DNA of 63,994 bases, counting the filler, from Basidiobolus ranarum (Eukaryota): NCBI GenBank assembly GCA_040143965.1. It is 4 parts of 4 records of this genome, joined end to end, with 100 filler letters (N's around TTAATTAATTAA, not from the genome) between each part and the next. Parts side by side here need not be neighbours in the genome. Positions count along the whole stretch, not along the records: positions 16,668 to 33,204 come from JASJQH010000339.1; 3 more parts are not named here. The stretch is one strand, 5' to 3'. Of this stretch, positions 1 to 63,994 are shown piece by piece. The translations under genes and the position numbers were made by a program. A model generated the notes under the pieces. It had not been told where the DNA came from and searched no databases. It saw only the letters and a program-made list of their open reading frames with translations. Each line of letters opens with the position of its first letter. Within the stretch, counting starts at the first letter, position 1.

Positions 1-499
1 TAGGGAATGTAGATTGGTGCGTCACTAGGTAAAAAGAAGATATATTTACTGAAAGAAGTAGATTTACTTTTTTCCAACTGCACCGTCTTGATAGATCAAA
101 ATTAACCATGGTTTAGGAAAGGTCAGGGTGAAATGGATTAGATTGGATGTGTCTAGCGAAAAGAAATCTCGATTGACTCACTTGGTGAAATATGAAAGGT
201 AAAGTTAGCCCCACTAAGCTGGGAACTAGACTTTCGTGGTGGTTGAGTGGGCGAGGGGAATTGCATCATGCTGGTTTCGTTGGCCATTCCGCTAACTTCA
301 GAAAATTCGAGATTCGGTTACGATTTGGTCCCAAAGTAAAGGATGTTAAGACAGTTCACTTTTAAGAACGGATGCTCCCAAGATTCTAGCGCAGATACAC
401 GCAAAGGAATAGCTTCGAGAGTAACTAAATGATTATCAGCCGCCGTTCGCTATGAGGATAACAATACTGAAAAAATAAGAAGCTGGAAATAGGAGCAAT

Positions 500-2000
500 C
501 CAGGCTCAGATGCAAGAAGCTCCGATTTATAATGAAGAAAGAGCTGGGAAACCGACATAAAGATGTGCCTCCTCAATATAGAAAACGAATTACCCATGTT
601 ACACCAGGCGACGGATGACTTTTAAAGTGAATCAATCAGGCTCTATCCTTTTCTAATCTTCGTAGCATTTCTGACAAATGGCCATTCTACAAACAGGAGC
701 CAATTAGAAGCCGACTGGCGGTATGAACGTATATATGTATTGCTGCGTACATTCTAATGAGTGGCAACTCCAGTGCCCCAAAGATCATTCAAACAGAGAG
801 TAAACTAACTTGAATCAATATTTTGATGTCGGGAGAAATGATGGGGTGTCTGAGGACTCAAAGTAACCAAAATAGCACACGGGCCGAGCAATCTCTACCG
901 CTGACATGGCCATAATAATACTTGAGCAAATCTGGCTGATTGTCCTTCGCTGGTTTATCGAAATCAGCATGAAAATCCAATTCCTTTGCGTATCGAACGG
1001 CCCCTCCCTTGCTTAAAGATCAATGGGAATGCGGTGTGGTGATGGCATTTCCAAGTATTCTTTGTGACAAACGAGTAATGACAGGTGAATGCCATGATCG
1101 TGGGAATTAAAGGGGCTTGTTGTCTTGGAGGCTTTTGGTGGGTTGGTTTGGTTTGGAGCGATCATCGCGTAGTGTTAGCTAAGTGTGCTAATCACCAAGC
1201 ATTAGCAATGCCAATGTTTGGAATGTTCGTGGGAAATTTGAACTTATCAAGTCACAGAATGTGCCACCAGAAGGAACATTTCCTCTGGTCACAATGAATA
1301 TTCGGCTAATCGAGAGATAGGACATTGCAAATTAAAATGGATAAAGCGGTTTTAGCGAATCAAACAAGGATCTTTATAATCCGTAATACTATGAGGTAGC
1401 TATGGCTTACAGATAGTGGTGTTGTATTACGCTGTCATCAGTGCTTTTGTGTCGGAAAAGGTAGAAGTAGGCTAGGCAGTACCAAGTAATTGCTTGGCAA
1501 ACCAGCCATTGACGACATATTTGAAATTAGTTCCAATCAACACCGCTACCATCATGCTTAAGCTGCCATTCTACAGCGTTGATTCGCCTACAGACTAAAA
1601 TGAAACTGGTCAAAGCTTGACGTGTTTTCAGGATTGATCTCAGCTACGTAATATCTGGAAAGAGAGGAAGAGCTCTGATCAGGTAAAACCTTGATCATCC
1701 CTATACAGCCCAGTTGTCCCACCATTCATAGGTGTCAGCCATTGGCTCATTACTACGGATAACGATTACGATTGTTGGATGCGATAGCTGAGAATTCCTT
1801 CCTAGAATATCTTGATGACGATTGGACTAGTAGAAGATGAGAGTACGAGGTTTGTAATAGTATCCTTAGTATCTTTACGACTCCAGATCTTCGGAATTAC
1901 TTCCTATCCTTATGTTTCACCAATCGTGAGGTGACCCTACATTTTCTTGTGGAAAAGAATGAACCGAATCTACCTGCTGGTAAGCTATTCTGTGAATCTG
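500..2000 (+). mobile_element. Highly degenerate Ty3/Gypsy-like pol relic (RT, RNase H, integrase, chromodomain order)
   Basis: Stop-ridden translations loosely resemble pol motifs in the expected order: LSFAGL..NSFAYRTAPPLLKDQWE (RT thumb), CANHQAL (RNase H TDHQAL), ILMFHQS (PVFHVS), HFLVEK (chromo-like). No intact ORF; boundaries approximate. Confidence 0.4.
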
Positions 2001-3794
2001 CCACCTAACTGATACAAGAGTCTAGGTGTGGCTAGGTCAAGGGAGTTGTTCTTCAATCCAGCCGAGTGTTGAAACACCATTACTTGGACTATTTATCTCA
2101 GCTGCCAGTGTTATAACTTAGAAACAACCTAATATTATACTTTTTAGTCTCTGATATTTCAATGGTATATAACTGTATTTCAGTACCAATCCCATGCTGT
2201 TGCTATGCTAGCATTAATAAGTCAAGTGAACAAAGATTAGAAAGTACATCAGCTGAAAGAACTATTTGATGGCAGTAACTGCCAGATGAACAGCACTCAA
2301 CTACTACTACAGCAAAAACTGGACTACATTGACATGGCTGTGTTTATGACCCTGGTGACTTAGCTATAGAGAAAGCTAAAATAGGTTGCCCACACCTGAG
2401 TATCATCTAAAATATGTATGGAGGTATATCTAGACAAACTTTCATTAGCATGAACTTATTGAATAATTAATTTACGCAATAGATAAAGGGATTTCAGATG
2501 TAGAAAAACTAGGCTTGAAAAAGGTTTGACAGCATATTTCTTTAAAGGATCAATCCCAAAAAAGTATTGTTGACACTTACAATGTCAACATTTGACTGAA
2601 AAGGAATCATTTATGATGGCAAGTTGAATGTAGTTGGTGCCAACGCAATATATACTAAATATATTCAAAAATTTCGATAACTATTAGGTTTAAAAGCCTT
2701 AGAGTGCTCCATAGAAGCTCACTAAGAATAAACATAGATTTCAGACCTGAGAACACCAAGCATAATAGCCAAATAACAGGATGTAACGGTCCTTTAGTGG
2801 TAGATAACATCTACGTAAGGCGCTTACTAGTGCTAGACATATACCAAAGATTACAATCGAAGTGGAAGCTGGTCAGGGGCACAATGTGTGAGATCGAAAT
2901 AGAATATCCCCTATGATAGTGAACTAAATTGATTCCAAATTTCAAGTGAGAGACAGAAAGGTGAGTGTAGCTACAGCCACATTTCATCATTGATTATCAT
3001 CATCAACCTAAGATCCATGCTAATTTTCGGGCATATCACACACTAACGCACCCAGTGGCCACATTGAATTCATTACCGAGATATCAATCGTTTCATCGAG
3101 TTCTCAGACTTGTTTCGGGGCTCATATAAATCTGGATTATATTATTAAGCGTCTCATTCTCCAAAGATTGGAACATCTTTTGTCATACCTAGAGTCAGCA
3201 ATGCATCATCGTAAGCTTGCGGTCTAACTGTATCAATGAATGAGTGCAGAGTTATAGGCGGCGTTTGAGCATGTTGCTTCAATAGATCCCTCATGAGGAC
3301 AGTTTCTCTCGCAACCCTTATTTGTGATGCTAATGCTTACCAGATGTATTTCATAAATCGATTCTGACACAATCGAAGCTGGTCACGCATAGGTGATCGT
3401 GTATCATTCATGCGTTTTCTTATTTAGTTTTCTACCCAGATATGGTGACTCAACTTAAACGCCTTGGATCAATAAGTTTGGTGTTGAGACAGGGAGAATT
3501 GCCAGTAACATGTATCACCGATCATTCATGTGGATCTGATTATTGATGATGTGGAAATATTTACTATCACTTGAGTAGTCTACCATCATGATGAGCACTG
3601 AGTAAACTGCAGTTATCACACTTGCTTTTAGGATCATACCGTTTTTAACTTTAACTGGTGGTGTGTTATTCATCCAAGGTAATACATTGTCACGTGTCGC
3701 ACTTGGAGGAGCTCTTACTGAGATAGCTTCTCTTTTTAACTTGAAATCCATGCGTGAACTTCTCGTTATTCTCTCATAGCTAAGTTTAGAAAAA

Positions 3795-6700
3795 ATGAAT
3801 CTGCAAACAGATAGTCGCTCAGCAAATATCTCTGTCTCTCGCGAAATGGATTGTCCCCCATTTGCGGTGGCACGTCGTAGAAGAGCTCAATCTGTTTCGC
3901 ATCTAACGTACGCGTTGACTTCGGCATTAAAACTCCCGCCTATCCATGAGTCTGAGAACAACTATCATCTTCATTCCTCTCAACATAAGCCCTATTCTGT
4001 CGAGAAAGTTCCAAGTTGGGAGCCTACATTAGAACACGCCATCAAGGCCATAGTATCTATTAGGGCTAATCATGTTCGGAGTTTCGATACAGAAACTTCA
4101 GGTGATTTTTGAAAGTGAGAATCGCAATGGCTTCGGATATTCATTAATGTCTATAAATTTCTAGGTTCGTATACTGCTACCGGCTTCGTAGTGGATGCCG
4201 AGCGCGGTATCATTCTCTCCAATCGACATGTAGTCAGTCCTGCCCCTATCGTCGCTCAGGCTGTCTTCACTAATTATGAAGAGGTAAATCTTCAACCCAT
4301 TTATCGTGATCCTGTACATGATTTTGGCTTTTTCAAGTTTGATCCTTTGGCAATTAAATTTATGAAATTGGTGGAAATCCCTCTTACCCCAGAGCGAGTC
4401 AAGGTAGGACTGGATGTTCGTGTGGTTGGAAATGACGCAGGTGAGAAACTATCTATCCTGGCTGGAACCCTTGCCCGTCTTGATCGTAGGGCTCCAGATT
4501 ATGGAGTGGGCGAGTACAATGATTTCAACACCTTCTACTTACAAGCAGCGTCTGGAACGAGTGGTGGCTCATCTGGGAGCCCTGTACTTGATATTGAAGG
4601 GCATGCTATAGCTCTAAATGCAGGCGGAGCTTCTAGAGCATCATCAAGTTATTACCTGCCTTTGCATCGTATCGTTGCAGCTTTGAAGTATATTCAAGAA
4701 GGCAAACGTGTACCACGTGGAACACTTCAAACTGAATTCGAACATCTTCCCTACGATGACATTCGCAGGTTAGGCCTTAAGGCAGAATTGGAGCGAGAGA
4801 TTCGTGAGATTTTCCCAGAGGAGACCGGTTTGTTGGTGGTCCGACAGGTCCTTCCAAGAGGCCCTGGAGATGAAATCTTAACTCCAGGTGATATCATCTT
4901 GCGCCTGAACGGCAACTATCTCACCAATTTTGTAGATCTATTCTCTGTGATCGATGAATCAGTAGGAGCCGATATCAGTCTTACAATTAGTAGAGGATCA
5001 AAGGTCATGGAAGTTACACTCAAAATTCAAGATCTTCACTCCATTACTCCCAATAGATTTGTGGAAATCGGAGGTGGTGTTGTTAATGAGCTCTCTTATC
5101 AATTAGCCAAAGGGTTCAGCCAGCCCGTAGGAGGCGTCTACGTGGCGACAAGTGGGCATATGCTGGCTAGTGCGAGTGCATGGCGCAAAAGCATTATCCT
5201 TAGTGTAAACCATATTCCTACGCCTAATCTTGATACCTTCGTCGATGCTATTAAAACTCTTCCGGATGGCGCACGTGTACCGATCAGATATTACTCTCTC
5301 TCAAAAGTATACAAAGAACGTTTAATGATCATGCACGTGGCTCGTCACTGGCACAACTTTAGAATGGCAGAGAGAGATGACAATACTGGTATTTGGCGTT
5401 ATACAGATATGCCAACATCACCCGCCATTCATTCTTACTTGCCCGCTTCTGCATCATTCCCTACTCTTGATGGAAATATGAAACTGGCCGGGAAACTACT
5501 CCCATCATTTGTTGCCATCGATTTTCACATTCCATATTTGGTGGATGGCATGAAGGATACTCAATTCTATGGCATAGGACTCATCCTGAACATTGAACGC
5601 GGTCTTATCATATGCGATAGAGATACTGTACCGATCTCTATTGGAGATATATTCCTCACTTTCGCGAACTCAATTATCATCCCTGGTCGTCTTGTATACC
5701 TTCACCCATTTTTCAACTTTGCCATTCTGAAATACGATCCAGAATTACTCGGAGACACTCCTGTTCAAGCCGCAGAAATTCTCTATGATCACCCACTCTC
5801 ACAGGGCGATGAGGTTCACATGGTGGCCATCAGCGCTGATCACAATCCTCTTGTTAGACGTACACATGTCACCAGTATTGGAAATGTCTCCACTCGTGAA
5901 TGCTCACCACCTAGATGGAGAGCCATGAATGTTGAGGGAATTAAACTAGATGACCCAGTGTCGTGCCAGGGAGGTGTATTGTGTAATGCCGAAGGCCAAG
6001 TACTTGCACTTTGGATCAATTACTCAAGCCAGAATGACAAACAAAAAGACATATCCTTCATGCCAGGATTCTCTGTGGATCATCTACGACCGGTCATTGA
6101 GCCACTTATACTAGGCAAAACCCCAAAGTTAAGAGCATTTGATGTTGAATTTTGGACTTTGAGAATTGCTGCTGCGCGAACTTTGGGCTTGACTGACGAA
6201 TGGGTTCAACGACTTGAATCATCAGGAACCAAGCAGCATACCTTACTTTATGTTCTTAGCTTGCTTTGCTCCAACTCTCCAGTCTCCAATGTATTGAATG
6301 TGGGGGATGTAATACTTGAAATGAATGGGAAGATTGTCAATAAGATGAGCGATTTGGCGGAATTAAATACAGAAACGGAAGTCAAAGTGGTAAGTAAAGT
6401 TATCGTCTTGTTATCTAAGAATTTCTCATCTCAAATGTATGTCTAGAAACTCCTTCGTGACGGTAAAGAACTGGCGGTTACGGTCCCCACCGTCCCTCTC
6501 GACGGCCTAGGAACCACTCGTATCATTGGTTGGGCTGGGGCTCTAGTTCAAGAGCCTTACAGAGCCGTTTTGGAGCAAGTTAAGAATATCCCTCGAGGTG
6601 TGTACGTTTCATGTACTCTTTATGGCTCACCAGCAAATACGTACAACCTTAAGCCAGGGGTTTGGATCTCTGAAATCAATGATATTCCAGTACATGATCT

Positions 6701-6908
6701 TGTCTCATTTTGTGAAGCCGTCAAATTATTGAAAGATCGTTCACATGAAGGTAGCGATGATGAGTACATCCGCCTTAAAACGATTAGTCGAGCAGGTGAG
6801 ACGGTTCGTGTGCTTAGCTTGAAACCAGATGAGCATTACTGGCCAACTTGGCAATTGGTACAAGATGAAAGTACTACTGTTGGGTGGAAGTGTATTTTCG
6901 AGATTTGA
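3795..6908 (+). CDS. NMA111: Nma111/Ynm3 HtrA-family nuclear serine protease (two protease domains plus PDZ domains); 3 exons
   Basis: Exons 3795-4101, 4165-6389, 6447-6908 joined by GT-AG introns that keep frame. Catalytic motifs NRHVV, VHDFGF, GGSSGSP; YGVGEYNDFNTFYLQAAS; degenerate second protease domain; C-terminal HYWPT. Confidence 0.95.
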
Positions 6909-8132
6909 GATGGCTCGCAAACAAAATACGATATTTCTTCTTTTTAAAGTTTAAACTAGTATAGTTTTAGCAGTGTTTGATGTATTATATTCGTTTTCGA
7001 TAAGGTCGATATTCTACGTATATATCGTTAGAAAAGAGACATTCCAAAAATAAATAACTTAACCCCCATTAAGTAGGGACCACACATTATTCTATCCTGT
7101 TATCGTATATACCCCTTTGCATGTTTAGTACCAACACCTACTAATGGAAAATACCTATTCTTCAGGATATTGGGTCGAGACCTTTATTCTCCAGGTTGCT
7201 GTTTTGTTAGTTAATCTTGTATCTACTTAACTCCATCTTGAGTGGAGCTGGAAATATGTGCATGCATAGTTACTTATGAGTACTTATGTTTGACACAATT
7301 GGATCGACATTGCGAACATTCGTGTCGAATTACATCGGCCAAACACCGACCAGATCATCGGTCAAAGTCGAAACAGCGAGTCAGATTTCGAGATATATAT
7401 TTAGTGTAATGAATCTTACCAAGTAACTGACTCAGTTTCAGATTAGGATATCGAGGTGTATTACTACATCATCCGACAATAATTACGGTTCACACCCAAG
7501 TAATATGGTTCTCAAGAGATATTATGTGAATGGGAAAATCCCAATCAGTCCTCGTACGGCATGAGCTGTATCAGCTTCGTTCCCATTCTCCAGATTTCTA
7601 AATTCTTATTCCAGGTTAGCATTTCCCAATAGTCCCCAAGCTCTAGGATGCTACCAGCTACTCTACGTGAGAGTCATTCCTGGGGGTATCCAGCCGGTGA
7701 TTGGTTGTCAAGGAGTTTGTACCTAAAATTGAGTAAAATCTGTCCAAGATTTTGGATTATCGGCTTCATTTACCAATGACTTGACTATCTCAAGTTGAAC
7801 AGCACAAAAAAAGCACTGTGTGAACAATATTTATCATGTGAACAATTTGAGTTCGAAGTCTGCCAACAAGATTTACATCCAAAGTTGGATTTCATGGGAG
7901 AATTTCTCGTAGGATAGTAGATAGGTTTTCCCATCCATTGGACGGCATCCTCATTTAGGTAATAGAAGCCAATAATGTAATTCAACTCAAGCGTACACAA
8001 ATATTTACCTGTTATTATCATCGTGACTATAACCCATCTTTACTAACCTTTTGTTGGATCTGTCGATGGTATAAATATGAGCACATGCAACACGAAGTAG
8101 TCAGTATCTCGGTTTATCTTCTCTCTATCATT

Positions 8133-9611
8133 ATGAAAGCCTCTGTTGTGTTTGTTGCTTTAGCCGCCGCCCTTTCTGTCTCTCACGTTGATGCATGTGA
8201 CTCTGAATGGTTGCAACGCAAGATCACTCTCAAAGGAGTTCTCAGACATACAGATGCCTTCCAAAAGTTCGCTAATCTTCATAATCATACCCGTGTATTT
8301 GGAAGCAAAGGTCATCAACTTACCGTTGATTATATTCACGGGATTGTGAAAAAGGCTGGATACGATGTAACTCTTCAGGAGTTTACTGCTCCATACTCAG
8401 AGACATTGGCCCAGAAATTGACCATCGATGGAAAAGAATATGTAATTCAAGCTATGACTTTAACTGCCTCTACTCCTGAAGGTGGTGTTACAGCTCCACT
8501 CGTACTTATACCTAATGTTACTGGTGAAAAGGGATCAGCTGGATGTGAAGATGGGGATTTTGCTGGTCTTGATCTTAAGGGAAAGATTGCTCTTGTTGAA
8601 CGTGGCAGCTGTCCCTTCAATACAAAATCCATTAACGCTGGTAAACTCGGTGCTATTGCAACCATTGTATATAACAATGCACCAGGAGATTTCAAAGGAA
8701 CCCTTGGGGCTGAGGGTACTTCACAATTCCCCACTGGTGGTATCAGCCAAGAATCCGGTAAAATTTTGATGGAATTACTAAAGAAAGGTGAAGTCAAGGC
8801 TTCTGTCAACATTAAAGAACTTCGTGAGAACCGCTCAACCTATAATATTATCGCCGAAACTAAAGGTGGAGATCCATCAAAGGTGATTATGCTCGGTGCC
8901 CACTCGGACTCTGTCCAAGCTGGTCCTGGTATTAACGACAATGGTTCCGGTAGTGCTGCTCTACTTGAGTTGGCGCATCAATTCAGAAATGTAAAGCCCA
9001 AGAATAAGATTCGTTTTGCTTGGTGGTCTGCTGAAGAATTCGGTCTCGTAGGATCGGAGTACTACGTTGCCAAATTACCAAAGAGTGAAATCAATAACAT
9101 TGCTGTTATGCTTAACTTTGACATGATTGCCTCACCTAACTATGTAATTCGTGTCTACAAGGGAGACGAAAGTGGCCAAGCAGTTCCAGCTGGTTCTGAA
9201 GTTATTACTAAAATGTTTGAAGATCACTTCAAGGCAAAGAAGATTACTTATGAGAGTGATGTGTATCCTTTCAGTCGTTCTGATGTTGGTCCTTTTGCTG
9301 CTATTGGAATTCCTTCTGGAGGACTTGATACTGGTGCGGAGAAATTGAAGACAGAGGAACAGGCTAAGAAATTCGGCGGTAAAGCTGGAGAACCATACGA
9401 CAAGTGCTATCATCAAGCCTGCGACACCACTGCCAACATTGCTCATAAAGCCTTTTTGATTAACTCCCGCGGTATTGCACATGCAGTTGCCACCTACGCT
9501 AACGATGTTTCTAGTGTTTCGGCGGCACGTGGTGGCCCTGCCAAGGTTACTAAGAGAGCAATTGATTACACCAATCAAGGATCTGATGGCTGCTCCTTAC
9601 CCAGCATATAA
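8133..9611 (+). CDS. Secreted M28 zinc aminopeptidase with PA domain (aminopeptidase Y/LAP2-like), intronless
   Basis: Signal peptide MKASVVFVALAAALSVSHVDA from ATG 8133 (ORF open from 8085; TATAAAT near 8070). PA domain (KIALVERGSCPF). M28 motifs GAHSDSV, GINDNGSG, WWSAEEFGL, LNFDMIASPN, CYHQACD. Confidence 0.93.
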   Translation: MKASVVFVALAAALSVSHVDACDSEWLQRKITLKGVLRHTDAFQKFANLHNHTRVFGSKGHQLTVDYIHGIVKKAGYDVTLQEFTAPYSETLAQKLTIDGKEYVIQAMTLTASTPEGGVTAPLVLIPNVTGEKGSAGCEDGDFAGLDLKGKIALVERGSCPFNTKSINAGKLGAIATIVYNNAPGDFKGTLGAEGTSQFPTGGISQESGKILMELLKKGEVKASVNIKELRENRSTYNIIAETKGGDPSKVIMLGAHSDSVQAGPGINDNGSGSAALLELAHQFRNVKPKNKIRFAWWSAEEFGLVGSEYYVAKLPKSEINNIAVMLNFDMIASPNYVIRVYKGDESGQAVPAGSEVITKMFEDHFKAKKITYESDVYPFSRSDVGPFAAIGIPSGGLDTGAEKLKTEEQAKKFGGKAGEPYDKCYHQACDTTANIAHKAFLINSRGIAHAVATYANDVSSVSAARGGPAKVTKRAIDYTNQGSDGCSLPSI

Positions 9612-10285
9612 TATGGGTATATCTCAACAATTTTCGCCCGTTACAAATCAAAGTAATAGCTCAATCACCTTTTTGAAGTTTTTGAATAATAAAGCATGTC
9701 ATACTTCCAACATTTGCTTCATATCTTTTTATTTTGGATTCAGGTGAGCTGATCACTTTGTTGAAATAAGTTGAGTTCTTCGAATTTCTAATTAATCATA
9801 TAGCAACTGTTTCGCCTGTCTTATGTCGATATAATTTTGACTACTACAGATTTTACTATTTAAAGTTTTCAATGTTCTACAATTTTTGAGACACATAGGA
9901 TCATCGTACCTCCAAAACTGCGAATCGGGAATGGTGTCACATTAATCTACGTTTTACTGGATTTACACTCTTTCAGACTCATCTCATGCGTCACCTCTGC
10001 TGCTATTTGTAGAATTTAATAGCAGATAGAATTGCATGGGAATAATCCAAGAGTATCAATTTTACCAGCAATCTCTTCGCAATATAGAAAATATTCATGT
10101 GCTTGGTATGATAGAGCAACTCCACTGGCAATGATTCGCTTAGCGTACTGTCCGGCAAATAAAACTTTGGCCTCCATTGAAATCAGTCATGAGCAATTCC
10201 GCTTTACTAGAATTTATATATATATAGTTGACACAATGGGTGGCTTGTATACAGTGTCTCTCGTTTCATTATGATACAAGACTTA

Positions 10286-11117
10286 TCAACTTCCACCACT
10301 ACCAGAACCAGTACTTTTAGATTGCAGTAGTACTCGAATATAAATAACTGACAGAATAAGCATATGATAACAGCCTTGCTTGTCCTCTATCAGACCATCA
10401 AGCATGGATTCAACAATTCGTAACTCGCTTGGACCCACAATATGATGACGATAAAAAGCGACATAAGTTCTTTCGCTTTTGTCTTGCTTTTTAACTCCCT
10501 GAGAAGAAGAGGCTACATTACTTGTATCAGTAGAAGTAGAAGCCTCAGGAAGTATGCGCTGAAGTCTGCATCGAAGTTCATAGAGACTTTTGTGTCTCCA
10601 GGTAAGAGTGATTTTTCCTTCCCAATCGAAAGTGTAACACGTTTTAACTGCACGCTCCCGTCTGGCCACAATGCGCTCAGGATGACTAATAGGGGACTTT
10701 GCTAAGTAGTTAAAGCAGAATTCGAAAGAAAAATATTTATCCCGCTTGGTTTGACAAAGAGGTCGGTCGTCCGCAGCGTCCAGTAATATCATACCAGTTA
10801 GTGCGAATGTTTTTCGAGGCTTACAAGTGTACACTAAATCATTATTTTCAGCATATGAAACCTCGTATTTATGTGAAAACATAGCTACATGCTTGATATT
10901 ATATATGGTTCCGTTTTGAGAATCAGAAAATCTTCGGTCTAGTTGGCCTGGATTCTGTGCATCGTCCAGGTAAATATCGTTATCATCGCTAACCTCGTCA
11001 TAGGATGGCGCGTCATCAAACTCATTGTAAGGTGGTGGAGTTGTGGGCTGTAGTATAGCGTTAAATAATTGTTGCAATAAATCTCAATGATTTGATACTA
11101 ACCTTGGTTGGTTCCAT
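10286..11117 (-). CDS. Hypothetical protein with N-terminal PPPY/PSY motifs and a probable Tubby-C/LURP-like beta domain; 2 exons
   Basis: Micro-exon ATG 11117-11103 (MEPTK), GT-AG intron 11102-11048, then the long ORF to stop 10286. YTFDWEGKITLTWR and terminal LILSVIYI helix suggest the fold; family not certain. Confidence 0.7.
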
Positions 11118-11805
11118 GATGACAGAAAAAATCGATTTCTCAACTAATTACCTCACCTTTATATATAGAATTTAATTTGGTCACGCTTCAGAAACGTTAA
11201 TGGTCATTTTGTGGGATGTGAATGAAATCATCAAATATAACATGTGCCTCAGGTCACGTGAAATGAGCAATGCGATGATTAGAAACTCTTACCTGTAATT
11301 CCTATGTTTTAATTTATCGAAGAACTGCGTTGCCATCTGAATAATTATCCACTAATTGGATGTATATTACAGCAATCACGAAACAGGTTTCCGGATCTGG
11401 GCATGATAGATAATGGTCCACTCAATATCATCTATACAGCCTGTACTGTAATCTATAGCACATATATGGAAAATGGCGGAATGGAGTTGCAGCAACGATC
11501 CTCCTATTTCAGGAAATTCTAGTTCTTGGCTTAAAGTTTCCAAACTTGGACCAGCAACAGGTAATTGAAAGTTGCGGTTCACACATTAATGTGGGTAATT
11601 AAGGAAGAATGCCTACCCTCTATTTTAATTCAAATCTTCAATCGAAGAATATTGAACACATTGATAATAGTTAAGTATCTTAAGGGCATAGATTTTATGA
11701 TTAGACTGTTACTTCAAAATAGCATTAATAGCGGGATAGGGGATTGGGGATTTTTCACTTCAGTAAATGAAGACAGAGCTTGTGACATGACCAACAAGGA
11801 GTTGT

Positions 11806-12787
11806 CTAATATTTTATGGCTGGTGGCGGATCCCGATTCCATTTGTTATTTATATGGTTGGAAAACAATACCGAAATAAAGATGAGACACAGGTGAGGCA
11901 GCAGTATAGCAAAAGACACGATATAGGCAGCTTTCAATGCAAGTGAGTTGAATCGATAATATTTACCAAGACACCCTGGTAGTAGACTCCGCATATAACA
12001 CTTGTTAGATAAAGCTGGATGATCAAGAGGTCCTTGAAAACCACAACAATGGAGCTATTGGATAATTCATATGGTAAACAAATGCCTGTAAGATTGATTG
12101 ATCACATAAAGGATAGTTACATTATTTTGGATAGTCAGTCTTTCGCTGTAACTAAAAGATCTCCATTGACTTCCTAATTTGGCTCGCAAATTCCATAATA
12201 AGCGTTTGTATCCTAAATACCCAACAGAGGCAGTCATAGCAAACAGTGGCCAAAGTATAAGAGCACATATGGTAAGAAGTTTTCTATTGTTGGTAATGAT
12301 TCCATAGTAAGCCACCAAGCAATTTACCACCGTTAATATACTTGTTACAGTAGTAAGAACAAGCATATTTTTATTCCCAGTTACGATAACTTCTGCTCGA
12401 AGATATGCTTTGAACCACGTCAGTAAAGAGCCCACAAGAGCGCAGATAGCAACTACAAATATCTTCAACAATTGATTATTATCATAAAGTACCGAAATAC
12501 TTGAGGAACTTGGGTATATATATATATATATTTACCACTGTATAGCCCAAAATCAGAATCCATTTGGCCTTGGACCAACTTTGCGAACTTGGATTTGGGG
12601 TAGAAAGGTATCTGTCATTTGAGCGGTTCAGAACATTGAATTTCGCGTCATGCATCTCGTATACTCTCTCATCGGGCTTCTCTCTATGTGTATCCAAATC
12701 AAAAGTAGAAGCAACAGCGGCACTCTGTCTCTGCACTAGAGTCTCCGCCGTTGATTCCGTTGTATAAACGCTGCTTCGACGCGCCAT
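11806..12787 (-). CDS. TSP2: Fungal tetraspanin of the Tsp2 type; 3 exons
   Basis: Exons 12787-12536, 12462-12121, 12054-11806. Four hydrophobic segments; extracellular loop with LHCCG, KCYMRSLLPGC; NLRAKLGSQW motif. Confidence 0.85.
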
Positions 12788-14748
12788 GAGCTAATATATT
12801 CCAAAAGATTGTATCTTTAAGTTCAAAAAGCTAATGAAGAACCCGAAAGTTTCCAAATGGGGAAGCAGTAAGTTAAAAATGATGGATTCAGTGAATACAC
12901 AAATTCGTCACTGATCAGAGAAAAGTGATGAAGAGAGCGAAGGGGAAGGAGAGTATGGATGCAATGAAAAGAAAGGACGGGGAGTCACGCTTTTATTAGC
13001 GAATTTTGGTCAAATAGATGTAAGCAACAATGCGCATACACACACACCTGTAATCCAGGAAAGTGGTTAGACAATAGTGATTTCGGAAGTAGAAGACTCA
13101 TTTAACAATAATGATCACCAACTCGACTGTGCCTAGCTCTAAGATGATTGAATTTTGTTGCTTACTTAATTGAGCCCGGCTACTTTGGGATAGTGAAATA
13201 ACGAAACCAAAAGAATGGATCAAGCCGCTGCCGATGAGTGAATTTGGTAAGGGTTCTTTTTATATGGTATATTTAGCAACACTAAGAGTTTGACATCCAC
13301 CTCTTTTTCGCAACAGAAGTTTCGAGTGGAATGCTTGACATTGTGTGGCAGTGATATTTGAGATCTATCAGCTTAGGACACCGCTCACATATGACTGAGA
13401 AGGGAGCTGTTACAGCTTTTGAACGATTCAATACTAGACCCCCTATCTTACATAACGCTGCATCGGTAATTAAATGAGACAAAAGATACTAGCTCTACAC
13501 AGCATCACCTCAGCCTTTCAGATTGATCAGAAACTGTTGATCATATTTTTCGTCGAATTGGCAATTCAGACAAACGATGCATATATTTACTAAATAAAAC
13601 TCCATTGACGAATTCGAGAATTTTGGATTCCCAAGCCTTGCTGATCATCACATGCATTGGCAATTAACTCAAAACTCATCTGGGATTTGTCGTCATTATT
13701 TGTCTAATGTAGTAGAGGTTTGCCGAGAGACGGCTTCCTGATGATGACGGTATTTCAACATAGTACTCTTCATCCAGCGCCATAAAGGTATGCTGGTAAT
13801 ATACACCTTCTGGTCTGGTGAGTTCATGTACAGTAAAATAGGATATCAATGAATGGGAGGATACATCTATGTTTTAAAATAGTCACATATATATCGTACA
13901 CACTGATTGGGGCGCAGCTCAAACAGCTTTAATCTTTTAACGATTCAGGTACTTTGGGACACTTCCTGTATGCTTTCGCCCCAGTGTACTCCATATGTAT
14001 AGCCAGACAGAGCTCTATTGCTTCAGTTGTCGAATTCTTCACGGTTCAGGTTAATGTTAATATGGACGAGTATTACAGTGCCAATCAAATGTAAGGTTTT
14101 TACAGGAAGGGCTCACAATGGGATGCAAGATCGGTATCAATACCAGAATCATTCGATACACAAACCAAGCCTCAATCATGATATCCCCAAATTATTAACT
14201 GAGAATGAGGTGGAAATCCGGCGCACGCTACACCATTTGGGAGCATAGCCTGAACCATAGAGGATGTAAATATTCCAGCGCTTCTTCCCTGCTCCATTAG
14301 AGAAAGAATGTAAATCTGCAACCCATCACTCCGTAGACAATCAAGTATAGTTTGATCTACGTAATCAAGCCTAGTCTGCAAAAATCTACTAACTACAGAA
14401 ACATACATACAGTCTTTACAATGGATCTGGAGATTACGGGCAATATATCAATGTTACCATGTGCCCAATTTATATGTCTGAAAACATCCAACTTCAACTT
14501 TCACATCAAGTGCATCTCCATTTGTACTTCATGCATATTCGGATCATATGGTAATAGGCTAACCCCTTACGAATCAAGATCAACAAAGAAAATGGAAAAA
14601 ATAATCAAATTAAAGGAGGCCAGATGAACTGTCTAAGTAGTCTAAGTCAAGTTTTTTCGAATAACTTTATCCGTAAAAGTGTATTACCCGTTAATCAGCT
14701 CGATTCATGGATTAAACTTAATTTTCATTTTGGGCTTTCTTATTCATC

Positions 14749-15560
14749 ATGGCTACTGAAATTCAATCGAATTTATTTGGAATAACTCCTTAGTGAGTGA
14801 TTCTTTTACACCCTTATCACTAGTATCTTTGGTGGTGTCGCTGGTTTTCATGATTTATATAGACCAACCGGTTGTACTCTTCAAGCCAATATCTTGGGCA
14901 CCTGGCATAGTCACTTCATTCTTGAGGAAGATGTGTTGGAGCTGGACTACACCATCGTAGCATATTCAGAGGGTACCTAGAAAAATAATGCCGCCGTAGC
15001 TACCAAATTGGACGAAAATGTAAAGGCTAAGTATGAACAAATATGTCATAAAGCCGCCAGAAACTGGTAATGATTGAGCATGTCGAATTTAATATCTTTG
15101 CGCATTACGTTGATCCTCTTGATAAGAATCATAATTGTTTTACTGAAATCAAAAACCAAAAGCTCAGACTTCTACCTGCTTCTGTTCAGCTTGAAGGGCG
15201 TACTACCAAAATGCATAGTATCGACCGAATAACCATTAAAGAGCATATATGTGATTGTACTCCCAATGTCATTGAGCCATCTTTCGGTATTGGTCGTATC
15301 TTGTATTCTTTAATAAAGCACACTTATTAGACTTGTGGCGATGTCGAAGAAAGATAAATTCTCGATTGGCGTTGCTCTCTTCAAATGTTTGGTTCTCTCT
15401 ATCCGCGACCAAGCTGAATTCCAGGGACCTCTTCAAAATTTGACTAGTAACTTTCGATGATTAGGAATCTCATCCAAAGCGACGATTCCTCCGCTTCTAT
15501 TGGTCGTTGTTATGCTCGTAGCAGCGGACTTGAAGCTCCATATGCCATTGATTTCCACCA
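14749..15560 (+). pseudogene. Decayed eukaryotic-type glycyl-tRNA synthetase (GRS1/GARS) pseudogene
   Basis: Fragments FFYT..IFGGVAGFHD, GCTLQANILGTWHSHFILEEDVLELD, TPNVIEPSFGIGRILYSL, DDSSASIGRCYAR match eukaryotic GlyRS, with stops, frameshifts and large deletions (no LRPETAQG). Confidence 0.88.
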
Positions 15561-16054
15561 TGTAATTATCGAAATATCACTCCTCTTCTCGCATGGTAGC
15601 AACTAAAATTCAGATCGACAGTATAAGCTATTTTAATGATTTACTCGAAGAATGTAAATCACGAAGTCGAAATAACCCTCAGTACACCATTGTTTCTAAT
15701 CCTTATATGCTCCAATTCTAGGATCTAAACGTAATAGAGTCTCTCAATTACAAAAGCAAGGAAAATCTTTATCCAAGTCAAGAGGGCATTTTAAATATAA
15801 AGGGATGATACTAAGATCTGTTAAGAAATAGTGACTCGCACGATGGAAAAAATCTTAGTTTCTTTCTGTTTGAACCTGTTTAAGGTTTTATTTATCTCGT
15901 GGTAGTAAGCTTCCAAGGGATTTCCATCCAGCCAAGAGTAGTTTTCTCTTGAAACAACTTGATGTCCGTATCATAAGGGGGTAATAAAGTAGCTACATAA
16001 ATTATATATCGAATCTACAGTTTTGAGATGTTTACAAGAAAGGAGAGAAACTGA

Positions 16055-16538
16055 CTAAAAAATGCCTCTTGAAAATGATACAAATAGAGAAAGAAAAAAA
16101 GTGAATAGAGGATTCAATATGATGATACTTGATGCATTTGAGGCGTTAGCATCAAATAGAGCGATAGGATCACCAACACTGAGTCTGATGTTTTTGTAGT
16201 AAGTGTAAGTATCGGCTGGCGTAGCATAATCAGGAGTATTTCCACCAAAGAACGTAGAGAACATTATACTGGAAATGCCGATTCCTTTTTCTTTTCTGAA
16301 AGGTATTTCCCTAATGTCTAGCCAGAGAGTGTCGTTCAGATACAGTTGTATAATACCATCTTCCTTACCAATAGTGTTTACTTGAATATAAAGAGCAACT
16401 CGATTCCAAGCACCTTTGTTAAAATCAAAGCCTCTACCAATACTTTGCCCATAAACATCATTACAAGTGATCATTGGATGAGAGCACAGCTTATCTTGAT
16501 TAGATATTGGAAACCGGTAATGCGCAACCATAGTATCC
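16055..16538 (-). CDS. Polysaccharide lyase family 14-like protein, last exon only (5' part lost in gap)
   Basis: CNDVYGQSIGRG, GAWNRVALYIQVNT.GKEDG, IMFSTFFGG motifs typical of PL14; hydrophobic C-terminus after NASNASS. Confidence 0.8.
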
Positions 16539-16567
16539 TGAAGAGAAAAATCTAACAGTAATGAATC

Positions 16568-16667
16568 NNNNNNNNNNNNNNNNNNNNNNNNNNNNNNNNN
16601 NNNNNNNNNNNTTAATTAATTAANNNNNNNNNNNNNNNNNNNNNNNNNNNNNNNNNNNNNNNNNNNN
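16568..16667. other. Assembly gap with synthetic TTAATTAATTAA linker
   Basis: N-run, 12-mer at 16612-16623 with stops in all six frames, N-run. Confidence 0.97.
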
Positions 16668-17751
16668 TTTGTTGCGGAAAACGGTTTCGGTTGGTCCTTG
16701 CCAACGATCCGGAAATCTATTCAGTACTGGATCATCAGAAGGACCCCAGTAGAATCGGATCTCTTTGCTACGAGTTTACAGACCGGGTCTCGTTATTGAG
16801 TCATCAGGTTTCGACTCAGCTGGTACATGAGCCCTTACTCAACCTCACTAAGCAAAGGTGATTAAGTGTGTATTGAACTTAAACAATCTCACTAATTGAG
16901 ATCAGACTGGTCCTGAGTCCGGATTTTGCCCAGGCTATAATTGCAAGGTTTCAAGTGCTCACAAAATAACAAAAGATACTGATCGATGTCTAAGACAGCT
17001 ACTGCGTCTACCGTCACTTCAATTCCTATGTTGCTACAGATACCTGAATACCGCGTCATCTGGGGGCCAAGATTCCCTATTTTGTAGGAAACCAGCAACG
17101 CCAAACGAGTTGCGCTGCATATCGTCTTGGCTCTTTTAACAGGCCTGCGTATTGCCTTTAACAGCATTAACACCTTGGCCCGTACAAGAAACTCGCAAAC
17201 CGGTGAATGCTACAAATGAAACTGAAGATGCGATCTCTGCCAGGATTCCATAGAATTCTCATTTGAAGTGATGATTTTCTGATACAAACAAAGCAACCAA
17301 TCGTCTGTTTGCTATATTAAAGTTGCTGGTCTCAATTCCAAAAGAGGCAGTACGTTGTTGACAACTGAGCAGTATTAATAGAATCGTGATCACATTACCT
17401 CTCGAAACAGTCGATTTCTCGCGTGGCTGTTGCCCAAGTGATTTCCTATACTTGCTGGGCTTGTCATACCATTACCATGGTTATCGACTAAATCAAAGGT
17501 TGCGGGCTAAGCTATCAAGATATCAATTATCCAGACAGTCCTACTACGGATTCACATGGACCTTCTAAATAGAATTAGGCAGTTACTGAACCAATATACG
17601 GATTTAGTAATATAACGGACGTTCCTATTGTTGACTACGTATTAAAACTTCTTGATCCATTGAAGGAAAACTCACCTTACTCTGTGGTCCCTGTTTTAAT
17701 CCTTTGTAACTTGCTGGCCAGTCGAAAAAACTTTACACTTTGTCCACAAAA

Positions 17752-18275
17752 ATGTAAGATTGCTCTTAAGATTCATTCACACATGTCTAAATCTCACCAA
17801 ATTTACTTCTGATAGGTCTTCCCCTTACGATTCAACTCCTAATGGCGAATCAAGCCCTCAGCCAGGTGGTAATAAAGCCAAAATTGTTCAGCAACAAGTT
17901 GATGATGTAGTGAACATTATGCAAGAAAATGTAAACCGAGTTATGGAACGTGGAGAACGTCTAGATACCCTCAATGATAAAGCTGGTAAGTTGAGCCGAA
18001 CCAACAGTTTCACTTAACTAGCGACTGAAGTTATCTATTTTTTATAGAGGACCTTGAATCTGGCGCTCTTCAATTCCGTCGCGGCGCCAATCGCGTTCGT
18101 AAAAATATGTGGTGGAAAAACTTCAAATTGAAGCTTATAATCATAGCCATTGTGATAATCGTCGCTTTAGCCATTATCAGTAAGCATAAATTTTAAAAAC
18201 ACATTCGCATTCCCTTTTGAACTTTGACTCATAAAACCTTATCTTCTAGTCCCTCTAGTGATCAAAAACAAATAA
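17752..18275 (+). CDS. SNC1: Synaptobrevin/VAMP R-SNARE (Snc1/Snc2-like); 4 exons
   Basis: Exons 17752-17753, 17816-17985, 18048-18179, 18250-18275. VQQQVDDVVNIMQENVNRVMERGERLD, MWWKN and a C-terminal TM helix. Confidence 0.93.
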
Positions 18276-20515
18276 AGGTCTACGTGGAATCGCCATGACC
18301 TAGATAGACTCTTTATCACAACTCGTGTCGTTTTCTTTGCGATCTCCTCACAACAAACGAAAACATTCAACCATACTTCCGAATTCTACCGTATATCTTT
18401 TTATTTAAGTCCCCAAATTCTTTACTGTGTATGATATCATCGTGTCTTCATTTCAACTTTAATGAGAGCAGTTATTCTTGTCAACAGCCTATATTCTTGA
18501 TGTAATAAATAAAACTCTTTGGAAGGCCCAAATCCAACAATCTTCCGTTGTGTCGTTTAGGCAAACAATCCAGCCGAACCATGTGTGGTATCTACCGTAG
18601 TTTTGCTCTTGACCTTGGATCAAAATAAAAGGCTCCAGTAAACACCTTAGGGTTAGTACACATGCATCTGGCAATAGGCCACTATCAGCATGTTCTATGA
18701 TCGTTGGTATCTGGAGTGTATCCCTACATGATGGTATCTGATTGTCGAAATTTAGGGGCCAATACTTTGGACTCATAGTTCGATCACATGAATGTTTGTA
18801 AGAGATATTGAGAACTAGAGTCTAGACTCTAATGATGACTTCTCCATACCTAATATCTCCATTTTAACCCCAGTGTGTGCATATCAAGGGCAGCATGCGG
18901 ATGAATCACAGCCAACATATGCTCAATGGACCTGAAAACACCTCATTGATCTCGAATCTGGAATCCCTAGTTATTGTTTAATCAGCTCAATGTATTTTGA
19001 CCAATGTTTCAGATATCTTAATATCCTTTCGGAAGAGGAATCTGAAGTTGCTGAACAAGGCTTCGGTTAAAGGGTGCTTGTTTCACTGGAAGGGTAAATT
19101 GATGATTCAATGGAAATCAATGAGAACCCATAGGGTCGTTTGTTCAATTGTCTTTTGAGACTACTGTGCAAATCTTCAATAAATTACATGAATAATTAAA
19201 AATCGTGTAGATGCGCTCAAATGTAGTGCAATATGTATTGATCTAAGCACCCTTGCCTGAGTGTTAACTTGGTGCTTACTACATCAAGACCTGACCTGGT
19301 CAAAGCAACTGTTGTAGTTCTTTTCATTGAACAGTCGAATGGAGTTGATTTCATATGGAAAACGTACCTCAACGATTGGAACTGTCTCATCTATCTTGAT
19401 GCTAATATCTTTCTCACTCTAGTGATCTTCTGGAATTCTTTGTTCTGTATCATCTGAATCTTGTACATTTACTCTCTGCTCAATAATATGTGTAGAGACG
19501 AGGTAAAATGGCTCAACAAAATGAAACACACCATAGCACAGTACATCCTTGTCAGATCGGAGAAAAGGCTGACTATGTCAATTATGCCGCACATTTAACC
19601 TGAGAACACCAGCACTTCAACTGGCCTACTGCCAGTTTTTGTCCAAGGAAACTCTAATCTTTCTACATTTAGTGTTAAGTGATGGTAAGGTTTCCAAATA
19701 ATCTGGACTATGATGTAGTCTACACAATGTCTTTTAGAACAGTCTCTATTTATTGGCAATATGTTATCACCTTCGTATTACTGATGGTACCTTCTTGATA
19801 GTTTATTTACATTCATCAAATACTCGTAAAATTTACTACCACACATAAGTTCGAAATTTTGTCTACAACATTTCCCCCTCAATAGTATGAAAAAACGCAA
19901 CATATAAAGGATTACGCTCGCCATGTAGACACTGATAAAGCTTAATAAATTGAATTGAACTATAGTATGGGCTACAATAATTTGTCTAAACCGATATGAC
20001 GAAATGCTTGCCTCTTATTACAATATTAAATGACATGAGAATGGTGTCGTCTTAGAGTCTGAAAGCCTCATATTTCCTTGGTGCATTACAGTTCCTCTAG
20101 CCTGGACGGCTTCTCTCCAATGAAAAGTGGAATGCTCGTAGTCACCAATCAAAATCTATGAATTGATTGACATAGTATGAGTGAAACAATTTCTCATTAT
20201 GGACATAAGGAAAAAAAGGGAGAAGTACAAGTAGAAACATAACCTTTCAATGCTTTATATTTAATCGAAAGCTCACTTTGAAAGCAGCATTGTCATCAAT
20301 GTTTCCCATTTCCTCAATGAAACATGCATTAATGCATCATTTCGAGATTAATTTCTTTTATATTTTTTTCTTTCTTGCGCTGACTTTTCTTTGAGCTGCC
20401 AACCTATCTTTCACGTGTTATTATTGTTCCTCTGTTTGTTTATTTTTCTTCATACAAGGATTTTTCAATATCACCAAGAGCTTAATTCAGAAACAATAGT
20501 GCATTGTCCTTCACC

Positions 20516-23500
20516 ATGTCCTATTCATTAGACTTTGATTACTCTAAAATATTCACAAAAGATATTTTGGAAACTCGTTCAAATATTGACGAATTTCTTC
20601 ACATCGTAACCGACGTAGATGAGAATCCAAAAAGTATTCATGCTTTCCTACCAAAACTTTGTTCGGCTGTTTTTGGTTCTCGTGAAAAAAGGTACTTTTA
20701 TAGTTGATTGTCTAAGAACCCTTACTGGAATGCTTATTTAAATATAATATTCAGAGGTTGGTTACACCGTCGTCTCACTCGCCAAGAAGAGAAAGCTATT
20801 TACGACTTGCTGCGACCCTCTTCACGCCTCTTCAAAGCCATAGTTCGCTTTCATACAGAACGAAATTTACTCTACGAGATTCTGCCGGATCGCTTACCTG
20901 TATACTAATTCAGTGAACCTAAATTTTAAGCTAATTATTAACGCGAATATTTTCACTTCGATTGTAGAGATCCATTCAAAACTCACTCACCTCTAACTCG
21001 TATGATACACTTCCGAATTATTACCGCGGTAAAGTTCAATTCGCCGACTCAAACCTAAATCAAACGAATTCCTCTTTATCAGGAAATGTAAAAAATGACG
21101 GAGTAAAGCTCATGTTCAGTATCCTTACTTACTAACAAAAATATCAATGATTTTATTGACTATCAACTTTTGTATTTTCCTTAACCAAACTTCTCAGACA
21201 TGCTTGAGTATTATTTGTTTTGCTTTTGCTACGTGATGACCGTGGATTTTCCTAACCAAGGTACCTCTCAATGGAGTAAGCCTGCTGTAATGGTATGTTC
21301 AGTTTCTTGTTCTTTGAGTACGCATAGCACACTAACCAAAAAAAAATTGTGTGTCTATACAGCCTGAAACCAACGATATGTACTCGCTTCATAACAACGT
21401 TGGGAGCTTCCCACAAACTATGGATAATAATGCTCAATATCAGCACAATATGCAAGCACAGAATGTGTATATCGAACTATTGCATGGATACATGGAATAT
21501 TTCATTCCCTATGGACCTCAAAAAGAAAAAACACAAAGAGACGGAGAAAAGTAAGTATTTACAACTTCCATGAACTTAAAGCCAGTACTTATCTTTCAAT
21601 CTAGAATTCAGCGTCCTTCCTACAATATCTTCACTGATAGGTAATGCTTCCATACATAAAAATGATTCCCTTAGTTTTATAACTCACATCCGTTTCATCC
21701 CATTAGCAATGTTAATTTTTCAGGAATGAAGAATGTAGAGTCTTCATTGGCATTGTCTGAATTTTTTGTAGGCACAGTATCTGAGCTTTGGTTCAAATAC
21801 TCAGAACGTTTCGAAGGCACTCGTGGGCGTCGTGCTTCATTCTCATCGGTTTGTATTTTTTCAATGTCGATGAAAGCTACCTAAAATATGCAACTTATGA
21901 TTTCTGTGTTTGAAAGATCAATCAACGCCCTTCAGTTGACTTGCTCCAGTGTATTAGCGATTTCATCAATCATTTAATTGGGGCCGATCTCAGATTTTCT
22001 TTTGCTCCCACCGAGGGAAAACTATGGGATAGCGATGATGGCGAGTTTTATCTACTTGTGAAGAAGTAATGGGTCATTGATTTTTGTCAAATTGAGAATT
22101 GTTACTCATTAATGTCAACTGTAGGACTGCTTATCATACATTACACCCACATCTGTACCAATTCCTTAAATCTTCAATGTCGTGGTGGCTGCTAGATGAT
22201 ACTTTTACCAATGTAAAATCTGCTTTATTTCATTAAGCGTGAGTTGATGTCTAATTGAGCATTTCTAATCCTACCGCAGATTGTAGATATTTGGCTGAAT
22301 TATATCTCACCTTGGGGATCTACCGGTCCGGCAGATAAAGACAAAGTCCTTAGCAAAGATTGGTAACTACTGATTCTGCGTCTTGTTTTACTTTATGGCC
22401 ATATTCATAATGTCGTAATTCGAATAGGATCCCTTTCATATTGGATAACTTTCTTTTCTACACCGAGATTTTCCGGAGATTTTTGGAACGTGCTGCCGAC
22501 TTAGAAATTGCAGAACCTGTTGATTTAGACGGAGATAGAAAATATTATGGCGCTCATCCTAGTCAAGGAGTAATTGCCAAACTTTCCCCCAAATCCAATG
22601 TCAGAATGATCAGAAGAGTTCTCAAATTATTCCGTACAATAGGTTTACACGAATACCTTCGTGGAAGTATGTAATTCATCACAGCTTCTCCAAATGTTAG
22701 CACTTTAACTAATGAACTTCTAGTCGAGTTGTTTATCATGTCACCCGATTATGCCTCTTCGTATCCCACGAACCTTTATCGCCATCAAAATTCACAATTC
22801 CCACAGGCAGATCCGCTTGCTCAATTTGGTTTGGACTCTAAACTGTTGAGTATGTATGGAGCTACTGTCAGACAACACATCAATAATTTAGAAGGTCCAC
22901 AATTTGAGTATAAACCAATTTTCCACGACTCGACAAAAGATACCGTAAGCAAACATATTCCTGATATTCAGTGTCCCCACTATTTACTCAACGACTTGTG
23001 GTCATACCTAGATCAAAATTCTTATTGCCAAGATTACTGTAGCCCTCGAGAAGCGTAACAAAATCTTGAACCCCGAGGCTCAACCAGCTCATCATGAATC
23101 TCAAAGTCTGTACCACAAAATCTTTGATTTTACCAAAAAAGCGGTTCAAGGAAACGATGAAGAAGCGTGGAAAGGCAGTTTAGTAAGACAAAAAGCCCGC
23201 CTAGAGACCATTTTAAGATTGATTGGCGAGCTCTTTGATGTATGCAATTGGAATTTTGCTCAACTCACTTTACAAATAGAAGTCTGACCTTCATGTTTTG
23301 ATTAGATTACCGATAAAGATTGGCAAGATTTGAATTTATCTCCTTCACTTGCCAATTTGCAAATCACCCCTGGTGTTCAAACTCCTGAATTCTTTTCTGA
23401 AGACCCCACGCATTTGACTCAACGAGGACGGACACAGGTACATCTCTATGTATTTCATGCACAGCCCCCGAAAACACTTTCTTAACTATAACTCCTTAGG

Positions 23501-23860
23501 TTAAGCTTGGTCTCCGCAAATGCTCCAAATACGATGTTCCAATTATTGGAGATAGAGGAGATTTGATTGTTAGATCCTACGAAAGTGCTACCTTGGTGGA
23601 TCTCACTCGCTGGTTAGATATGCATGCTGACCACTATGTAAGTTTAGTAATTCGCTTTTCTTGAAACGTTCCACTTATGAACCTTTGTTTTATAGTACAA
23701 AGAATTAATTCGATACCTGATCGAACAAAAGCAAATCCAAGTACCACAGAGCCTTCGCACTTTTCCATTTTCATTCCGTTTCTTTGCGGCTTACCCGAAT
23801 CTACTGTTTTTATTCATCTCTTGGTTATTTTATCGAATCTTTTGTTTTATCTTCTTCTGA
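20516..23860 (+). CDS. SMPD4: Sphingomyelin phosphodiesterase 4 (SMPD4/nSMase3)-like protein, many exons
   Basis: Spliced motifs FLPKLCSAVFG, GW, FNMLEYYLFCF, DIWLNYISPW, DNFLFYT, LTQRGRTQVKLGLRKC, VRSYESATLV, FRFFAAY and a C-terminal TM segment match the SMPD4 family layout. Confidence 0.8.
21119..21197 (+). other. U12-type (minor) GT-AG intron in SMPD4-like gene
   Basis: 5' site GTATCCTTAC, branch TTCCTTAAC at 21177-21185, CAG at 21195-21197; splicing gives MFNMLEYY. Confidence 0.92.
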
Positions 23861-24447
23861 ATGCTTTCCCTTACACTTTTGAATTTATTAGCTATTTTAG
23901 TCACAACCTTCCTCCAAACCCACATATTTAAACGTTCTTGTATGGGTTAAATTCACTTTTTCAACCTTTAAACAGTAAAGCATATGTTGATGTGCCAATG
24001 AGAGTAGAAACCATTTCTATTTTTATAACTTGCCTAGCAAAACGCACTGGTTGCAGCTTCTTGTTTCCATTTGTATTGGAATTGATTTAAAGTTCAGTGC
24101 ATTCATGAAAGAAAAAGGGATGGAGCCACGAACCCACTTTAATAGTTAGTGTTTGTTGGCCTCTTGTAAAGACAATTTCACCAACATTTTATCGAGCGAA
24201 CTCGAAGAAAACCATGCGCTTTAATACGTAGGTCGGGTCTTGCCTAAAAAATCCGAAGGGTTTATTAGGGATAATTAAAATAGATTTCATGAAAATAATT
24301 TGACTAAATATTAATTCCCGAGTAAACCAAACTCTACCATCTTCCTAAAATAGGACCAAACCTATCTTCTGTCTTAAATTATTTGACAAGGAAAATTTCT
24401 ACTTCAACTTTGTTCAAGAGGTTAAGCCACTCTAGTAAACTGTAGCC

Positions 24448-26162
24448 ATGTCGAAAAGTACGGGGCTAATGCGTAATTTGATAGAATTATGTAAACGTAG
24501 AGGTTTTCTATTTCAGTCAGCTGAAATTCACGGTGGTCTTCGTGGGGCTTATGATTACGGACCACTTGGTGTTGAGCTTAAGCGTAACCTTTCTGAAGCT
24601 TGGTGGTCAGATATGGTGTATAAAAAAGATAACGTGGTTGGTGTGGATACTTCTATCATCACACCACCTGGCGTTTTCAAAGCTTCTGGTCATCTGGAAT
24701 CTTTCACTGACGCATTGGTCGATTGTAAACTTTCTAAGGAGAGATTCCGTGCTGATAAAGCTCCCCCCATCACAGTCATAGAGAAAAATGGTCGAAAGTT
24801 ACTCCCTATCGCTGCTCCTGATAAGGCCATTGCTAAAAATTGGGAACAGGAAATTCAGCAACTTTTACCCGGCATCACAGTTAATCGTCAAGGTAAGGAA
24901 CTCACGTTGCCTGTGATTGAACTTCAGAATCCTGCCTCCGTGGAGACAGCTGAATCCAATCCAGGAAAAATTCTATTCGAAGGAAAGGATGCCACTGTTG
25001 AGTTGGCTTATCATGGTTATGTTGAACCGAATAGCAATTCACCGTTTTTAACCGAAAGTCGACCATTTAATTTGATGTTTAAAACCTTTCTGGACCCCAT
25101 TGATCCTATAGAAAGGGTAATGACTACCACACTAGCCGAGTCTAAAGAAACTGATAATGTCAAACAGTTGCGTCAATCGGTTGATAACGAACTAGCTGGA
25201 TCCACAGTCTTTCTTCGACCCGAAACTGCACAAGGAGTTTTCGTGAATTTCTTAACCTGTCAACGCACACAAAAACTTCGGCCACCTTTTGGTATTGCCC
25301 AAATAGGGAAATCGTTTCGTAACGAGATTCGTCTTGAACACGCGATCTTTCGTACTCCAGAATTCGAACAGATGGAGTTGGAATATTTCGTTCCACCTGA
25401 GGAGGATTCTAAATGGCTTTCTTATTGGACTGAGGAACGGTTCAGCTGGTGGAAGCGCTTCGCTAATCATCCAGAAAATTTCCGCCAACGTCCTCATGAA
25501 AAACATGAGCTTGCTCATTATGCTAAAGGCTGCGTAGATGTGGAGTATAAATTCCCTTGGGGCTGGGGAGAAGTAGAAGGGTGGCAAATAGAGGGGATTA
25601 TGACCTTAAGCAACACTCGGAACATTCTGGAATCCGTCTTGACTATAGTGAAGACTCGAAGGATTTGATTACAGAAGGCGGGGAGAGTAGAACTGAAAAA
25701 CGAACATATACTCCTTACGTAATCGAATCATCTTGCGGCTTAAACCGTGCTCTTCTTGCGTACCTTGTCGATGCCTATAGTGAGGATAGCGTTATTGACC
25801 CTACCACCGGTAAGAGCGCAAAGAGACCTTTACTTCGACTTCATCCACAATTGGCGCCGATTAAGGTGGCGGTTATGCCACTGATGCCTAAGCCTGAGCT
25901 CCTGCCACTCGCCAAACAGCTTGTGAAGGCGTTCCGTCGTGAACGGATCAATGTTCGTATGGAGGACCAGAATCTTAAAATTGGTAAACGGTACTACCGA
26001 CATGATGAGGTCGGTACCCCTTGGTGTGTCACGGTGGACTATCAATCTCTAGATGACAATATGATCACCATCCGTGATAGAGATACGATGGAGCAAAAAC
26101 GAGTTAGTATAGAAGATGTAGTAGAGTTGGTCAAAACCAATTTGAGAGATCGAGATGACTAG
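24448..26162 (+). CDS. glyQS: Bacterial-type homodimeric (alpha2) glycyl-tRNA synthetase, intronless, with a -1 frame break near 25580
   Basis: LCKRRGFLFQSAEIHGG..GAYDYGPLGVELKRN, ASGHLESFTD.LVDC, FNLMFKT, LRPETAQG, GIAQIGKSFRNEI, EFEQMELEYF. Second frame continues VANRGDYDLKQH, PYVIESSCGLNR, anticodon domain IGKRYYRHDEVGTPWCVTVD. Confidence 0.9.
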
Positions 26163-28041
26163 ACATTGTATATTCTTGATGTTTATTTCATTCTTCATAC
26201 CGCCTTCATTTTATTTAGCAGATTTCATACACCATTCCATCACTTCCTTTGTCGTGGAATTCTGTTCATCCTTTACATCGACCACAAAGAGTAGTACACT
26301 ATATTCCATTGATAAATTTAACCTTTAAACACAACGTAGACGAGAGTCTCCTTAATTGTCTGATAAATCGATTCTTCGATAGCATTTTTTTATCCAACGC
26401 CAAGGAGCAGCTCCTTTCTATATACACAGAACCGTAACAGTTGAGGACAAAGTTTGGGCATTAGGAGAGAGCTATTATTTACGATGTTTAGCCAGTTCTG
26501 TATTTGTAGTTAGTCAATGGCTCTTGTTTCATGTCGCTTCCAGCATTAGTGGGGTATTTCTGCCATTTTCACCGCCTGTGGTTATAAAGAAGTCAAGAGC
26601 ACATTGGACATAAAAACGTCCAAAAATCTTTATGCCAACGTAAGACTGTCTAGTAAGAGAAATTTTGAGTTTCAAATGAGTGTAGTCTTATCGTAGACCG
26701 ACAGCTTAGCTGATGGATCGTAATCACTATTGTAACGAGGTTGTGTTTTGTAATTACTATTAGGTAGCTTCATGGCCGATAGATACCAAACTATACTTAG
26801 ACAATGGGAAAGATTTCAACAGCATTATGCTGTTCTGGTGGAAATGATAGGAAAATAAGCGCCCCAAAACCTAGGGGCAGTAGTAAAAATCAGCTTAGCT
26901 AGATCTACTTGTATGTAAGCCAAATCAAGAATAGATCGTTGCCTATGACCCTGGAGAGACTCTCCCTTTAAAACGCTTGATTCCATTTAAAGTATCCCAT
27001 CTGTATAAAGATGAGGCATGAACCGGTTTAAGGCCATGAGTATTGGTTGCTTTTCTTGGAGCTGAGGCCTATAATCTCGATTCGGTGCAAGCCTAACCCT
27101 AAGGTAACGTTTGAAAACACCGGAACATTTATAAATATGTAGTCCCATTTAATTGTCATGTCTGCGCCAATGGTTATTAGTCACTGGCAGTCGAACAGAT
27201 TCAATATTAAATGAGTTGCATTGAAAACAAGCCCAATGCTCTACAATACATCTTCCATTTGAATATACACGCTGGTTCCGTAGCCAAGAGTCAAGATCTT
27301 AGCCAGTGATCTTTCATCTAATCGCGTGAACCCATACCAGGTCCTTTTCTGTGCCAACCTTACTGGAGGGCGTATTGTTACAACTGCTACATTCTGCTTA
27401 TGTGTCCCGTTGGCGCAGTATCGTCTTATCCCACTAGAGCGTTGCCTGGTTTATTCCCTACGCAGGCCAAGTGGTGATCCTCTGTTCATATCGACCTCCG
27501 TGGTGCATTCCCTGACCCAAGCGAGCCCAATTTCAGCCGATTTGTCAAGTGCCACTTATACGGACTGAGTATTGTCATCTTTGATTGATGATTCTGCTAA
27601 TGCTACTGACTCTTTCTACTAGAACTGACATCCAATCACAGCTTGGATATTGGCTATTGTGACGAATTCGTCTATGCGATTGCCATATAAAATAGAATGA
27701 TTGGAGAATGTCAACATAGTTCTTCTCATAAAGGAGCTTATTACAAAAATAGGAGTTCAAATCGACGAGCTAGAAATAGGAGTTAAATCCGGAATCATTT
27801 GCATAATTATCCTTTGTTTACCCATTCCACTAGTTGAACTCCTCATCTTTCGTAACCTTTGAGCCACACCACTTAAACACGGTCTTTTAAGTTGTTGTGC
27901 TTCACTCATCCCCTCCCAAGTAACTTGCAATACTCTTTCCTTTATAACAGATCTACTTAACGGTTGTCTTTCCGCTTAGCTATTTCCCTCAGTTTATTCA
28001 TACCGATACCTTCTCTTCCTCCATAACCTTAGCTCAAGAAA

Positions 28042-29424
28042 ATGCCTAAGGAGCCAAAGAAACGTACCGGCTTCCTCAACACATTAGAACCAGAACAAAA
28101 AGTCGCCTTAGACGAGCTATGGAGGGTGTTGTTCGAGAAATTCGAAACTAATGATGTAGAGGAAACCGAATCTCCTACTGATAACACCACCGAAGCCAAT
28201 AGAAAGTCTGGGTTCGGAAAGTTCTTTCATAGAAACAAAACTGAGAAAGAGGAGGCCAAGCAAACCAAAAACCCTAGCCCTGAACCAGAAACTCTGGCTA
28301 ACCAACAAAGTTTGAGAGAGAGTTTCTGGAGATTTGTATTGGGTGACCACCCAGACTCCATCCTGTTGCGCTACCTAAGAGCTCGTAAATTCAACGTGAG
28401 TAAAGCTTCGAAAATGTTGATGAGCACTCTGAAGTGGCGTATTCAAAACGATGTCACTGGTATCATCGAGAAGGGAGAAAAAATCGTTAGCACTCACGTA
28501 CTTCAAATCGGAAAAGGATACTTGTACGGAGTGGATAAAGAGGGTAGACCAGTTAGGTAAATTGAATTCACTTTGTATTTCTACTACGCAAACGTTGCCG
28601 GATACCCAGTTGAAGTTGCGTTTCTTGCTCGGATAATTGTAAATTCTAATCGTTGAAATATTTGCCGTGTAGTTTTTGTCATGTTCGACTCCACAACAAG
28701 GAGGATGAGCCTATCGAAGAGCTTGAGAAATTCACCATTTGGTTGATGGAGACTGCGCGGTTATTCTTGATTCCACCGGCTGATTGTGTCTCCGTTGTGT
28801 TTGACATGAAAGATTTCTCGCTTAGTAACATGGACTATCCTTTTGTCTCCTTCATGAACAAGGTTTTGGAGAGTCACTATCCTGAGAGTTTAGGAGTGGC
28901 CTTAATATTGGGAGCTCCCTGGGTATTTTCTGGTACATTTTTATGCTAGTTTCTCATCGATGTGATGTGAACATTCAAATCTAACCTGGTTTCTAGGTGT
29001 GTGGAAGGTTGTCTCTCCCCTGCTCGACCCCGTTGTCGCTAGCAAAGTACAGTTTTTGGACAAGTCAGAAGATCTGCGAAAGTACATCGAGCCCAATATG
29101 CTACTGAAACAATTCGGTGGGGAGAATCCTTACGAGTTTAAATTCATCCCACCACAAGCAGGAGAAAACGATATCATGAATGATACAGAAGCAAAAGCTC
29201 AAGCCTATGAGCAATGGTGGAAATCAATCGATCATTTCGAGCAAGTAACCAGATTGCGACTTGCCACCCCAAGCCCGGAGGTTGAAGCACAAAGAGAAGC
29301 TTCTGCTCAGCAGCTACGTGCTGATTACTTCAAGCTAGATCCATATATTCGTGCTAGAACAGTTTACCATCGTTTAGGAATTCTTCAAAACGACGGATCA
29401 GTCAACTGGCAGGCACGCGCTTAA
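28042..29424 (+). CDS. CRAL-TRIO/Sec14-family lipid transfer protein (Csr1/Sfh2-like); 3 exons
   Basis: Introns 28557-28672 and 28933-28996. DHPDSILLRYLRARKFNV, DKEGRPV, FDMKDFSLSNMDY, HYPESLG, LDPVVASKV, LDPYIRART. Confidence 0.93.
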
Positions 29425-31290
29425 ATTAATTCCACTTGATTAGCTAAATACATCGCCCGTGTCTCTTCGTTGAAGCCCTGCCCTGGGTAACCTCTTTACT
29501 TTACTCCTTGTTAAACCGAAGCGTACCTCTCTTTGTATTGAACCTAAAAAGATAAATAAACCGGATTTACAATATCCGTGATGCCTTATACTCGCGTGTT
29601 TTATTCCCTCAAGCACCAATTCGATCTTGTGTGATGAGTGCACTAGGGCGCACAGTGGCAACACAGTTTCTGATGACCAAAAATGCAACAATAGTTCACA
29701 TAGCGTAAAATGCAAACAGAAGATATTTTTGGGGTGCGTAGTATTGTTCGCTGATATAATCATTGTGTCGGTTGTACTGATTAAGTCACCACTCAACAGT
29801 CCCTCAGGAGTTAAGCCATACGCTTTCTGAATTGCTCCACTTTCATCAACACTTTAACATATGGAACTGAAAGTACGACTATTGAGCATACAGATAAGCG
29901 AAAGCCCAAAAAGTTAGCCAAGTCCTAAGGCTGGAACCTAGTAATTGCATTTAGAGTACAACAATCTGTTACACATTTCGGAAGGAGTGTCATCTGCCAT
30001 AGCCGTTATCTAAACCATAGATTCGTTGGTTCATTGTGTATGAAATATCCAACCAAGTAACTTTAAACTTTTATTGGTTTTAATATATCTTATTCTTGTT
30101 TAGTATCTTCTACAGTGTTGGTTGAGGTTCCTTGGGTCAATAGAAATATATTAACTACAGATGAGCGTCACTTGCGGCTTGTTTGCCAAGCAGTAGATTA
30201 ACAACCAGATGGCTATATGCCCATTTATCGCATCAGTTATGAGCAGTCATATAATATGCACACAATGCGTCTCTCTTAGATGACTTGGTATTATTGGTAT
30301 GTATATGCACTACTCTTAACAATGTCACTACAAAACAACTCAAGTGCAATAAAATATCAATTCTGCATCATGCACTTTCCATCTAACTGCTACTCATCCC
30401 AATGACCCAAAATATGCAAAATCCTGTTGAATCTCAATGACTTGGTGCTTCGATATTAGCCACGGCTCAGGTGTAAGGAATGCTTTCTCAGTATTGCCAG
30501 TCAGCCCTGCTTCTATACATCTGATTATTTCATATGTTGACAAAGTTAACCAAGGTTCATTAGTCAACTGAGGATATAATTCAGTATATATGAATTATCC
30601 AAGATTTAGCAAAGTAAGAGTAGAAATCCCAAAGAACATCAAATTAGCCCCACAGCAATTTACCTCACTCTTAGTATTGTTTAAACAATATACATTCTTT
30701 TGTTTTCAATGCTACTCTCAAAGGTATATATTAGTCAATCAATACATGCCAATTCAAAAGAAACACTCAAAAAACTCTTGGATCTCACTAAAATTCACTG
30801 TATAGATGAGACCACCAACTTTCTGTTAAAGTATTTGGGAGCCTGTTGGAAGTGGTTTAGAAAATTAGAGATATTGGTGGTTTTCACTTGTTGCTATTTA
30901 CCTAATTTCAGCATTCCTACCTAACTAATTATTTTGTATTTCTTTAAACCTAACTTATATCTTAATACTTCAAGTTGTGCTTTAGCTAAAGGTCTGGTTA
31001 AGATGCCAGATATTGTTTCTTCAGCAGGGCAATAGACAAGTTCAATTATATCATTTTCTTGTTGAAGTGTTTGGGAGTCTGTAGGAAGTTATTTGGAGAA
31101 TTTGAGGATTTGGTAGTTTTCACTTATTGATTTATTGAGTAGAAAGTTGACATTTAGAGTTTTGTCAAGATATAAACAAAATAACATGTAGAATATGTTA
31201 AGGAAGGTCCCAGTAACATGTGTGCACAGTTTGGGGCTTCTAGAACGGGTTTGAAAAAATCTATATATCTGAGAGCTTCCAAGTTGGTGT

Positions 31291-31410
31291 CAATATTCTA
31301 AGTAAATTCCGATGGAGAATAATAGGTAATATCTTAGGGAAATATAAGATAACTAAATACTAAGCTATCTATGACTCTATAGGTGTTTAGGCAATGCCAA
31401 TTTCAACAGT
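31291..31410 (+). repeat. Dispersed repeat homologous to 63297-63416 (inside the Copia LTR); probably part of a solo LTR of about 31196-31808
   Basis: Shared blocks AGTAAATTC, TAATATCTTAG, TACTAAGCTAT, TATAGGTGTTTAGGCAATGC are collinear in both copies. Confidence 0.8.
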
Positions 31411-33049
31411 AATGACATTTGTTAGATTTTTGAGGAGTGCTTTGCAGCAACAGGGACTACAGTTTTGATACACTTAAACTTAGCTATAGAGGCAATGTTG
31501 GAGATGACATAGCTTAAGGATCTATATAATCATATAGTTAGCTACCTAAATTTCACTAGGCTATTATTCAATATCTTCATGAGAAATTTACTTAGAAGTG
31601 CTCAGATTATATCATTTTCTCATACTTGTCCAAAAGATTCCAAACTTTATACAAATTCCTGAGACCTTCCTGACCATATTCTACACATTGGCTTATTTAC
31701 TTGAAAATAGTATAAATGTTAACTTACACTAAATAAATCGTTGAGTGGAAACCACCAACTCTTCTAGTTCTCCAAATCACATCCGACAACTCCCAAAACA
31801 CTTCAACAATATAAGTGTGTAAATTGATGTGCACCCAAATTTAAAAACAGGGTGTCCATCTCTTGCTATCGTTGTAGTGCAGTTACAGAATGTTGGCATG
31901 ATGTTTATTCTCATGGATCTTGCCTCTTCGCAAGATTGGTTGCCAGGTTGATAAACTCCTTTACTGCACATGCTTATCGATACTACGTTGTTACGCCTGA
32001 CAAAACTGGGTACTATTACCACGGAATTATCATTAGGCAAGTTGTTCTAGCACTATGGCGCATAGTAAGTGTAATACCATAGCCGTGTCTTGGGAATTAC
32101 TTGGTCACAGACTTGGAGACATTCCATCTCCAAATTCACAAGCTGCGATGTTTCTAGACAGACCTAGGTGCAATTTGGTCTGGTAATAAAATATAGTACT
32201 CCCGCATCTTCCTCCGAGATCTGGCAGAGTAGAATAAGCCATATGACATTAATTTACTGAGTATGAGTGGTATGCCAGTATGTTTATTAAACACACCCAC
32301 AATTTCTTGGCTTATTTATATTGCACATTTTGAATTCACGATCCTATAAATGCATTACGAGTAGGTCAGGAAGTACCATGCTTATCTAATAAACACAATT
32401 GTAATATCTGTATTCAGCATATATTTTGTAGAGGTTGTATAAGGGCTCAGACTTCTCTCTAGTAAGAATGTCGTGCACAACATTTGAATGATGGAGATTT
32501 AAGATATGCTTGTTGTTGATCATCAATGGCTCAATAGTGGTCTAAGATACAGAAATAAGAATATCTTGTTGTTTAATGCAGAGAGTATGTTATGTGGTTT
32601 ACTGTGGTTATTGATGAATATCAATTCAAATTATTTTCCCTAATTTGGGATATAGGCTTTGATGCATGAAATAGATACCTTTGTGGGGCTATTATCCAAG
32701 AACCTTTATCCAAGAGCTACTATCTGTCTTTGTCATAGTATGCTGTACTAAAGGCATTTGATAAGCATCTTTCTAGCTTAAACATTACCGCTCGAATTAT
32801 CGGGGTCATTCGAAAAACTTTCCACTTTACTATGATTGTAAATAAAGATGTACATCTAATCGACATATTTAGGGTTATTCTCCAGATGTGTGCTTTTATA
32901 GTGGACTGCTACCGCTTGAAAGTATTGGTTGAGTGCATTATTATTTTTATCGTCAGTGAAAAATGCCTGCCAAAATAGTAATAACTTTGTCTTTGAAAGT
33001 TAATAAAAAAAACAAATTTTGACTCTCACTTTTCATATTCCCTACTTGA

Positions 33050-33204
33050 GACGCATTTATAAAGAAGGAGGTCAGGTAAATGTGTTTGCTGGGGGTGATA
33101 TGCCAAATGCTGCTGCTAATATGGTCGAGGCATTTGAAAAGAAATTTCCAGGAACAAAGCTCAATATTACAGTGAATCTTAGCAAATACTACGATGAATT
33201 GATT
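33050..33204 (+). CDS. Fragment of an ABC-type periplasmic solute-binding-protein homologue, cut by the gap
   Basis: YKEGGQVNVFAGGD...AFEKKFPGTKLNITVNLSKYYD resembles the N-terminus of the fungal/bacterial Fe3+/thiamine-type SBP family. No start codon identified. Confidence 0.65.
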
Positions 33205-33303
33205 NNNNNNNNNNNNNNNNNNNNNNNNNNNNNNNNNNNNNNNNNNNNTTAATTAATTAANNNNNNNNNNNNNNNNNNNNNNNNNNNNNNNNNNNNNNNN
33301 NNN
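33205..33303. other. Assembly gap with synthetic TTAATTAATTAA linker
   Basis: Linker at 33249-33260 between N-runs. Confidence 0.97.
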
Positions 33304-34093
33304 NGGGCTGTTAGTGACCGCCTACTGGACTTACCCCCGCCGTATCACCAATACAATAACAACTCAATCGAGACACTTGATTTGATTTACCTTTGGTTCC
33401 AGCAATCTCCGTAGCTTGTATCTCTCAAATACTATGTTATCTGTGTAAAACATGACGCTGCTAGTACCAAATTCGGTAAACTCTAACTCGAATGCTGATT
33501 CATATCAGTGCGATCGCAAAACATCCTAATTCCATTGCAATGCCCACATCCCCTCTCCATCAGGGGCAGGAATTCGGTGGAAAATGATCGAGACTGCTCA
33601 CAAATGGCATTGGCATCTGGTGGGATTGTGAGCACTGTCAGCCTGGGAGCAATGTGGTATCCTCGCATACACTCAACTGGAATGGCTTAACCTTCTGGTC
33701 TCAAGAGCATTCGGTCCAGACCGAGCAGCTATCAAGACATCTCTTGAATAGTGGGATCCGATCTAAATGGATTATCCGATAACATCTGCCACTCATTCGG
33801 ATTAATATACTGCAACTCCACCCCACCTCAGTGTATTACATCCCTGGGATCCTGATTTGATTTTGCGCCGCCTATAAAAGTCACTATGGCTCTTGAAATA
33901 AATAAGCTTGTGACAATCGTTACTGCGATTTTTTTATCATCCCTAGGTTTTGTGTGCTCCTTGCGTGATATTGACTCCCTTCACCTGCACTAGTTGAGCC
34001 ATTTTAACGAGGCTATCTTAATTGAAGACTGTTTATTGGATTCCTTTAGCTCGTGAATACACTCCCTCTAGCCTTTGTATATTTCTATTTTAA

Positions 34094-35671
34094 ATGAACT
34101 CGGTCTCAGAACCTGACCTAGCCAAATCTTCCACTTGGCCCAAAAGGAGGGTTTTTTTACGCTCCCCCTCTCCTAACCCGCTATTAGAGACACCCAAATG
34201 TCCAGAGTTAGCGAAATATGCCAAAGTAGCATCTGAAACCAGCAGTAATTCGGATAGTGCTCTTCTTGTTCCCGAAGCTAAGAAGTGTGCTGAACAATCT
34301 CAGAATACTCCGGTTCAATTGAAAAGCCCAAGTAAAACACCCACGCTAGCTGAGCAAAGCTCGTTAAAACAGAAGAAAGAGCCGGTCATAAAATCCAGAA
34401 AGCCCACACTGACTATACCTATACCCCGAACACTGGTGCGAAAAAAAAGTGGCGAGGTTGTAAAGTCAGCCTTAAAGGGAAGAGTCCGCTCTATGCCAAC
34501 AACACCGACGAAGTTTGTCCATTTTGGTGCCAAGTTGGAACAAGTTAAGCTATTTCAGAAAGAACAAAAACCAGAATCCATATCCAATCCAGTGTCCGAT
34601 GATGAAGAAGGATACTCATCCGACGAAGATACTGAATATGAATTAACTACCAGACTTCCCAATTTCCCACCTCCTATTTTCTCCAGATCTATCTACAACT
34701 CCAAAACCATTTCTGTGGATATGATTCAGTTGTCTGAAGACAAACGAGATCTCGTGGGAACTTTACAAGTCCAAAACTTGGCCTTTCGTAAGGTTGTCGC
34801 CGTTCGATACACCTTTGATTTCTGGAGAACTGTGGAAGAAGTCGTAGCAGACTTCAAAGAGTCACCTGTCAAACCATGCCCGCAATTTGTAGGAATTGAT
34901 AGATTTTCATTCACCATTAACTTGGAAAATCGAGTCAGCTTTTCGCCGACATCACCCAAAAAAACCATGTTTTTCGCTGTGAGGTATCAAGTCAATAACC
35001 AGGAGTACTGGGATAATAATGATGGAATGAACTACCAGGTAGATCTTGTCTACTCCAAACCTTATCGCTTCCAAGCTTGGCCATTTGACCTTGGAACTGC
35101 GAATACTATCATTTCACCAGACTCCGGCCGCATAGCCTCCGCCAACACTCGAAACTCGACGTTTGGATTTGAATCACCGGAGCCCCCTGTACTATCGAAT
35201 GGTCACAACAATAGCTTTGGTGCCAGATATGATTTTGGAATCGCTCTATCAACACCAGGCGAAAGCGACCAAACCACTTTCGAGAAGATCACAACCATAG
35301 GAGCTGCTGATCGAGACGTCACGCCTGATTCAGTGAATTCCATTCACAATCTTAAGCCGAAATCTTCCCTGGCCAGCCTCTTCGCTCATCCCCCTTACAA
35401 GTCCTACGAACCACCTAATTCCAATGGCATTGTTCCATGGGATGAGCAGCCAGTCTCTTGGGATGGATACGATAACTATACTACCGATTATATCAGTAGT
35501 CCCAATAGTACGACCTTTACTAGTCCTGTCCCAATTCCAGTTAAAAATAGTACCTCCAACCGAGGAGGCCGGCATTCAGGTGAAGATGAACAATCTTACT
35601 CCTCTGGACTATACTCTGGGCCCACATTCAACAGCTACTCATCCTCACCAGTTTCGCGTATCCGCGGATAA
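34094..35671 (+). CDS. Glycogen-targeting PP1 regulatory subunit with CBM21 domain (Gac1/PPP1R3-like), intronless
   Basis: RKKSGEVVKSALK, RVxF-type KFVHF, GTLQVQNLAFRKVVAVRYTFDFW, FAVRYQVNNQEYWDNNDGMNY. Confidence 0.92.
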   Translation: MNSVSEPDLAKSSTWPKRRVFLRSPSPNPLLETPKCPELAKYAKVASETSSNSDSALLVPEAKKCAEQSQNTPVQLKSPSKTPTLAEQSSLKQKKEPVIKSRKPTLTIPIPRTLVRKKSGEVVKSALKGRVRSMPTTPTKFVHFGAKLEQVKLFQKEQKPESISNPVSDDEEGYSSDEDTEYELTTRLPNFPPPIFSRSIYNSKTISVDMIQLSEDKRDLVGTLQVQNLAFRKVVAVRYTFDFWRTVEEVVADFKESPVKPCPQFVGIDRFSFTINLENRVSFSPTSPKKTMFFAVRYQVNNQEYWDNNDGMNYQVDLVYSKPYRFQAWPFDLGTANTIISPDSGRIASANTRNSTFGFESPEPPVLSNGHNNSFGARYDFGIALSTPGESDQTTFEKITTIGAADRDVTPDSVNSIHNLKPKSSLASLFAHPPYKSYEPPNSNGIVPWDEQPVSWDGYDNYTTDYISSPNSTTFTSPVPIPVKNSTSNRGGRHSGEDEQSYSSGLYSGPTFNSYSSSPVSRIRG

Positions 35672-37853
35672 GACAATAGACTATATTTCTCTATCAGCAA
35701 TATCACATCATTGTATACAGATCTCTATACATGTATTTCTTTCTAGCCTTTCATTTTCGAACTTATTTTGACAAGGACAGGTTCAACCCTCTACCCCATC
35801 TACATCAGTATATGCATTCGTAGCAAGCAAGGAGAACTTCCTGGTATAATTAGCGAGGAAAACCCTTGGCACCGACTCACTCTGTAACATATATATCACC
35901 TTGAGGATTTTCCCAATAAAAGTCATCACACAACATTTAGTGCAGCTTTTTCATCTGATGTACCACACTCACGTAAGAGGGAGGACGTGACTTGATCAAT
36001 CACTAGTCACGTTTACCCGATGGTTTATCCGAGAAATAGATTGCACCGATATCGATGTTTTGGGTAGAGATTTAACAAGTGGAGACATCAGAAAAGGAAT
36101 CGACGCCCATGACAAATGTATCGACAACATACAGGTACCAGCACCAAAATATCCGATCAACAGAGATGAAGAATCCACTTACACAAGAAAGCCCCAAGAA
36201 TCCCCAACATCATTACGAACTAGTCTAAAGAGAATCTCACCAGAAACCACCCAAAATCTTTTCATTACCAATCAAAATCCTCAAGATAAATATCCCGAAA
36301 ATTAAGGTAAATTAAGCCCCTTCTCACTTCCCCCCATCCACTATCCAGATTCGAATAAGATTCGTCACGTTATCGATTAATCACAAATGACCTTGAGAAA
36401 TGGGAACATTTGTACATAACTGGAGTGGGAAATTTTCTTCTCAAAGTCCGCCCCAAAACATTGAGATTGGTAAGACCTAAAGTAGATTCGATCATATTAA
36501 GTGAACACAGGGCATAATTCAAGACCCATCAACTGATTCTCCAATATCTCATTGGATTTCGTTGGAAATTACCAGTGGATCATACCGCCTAATTAGCAAT
36601 AAGTAATAAGAGAGTAAATATTAAATTGATTTCAAGTTTCGTCACAACCTAAATCCAACCCACAACCATTACATCATCCTTATTATTTCATATGTTTGGA
36701 AGGAAGCTCCAGTTACACATGTCCATTAAATCTGCACTCTTGAATGACATTACTTGATTGAATGGTATTGGATATTGTATTTGGATCGCCTTGGTTTTCA
36801 TTGCTCTTTATGATATATGAATATTTCATTTCCATTCCACATTTGTGGGTAGTTTCCACTTCCACCACAAGCGTAACCACGACTAGTTCCAAAATAGGCC
36901 ACTAATTTCCGGCCCCATAAGTTGTAAATTCCATTGAAAAATTACCCTAATCTCTAAATATGGTTAGATTGGTTTCTTGAAATATCTCTCCCCCCCCTTT
37001 CACTACCCATGTAATCTACCAATTCTTAACATCCCCATAATAAATCATCTAATTTCTGGCTGGTGCTAATTTTGGCTTATCCCATGTGAATCTTTTGGGA
37101 TATGTTTCATGGACTAAGTCTGCGAGGCTAGTAGGGACTAGAAACTGTCAGTGATACAGGCGCAGGCGCAGATGCAGATACAGACGCAGACGCAGAAGAA
37201 ACCATATCCTTATTCTATCCCAACCAAAATGAGCCTAACCCGCTGGGTTCGGAGGAGCTTAATAGCCATTGAATTCCACATCAGATCATAATCGGTAAAA
37301 CTCCTAACAGAGTAATCATATTGCAGGAGAATTCATTGAATCATTCCTTCAATATGGAATTCAAAATTCCGAAATAATGATTGAATCGCGATGTCGTCGT
37401 CACTGGTGGCCCTCAATCGGAACGTCGCGATATCTTCCCTGATTAGTCTGTTGTGTAGCATATATCAATTTACTCCTCTCTCTGCCCTGACACTTGATTT
37501 ACCCGTGGCTAGCCATCTATAATCTTGCTTGAAAAGAGTCACTGGACTGGTGACTTCGGTGGCTGTTAGTCCTCTATTTTCATATCAATCTGCGGCGCTA
37601 TTGTACTACCCGTCGTTCATTTTGAAGCAACGGCTACATTGTGGATGAATGGTCCTTTATTTTAGAACTAACAATGGATATCAAGCCATGTAGATTTCTT
37701 AAAAATTGAACTGTCAAAAAAGTGAAGAGGTTTCAAAGCACTGACAGCAATTATCTCAAGCTTTAAATTGTTGGTAAATTTCATAAATCGCAAGTAACCA
37801 GAAAGTGAAATGTTTCTGTGGGTTAATCCTCTTAAAGCTTATATCGGTATACT

Positions 37854-39363
37854 TTAGAACCGTTTACTGTTTTGATTGTTGTTCTTGTAAAGATAATAGA
37901 TTACTCCACCAACCCCTCCAAGGGCCAAGAGCTTCCAGAGCCAACCGGACGACGAATCGTTACGATGTGCGGGTTTGGCAGTGTACATAGGCTGTGCAAC
38001 CTTTTTCTGTATATAGTTGATCATAGACTTAGTTTTCGATGACAACGTAGTGTCATACCAATATAAATGTTACCTTTTTAACGGAGTGAGAGCTAATACT
38101 AATGATTTCATGTGCATCTGAGAATAAGAGCATATGTGTTATTAAATGAGTGATTTCTCGGTCCATCAAAATATCGAACTCTTACCAGATATTTCTCCAG
38201 TATGCGCGCTAAACCCAAGGAAAATAAGACTGGGCAAGGTTACTTTATCTATTAAAAAGCAAGGCGTCCATTTGTCTTCGGCTTCCCACTGAAGTTTTAG
38301 CTGTAATATGGGTGAGTCGATAAACTCTGATTGTAATAGAGGCATGAAACATCTTGATTACCTCAAGGTATTCACCACGGAAATATGTGACCAGCGCTTT
38401 TGTTGGGAACGATCTATCCCTGATTTCTGCCTATAATGGGTATGGTTAATATCCTCAAACTCATTTACCAACGACATAGTGTAGCGTACTTCGCATCCAG
38501 CTGCTTCGGTGTTAGATCCATCTTTATCATTGTCATACGGGGTTTTTCCATCTCCGATCATTGCCATAACGTAAGGGAAGTTGTGCTAAGGTAGCGATAA
38601 TAAAGCGATATTTAGGCTTAACATTGAATACATGTTGTCCATTATGGGGAAGTTTAAAAACGTACCGAAACTTTGGAATTGGCGTATGTATCAAAGAAAA
38701 TACCCAATCCATCGAAGTTATTAACACTTCCAAAAACTGGACCTTAATTAACGAGGAAAATGAGGTTCAATAGAGATGTTAGTTAGTGACATCAATATTG
38801 AAATACTGACCATTTTCTGGATCATTTGTGGTGGCCCAAAAGGCAAATCCGTCTCCAAAAATATTTGTACCAGAGCCTGATATTTTGAACTCGAACTCTA
38901 CTTCCCAAGAGTTGGTTGGGAGAGCCTGAAGTTAAATAAGCAGTTAGAACTGTAAATACCCATAGGAATTTTAGTAAAACCTATATGACACACGCATATA
39001 TATAAATATTTGTGTATGTAGGTGAGAAAATACTGACATGTTTACTCCAGAGCCAGCCGGCTCTTGAAGGCAAGTCGGGTGTTAGCCGAATACCTTTATA
39101 GGTATTGATCACGGTATCACCTCCAAACTCAAAATAGTTTGAACGCATTTCTTCATCTAAACATGAATCAAATACAATATTAAAATCTGGCTTCTATGGT
39201 ATAGTGTTAAGGTTAAATATATACCGATATACGGCATATGAAGTGAATGAGAGCTCAAATAGACCTTGTTCCCGTCATCTTGAGGCGTCTCACTAGTCTG
39301 AGAGGAAACCAACCAGGCGGTTGCTGCTGTTATCAAACAACTTGCAAGTCTAATACGAACCAT
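37854..39363 (-). CDS. L-type lectin cargo receptor (VIP36/LMAN2/Emp47 family), multi-exon
   Basis: Signal peptide; HSLHMPYI, FEFGGDTVI, IRLTPD, WEVEFEF, GDGFAFW, GLGIFFDTYANS, YDNDKDG; TM helix; C-terminal KRF. Confidence 0.92.
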
Positions 39364-40006
39364 TTCAAGTAAAGTAGTGACGATATAAAAGGGTTTATTT
39401 GAGAGTCACAGTATCAACACGAGTGCCTACAACCCAAACGAACTGACGTCGTTTATATTTAGTAAGAGAGATAACTTTATTAGCCAACTGTTGGTGAGTT
39501 GGGATTGGGTGGATTTTGTAATCATTATTGCATAGCATTCATTTTAAATTTTGATGAATATTGATTTTCCCACCACGTTACTTTGTAGTGAAGTCAATTT
39601 GTACATAGAGTGTAGCGCTAATGCTTCAGATGGATTCTCTGGCAAAATGCAAGGGCTTTTGTACAAACCTGAAGTCAACATAAGGATGTGCTATGTAGCT
39701 TTATTGCACTGGGTTGTTACCGGTAAAGAAGGTCTTCAAATCATTTTTATAACGTATCGTACAATTCTACAGATATAAGTACTGAACCCTAGCAAAATCA
39801 TAATTTAAATATCTAACATGCTGTAAAGTGAAACAGCAGGTAATCCACTTCGCCCCCATAAGATTGCACGCCGTTGTTGAGCTGGGTATCGTCAACTGTG
39901 ATGATGGTTTAAAACACAAAAAGATAAATTCTTGGGCGTGTTCCTAATAATAAAGTAAATAGTGCAAGTGCTTTAGTACGGATCAATTGTTCTTCGGAAA
40001 TGAAAA

Positions 40007-44643
<4,637 letters not shown>

Positions 44644-44668
44644 ATTTTGTGATATAGTAGAACGCAAC

Positions 44669-44676
44669 TTTCGCGT
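44669..44676 (-). promoter_or_regulatory. Candidate SBF/MBF/E2F-type G1/S element ACGCGAAA just upstream of SMC3
   Basis: TTTCGCGT about 25 nt upstream of the ATG; a further ACGCGT (MCB) at 44611-44616 in intron 1. Confidence 0.4.
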
Positions 44677-45138
44677 TATGAAAGTTTACTCGCAAGTCTG
44701 TGTTTAGAATAAGCAAGAGACCTCAATTCTTAACACCTTAATGAATGCTTTAATTATATATTTATAAACTTGTATAATATTATACAAAGTTCAATAATAT
44801 TGAATGGAGATCAATAAGCAAATCCGATAATTATCACAGCATCAATGTTTTCAATATTCAGCCTATCCAGCATTCAATCAATTGTTTAACTAATATTCTT
44901 TAATTTATATGAAGTGATGGTTACATTGTTGGTTTAATCATCAATTTGATATCTGTGTATCATTACTCTATCACTTGGATGAAAACAGGACTGACTCGTG
45001 GATGGCTGCTTTATTGGCAAAATCAATAAGCGAATAAAGCAGAAATACCCAGTGGGAGTAACGTCAGACAAAATCACCAACGAAGCTATCCTAGGAAATG
45101 AAATATAGACATAGTCCATAGCTGTAGCAAGTAGAGTG

Positions 45139-47115
45139 TTATGATTGTTGTTCTCCAGAGAGACGCGCAATTGCCTTTAAGAGAGAGTTTAGTTTTAGAG
45201 AATTACTATACCCTTAACATAATGACCTACTTCCTTTACGGATCTGGAGGAGACATCAGGTAAGTTTGATAAGGAATCAGGCCGGATTTCGTAGAGTACA
45301 GGCAGTTCCTACATCGACACGCATTAGTGCGGCAAATACCAAAGCCATCCCAAGGTTACTTACAGCGATCGAAGGACAGAGGTCCATAGGAAGATAGGGT
45401 CCATATTGCTCGAAAAATACATGGCGCTCACGCTCCTCAGCTAAACAAGAGTGAATGGAGTGGACAGCATGGAGAAATACAGTTCATAAAGACAATACCT
45501 AGGTGAAGCTCCTGCAGCGCTTTACTATAATCTTCAGCAACTTCTTGATGGTATTTCTCAACCTGGCGTCGCCTATCAATCTCAACAACAAGGTGATGGT
45601 ATGCAGATGAAAACTCGTGGTACCTGGCCAATTATTAGCAACGGGTTTGAAGGAGCGATGAGTAACAACGAGACGTTACCATGCTACTAAATTGTATAGC
45701 TCATCTGAGAAGCCCTCCAAGGAGACACGTCGACGTGAGAATTCAAGCTACGTTTACGACGTTAGTACTGCTTTACTTCCCAACAATCAATAAAGAACCA
45801 ACTTTGATGGATTTGATGTTTTCTACAATTTTGGTAATTTCAGAGGAGCATTCATCAATCTTAGTCAACAAGTTCACAAGCTCGTTTTGCACCGAGGCAT
45901 ACAGCTGATTACGGATCTTAACATCCTCGCTTTCGTGTGGTAAGCATAAGAAAGAGTGAACAACAGGCCTACTGTGTATGAAATATTACCTAATCGCCTC
46001 AATCATTTGTAATGACTCTTCCAAATCTTCCAGAACTGACGGGATCTCATCTGTATCTTTCTCCAAAACTACTCAAGAGAATTCATACTTAATGCTTACT
46101 CGGCGAAACACAACTCTTGATACTAACCTGATATATCTATGTTGAACTCCTCTTCCGACTGAGACTGGCATACCCTAAATCAAATACCGTCAATACGTGG
46201 TCCAGCTGAATCTCTGAAGGCTCTTTCTTACTTTAATACTGAGCTGACTTGATCGTAATGCCGTGCAAGAGATAGCAACACATCGGCCATCCTATTGGTT
46301 TCGTCTTCTTGTCTTTGTCGAGTTTCAATAGAGTAGGTGAATCCAGACTCTTCGAATGTAATGGAAGAGTTGTTGAGGCCGTTGAATTCTTCTAGCCAAC
46401 CGCTAAGCTTCGTGTAATCATCTAGGGACTCTTTCAATAATTCCTTGAAGATTATTGGATTTATGTTTACTCAGCATATGGCTTAAAACTTTACTACCTT
46501 CAAATATGTGAGCTCCAAATGGGTGTTCTGCTTTAAAGTGGCAACGCTTTGCTCATCGATGTAATCGAAAAGAGTCATATTTTCCGAGTTTTCTTTCAAA
46601 GGAAGCTTAGATTTCCCTCCGTTCACTGCAATTCCGGATTCAATGGCATTCCTAATAATCCCGTCATCCACCGCTATATTTTTCAGTAGGAAAAATACCT
46701 CTTCTAGACAAGAAGTGGCATCTTGGACCTTCTCCTCCTGATCCTAAAGAATTAACAAATTAATTACTTCGTAATAGGTTAGAAATGTATGGAACTAGGA
46801 TTTATACCTGTACGAAGGCAGATAAACTTGTTGTCTGCCGCCGAAAGCACTCACCGAAGCTCTCTAAAATCTTTGTATGAAGAGGGATTATTAAAGGCGA
46901 TAAGAAAACGGATGAAGTGATATGTTTTCAGCAATAACCTTTAATTGAAAGGCTAACTCTTCACTTAGGAACTTGGTTTTTGGATAAAGTATTTCGATCA
47001 GTTCTAAATGAGTTCGACAATCTTCAACTAATTCGTTAGCCTCTGAACATAGATTTTCTCCTACTAACAAACTACGCTTCGAAATGGCAGTTAAGTTTAT
47101 AAGGAGTTGCTCCAT
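45139..47115 (-). CDS. ATG17: Autophagy scaffold Atg17, multi-exon
   Basis: SKRSLLVGENLCSEANELV, TLFDYIDEQSV, MADVLLSLARHYDQ, AYHHLVVEIDRRR, FFEQYGPYLPMDLCP; short GT-AG introns keep frame. Confidence 0.85.
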
Positions 47116-47498
47116 TTGAATTGTGAATACCAAAAAATAGAAACGAAGGTAGAAGAAAGGACAAAGTGTGACTGTTTGCGTATATGTTATTTGACTAGTT
47201 ATTGTAGCTCTTCTTGGTAGAATTAAAGGATGCGAGTCACCAATGGTTAGGCTTAGTAAGATTTGAGTACAGCAGAATATATTACCATATTTCGATGAAA
47301 TGATCTATTTTAGTGTAAAATTATACATCTACATTTTGTAGATTGGATAAATTTGGGACGTTTGCAAGGATAAGAAATTTATTGACTGATCGAAAAATGG
47401 ACTTAATGAAATCTGTGCATTAAGGAGATGCTAATCAAATAGTGAGCAGTAATGCTTGGTTAGAGTAGAGAGCTCTCTTTGCTTCTTTTGGGAACAGA

Positions 47499-49441
47499 AT
47501 GGAGTCTTACATATCCTTGGCAGATAGGCGTAGTTCTGAAGCTATCTTTGAAAGTTTGAATAAAGACCTCGCCGGGTCCCAAGGTAGTTTAAGTTGCATG
47601 GCCTTGAATACCATATATCTTATTGTTTTCTTACTTAGTAAGTAACCTGCAGGCGAGGCAAAAATTGGTTGCTGCTCTGGTTTCAGATTTGTCTAACGAA
47701 GAAGTATACACTCATTGGGACCAAAAAGGTTCATCTATAATCCTACTATAATAGTTTTACAATTTCTAAAATTCCTTCCGCCACGAAGCATTATTATTAG
47801 TACTGCAAGGATTAAAGATGTTGTGTCGCGAAGTTGATGCAGCAAAAAGCCTCTATACATCTGAAGTATGTACTACCTTTTCTTTGCATCTGAAAGAAAA
47901 CGTATTTATAACTTAATTTACTAGGGGATTCGTGCGCTAATGAGACATTCGGAACTATTACCCACTACTAGTGGAGATGATTCCGTTACAGTGCAGGAAA
48001 GTTTGAGATGCTTAGCAAATTGCTTGTTACTTGACGCAAGTACGCGTAGGATATTCTACAATGAAGGAGGAGTGGGATTTGTGGCGTCCAAGATACTTGT
48101 AAATATTTTGTTCCAATTCTTAATGAATACTGACAACTAATCGAACGTATCCTAGTCTTCTTCACTATCGATGGACTCGGAATTTCTATTTGGACGAATT
48201 TTGTTTCTTGCTACTGTCTCCAGCCCAGAGGCCGTAAGCACTTTGGCCGACAATGCCGAATTCTTGAGCAAAATTGATAGTGTTAGTGGCTTTACATGAT
48301 TGCTCATTCATTAATCTAGTATCTGAACGTTTCGATGAACTTAGATAATATGCAAATGTATTAGCCCTCCATCGGCAGTTTCATCCTCAGTATTTAGTTC
48401 TGCGATGATCATTAGCGAATACCTGAAGATGCTGTTCAACATGATTACGAACTTTGTCTCATGTACTGATACCAAGAATCCAGAGGACGATGACCAAGCC
48501 TCCAAGCAAGAACTATCGGCAAAATACTCAAGGTAGTATTTGTACTGTGTCTGCCTGTGTCACTTCCATGTCTAAACTTCTTTCCTCCAGTCTCATTCCC
48601 ACCTTGATCCGAGTAGTTACAGAGATCCCTTATGATAACTCGGCCCCTGTATCACCTCCACACTCCCACGTAATACACGTGCTACTCAATATATCAATTA
48701 CAGGTTTGGAGCCGCTGTGGTTTTCACAGGATTCCCAAGAGCCCTACATTCTAGTAACTACACTAATAGAGATGTTGAAGGGTGTCTTGAGCAATTGTTT
48801 TGCCGAAGATACTCATTCGTCGGATGACTTGACTTCTCTAGACTCCTTCCTCCCCCCCTTCCTAATCCTTATGAGTAATCTCGCAAGAGAGAATTCTCAT
48901 GCTTGCTCCTTGATGAAAGAGTCTTTGCTGCCTGAAAACATGTAAAGTATATACTATTGTCGATTGTGTCTACAAATATTTATATTTTCTATGTAGCGAT
49001 CGTTCCAAACCGTTAGGAAAGGGGCAGAGCGTCTCTGATTACTTAATCTCGTTACTTACGGCAGGCGCTGTAAACCGTACGAAAGACACTGCCGGAGAGT
49101 TCATATACATCTTGTGTGATCAGGATGCTTCCAAGTTTGTAGATCAAGTTGGCTATGGGAATGCGATAGGTTTCCTAACAAACCGTGGAATCCCCTTTTC
49201 TCATCCAACTTCTCATTCTCAAGGCGAAAATGGATCGAGTGTAAATCCAGTCACTGGGCAGTATGTAGACAAAGAGGCACCTGATCTCTCAACTATGACA
49301 GATGAAGAAAAAGAGCAAGAAGCCGAGCGATTATTTGTTTTGTTTGAAAGACTCAACAAGACTGGTGTAATTAAAGTTAAGAATCCAATTGTTGAAGCAA
49401 TGCAGTCTGGTAAAATCCACGAGATTGATGATGAAAACTAA
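47499..49441 (+). CDS. RIC8: Ric8/synembryn G-alpha GEF/chaperone, multi-exon
   Basis: ESLRCLANCLLL, FLFGRILFLAT, EYLKMLFN, FVDQVGYGNAIGFL, VNPVTGQ, MTDEEKEQEAERLFVLFERLNKTGVI. Confidence 0.93.
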
Positions 49442-49790
49442 ATAGCAATAACAACGAGACATTCTATGTGCCTTAAGCATACGATCTGTGTCTCTACCAA
49501 TTTTCATTTCATGTACTCCCCTCCCCAATATGTTTTTATCAATGAGCTTTATAATATTTCTGATAAATATTGGAATTAATCATTAAGCGAATTTGGCTTC
49601 TCTCAACTGTATTAAGCTGATCAGAATACTTGCTCTAATATTTTAGTGTGGGCTGGTGAAAAGCAACTTGCATAATCAATTAACCACTTTCTTGCTGGCG
49701 AATTGTAGACTATATATTAGCCAATACGTCACTTTCTTGATGCCAACTTCGGTATCGGGAGTCAATGAAATCGTTCAAGATCCTGTGCAA

Positions 49791-49890
49791 NNNNNNNNNN
49801 NNNNNNNNNNNNNNNNNNNNNNNNNNNNNNNNNNTTAATTAATTAANNNNNNNNNNNNNNNNNNNNNNNNNNNNNNNNNNNNNNNNNNNN
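49791..49890. other. Assembly gap with synthetic TTAATTAATTAA linker
   Basis: Linker at 49835-49846 between N-runs. Confidence 0.97.
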
Positions 49891-50609
49891 GGTTGAGTTT
49901 ACAGTTATTTTTGATCAAAGAAGCTTTAGTACTTGATCAAGATCAAAGGATGTTGATATCAGCATATTATTTTGTCAAGGCACCAATCATTTCTTTAACA
50001 GAAAGTTGGATATTACATTGTGACTATCATTCCTAGAGAAACTTGTGGTTCTTAAAACTTCCCACTCCCAACATAGTAAGTATTGTGTCCCTAACGAATA
50101 TTCCCTGCCAAGTTGCAAAATCTGCCCGATCTTTCAGCTACTAAATTTGATTATGCTCTCTAGAGTTACATAAATATTGACGCACCACTTGTTATCGATT
50201 TAATCGCTGCATTACAATAGATTTTTTCAATTTCATGCCGATTTCTAGAGCCTAGGAGAAAAATGCACTTCTTTCAATCGGGTACTCCATCTGCACTTCG
50301 TACATGTCAGACCCGCACGCGCATTTTCGTGTATCCCACGTGTGGCATTTCTTTCATTATCTTCTGCATTGGGTCTCTTAAATAGAAGATGAAAGAAATT
50401 GCTCAGGTATTATATCTAGTCTTCCAAATTGTGGTGATCTCCATTTTCTTATAGCTCTTCTCCTTGATATTGTTACTTATAGCTTGGCCACATTATTTTA
50501 TGAATTCGAATAAAACACTGGTCCAGATTCAAATTGACATTTCAGCGGTATAAATATCCATTCCACATAGCAAGGCCCCGTTGCGCATAATCAAAAGTAA
50601 GCTCGAGCA

Positions 50610-51133
50610 ATGGCTGCTTTAAGCAGGCCTAGTGGTGAAGGGGATGCGACCGGAAAATCCAGTAAACTGATCTCAAAGGCATTTCGACTATCATCGCATC
50701 ATGGGCAAAACAAACGAAAATCGGCCAAGTTCAAGCCTCCCCCTCTAACCCGTGACAACCTGGAAGTACACAAAAAATTGGTATTTGATGGAATTGTAAA
50801 ATCCATGCTGTTTACTTGGCACTAACTATTTCTTTCAAGTTGCCACCATCCTCCGAAACTAAACTTGACCGAGTCACACGTTATGTAATGCACCAAGCCT
50901 CAATCCAAGAAGAACTCACCAATACCACCAATTACCTGGCGTTACCACTCATTGAAAGCCTAGAAGAAAAGAGTGTGACTGATCAACATCACATCAAGTC
51001 TATATCAATTATCGGAGCCCAATCCAAGCCCAAGGTTCGCCAATTGTTTGCTAAAATGTTTATTGGGTTTAAATCAATTATATCAAAGCCCGAGTCCATT
51101 TCCTTTCACGCACATCCAGAGCCTGTTCTATGA
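50610..51133 (+). CDS. Small hypothetical protein, 2 exons
   Basis: GT-AG intron 50796-50839 (CTAAC branch) fuses two ORFs in frame: PPPLTRDNLEVHKKLVFDGI|LPPSSETKLDRVTRYV. TATAAATA about 60 nt upstream. Confidence 0.6.
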
Positions 51134-51677
51134 ATTATTACGAAATGGAATGATACGCTGTACTCTTCTAATTAGGTTACAGCCCCCTTTTTGCATCTGT
51201 CGATTTTTTCTCTTTAACTTTGTTGTGAAAGGCGAAAGGCCCTTTAAATCTCTCGATACCACGAATCCTCAGCTTACCTTCGATCTACTCAAGTGAAGAT
51301 GATTCTCTATTTTCTCTTCATAACATGCTGAACCTTTAAACCTTCCTGCTGAATAGATATTCCCCGTGTTAAAATTCAATATATTCGTACTAGTACAATT
51401 TTTTTAAAAAAACCAATTTCCCAAATGTTACCTCAATCTCTCCTCACTATGACTATGACTTTTTACCGTTATGTATTTTATTTAGATTTACATAGTGTGC
51501 AATGAACCTCCAACTCAATATAACCAAAGATATCTGAATTATCGTAAATTCTACAGTTAGTTTCAAATCATCTTGATATCTTGCTTGACCTTTGAAACAT
51601 GCACATGCTCTAGACCAGACTACAAGCAAATGGGTACAATGTATATCATTCTAATAGCAAACATTGCTCTTGATGAC

Positions 51678-52163
51678 TTACGTATCACTTCGCTTAGAAA
51701 GTTCAGACCTCTGCGTGACTTGGTAGTTCTGTCGGAAATATGAAAATACATGATATATATGTCCAATGAAGTTGTCTTCCGAGTCTCTAACTTCGTATAC
51801 TGTTTCTATCATTTGTGTCATCATGCAGATAAACCATATATCTATAATCACATGATCGGACTCTGATGCCGAAAGGTTATGACTATCATGATAATCAAAA
51901 GATGGATGGTTGAATATTTTTACCGGGTATCTGGTGGGATCATCATAATTCAAAAGCACGTGGAGCTTCGAATAGGATTGACTGGGGAAGCAGCTCGAAT
52001 GCCAGTGGCCCCTGTGCGATCCAGGGGGAAAATTATCCTCGAGTTTGTTGCATCCCAAACCATTCAGAAGATTACTGATGATTTGTACATATTTGTGACG
52101 TGTCCCAGATTCATTTTGGGCTGGGGTTGGAGACTTAGGAGAGCGGTATTCATATTTAGCCAT
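51678..52163 (-). CDS. Hypothetical protein, 161 aa
   Basis: ATG-initiated ORF with a protein-like composition; no family recognised. Confidence 0.4.
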   Translation of the reverse strand: MAKYEYRSPKSPTPAQNESGTRHKYVQIISNLLNGLGCNKLEDNFPPGSHRGHWHSSCFPSQSYSKLHVLLNYDDPTRYPVKIFNHPSFDYHDSHNLSASESDHVIIDIWFICMMTQMIETVYEVRDSEDNFIGHIYHVFSYFRQNYQVTQRSELSKRSDT

Positions 52164-52819
52164 GGACCATCTCGCTCCTCAACAGAGATCAGTGAGTCTC
52201 GTAATGGGTTTCGGCTCTTTAAAGTGCTGGTTTGAAAGTACATGACATCATCAATGTTACTGGTACCGTGAACTAAAAATAGCCACTTTAGCCGGGTAAT
52301 CATCTAATTCATATTGCTTCTTTAATCTCCCGAACTCTCCTTTGAGGTCAGGTAAAATCAAGATTGAAACTCTTACTTCCCTCAATGATCCCATAAAATC
52401 GGACTGCGGTCGGATTTATTTCTAGTTGAATACCTAAAATAGCAAGTGGTTTGTGGAAATCGGTTGGCCTTTGAATCGTCATCCATATCATTCGGTAGAA
52501 CAATACTCATTGCCACAACGATCCGTGGATTTGGTCGGGTGAACCAGTATTGGTACTTCAGAGCTTTAATGTCTACTTATTGGTGTTGTATGAGCACTTC
52601 AGAGCTGGCTGGGAATTCACGAGTAAATCAGTGACTCATCTGCAACAAGTTCTGCACCAAGAAGTGGCGTAAATAAATGAACATAATCAATGGTCTATTT
52701 ATTGTAACATACTAGAAGAGATTGAATGAAGAGAAGCTGGGAAATATGTACATGAGTATTGGCAATATACGTTGCGAATTGAGTAAAGGGTTCACTAAAA
52801 CATCGATTACTATATTAAA

Positions 52820-53440
52820 TTACAAATCATCCTTAACATCCTCCCACTCACAATCTGAATCTTCATCTGTATCCATATCCATGTCACTATCTTCTTCACT
52901 ACTTTCTTCGATTCGACTTTTGAGTATTTCCAGTCTTGCTTCTAACCAGTTGAAGAATTCCATCTTGGCAACCCAGCGTGTAAAGCCAAAGTCACTTTTT
53001 CTTCGCCAAACTTCACCTCGTGAAGGCCCTTCCACAATAAGAATCCAATGTGTAAGATAGTCATCACTAGCTAACACTAAGTGACCATGGTTCAGAGAGT
53101 CCAGAAACTCCTCACTTAAGCCATCCTCGACTTCATCAAATATGAGATTCTCCGTTAAAGGGAAGGGTTCCGAGAGGTTTTTTAATAAATCGTTATAAGG
53201 CACTGGATATTCATAAGGGACATAGCTTAGTGGAAGAAGTCCTCCACTTGGGCAGGTTCCATTTCCAATTTGACTAAGTACAGTACGATAATCTTCAGGT
53301 AAACGAATAAAATGCTCCCGTTCGAACTCTATAATTTTTTGTTCGGAAAGAGGTAGCTGAAAATATATATCTCCTTCAATCAGTCGTTGTCCTAGTTCAC
53401 GAGCTTCTTCGGTAATCGTGCAAAGTGTTAAGGCTGGCAT
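52820..53440 (-). CDS. SMI1/KNR4 (SUKH) family protein, bacterial-like, intronless, acidic tail
   Basis: LSEQKIIEFEREHFIRLPEDYRTVLSQIGNG...GGLLPL, LSEPFPLTE, GHLVLA, WILIVEGPSRGEVW, FFNWLE. Confidence 0.85.
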   Translation of the reverse strand: MPALTLCTITEEARELGQRLIEGDIYFQLPLSEQKIIEFEREHFIRLPEDYRTVLSQIGNGTCPSGGLLPLSYVPYEYPVPYNDLLKNLSEPFPLTENLIFDEVEDGLSEEFLDSLNHGHLVLASDDYLTHWILIVEGPSRGEVWRRKSDFGFTRWVAKMEFFNWLEARLEILKSRIEESSEEDSDMDMDTDEDSDCEWEDVKDDL

Positions 53441-55474
53441 CCTGTTTTGGTGTGCTTCTTAAATACTTGATACAAGATATTGTTCAGTTCAGCTTTCTAC
53501 ACGCTATATCGTTTGAATAGCAACCAAGTTGTCGAGGGTGTAGAAGTTACTTAGTTGTACAGATTATTAAAGGAAAGATATGGTAAAATTTTGTTAAGCC
53601 TTGGAGTGGATGCAGGTAAACAAAGTAGTATTGGTCATTCGAAGTGTAAAGAGGTAAGAAACGGAACCTTTTAAAAGATAATGTGATTATGGGCTTGAAT
53701 TGAGTGAGTATGAAAAGGCCCGCAAACTTAGTGAATGATTATTAACGTAAGACCAGATAAGGAGAATCTGGACACGTTTATACAAGTGGGAGAAATAGAC
53801 GATAAGGGGCGAAAGGAGAATAAGGGAATTCGCTTCTGAAAGATCAATAGTTTGATTTCCTCACCAGTTCCTTTATTAGATTCACAATGAGATATTATAT
53901 ATCTAAAATTATGACCATGGTAGCGAATCATTGTAATAGCAAGTTGAGATCAATAGTGTCTCAAGAGCACCATATGGTGATCCAATTAGCAGCCACTTTC
54001 GCAGGGGGTATTCCCCAGATTCTCTAGGAGCGTACATAAGTTCAACTATATGGCAGGTATAACATGGCCTATAAGCAAAGTTAATACGATCTTGGTTATG
54101 TAGTATATACATATAGAGGAGATTGGTCTAAACGAGTTTTATACATCTTGAGTCCAACATCGACAGTATTATCGATAATGCACGAGCTATTTGATGAGCA
54201 TTCTCTGATTTGCATAGGATTCGTCCCAGTAGTTTTTTTCGTCGATTCTCAAGAGCAACGAGACTTTACAGATGTCTAGCAGTAAAACTACAAAATTAGA
54301 GCCTAAAGACATATCAGTAGATTCCCACGCCGCTGCTATACTCAGACCTTATGCCAAACATTTAATATTTGGTCTTAATAATTAATTATTCATTCAGCAT
54401 TCACATGTTTCTTACCAGAGTTGCACTATTTAACTGGTAAATCGTTGATGTCATGTTGAAATTGATTCTTCAAAATGAAAGCTTCATTCTATCTGTTAAT
54501 TGATGAAGGGGTTGTAATTTACTGCCGATGTAGATCCTGTTTCTTGAGGAAACAGCAGGGCGTTTCCTTGAGATTTTTCTGGAAGCACAAGTCTCCCTGC
54601 GGACATAAAATCACTCTAAAGATTCATATACGCTATTAATGCAGTCTGAAACTATGTTTCCAAAGAGGCTGGTCAAATTGTGTTATGATGGCGTATATCA
54701 CTGGCTGCAGAGGTTGCTCTCTCGATAAGTGAAGATTTGAATTTGTTGAAAATATACAGTTTCATCATCATTGTCTTTACATGCTCTACAGCGCTACTAG
54801 CTGGTGTTCTCTCGGTTTGACGGAGCCATTTTACTTCAACCTGCTCAACTGGTAAGTAGTTACCTCGCATCTCATGTGACATGAATTGCAACGATGCAGT
54901 CAACTTCTACTTTCAGAAATATCGCATAAATTTGGCCTATTGTAAATTGACAAGTTGTGCGTTACATTCGATGCTTCCAAAGAAAAGCCAGTTGTGTAGT
55001 AGATGAAAACTGATGGTTGACTTTTGGGTCTGTGTTCGTATTCGAGGTGGTTATATTTAACCAGACTCAAAATTGATTAAACAGCATTGAACAAATGAAC
55101 TTCTTTATATAGATCGTTAATTAACCCATATCCTACTTTCACGCAGTATTAACCAATGAATTTGAATCGAATTACGCCGATTTAATACTTCAAAATAACT
55201 GAAATCGAATGGTGCATCTTCAAAGGGATCTCGTAGGCTAAAGGGTCAAAATGATGCAAAAGAAACCTGATAACAAAGAGAAACTGGCTTTCGTGAGGTA
55301 CTAATTACAATTTATCTATGATTGTTATTAGTTGAAGATTTAATAATACTGTAAATTGGATACACACTTCGTTATGAAATAATAAACCACGTTATTTCAA
55401 GTGAGTAAATGGTTTAGAATCAGGCTATTTCTCACAAACACAAGTCACTTGGTACATATAATGGATACCAAATA

Positions 55475-56701
55475 TTATGAGATGGCAAGAAGAACAATAA
55501 CAACACCAATGACGGCAAAAATCACTAACAACCAACACATCTTGTTACGCGCTTTCTTTTGGTAAGTAGCTGCAGAGCCAAGCTCTTCGGCAGCATTACG
55601 AACATTCACAGCCATACTTGTCACGTTGCTTTCAATGTTGTCTATATAATTGTGGAGTTTGTAAGATGATCAAGCCCTATAATGCCACTAGATACATACC
55701 TAAAAGGGACTGTTGCTCATTAACAATAGTGCCCAAATCTCGGAATATCTCATTTAGTTCGGTTATGCCTTGCTCAATCTCTCGGATTTCAGTTTCGCGC
55801 TCGGCAATTAAATTTTCGTTAAATTCGATTTCATTATCTAGGCTCTCTAGTTGAAGTCTAAAATGTTTAGCATATCTTGTTAGTCTGCTGGAACTACTTG
55901 GAAAAGTGAATATATATATATATATATATACGACCTCTGTTGCGAGTTATTGATAAGTGGTTGCTCTTCTGGTGCACCATCTACGTCGTCATCTTCGCTG
56001 AAAGAAATATTAGTTATATAGAACCCTTCGAATTGCTTGATTATTACTTACTAAACATCGTTACGAACAGAGAGTTTCTTAGCACGATCTACATATTCGC
56101 GAGATTTCTCCGCTGACAGCCGTTGTGCTGCTTGGAATTGCTCCAAAACCTTTTGGAAATCCTTTGATAATTTTTGTTGTTCGAGTTTACGTTGTCGCTA
56201 CAGAAAAACGTCGATAAGCATATCAATTTGTTGGCAACAGACTTTTCTAAATTTATCTGCTTACGGCTTCACGAGGTGAACTTGACTCGTATGTTCCTAG
56301 GTGTTTGATGTCATTTCCGACATCTTTAACCAAATCCCGGGTGGTTTCGGTAAGATGATGTCTAAAGAGATTGAATTAACCTGTGAAATTGAAGTAATAT
56401 TTAAGAAGGTAGTAGAACAATTACAATTCATCCCGAGATGTAGGTGTATCTCTAACGGTTCCCATGTAGCTTACTAATCTCTGAATGGAAGTTACGCTAC
56501 TTGTAATTTTGTATGTTTTCTGGGCCACTTTCTGTGCCAATTGCTTGTAGCCAATCTGTGTATTTTCTGTAAGGGATTTCGAAGAATATTTTGGTTACTA
56601 CGATTCTTAAACACTAATCCAGGAGAAACAAAGGTACCATCGCCCGCAGACAAGCTGGGGTTCACTGGGCTAAGCCCTCTTTCCAAGTCATTGAAAGACA
56701 T
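55475..56701 (-). CDS. Qa-SNARE syntaxin (Pep12/Vam3/syntaxin-7 type), multi-exon
   Basis: MSFNDLERG, MGTVRDTP, LEQQKLSKDF, IAERETEIREIEQGITELNEIFRDLGTIV, DNIESNV, C-terminal TM. Confidence 0.93.
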
Positions 56702-58927
56702 TCGAAGTTATTATTTGGTAAAGAAACGGATTAAAGATGGATGGTCTAAGAAAGCTAGTCAAGGAGAATTAACGTGCTGAATAAGTCTTACTTTACAAAT
56801 AAATATGGAATCACATGATCCACTGATTGAAGTCTCCTAGAGCATTAAAAATCGTCACTTCTCTTATTATCAAACCATCTGTCCCGAGATATAACTACGG
56901 TGGACTAATATATTCTAATTGATTGATTTATTAAGCTACAACGGATGTAATTAACCATTTACTCCATTCATCAGTCTGGCAGATATAGTATATTCGAATC
57001 CAAAGTTCTAGCGATTGACCGTACGAGCCAAGACTTTTATTGACTAATTTAGATATGGAAAATTAGATAATATGTTATGATTTGCCGTAAATTGGCTCAC
57101 TCGCTTTCTAGCATATCGATAACAACCAATCACTAACTGTTTGCTCAGTTTGATAGTCTCAAAAGTATATATGTCATGGGGATTTTAATCATGTCCTAAA
57201 CAGTTGTTCAATTCAAAACCAAGTAACTGTTTGTGTTGGATAATTCGAAGATGCATAAATTCATACTCAGAAAGATTACCTACATTAGGCCCTAATACAA
57301 ACAAAGTAGCTCTTTAAGTTTTGACAGTCATCATACTCAAAGAACATAGCTATGCAAAACTTCTATTCCGAGTAAAGAAAAAATATATTAGCAGAATATC
57401 ACGCATACTGAAGTGAATATAACCTTTTCAGTTTATTTCATGCTTGTGTTTTATATTTAGGATAGTCGCAGTCCACCTGATAAGAAGTTTGTCTTCAGAT
57501 CTTGGACACATTCTACACAATCCAGAGCTCAGCTTGGTGGTGTGCCATATTCGTGCTTAATGTCTTGTTGCAGTTCACTATAGAGATAAGAGAATGGTGT
57601 ATATTTGCAGGGAGCCCATTAGCACTGCCTTGTACTGAAATGTAGTTTGAAGATGCACAAACCGTAGGTATGAATTCTGAAACGGGCTTCACGAACGCAT
57701 TGTTGGTGATATCTTGCAACACCTCTGAAGTCAAAGTCTTTGTTACTATTGGATATAGCTTACTAATCTATCTCAAAACCAAACTCAGATATGGTATAGT
57801 TGGATTTGACTATTACTTGTAGTCTTAGTAGGCTTGGACTAAATCTAAATTCCATTATGTTAAGTGAGCATACGTGACTTACGACAAGCTCCAGTGACCA
57901 ACAGTACTCCTAGTACGCTATTGGATGGGCCTAAATGGTATGTAGGATGGCATGTATTTTCATCACTGGGTAACCATATATTGGGCCACAAAGATCACAG
58001 ATGCGCATCCCTAATACGATCTCTCCCACATCTAACTATTCTTAAATTTCTACACAAAGTTTGAAAGTCAGATGAGGTTGATTCCTATCTGTTGTTTGAT
58101 TCACAATACGGCTCGTTAGTTTGTACAACAACGCACTTCATTATACCGAAATGGTAGCTTGTATTGAACATCGTTGACTGCTATTGTGATGAAACAGATA
58201 TTGTGTTGATGGCATGTTAAATTGCATAACTCCATGTAGATGGCAATGACAATGGGGTAGAGTTGGTCGTTCATCCAACCCAGGGCTTAGTATAATGATG
58301 GGCTAAGCTGCTATCCAGTTTTTGTGCAGCAAGTGGTAGACGCTTGAAATGCCATCCCATTTGACAAGAAAGCACGTAGAGAAATGATTAGCTGATGGCA
58401 CTCCGCATGTAGCCACTACCTGGTCAATCCGAATTGGGATTCTCTTCACGTTCCCATTCATTGCTTTTGATGCGATAATTCTTCCTTACATTAATGGGGT
58501 GCATTTCTTCACAATTATTGCTTTGATTTAGATTCGTTAATTTCTCTACACCATTGACAAACTGGATTTCGTTTATAACTTGAATCCCTGCACTAAACTC
58601 ATCTTCAGTGACTTAATTAATTATCTGAACCAGCCACCGCAGCATTTTCAGGTTTTTGGACTTGATTTTACCTTTAGTTCTGACTACATAATTTCGACCT
58701 TTCACCCTTTGCCCTCCATTCTGGATTTTGGACATTTATTTGATTATTAAAATAGTAGTCAACATACCCTTTGTCACTTTGTTTCTACTTCTGAGGTCTC
58801 AATTTCATGTACTGATTTTCTGCTCAGTATATATCCCATATCTGCTTTTCTTTAGAGTATTTCAACTTTCGCAATAGGCGTGTTCGTTATCTAGGTACTT
58901 ATTTCGTACTATCTGTACGTTATTCAT

Positions 58928-60089
58928 ATGACTATAGATAACGCAAACACAGTATTCAGCATATCTGACGCTACTACGCTCGCCTTCAACACTGGTATGC
59001 TCACGGCCACTCTTACTACAGTTTCTAAGGAGAATCCAGACAGCTCCCTTACCACCACTGATTTGGCTAAGCAGTCAGCGGTCAACAATCTCTACACCGT
59101 TTTCTACGCTTTTATTTACGATTTATATTCCAAATTCTCTATCGTACTTAAAGTCTATCGCCACTTACAGGAAGTAATTAGGCCGACTGGAAAAGTCCTA
59201 GCTCCTCAACTTGATTCTAAACGCTCAGATACCTCGAATAAGATTACTCGTAAAAAATCTTCCAAACAACCCAGTCTAGTCGCTCCTCCACTCAGTTTGA
59301 AATCTCGTCGTCCTATACTCTGCTTAGAGCCCAAGATTTTGGTTCTGGATCTAGATGAAACGTTGATACACTCTACTTCTCGAGGTACAAGTCACGAAGC
59401 TGATTACATGATAGAAATTCGTATAGACAATCACGCTTGTCTTTATTATGTTTTCAAGAGACCTCATGTTGATTACTTCCTTAGTAAAGTACGTAAGAAG
59501 AGGTTGGAAATATCAGTAAATTGGTTACTAAACAACTTTATTAAGGTTTGTGAATGGTACAAAGTTGTTGTTTTTACAGCTTCTGTAGCTGAATATGCAG
59601 ACCCTGTCATTGATTGGCTAGAGGCTACTGTTATGGCTCGTTATAATCTCAAAAAGAAGATATTTGCTGGAAGATACTTTCGTGAAGTATGCGCGTCAAA
59701 CTAGCGTTTCCACCATTTCCATTATTATAGGCTAACGTAGTTCAACCAGTCGTGTATATACAGAAATGGTGCTTTCATAAAGGATCTTACTAAGATTGAG
59801 GCTGACCTGAGTAAAATCGCACTTGTCGACAACTCGCCCATAACGTATTCTTACAATCAAGGTAAATTCATCTAACGACATTATTTTGACAATATACATT
59901 AAACTATCTCATCCTACAGATAATGCGATTCCAATCCAAAGTTGGATGAATGACAATAGCAAGGACGAGGCGCTGTTAGAGTTGTTGCCATTTCTAGACG
60001 CGTTACGTTTTGTCCACAATCTTCGTAATGTTTTATCGTTGCGTATTGGAGGAAGTATGCGAAAGTCATCACCACCATCACCATCATAA
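58928..60089 (+). CDS. NEM1: NIF/FCP1-homology HAD phosphatase, Nem1/Dullard type; 4 exons
   Basis: [72 protein letters not shown]. Introns 59489-59545, 59687-59749, 59862-59919. Confidence 0.88.
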
Positions 60090-60289
60090 ACCTTACAAAC
60101 ACCTTGTTCGGATGTCTATTGTGTCTACTAAACTATTTCGAAATATCCTTGACTTTTAATTGTGCCATTTTCCAGAAAGGACTTTATTCAAGATTTAAAG
60201 AACTCACTCACTCTTTTTTGTCCTCGAAGTGAACCACCATTAACATAGTACTAACTGAGATTCGACCTAACTTGCTCAATATCCTATCA

Positions 60290-60950
60290 TTGCAATGATA
60301 TCACCCATACTGTCTTACATCGACATTTGACTGGGACGATGAAGGGATATCCCCCAATTGAAAGTGCCATTTGTAAAGCAACTTGATGAATCTGGCTCAT
60401 AACCAGATAAAATAGCATTGACAATTCGTTACCAGCTAATACTACGCCTCCTTTGGATTCTATGGGAATATGAAACAACGTGACGGAGGTCCAAGAGAAA
60501 CTGAAAATGATTCGAAAGTGAGATTTCATCAAATAGAAGCCAAAAGCCCTGGCCAATTGAAATGATCGAGTTTCTTACAGTGTTTGCAAGGTTTGTATGA
60601 TGATGTAGATCTGCATGTACAAACATTGTATGATTTTGTATCACTTACGTGATCGATATTGATATTGAACACTGATTGGTGAGAAAAGGTATGGAGATAT
60701 CACTAGTGACAAAGAGGTATTGGCCCCATCTTTAGACACATCAATTCAGTAACACAGTTATGCAGTGGATACGGAGTTATCCAGTTTTGACTGCCATGAG
60801 GGGCTTCTCACCCAGAAAGTTGATCGGATGATGAATGCACCGTATATGACTAACATCGCAGATAATTCTAAAAGAATTATTTCAATTGTTCAGGTGGAGA
60901 GTTCATTGCCATCAGCAAGTGGAGTTCCTAGAAACAAGATTTTCTGAATT
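60290..60950 (+). mobile_element. Possible very degenerate Gypsy RT relic
   Basis: Loose fragments (THTVLHRHLTG, FCITYV-IDI resembling YxDDI); many stops. Confidence 0.2.
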
Positions 60951-61774
60951 GGAAATCACGAACAGTTGCGTGCGTTTTTTTTTCCGGGTGGTTATCATTA
61001 CTGATAGGTTATTAGATTGTTTGCTGTACAGTGAATCATTATAGGTCACATTTCTCAGCCACTTTGAACTTTTTCTTCATTATTCGATGGTATCTAAAAC
61101 TACACCAACATATATGCTAATTTCCCATTTCTAATCATAAGCTACACATGCATCCACTGAGCACGTGGAAGGAAATTGAAACTGCTACAAATGAATTTCT
61201 ATTCTTATCCAAAAGTGAGTAGACACCTGTTATCACTAGAGGGGTGCTGAGTCTTGGAGGGTGTGCAGTAATTACGAGTTATCTAAAAGTATTGGCTAAA
61301 TAGAAGTATACGCACGTTAAAATTAGCAAGATGCAACTAATTCTAGGATGCATTAAGGTGTGAATTCCGAGGTTTCAGGCTATTAACCGTGACCAAAGTA
61401 AATTTAGTTATCAGATATGCATCCAATCTTGTGACGCTGAGATGATGATAGTTGTTCATGAATACCAAATATTAGTAAATACTAGTTGAATGGTTGAATT
61501 GTTACATCGAAATTGTTACATCGAAATTACTCTTCAAAATGATGGTAGTAGCAGTATCAGTTAGATCCAAGCTGCGAATGAGGCGAGTATGGAGTGATAA
61601 GAAAATCAGTGTAAATACACGGAGTTCCATACTCTGCCGACTAAAAATGCAGGTACAAACCATACGCCCCTAGAATGTATAGGCACATCACTTCGGGAAT
61701 TTGCATTGGGTGTGTGGGGTGGTAACCATAGGGTAGATATAGAGCGGCTCATCCCAGAAATGGGTTTGATTTTG

Positions 61775-62269
61775 ATGTTTAATTCAGCAACAACCTTTAT
61801 TATCTTATTTGCTCTATATATTTTGGGGGAGAGTGCACCAGCCCAAAATGTAGGCATGGCCTCTATTTTCGAGCGAAAAATTACCGCCAAGAGAGAGAAT
61901 ACAGGAACCTTTTTCACACCACAAAATGACGCTTGTTCAGATGATGGAGGCGACTCCCGGTCAACAGATCTAGTAGCTGCTTTGGTAATTTATTTCTTTG
62001 ATCATAGACTCTCTACACATATACTGATTTCCGGTTTAAAGAGTTGGCATGACATAGGCCAAGAAGAAAATGGACCAGCTGAGAGTGCAGAGATGTGTAA
62101 TCGCTGTGTGAAAGTGACTGGTCCTGAAGGAACTGTAGTCGTCAAAATTGTGGATCTTTGTGCCACATGTAGTCCTGGTGATGTTGATTTAACTGAAGCA
62201 GCTTTTGAGAAGATCGGTGAGCTGAGTAGTGGACGCGTAGAGATTACGTGGGCTCCTACTAAATGCTAG
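61775..62269 (+). CDS. Secreted RlpA-like double-psi beta-barrel (expansin-like/loosenin) protein; 2 exons
   Basis: Signal peptide MFNSATTFIILFALYIL (alternative ATG 61760); TGTFF, DAC, DLVAAL, CNRCVKVTGPEGTVVVKIVDLCATCSPGDVDLTEAAFEKIG, GRVEITW; intron 61985-62041. Confidence 0.9.
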   Translation: MFNSATTFIILFALYILGESAPAQNVGMASIFERKITAKRENTGTFFTPQNDACSDDGGDSRSTDLVAALVIYFFDHRLSTHILISGLKSWHDIGQEENGPAESAEMCNRCVKVTGPEGTVVVKIVDLCATCSPGDVDLTEAAFEKIGELSSGRVEITWAPTKC

Positions 62270-63235
62270 ATGATGTAGGATGAAATATATTGACCGATAT
62301 TTCAAAGAGTTATACCCAATAAACTTCAAGAATTTGAATTAACATACAGTGATTTCATCTAGCGACGGTGAAATATTGGCAATGAAGCTATTTATATATT
62401 TGCTAGCTTCACATAGTTTACCCCATACTCCAGGAAGAAATCACTCACTTTCCAAAGACAAGTCTGAAATCTATTGTGGCGGTGAAACCATATGATCTCG
62501 AACCCCTAATAATCGGCCTTTGAAATTGTAGAGAGAGGGTTTCAGCATGTTACACCATTTATTTTGAGATCCTAGCTAAGGCCAAATTTTCAGAGTCAAC
62601 CTTTGGGACATACGGCGTGGTAACTTGTGTCTTGTAATTATTATTTTGCGCCATTTCGATGGAACATTCACACCAATTGATATCATTAATGGTACTGCCA
62701 ATATGAGTACATATTCGATGCAGCTTTCATGATTCCATTTTGTTAGTGAATTTTCTATATATCCATGCCGTTTAAAAAGATTAACATGTACTTTGGCATG
62801 TTTGTATTGGCAGGTTCCTGATCTAGCTATCTAGGTAGTAACTTTGCCAACTTAACTTACTCGACTTCGGGGTAAATGGTATCACATTAAGGGTTGTAGC
62901 TTCCGCCCGGCTATGACTCAAGAATCAAAAGCTCTTGCAACCGGATAAATGTGAACTATGGCAGTAGCGCCAACTGATTTAAAATCGCAATCTAAGTTAA
63001 TTATACTGCAATATTTATTGTTTATATCAAATATATGTTCCAATATTCATGCATTCAATTGTGTGAGATTTCTTTACTATATATGAACATACATATATGT
63101 TGGTTACAGACATGTACCTGATCCCTTGGAGCCCAATGCCATGCCATTTGGTAATGGGTAAATGACATTGACTGAGATCTTGGTGTAATGTAGTATAGAT
63201 TGGGACTGCCCTTGCAGAGTTCACTGCAAATATTT

Positions 63236-63767
63236 TGTTAGATAATTAATCTTCATTCAACATTATAGTTAACTTTAGTTATGATACATATATGCAAAAA
63301 TATTCAAAGTAAATTCTGATTGAAAATACTAGATAATATCTTAGTAAATTATGAGATTACCAAGTACTAAGCTATAGATGACTATATAGGTGTTTAGGCA
63401 ATGCTGATTTCAGCAAATATAAGCACAATGCTGAATATAAATTAAGGGAAGGAGCTGGATAATTAATCTATTCAACATTATAGTTAACAATAGTTATGAT
63501 AAATATAACAGAAACAGAAAGCAACGTATCTATAGCCCCTATATTTTAAATAGGAATATCTCTATATCTATATAACAAGTATGTCTTATTACTCCCACTT
63601 AGTTATTATATCTTATTACACAAACTCCTGAATATCTCACACAATTGATCTTCTTTTCTGCTATATAAGTCACCATATACTCTTGAGAATAAAGTAACTA
63701 AAACACACTATCATAAGTTGCTTCTAATACTCAAAATCTACCCCTATTATATAAAGATCTTCCAACA
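63236..63767 (+). repeat. 5' LTR of a Ty1/Copia element
   Basis: Begins TGTTAGA, ends TCCAACA (imperfect inverted termini); internal duplication TTCAACATTATAGTTAAC at about 63256 and 63471; TATA and AATAAA near 63662-63693; followed directly by a PBS. Confidence 0.65.
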
Positions 63768-63994
63768 TGGTAGCAGCAAGTGAATTATAGTGTTCTTCCC
63801 AAAAGGAGATTACTAATTTTCCAACATTCAATGGGGAAGATTTCCGTGAATGGAAATTCAAGATGCAACTTGTGCTTGAAGGGTAACATGTCTGGGAAGT
63901 TGTTCAACCAGATGAAGAAGAAGAAACTTCTGAAGAAGAATGTACAGATTCTGACACTGAAACAGAGAAGTCAACATGTAAAGAAGCTAGGGCA
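63768..63994 (+). mobile_element. Ty1/Copia primer-binding site and start of a defective gag
   Basis: TGGTAGCAG at 63768 (complementary to the 3' end of initiator tRNA-Met), then FPTFNGEDFREWKFKMQLVLEG*HVWEVV, the Copia gag N-terminal motif, with an in-frame stop. Confidence 0.8.

Follow-up and report, generated by a model that had tools for sequence, protein, structure and literature searches.

Does the third intron of an SMPD4-like gene of the fungus Basidiobolus ranarum belong to the minor, U12-type class, and which spliceosome removes it? An earlier note on this DNA had taken the intron for a U12-type one lying among ordinary neighbours, and had inferred from it a working minor spliceosome. 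We followed the question up in the window, that is, the whole stretch of 63,994 nucleotides (filler included), whose G+C content lies between 34 and 45% and whose genes contain many short introns. The positions of the features are compiled in Table 1.

Table 1. Features of the window, with positions counted along the whole stretch
Feature	Position	Strand	Remarks
SMPD4-like (mit_SMPDase) gene, coding part	20516..23860	+	exact mapping of the deposited protein P0001
Intron 3 of the SMPD4-like gene	21119..21197	+	79 nt, phase 1, GT-AG, U12-type by sequence
5' splice site GTATCCTT	21119..21126	+	U12-type consensus; A, not G, at -1
TACTAAC, U2-type branch consensus	21130..21136	+	just behind the donor; 3' end 62 nt away
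Branch-site motif TTCCTTAAC	21177..21185	+	A at 21184 presumed to be the branch point; 13 nt to the last base of the intron
3' splice site AG	21196..21197	+	first AG met after either candidate branch motif
SMC3 gene, coding region as deposited	39770..44643	-	18 exons, 17 introns; exact mapping of P0003
SMC3 intron 16, second U12-type candidate	40180..40260	-	81 nt, phase 1; junction used by the deposited model
ORF, Nma111-like trypsin/PDZ protease	4119-6905		Pfam match
ORF, M28 peptidase	7959-9608		Pfam match
ORF, polysaccharide lyase 14	16058-16615		Pfam match
ORF, synaptobrevin	17700-18014		Pfam match
ORF, class II tRNA synthetase with HGTP anticodon domain	24439-26159		Pfam match
ORF, CRAL-TRIO	28033-29421		Pfam match
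ORF, CBM21	34094-35668		Pfam match
ORF, ATG17-like	46894-47304		Pfam match
ORF, Ric8	48445-49438		Pfam match
ORF, SMI1/KNR4	52823-53458		Pfam match
ORF, NIF phosphatase	58895-59701		Pfam match
ORF, DPBB domain	61601-62266		Pfam match

The SMPD4-like gene and the junction across its third intron

Comparison of the translation of one exon with the protein collection led to a single deposited protein of 791 aa (P0001), with 100% identity. When this protein was mapped codon by codon onto the window, a model of 16 exons (20516-23857) and 15 introns of 54 to 79 nt was obtained, followed by the TGA stop codon at 23858-23860. The protein was deposited under the name sphingomyelin phosphodiesterase 4, neutral membrane, of Basidiobolus, and is the sole member of its own 90% cluster. 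Searched as a whole against Pfam, it matched mit_SMPDase (PF14724) with an E value of 4e-29 and 101.6 bits (cut-off 23.7), while the search with single exons had given a weak hint only of this family, in one of ten exon translations (E 0.086). The profile and the deposited name thus agree with the earlier assignment of the gene as SMPD4-like. The sphingomyelinase label of the Basidiobolus protein is the depositor's annotation, and a neutral sphingomyelinase activity is putative. That the host is an early-diverging fungus, as had been presumed, was borne out by the SMC3 protein of Basidiobolus ranarum, which maps exactly onto the window.

Relatives of P0001 were collected in two ways. When 1.84 billion representatives were searched in full with HMMER, 282 relatives were returned at E <= 0.001. 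At the same threshold, a word-based search with 5571 candidates yielded two proteins, namely the query and one from Cladochytrium, and an orthologue from B. meristosporus was not found among these 5571 candidates.

The exact mapping of P0001 needs the junction 21118|21198, which is evidence at the level of the protein. Across this junction the protein reads ..GVKLMF-N-MLEYYLFCF.., and it is the only junction that restores the conserved F-N-M-x-E-Y-Y. In an alignment of 30 sequences the family consensus at this place is NMxEYYxFxFA, with homologues reading for example ..LTFNMLEFY.. and ..IMFNMFEYY... Since the alignment continues through the junction with this consensus, homology fixes the junction in addition to the deposited model.

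It may be asked whether 21119-21197 is spliced as annotated at all, or whether a prediction artefact or a pseudogene has been mistaken for an intron, the pair of motifs having arisen by chance. In favour of such a view, neither motif taken alone is enriched in the window. Against it, a read-through into the intron meets a stop five codons in, after ILTY, and the frame reopens differently exactly after the AG. Moreover, the spliced product restores the family-wide F-N-M-x-E-Y-Y, and the 16 exons join to an uninterrupted protein of 791 aa that matches mit_SMPDase. We consider an artefact or pseudogene extremely improbable.

Some predicted proteins of the SMPD4 family begin close to the same place. 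P0174, P0183 and P0210 start exactly at the Met following the split Asn (MVEYF.., MLQFY..), and P0190 starts two residues earlier (MFNMFQYF..). These starting points hint at an exon boundary at this position in other genomes that was not bridged by the gene predictors.

Splicing signals, chance expectation and neighbouring introns

Intron 3 opens with GTATCCTTACTTACTAAC and closes with TTTTCCTTAACCAAACTTCTCAG. U12-type donors follow the consensus RTATCCTT, in agreement with what the earlier note had stated, and as a branch motif we accepted TTCCTTAAC or TCCTTRAY located roughly 10-20 nt before the 3' splice site. The donor of intron 3 corresponds to RTATCCTT at all eight positions (+1 to +8), and its branch motif agrees with the U12 consensus at nine of nine. 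The distance between the branch motif and the AG was measured as 10 nt and is filled by CAAACTTCTC only, without a long polypyrimidine tract. Hence the length of the intron, its U12 donor, the branch motif about 10 nt before the AG and the agreement of both signals with the consensus, all of which had been claimed before, were recovered in the sequence. The TACTAAC close to the donor is a detail absent from the earlier note.

How often such signals are to be expected was estimated for the window. The octamer RTATCCTT occurs 12 times, compared with 6.32 expected, and three of 100 shuffles reached 12; TTCCTTAAC occurs twice, compared with 0.72 expected, and 15 of 100 shuffles reached two. We then defined a composite signal consisting of GTATCCTT, 35-65 nt, CCTTAAC, 6-22 nt and AG. 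It was found twice in the window with an expectation of 0.01, and none of 100 shuffles gave two. Thus, either motif alone is unremarkable in the window, and the composite is rare. Both composite matches are annotated introns of conserved genes, namely intron 3 of SMPD4 and intron 16 of SMC3. Only these two of the 12 donor-like octamers are followed by the branch motif; the others inspected were coding or lay without coding context.

A relaxed scan of the window, in which one mismatch each was allowed in the donor and in the branch motif, gave 16 candidates (simulated mean 6.7, maximum 14). Three of them that were inspected on the minus strand (11652-11591, 49482-49362 and 53581-53418) showed no coding continuity and were discarded. 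The other copy of TTCCTTAAC in the window (minus strand, 31197-31205) was likewise rejected, having AT-rich surroundings and no upstream donor. As credible U12-type candidates in the window, only the two introns with a perfect donor stand.

The remaining introns of the same two genes served as a background. They resemble the candidates in being short, in their GT-AG ends and in belonging to the same transcripts, and differ from them in their donors, which are GTA[AT]G-like or looser and in no case GTATCC. Within the SMPD4-like gene, the other 14 introns (54-70 nt) have donors of the form GTA[A/C/T].. or GTTTGT; in general, U2 donors in Basidiobolus are loose, comprising GTA and variable bases. 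From the 30 other introns of SMPD4 and SMC3 a U2 donor matrix was built, covering the positions -3 to +9. Intron 3 of SMPD4 scored 2.84, the lowest value of all 32 introns, and intron 16 of SMC3 scored 3.89, the third lowest; the background extended from 3.18 to 9.47, so that the separation by this score is not clean in the sample of 30 introns, one accepted U2 intron (GTAGGATAA) lying at 3.18. With 14 U2-like donors beside it and the lowest matrix score, intron 3 is surrounded by U2-type introns as described previously.

The candidates stand apart in further respects. G occupies position -1 in 16 of the 30 background introns, A in the SMPD4 candidate and T in the SMC3 candidate. Both candidates are in phase 1, and each is the longest intron of its own gene (79 nt in SMPD4, 81 nt in SMC3; background 51-79 nt, mean 64.5 nt). 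The branch motifs of the background introns are weak CTNAY sequences or not recognisable. A recognisable CTNAY is present in 20 of the 30 introns, and the one nearest to the 3' end lies 6-33 nt before the end in 19 of these 20 and 52 nt before it in the other.

The same two splice sites could in principle be used by the major (U2-type) spliceosome, in which case the U12-like look of the intron would be a coincidence or a relic. U1 would then recognise the donor by its GTA start, and U2 would bind to TACTAAC at 21130-21136 or to the CTTAAC core further downstream. TACTAAC indeed agrees perfectly with the U2 branch consensus, and no other AG intervenes before the acceptor in use; its distance of 62 nt from the 3' end, however, is far outside the range of CTNAY in nearly all of the background introns. 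The looseness of U2 donors in this genome also speaks for the U2 route, as the accepted U2 intron with GTAGGATAA scores almost as low as intron 3. Furthermore, intron 14 of the same gene pairs a U2 donor with TTTCTTAAC. On the other hand, a donor matching at eight of eight positions and a branch motif matching at nine of nine, at the right spacing, are expected only 0.01 times per window and were seen twice, both times in real introns. In addition, minor snRNAs and hundreds of minor introns have been reported for the genus (PMC10639083, PMC11347168). Taken together, we regard splicing of intron 3 by the major spliceosome as improbable.

Intron 14 of the SMPD4-like gene (23438-23499, plus strand) merits a description of its own. 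Besides its U2-type donor GTACATCT (GTACAT), it has TTTCTTAAC at a distance of 15 nt from the AG. A CTTAAC-like branch sequence is therefore not exclusive to U12 introns here and not diagnostic by itself. In the terms given by the 2024 survey (PMC11347168), an intron of this kind would be hybrid or major-like.

We conclude with considerable confidence that the Basidiobolus homologue of SMPD4 possesses at 21119-21197 a genuine GT-AG intron of the U12 type (minor class), which would be removed by the minor and not by the major spliceosome. According to the general scheme of minor splicing, the donor GTATCCTT would be bound by U11 and later by U6atac, and TTCCTTAAC would pair with the U12 snRNA within the U11/U12 di-snRNP, the A at 21184 (or 21183) being bulged. 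The AG located 13 nt downstream of the branch A would be taken as acceptor, and joining of 21118 to 21198 would complete the AAC (Asn) codon of F-N-M-x-E-Y-Y.

Intron 16 of SMC3 and minor or minor-like introns of mammalian SMPD4

The second composite match resides in the gene for SMC3, the deposited protein of which (P0003, Basidiobolus ranarum) comprises 1249 aa. On the minus strand, the donor GTATCCTT of intron 16 is located at 40260-40253 and the branch motif CCCTTAAC, which has one mismatch to TCCTTAAC, at 40204-40197. Its branch A is the base at 40198, at a distance of 18 nt from the 3' end. The exons flanking the intron match positions 129-180 and 182-218 of the Pfam profile SMC_N, the gap corresponding to the split codon, and the sequence across the junction is ..YRTAVA-S-MIHELSE.. 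in both SMC3 proteins of Basidiobolus.

The position of this intron could be followed into other fungi by means of faulty proteins. Among the 120 SMC3 homologues listed, 12 depart from the conserved sequence directly after ..TAVA (P0025, P0028, P0053, P0054, P0057, P0063, P0066, P0070, P0081, P0085, P0090 and P0105); they are ORF-style fragments or faulty models, some of them assigned by name to Racocetra fulgida and Umbelopsis isabellina. The residues that follow are G or C and then K, M, S or T. Taken as the beginning of a phase-1 intron, they correspond to GTAAR, GTATG, GTAGY/GTTCN or GTACN, and at least one glomeromycete model reads through a GTATG start. A GTATCC start, which would read x-I-L, was not encountered in any of the 12. 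P0067, which departs after ..TSVA, was considered as a thirteenth case and dismissed, as it cannot be read in this way. Since the residues of the read-throughs spell U2-type starts, the position would be common to fungi while the intron class differs. From these protein read-throughs, we infer that an intron of the same position and phase is probably widespread in fungi, with a U2-type start elsewhere.

At its other end the deposited SMC3 model shows a peculiarity. The last exon (39770-39943, minus strand) adds 55 residues beyond the end of the B. meristosporus protein (..FVEQEHAQ). This extension looks to be of low complexity and no homology was seen for it; the annotation may have run on into the 3' region here.

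Minor or minor-like introns of SMPD4 are also on record in mammals. In supplement file 1 of PMC11347168, an intron of mouse Smpd4 (chr16:17626539-17626638, plus strand) is classed as 'minor' and one of human SMPD4 (chr2:130172678-130172786, minus strand) as 'minor-like'. These introns resemble intron 3 of the Basidiobolus gene in that they belong to the same gene family, are short (100-109 nt) and fall into the minor class or near it, the comparison having been made at the level of the gene. A search of the main-text literature did not reveal a published discussion of an SMPD4 minor intron.

Two scans of metagenomes were carried out for homologous loci. A pattern derived from the alignment of the SMPD4 family gave 266 matches, none of which was confirmed by tblastn; as this pattern held the Asn codon that is split by the intron, loci bearing the intron could not match it. 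A DNA pattern was composed of the U12 branch motif, a gap, AG or AC, the split Asn and M-x-E/Q-Y/F-Y/F. It returned 38 loci, which is about the number given by a rough chance estimate, and none of the 38 was a relative of SMPD4 when compared by tblastn with 150 proteins of the family.

A history of these introns can be sketched tentatively. The SMPD4 intron might be the orthologue of the mammalian minor intron, retained at the same codon since before the split of fungi and animals, and the SMC3 position might be ancestral and occupied by a U12-type intron in Basidiobolus and by U2-type introns in other fungi. We rate this scenario as possible, with the odds rather against it. If it were true, the two introns would illustrate, with a date, how the class of an intron can switch while its position stays fixed, and they would have a bearing on the richness of Basidiobolus in minor introns as compared with the poor Zoopagomycota ancestor reconstructed in PMC10639083.

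Minor splicing in Basidiobolus

Larue and Roy (2023, PMC10639083) counted 249 minor introns (0.554%) in B. meristosporus, and the 2024 NAR study 'Taxonomy of introns' (PMC11347168) gives 237 minor introns for this species together with genes for U11, U12 and U6atac and a putative divergent U4atac. Basidiobolus is the fungus published as richest in minor introns, and for Ascomycota and Basidiomycota PMC10639083 states that no convincing ones were found. The surveys of B. meristosporus deal with the same genus, the same intron class and the same type of evidence (consensus donor plus branch motif) as our analysis; they differ in that here proteins of B. ranarum match. Two of 32 mapped introns is too small a sample to be set against the published 0.5%, and does not conflict with a genome rich in minor introns.

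Components of the splicing machinery were also sought in the window. No match to Rfam families was obtained at the gathering score in the window, which as such is uninformative for the snRNAs of the genome. Minor-spliceosome proteins were not recognisable among the 40 scanned of 51 window ORFs of at least 95 aa, a result equally uninformative for the genome, and there was no splicing factor among the Pfam-matched long ORFs of the window. A working minor spliceosome in B. ranarum, as proposed by the earlier note, is suggested by the second intron with the same signals and by the surveys of B. meristosporus.

As publications on Basidiobolus already cover its minor spliceosome and hundreds of its minor introns, the U12-type intron of the SMPD4-like gene is an ordinary and expected result, and the known distribution of the minor spliceosome is unchanged by it and by the SMC3 intron. 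New are the individual introns in SMPD4 and SMC3 of B. ranarum; the intron class is known in the genus. Because its position is probably shared with U2-type introns of other fungi, intron 16 of SMC3 is a usable case for the study of intron class conversion. Textbook U12-type introns are present in B. ranarum as they are in the published B. meristosporus, and the two described here could provide junctions for tests by RNA-seq or by assays of minor splicing in an early-diverging fungus.

Follow-up and report, generated by a model that had tools for sequence, protein, structure and literature searches.

A Bacterial-Type Alpha2 Glycyl-tRNA Synthetase Gene of Basidiobolus ranarum, Probably Old and Vertically Inherited, with a Frameshift in the Present Assembly

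Introduction

Yeast and animals use a single eukaryote-type glycyl-tRNA synthetase (GlyRS) to serve both the cytosol and the mitochondria; this enzyme, GRS1/GARS1, is cytosolic and is dual-targeted in yeast and human. A GlyRS also gave rise to POLG2, the accessory subunit of the animal mitochondrial DNA polymerase gamma, in which the catalytic residues have been lost. According to passages in PMC4419789, POLG2 is homologous to the class II aminoacyl-tRNA synthetases and lacks the residues that these enzymes use to dimerise.

Could a eukaryote keep a second, bacterial-type GlyRS for its organelles? The relevant text of PMC4558845 places the loss of a separate mitochondrial or cytosolic GlyRS lineage early in eukaryotes. 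In the jakobid Andalucia godoyi, passages in PMC8754408 assign a nuclear-encoded GlyRS of the bacterial alpha2 type to the mitochondria. That enzyme reportedly charges tRNA-Gly with either A73 or U73 and would therefore suit mitochondrial tRNA-Gly, which the same passages describe as having A73 (PMC8754408). Plants and Vitrella, as described in parts of PMC6723311, likewise use a bacterially derived second GlyRS in their organelles beside the cytosolic eukaryote-type enzyme, but it is an (alpha-beta)2 protein with a fused glyQ/glyS architecture that is unrelated to the alpha2 glyQS type considered here.

We analyzed a stretch of 63,994 nucleotides from Basidiobolus ranarum, referred to as the window, in which an earlier note had reported a horizontally acquired, intronless GlyRS gene. 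Our literature search found no paper describing a GlyRS gene of this type in fungi or holozoans; supplementary trees (PMC4558845 fig. S1, PMC8754408 fig. S6) may include it.

Results

The window consists of four contigs strung together by N44-TTAATTAATTAA-N44 linkers, which form strandless artificial joints at 16568..16667, 33205..33304 and 49791..49890. The first two mark the left and right ends of the contig that carries the GlyRS gene (16668-33204; 16,537 bp, N-free). The contigs, about 16.5 kb each and descending in size, suggest an assembly from short reads, and such assemblies seldom have homopolymer errors. On the GlyRS contig lie a synaptobrevin gene (17700..18193, + strand; PF00957, E 9.8e-13 and 9.7e-14), with two exon ORFs separated by an intron (GTAAGT...TATAG, ~63 nt, at about 17986-18048), and a Sec14-like CRAL-TRIO gene (28033..29421, + strand; PF03765, E 3.1e-16; PF00650, E 1.4e-22 and 2.3e-10), with three exon ORFs and GT..AG introns at about 28557-28671 and 28934-28997. 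The earlier note had named spliced SMPD4 and CRAL-TRIO genes as companions on this contig; the latter stands, while the SMPD4 signal is a sub-threshold Pfam hint (PF14724, E 0.033, 12.5 bits, 22411-22671).

The note had also pointed to a eukaryote-type GlyRS pseudogene at 14.7 kb. A degenerate copy does exist (14759..15564, + strand), with tblastn pieces matching residues 5-74 (65%), 142-162, 178-191, 243-317 and 475-600 of P0121, the GRS1 of B. meristosporus, and a PDB match to human GARS (E 6.5e-11); stops and frame changes interrupt the pieces. However, it sits on a different contig (1-16567), so its linkage to the GlyRS gene is unsupported.

The GlyRS coding region (24448-26162, + strand) is read as two pieces in different frames. 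Part 1 (24448..25581, +; Met1 to Gly378), supported by an ORF, NF003211, TIGR00389 and an AF2 model, contains an N-terminal helix, class II motifs 1 and 2 and a clade-specific insertion, and ends in ...FPWGWGEVEG. Part 2 (25581..26162, +; Val to stop), supported by PF03129, NF003211 and identity to the B. meristosporus orthologue P0002, contains VANRGDYDLKQH and motif 3 (IESSCGLNRA) as well as the anticodon-binding domain of the HGTP type. The motifs quoted in the earlier note (LCKRRGF, YDYGPLGVELKRN, ASGH..FTD.LVDC, FPWGWGEVEG and VANRGDYDLKQH) can all be read here. Part 1 alone passed the cutoffs of the curated alpha2 GlyRS HMMs, with 315.9 bits for NF003211 (cutoff 312) and 256.5 bits for TIGR00389 (cutoff 243.3). 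Part 2 scored 197.8 and 167.3 bits, respectively, spanning NF003211 profile positions 290-453 of 454, and its HGTP domain gave 83.2 bits for PF03129 (profile positions 1-93 of 94).

When part 1 was used as a query against PDB sequences, Thermus thermophilus GlyRS (1ati) scored 234 bits, compared with 128 for human GlyRS. The AF2 model of part 1 (pLDDT 90.1) had GlyRS structures as its top fold matches (5z5e, Z 19.3, rmsd 3.5, 262 aligned; 2pme, Z 17.1). The locus encodes a bacterial-type alpha2 (glyQS-like) GlyRS, as the note had stated; it belongs to the same family as the Thermus enzyme by HMM, PDB sequence and fold, and it shares with bacterial glyQS the order of a class II core followed by an HGTP domain. 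GRS1/GARS1 catalyzes the same reaction and is a distant member of the same alpha2 GlyRS superfamily (27-36% tblastn identity). All family-invariant columns are retained: the 37-row alignment A3 has 35 invariant columns, in which the window's residues are included, for example R257, P258, E259 and Q262 (RPE..Q), R291, N292 and E293 (RNE), and E305, F306, Q308 and E310 (EF.Q.E).

The gene aligns with P0002 without gaps, at 89% identity, and is therefore without introns. Its GC3 is 0.375, and that of the neighboring genes 0.29-0.51. We found no A-rich tail in the 540 nt 3' of the stop, and a retrocopy origin is not supported.

The insertion domain lies between motifs 1 and 2 (24718..25080, + strand; VDCKLSKERFRADKAP ... 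YHGYVEPNSNSPFL), as seen in alignments. It is common to the opisthokont orthologues and occurs in a shorter form in their bacterial sister clade; in contrast to bacterial glyQS in general, the gene carries an insertion of ~120-150 residues, which a single bacterial subclade has in common with it. Modeled alone, it reached a pLDDT of 93.0. No PDB sequence, POLG2 chains included, matched it at E < 0.5 (best E 0.57), and a fold search against 48,161 chains gave none at Z >= 5 (best Z 4.9, rmsd 2.6, 52 aligned), which does not imply a new fold. The gene differs from bacterial glyQS also in being encoded in a eukaryotic nucleus and frameshifted, and the Myxococcota-type CxxC...CxxC (VDCKVCKERF ... 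YVCPNCGSP) is replaced by VDCKLSKERF ... EPNSNSP.

Orthologues occur in B. meristosporus, Mucoromycota, Dimargaritales, Entomophthorales, Blastocladiomycota, Fonticula, Ichthyosporea, Capsaspora and one sponge. The fungal ones found by protein search include Mucorales, Mortierellales, Umbelopsis, Jimgerdemannia, Calcarisporiella, Dimargaris, Paraphysoderma and Sorochytrium, and several of the fungal orthologues come from contigs 1.9-7.3 Mb long. When 1.84 billion representatives were searched with a profile and the matches were named by look-ups, the list grew by Massospora, Conidiobolus, Dispira, Catenaria, Fonticula, Amoebidium, Creolimax, Chromosphaera, Capsaspora and Sycon, whose sequence lies on a contig of 34 Mb. 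Among the best 120 matches, 115 of the 118 sequences P0003-P0120 could be classed by motif, 84 as fungal-type and 31 as bacterial. The matches listed held no Dikarya orthologue; that Dikarya, Glomeromycotina, chytrids and most animals lack the gene is a statement about the best 120 or 150 matches listed. With the sponge protein as query, the best 120 matches contained no other animal homologue, the next ones being 34-38% identical and, where named, mostly bacterial; in the ESM Atlas, the same query returned bacterial GlyRS clusters only. Metagenome contigs held at least 595 related stretches, the best locus among the matches listed being 43% identical. Orthologues across many fungal lineages, Fonticula and Holozoa were 44-65% identical, and the closest bacterial proteins were 49-56% identical.

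A tree of 63 rows and 545 columns (LG+C20+F+G4 PMSF; supports given as UFBoot/SH-aLRT), rooted on the long outgroup branch to GRS1, recovered one opisthokont clade (99/96) of 29 opisthokont rows plus P0085, which could be bacterial. Its sister was a bacterial clade (100/99; union of the two, 100/100), the named members of which are Planctomycetota, Acidobacteriota, Marinimicrobia and Myxococcota MAGs. Fungi formed a group (97/88), as did the Basidiobolus pair (100/100), which was grouped with Mucoromycota (96/94). Within Holomycota, Fonticula branched first, then the fungi, then Basidiobolus with Mucoromycota; Holozoa were not recovered as a single group, and the sponge row had a branch of 1.82. 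Fungal GRS1 formed a separate outgroup clade (100/100) at the end of a branch with a length of about 3.1 substitutions per site and a support of 100/100. Of the checks that the earlier note had proposed, the phylogeny places the gene inside bacterial glyQS diversity, and the search among early-diverging fungi found orthologues in many non-Dikarya lineages.

The gene is interrupted at 25579..25581 (+ strand), where the GGG run would need one more base to give the GGG-GTG expected for Gly-Val. One G is absent from the run GAA-GGG(G)-TG, and the frame breaks between ...GWGEVEG and VANRGDYDL; because of the missing base, the downstream GlyRS reading requires a -1 shift. P0002 is unbroken at the same site, EVEGVANRGDYDL (EVEGVANRG). 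In this assembly, no uninterrupted full-length GlyRS frame exists; instead, two ORFs in separate frames (24448..25668 and 25557..26162) were found, with tblastn pieces in frames +1 and +3 that overlap at the break. The earlier note was right that the gene has no introns, but it had overlooked this lesion. An intron behind the frame change was ruled out, because all flanking residues are present on both sides and the two readings share one base. We scanned metagenome contigs for exact patterns of the site, allowing one or two bases at the break, and obtained 0 matches.

Is the copy dead? Identity to P0002 is 288/322 (89.4%) upstream of the break and 174/193 (90.2%) downstream (Fisher p = 0.88). 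Because the downstream part is as well conserved as the upstream part, the break may be an artefact (of assembly or allelic), or the gene may have been inactivated very recently. It is possible, though somewhat doubtful in our view, that the gene is instead a true pseudogene, with a real and fixed deletion, a product that would end once the catalytic-core half is made, and a function taken over by GRS1 or a further copy. The two-frame reading is what such a copy would give, no second intact copy from the same assembly was among the best 120 matches, and the exons of the synaptobrevin and CRAL-TRIO neighbors read cleanly with canonical introns and therefore give no sign of general indel error in the contig. 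Such a pseudogene sits less easily with a single lesion, with no other stop or indel across 571 codons, with the even conservation on either side of it, with the intact sister species, and with the retention of the gene over very deep divergences.

What would such an enzyme do? It would activate glycine with ATP and then charge tRNA-Gly. The full eukaryote-type GRS1 is present in the same genomes (intact in B. meristosporus and B. ranarum; P0121, P0122), and for this reason the most likely job proposed for the bacterial-type enzyme would be the charging of mitochondrial tRNA-Gly. A dedicated mitochondrial enzyme, as suggested in the earlier note, is plausible.

The N-termini bear on this in two ways. 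An in-frame TAA (24436..24438, + strand) lies 9 nt, or three codons, 5' of the ATG, with the stop-to-stop ORF beginning at 24439, so an N-terminal extension is impossible within this exon. The fungal orthologues, the window's included, start 8-15 residues ahead of the first conserved motif, and none of the 84 fungal-type models has a presequence, the one outlier being P0030, in which 38 residues precede the motif; import would therefore have to rely on a signal that is internal or stays uncleaved. On these grounds the enzyme might be a cytosolic second GlyRS or have a non-canonical role, which we nevertheless consider unlikely. In holozoan orthologues, presequence-like stretches of 60-86 residues extend the N-terminus; across Creolimax, Capsaspora and P0257, such extensions are Arg/Ala/Ser-rich and range from 27 to 86 residues. 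Compared with the bacterial sister clade, the fungal N-termini have also shifted to an Arg-rich, acid-free composition: an acidic residue occurs within the first 8 positions in 6 of the 84 fungal-type but 27 of the 31 bacterial sister sequences, and the means are 1.18 versus 0.10 for Arg and 0.24 versus 1.84 for Lys. Furthermore, the same taxa have a full cytosolic GRS1 without a presequence, the first motif of the GRS1 models of early-diverging fungi lying 16-23 residues from the start; several Basidiomycota GRS1 models have presequence-like extensions of 50-70 residues with an internal Met. The Andalucia enzyme, as described in PMC8754408, sets a precedent for a mitochondrial role; we liken our gene to it by description, and it is absent from the named full-length profile matches.

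We consider it likely that the locus is the Basidiobolus orthologue of an old nuclear alpha2 GlyRS gene that was derived from bacteria, has been inherited vertically and is most likely mitochondrial, its frame being broken by an artefact or a very recent loss. The donor would have been a bacterium akin to the Planctomycetota/Acidobacteriota/Marinimicrobia/Myxococcota GlyRS clade, and the recipient the opisthokont ancestor. Vertical descent would have followed, with non-Dikarya fungi, Fonticula, Ichthyosporea, Capsaspora and at least one sponge as the survivors. A presumed mitochondrial role, together with the bacterial alpha2-type mitochondrial GlyRS that passages in PMC8754408 report from a jakobid, might suggest instead an endosymbiotic transfer from the alphaproteobacterial ancestor of mitochondria. 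This is very unlikely, as the named members of the sister clade include 0 Alphaproteobacteria and the named full-length single-stretch profile matches include no non-opisthokont eukaryote.

The earlier note's second, horizontally acquired GlyRS survives as to bacterial ancestry and as to its place beside an intact GRS1, but the implied recent, lineage-specific gain does not. A recent transfer from a bacterium to Basidiobolus would account for an intronless gene of clearly bacterial type amid intron-bearing neighbors. It is highly improbable given the identities of the orthologues in many fungal lineages, Fonticula and Holozoa, the single opisthokont clade with Basidiobolus nested beside Mucoromycota, the distance of the nearest bacteria and a GC3 inside the neighbors' range; the Mb-scale contigs of the other eukaryotic sequences speak against their being contaminants. 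Contaminating bacterial DNA or a chimeric contig is very improbable, since spliced eukaryotic genes flank the gene on a single N-free contig and its closest relatives are fungal proteins.

Discussion

How does this family relate to POLG2? Part 1 matched POLG2 at 85-90 bits in the PDB sequence search and at Z 15.5-15.9 by fold. POLG2 is not a synthetase, whereas in the window's gene the invariant catalytic columns are intact; these columns and the fungal host rule out that the gene is POLG2 itself. In phmmer comparisons with the mouse and human POLG2 PDB chains, in which bits measure distances rather than phylogeny, insertion-bearing members of the clade scored 106-151 bits to mouse or human POLG2: Amoebidium 151/145, Marinimicrobia 150/148, Sycon 131/123, Umbelopsis 121/124 and Capsaspora 106/111. 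Two bacterial GlyRS from outside the clade, those of Lysinibacillus and an Isosphaeraceae member, scored 60/60 and 86/80 bits, respectively. In one animal, the sponge Sycon, a GlyRS-like member of the clade persists. Tentatively, then, the opisthokont ancestor may have had a mitochondrion-directed alpha2 GlyRS, of which the window's gene would be a surviving copy and POLG2 a duplicate that lost its function. Wolf and Koonin reportedly proposed in 2001 that POLG2 came by a separate, animal-specific transfer from bacteria that belong to the Thermus-Deinococcus group. An independent transfer from the bacterial subclade that is sister to the present family would fit equally well, because the bacterial member scores like the holozoan ones.

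Taken alone, the window offers modest news: an ordinary orthologue, annotated as a glycyl-tRNA synthetase in related genomes, with an unexplained frameshift. The wider result is that a bacterial-type second GlyRS persists in many non-Dikarya fungi, Fonticula, unicellular holozoans and a sponge. The loss of the gene would be a marker that separates Dikarya from earlier fungal lineages, and the family offers a concrete candidate from which POLG2 may have descended. It is also a testable case of a dedicated organellar synthetase that is kept in some lineages and replaced by dual targeting in others.

A Bacterial-Type Glycyl-tRNA Synthetase Gene with a Single Frame Break

The coding region of the bacterial-type alpha2 (glyQS-like) glycyl-tRNA synthetase (GlyRS) lies at 24448–26162 (+). 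It has all of the motifs quoted in the earlier note, which had presented it as a single intronless gene. The region is indeed without introns, with an in-frame TAA three codons upstream of its ATG, but it is split into two ORFs by a frameshift that the note missed. ORF A (24448–25668, +) reads as far as FPWGWGEVEG and then continues out of frame to a stop, and ORF B (25557–26162, +), in a different frame, carries VANRGDYDLKQH and the remainder of the protein. The DNA at the break is GAA GGG TGG CAA, where Gly-Val-Ala would require GGG GTG GCA; the G-run at 25579–25581 is short by one G. In P0002, the Basidiobolus meristosporus glycyl-tRNA synthetase and the closest database protein, EVEGVANRGDYDL is uninterrupted across this site. 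Apart from the single frame lesion, the two sequences align colinearly and free of gaps, with 288/322 identical residues upstream of the break and 174/193 downstream (Fisher p = 0.88). An intron as the cause was ruled out because both flanks of the break have all of their residues.

Is the frameshift an artefact or a real lesion? The case is close to evenly balanced. It is the sole defect among 571 codons, the upstream and downstream halves are equally conserved, the frame is intact here in the sister species, and the gene has been kept over very deep time, all of which favors an artefact or else a lesion of very recent date. On the other side, in favor of a real lesion, the exons of the neighboring genes are clean, and the contigs, similar in size and ordered from longest to shortest, suggest that short reads were assembled, in which case homopolymer errors are uncommon. 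Also on that side, no second, intact GlyRS copy from the same assembly was present among the best 120 matches. We regard a fixed pseudogene as a possible but somewhat doubtful outcome; an assembly error or one broken allele probably lies behind the frameshift. The gene is an ordinary orthologue with a one-base defect.

Frameshift aside, its sequence predicts a working synthetase. The coding region before the break (part 1) alone scored 315.9 bits (cutoff 312) against NCBIfam NF003211 (glycine--tRNA ligase, equivalog) and that after it (part 2) 197.8 bits; the corresponding TIGR00389 scores were 256.5 and 167.3 bits. The Pfam class II core was sub-threshold (24.6 bits vs. a gathering score of 29.3), and the HGTP anticodon-binding domain gave 83.2 bits. 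In a PDB sequence search, part 1 matched Thermus GlyRS at 234 bits compared with 128 for human GlyRS, and three further chains with glycine--tRNA ligase titles, one of them labeled by its entry as from Mycobacterium thermoresistibile, at 229–233 bits. The bacterial glyQS type named in the note is thus correct by NF003211, TIGR00389 and the Thermus-to-human comparison. Modeled with AF2 from a 37-row alignment, part 1 reached a pLDDT of 90.1, and GlyRS structures topped its fold search (5z5e, Z 19.3, rmsd 3.5, 262 aligned; 2pme, Z 17.1). The window residues conform at the 35 columns that are invariant among 37 aligned family members.

Genomic Context

The N runs at 16568–16667, 33205–33304 and 49791–49890 are artificial joints (44 N, TTAATTAATTAA, 44 N) between contigs 1 (1–16567; 16,567 bp), 2 (16668–33204; 16,537 bp), 3 (33305–49790; 16,486 bp) and 4 (49891–63994; 14,104 bp), and linkage or distance across them is meaningless. 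The length of contig 2 equals that of the contig on which the protein database places P0001, the 406-residue ORF from this window. On contig 2, a eukaryotic gene lies to either side of the GlyRS gene, which therefore sits, as assembled, within fungal nuclear DNA. The two neighbors are a synaptobrevin gene at 17700–18193 (PF00957, E 9.8e-13 and 9.7e-14; a GTAAGT...TATAG intron of ~63 nt) and a Sec14-like CRAL-TRIO gene at 28033–29421 (PF03765, E 3.1e-16; PF00650, E 1.4e-22 and 2.3e-10; two GT..AG introns). Of the two spliced neighbors reported previously, CRAL-TRIO is confirmed, but SMPD4, presumably the row of short ORFs upstream at 20486–23485 (+), amounts to a sub-threshold Pfam hint in a single piece (PF14724, E 0.033).

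The eukaryotic-pattern pseudogene noted at 14.7 kb is real, but it is on contig 1 and not on the GlyRS contig; the joints had been overlooked, and the apparent 10-kb gap is a concatenation artefact because the contigs differ. This heavily decayed copy of the eukaryote-type GlyRS (GRS1) lies at 14759–15564 (+). With B. meristosporus GRS1 as the tblastn query, residues 5–74 (65% identity), 142–162, 178–191, 243–317 and 475–600 were recovered, packed into ~800 bp that contain stops and changes of frame and have lost large internal stretches. No introns are visible in the copy, and its PDB match is human GARS (E 6.5e-11). It may be a processed copy, and the functional Basidiobolus GRS1 is located elsewhere (P0121, P0122). 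At the end of the same contig, an ORF at 16058–16567 (−) matches polysaccharide lyase family 14 (PF21294, E 1.3e-31, profile 107–215 of 215) and is truncated by the contig end.

Distribution and Origin

The gene itself is not new, as its orthologues are already in public records as glycyl-tRNA synthetase. Among the matches listed in a word-indexed protein search, P0002 (89% identity) was followed by at least 80 or so clusters at 53–65% from Mucorales, Mortierellales, Umbelopsis, Endogonales (Jimgerdemannia), Calcarisporiella and Dimargaris, by Blastocladiomycota (Paraphysoderma, Sorochytrium) at 47–53%, and by bacterial proteins (Marinimicrobia, Myxococcota) from ~52% down. Several of the listed fungal orthologues are on contigs of 1.9–7.3 Mb. 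A one-genome-per-species prokaryote scan gave >570 bacterial loci, the best being an uncultured bacterium (49%) and Acidobacteriota and Planctomycetota MAGs (46% each). Searching a profile of 14 fungal sequences against 1.84 billion representatives, with name look-ups, added the fungi Massospora, Conidiobolus, Dispira and Catenaria, as well as Fonticula alba, Capsaspora and three ichthyosporeans (Amoebidium, Creolimax, Chromosphaera). It also added a calcareous sponge, Sycon ciliatum, whose sequence is on a contig of 34 Mb. The Chromosphaera perkinsii protein (P0269, 1,473 aa) has the bacterial-type GlyRS as the C-terminal ~850–1471 of a longer prediction, which may be a gene-model fusion. The Sycon protein (P0297, 543 aa) is a divergent clade member with RPELAQA instead of RPETAQG, and its 120 best matches included no other animal homologue. 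Dikarya, Glomeromycotina, chytrids and choanoflagellates were not seen by name among the matches listed in any search (at most 120 or 150 each), which is not to say that they lack the gene.

A tree of 63 rows and 545 columns was built in IQ-TREE (LG+C20+F+G4 by PMSF; support as ultrafast bootstrap/SH-aLRT), omitting some rows of earlier sets and L039, a sequence with a branch length of 10 in an earlier tree. The root depends on the long branch (1.57 + 1.57) of the outgroup, five eukaryote-type GRS1 sequences (100/100), and the amino-acid composition of several rows is deviant. The window gene falls outside eukaryotic GARS. The 29 opisthokont bacterial-type rows group at 99/96 with P0085, which could be bacterial, and their sister clade is 11 bacterial rows that include Planctomycetota, Acidobacteriota, Marinimicrobia and Myxococcota (100/99), the two being joined at 100/100. 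Within the former are Holomycota with P0085 (95/93), Fonticula with two further sequences (100/98), 20 fungal rows (97/88), Basidiobolus with Mucoromycota (96/94) and the Basidiobolus pair (100/100). The holozoan rows form an unresolved base (Sycon, on a long branch of 1.82; two ichthyosporeans; Capsaspora with Chromosphaera and one more). Quick trees built from different selections of rows agreed with this one.

The pattern is the one that a single ancient acquisition, followed by vertical descent, would leave. Of the horizontally acquired second GlyRS proposed earlier, the bacterial ancestry holds, but not a transfer into Basidiobolus, the gene being old and widely shared. We found no description of it in fungi or holozoans in the literature; one paper, in the portion of its text available, states that bacterial-like matches were removed as contaminants, although its data included Creolimax and Capsaspora.

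Likely Function

Could the product be a dedicated mitochondrial enzyme, as the note had suggested? We consider this role the likeliest, and probable, because of the co-presence of GRS1, the N-terminal data and the case of Andalucia. A complete GRS1 is retained in the same taxa: B. meristosporus (P0121), B. ranarum (P0122), Sorochytrium, Umbelopsis, Mortierella, Calcarisporiella, Dimargaris and others. The GRS1 models of early-diverging fungi start 16–23 residues ahead of the first conserved motif; several other models, at least some of them from Basidiomycota (e.g., P0167, P0180, P0218, P0234, P0237, P0238), are longer by 50–70 residues rich in Arg and Ser and contain an internal Met, which is what dual targeting would lead one to expect. 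The bacterial-type enzymes of Creolimax, Capsaspora and P0257 have presequence-like extensions of 27–86 residues, but the fungal ones do not. The mean Met-to-KRRGF distance is 11.8 residues in 84 fungal-type vs. 15.7 in 31 bacterial proteins, with P0030 (38 residues) as the sole fungal-type outlier. Within the first eight positions, 6/84 vs. 27/31 proteins have an acidic residue, and the N-terminal means are 1.18 vs. 0.10 for Arg and 0.24 vs. 1.84 for Lys. This shift is compatible with a putative uncleaved N-terminal import signal. The available text of PMC8754408 describes a bacterial alpha2-type mitochondrial GlyRS in the jakobid Andalucia that charges tRNA-Gly equally whether it has A73 or U73, and gives A73 as the base found in mitochondrial tRNA-Gly. 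The main rival is action in the cytosol or otherwise.

The Insertion Domain and POLG2

Between motifs 1 and 2, at 24718–25080 (+), lies an insertion (VDCKLSKERFRADKAP ... YHGYVEPNSNSPFL) that is common to the eukaryotic relatives. One bacterial subclade has a shorter version, and it is almost full length in the Planctomycetota-like P0083 and P0087. In Myxococcota-type bacterial members, the insertion is bordered on both sides by a CxxC pair (CxxC...CxxC); three of these four cysteines are lost in eukaryotic members. Modeled alone, the insertion is a confidently predicted small alpha/beta domain (pLDDT 93.0). No PDB sequence match was found, nor a clear structural match (best Z 4.9; zero chains at Z ≥ 5 among 48,161). 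On this model, it would be a domain with no known relative found, which is not a claim of a new fold.

Full-length GlyRS queries were compared with the mouse/human POLG2 chains by phmmer. Outside the insertion-bearing clade, the scores were 60/60 bits for Lysinibacillus and 86/80 for Isosphaeraceae; inside it, they were 150/148 for Marinimicrobia, 151/145 for Amoebidium, 131/123 for Sycon, 121/124 for Umbelopsis and 106/111 for Capsaspora. Because the scores are higher inside the clade, POLG2 appears clearly nearer to it than to the two outside controls. As excerpted, PMC4419789 gives the pol gamma accessory subunit as confined to Metazoa and homologous to class II aaRS, and, for an origin from Thermus-Deinococcus, refers to Wolf and Koonin 2001. 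One animal still has a GlyRS-like member of the insertion-bearing clade. If POLG2 had arisen from the GlyRS gene already resident in opisthokonts, that would fit these comparisons, and a separate transfer out of the same bacterial subclade would fit them equally. The wider distribution pattern of the gene and the POLG2 lead merit proper phylogenetic study.
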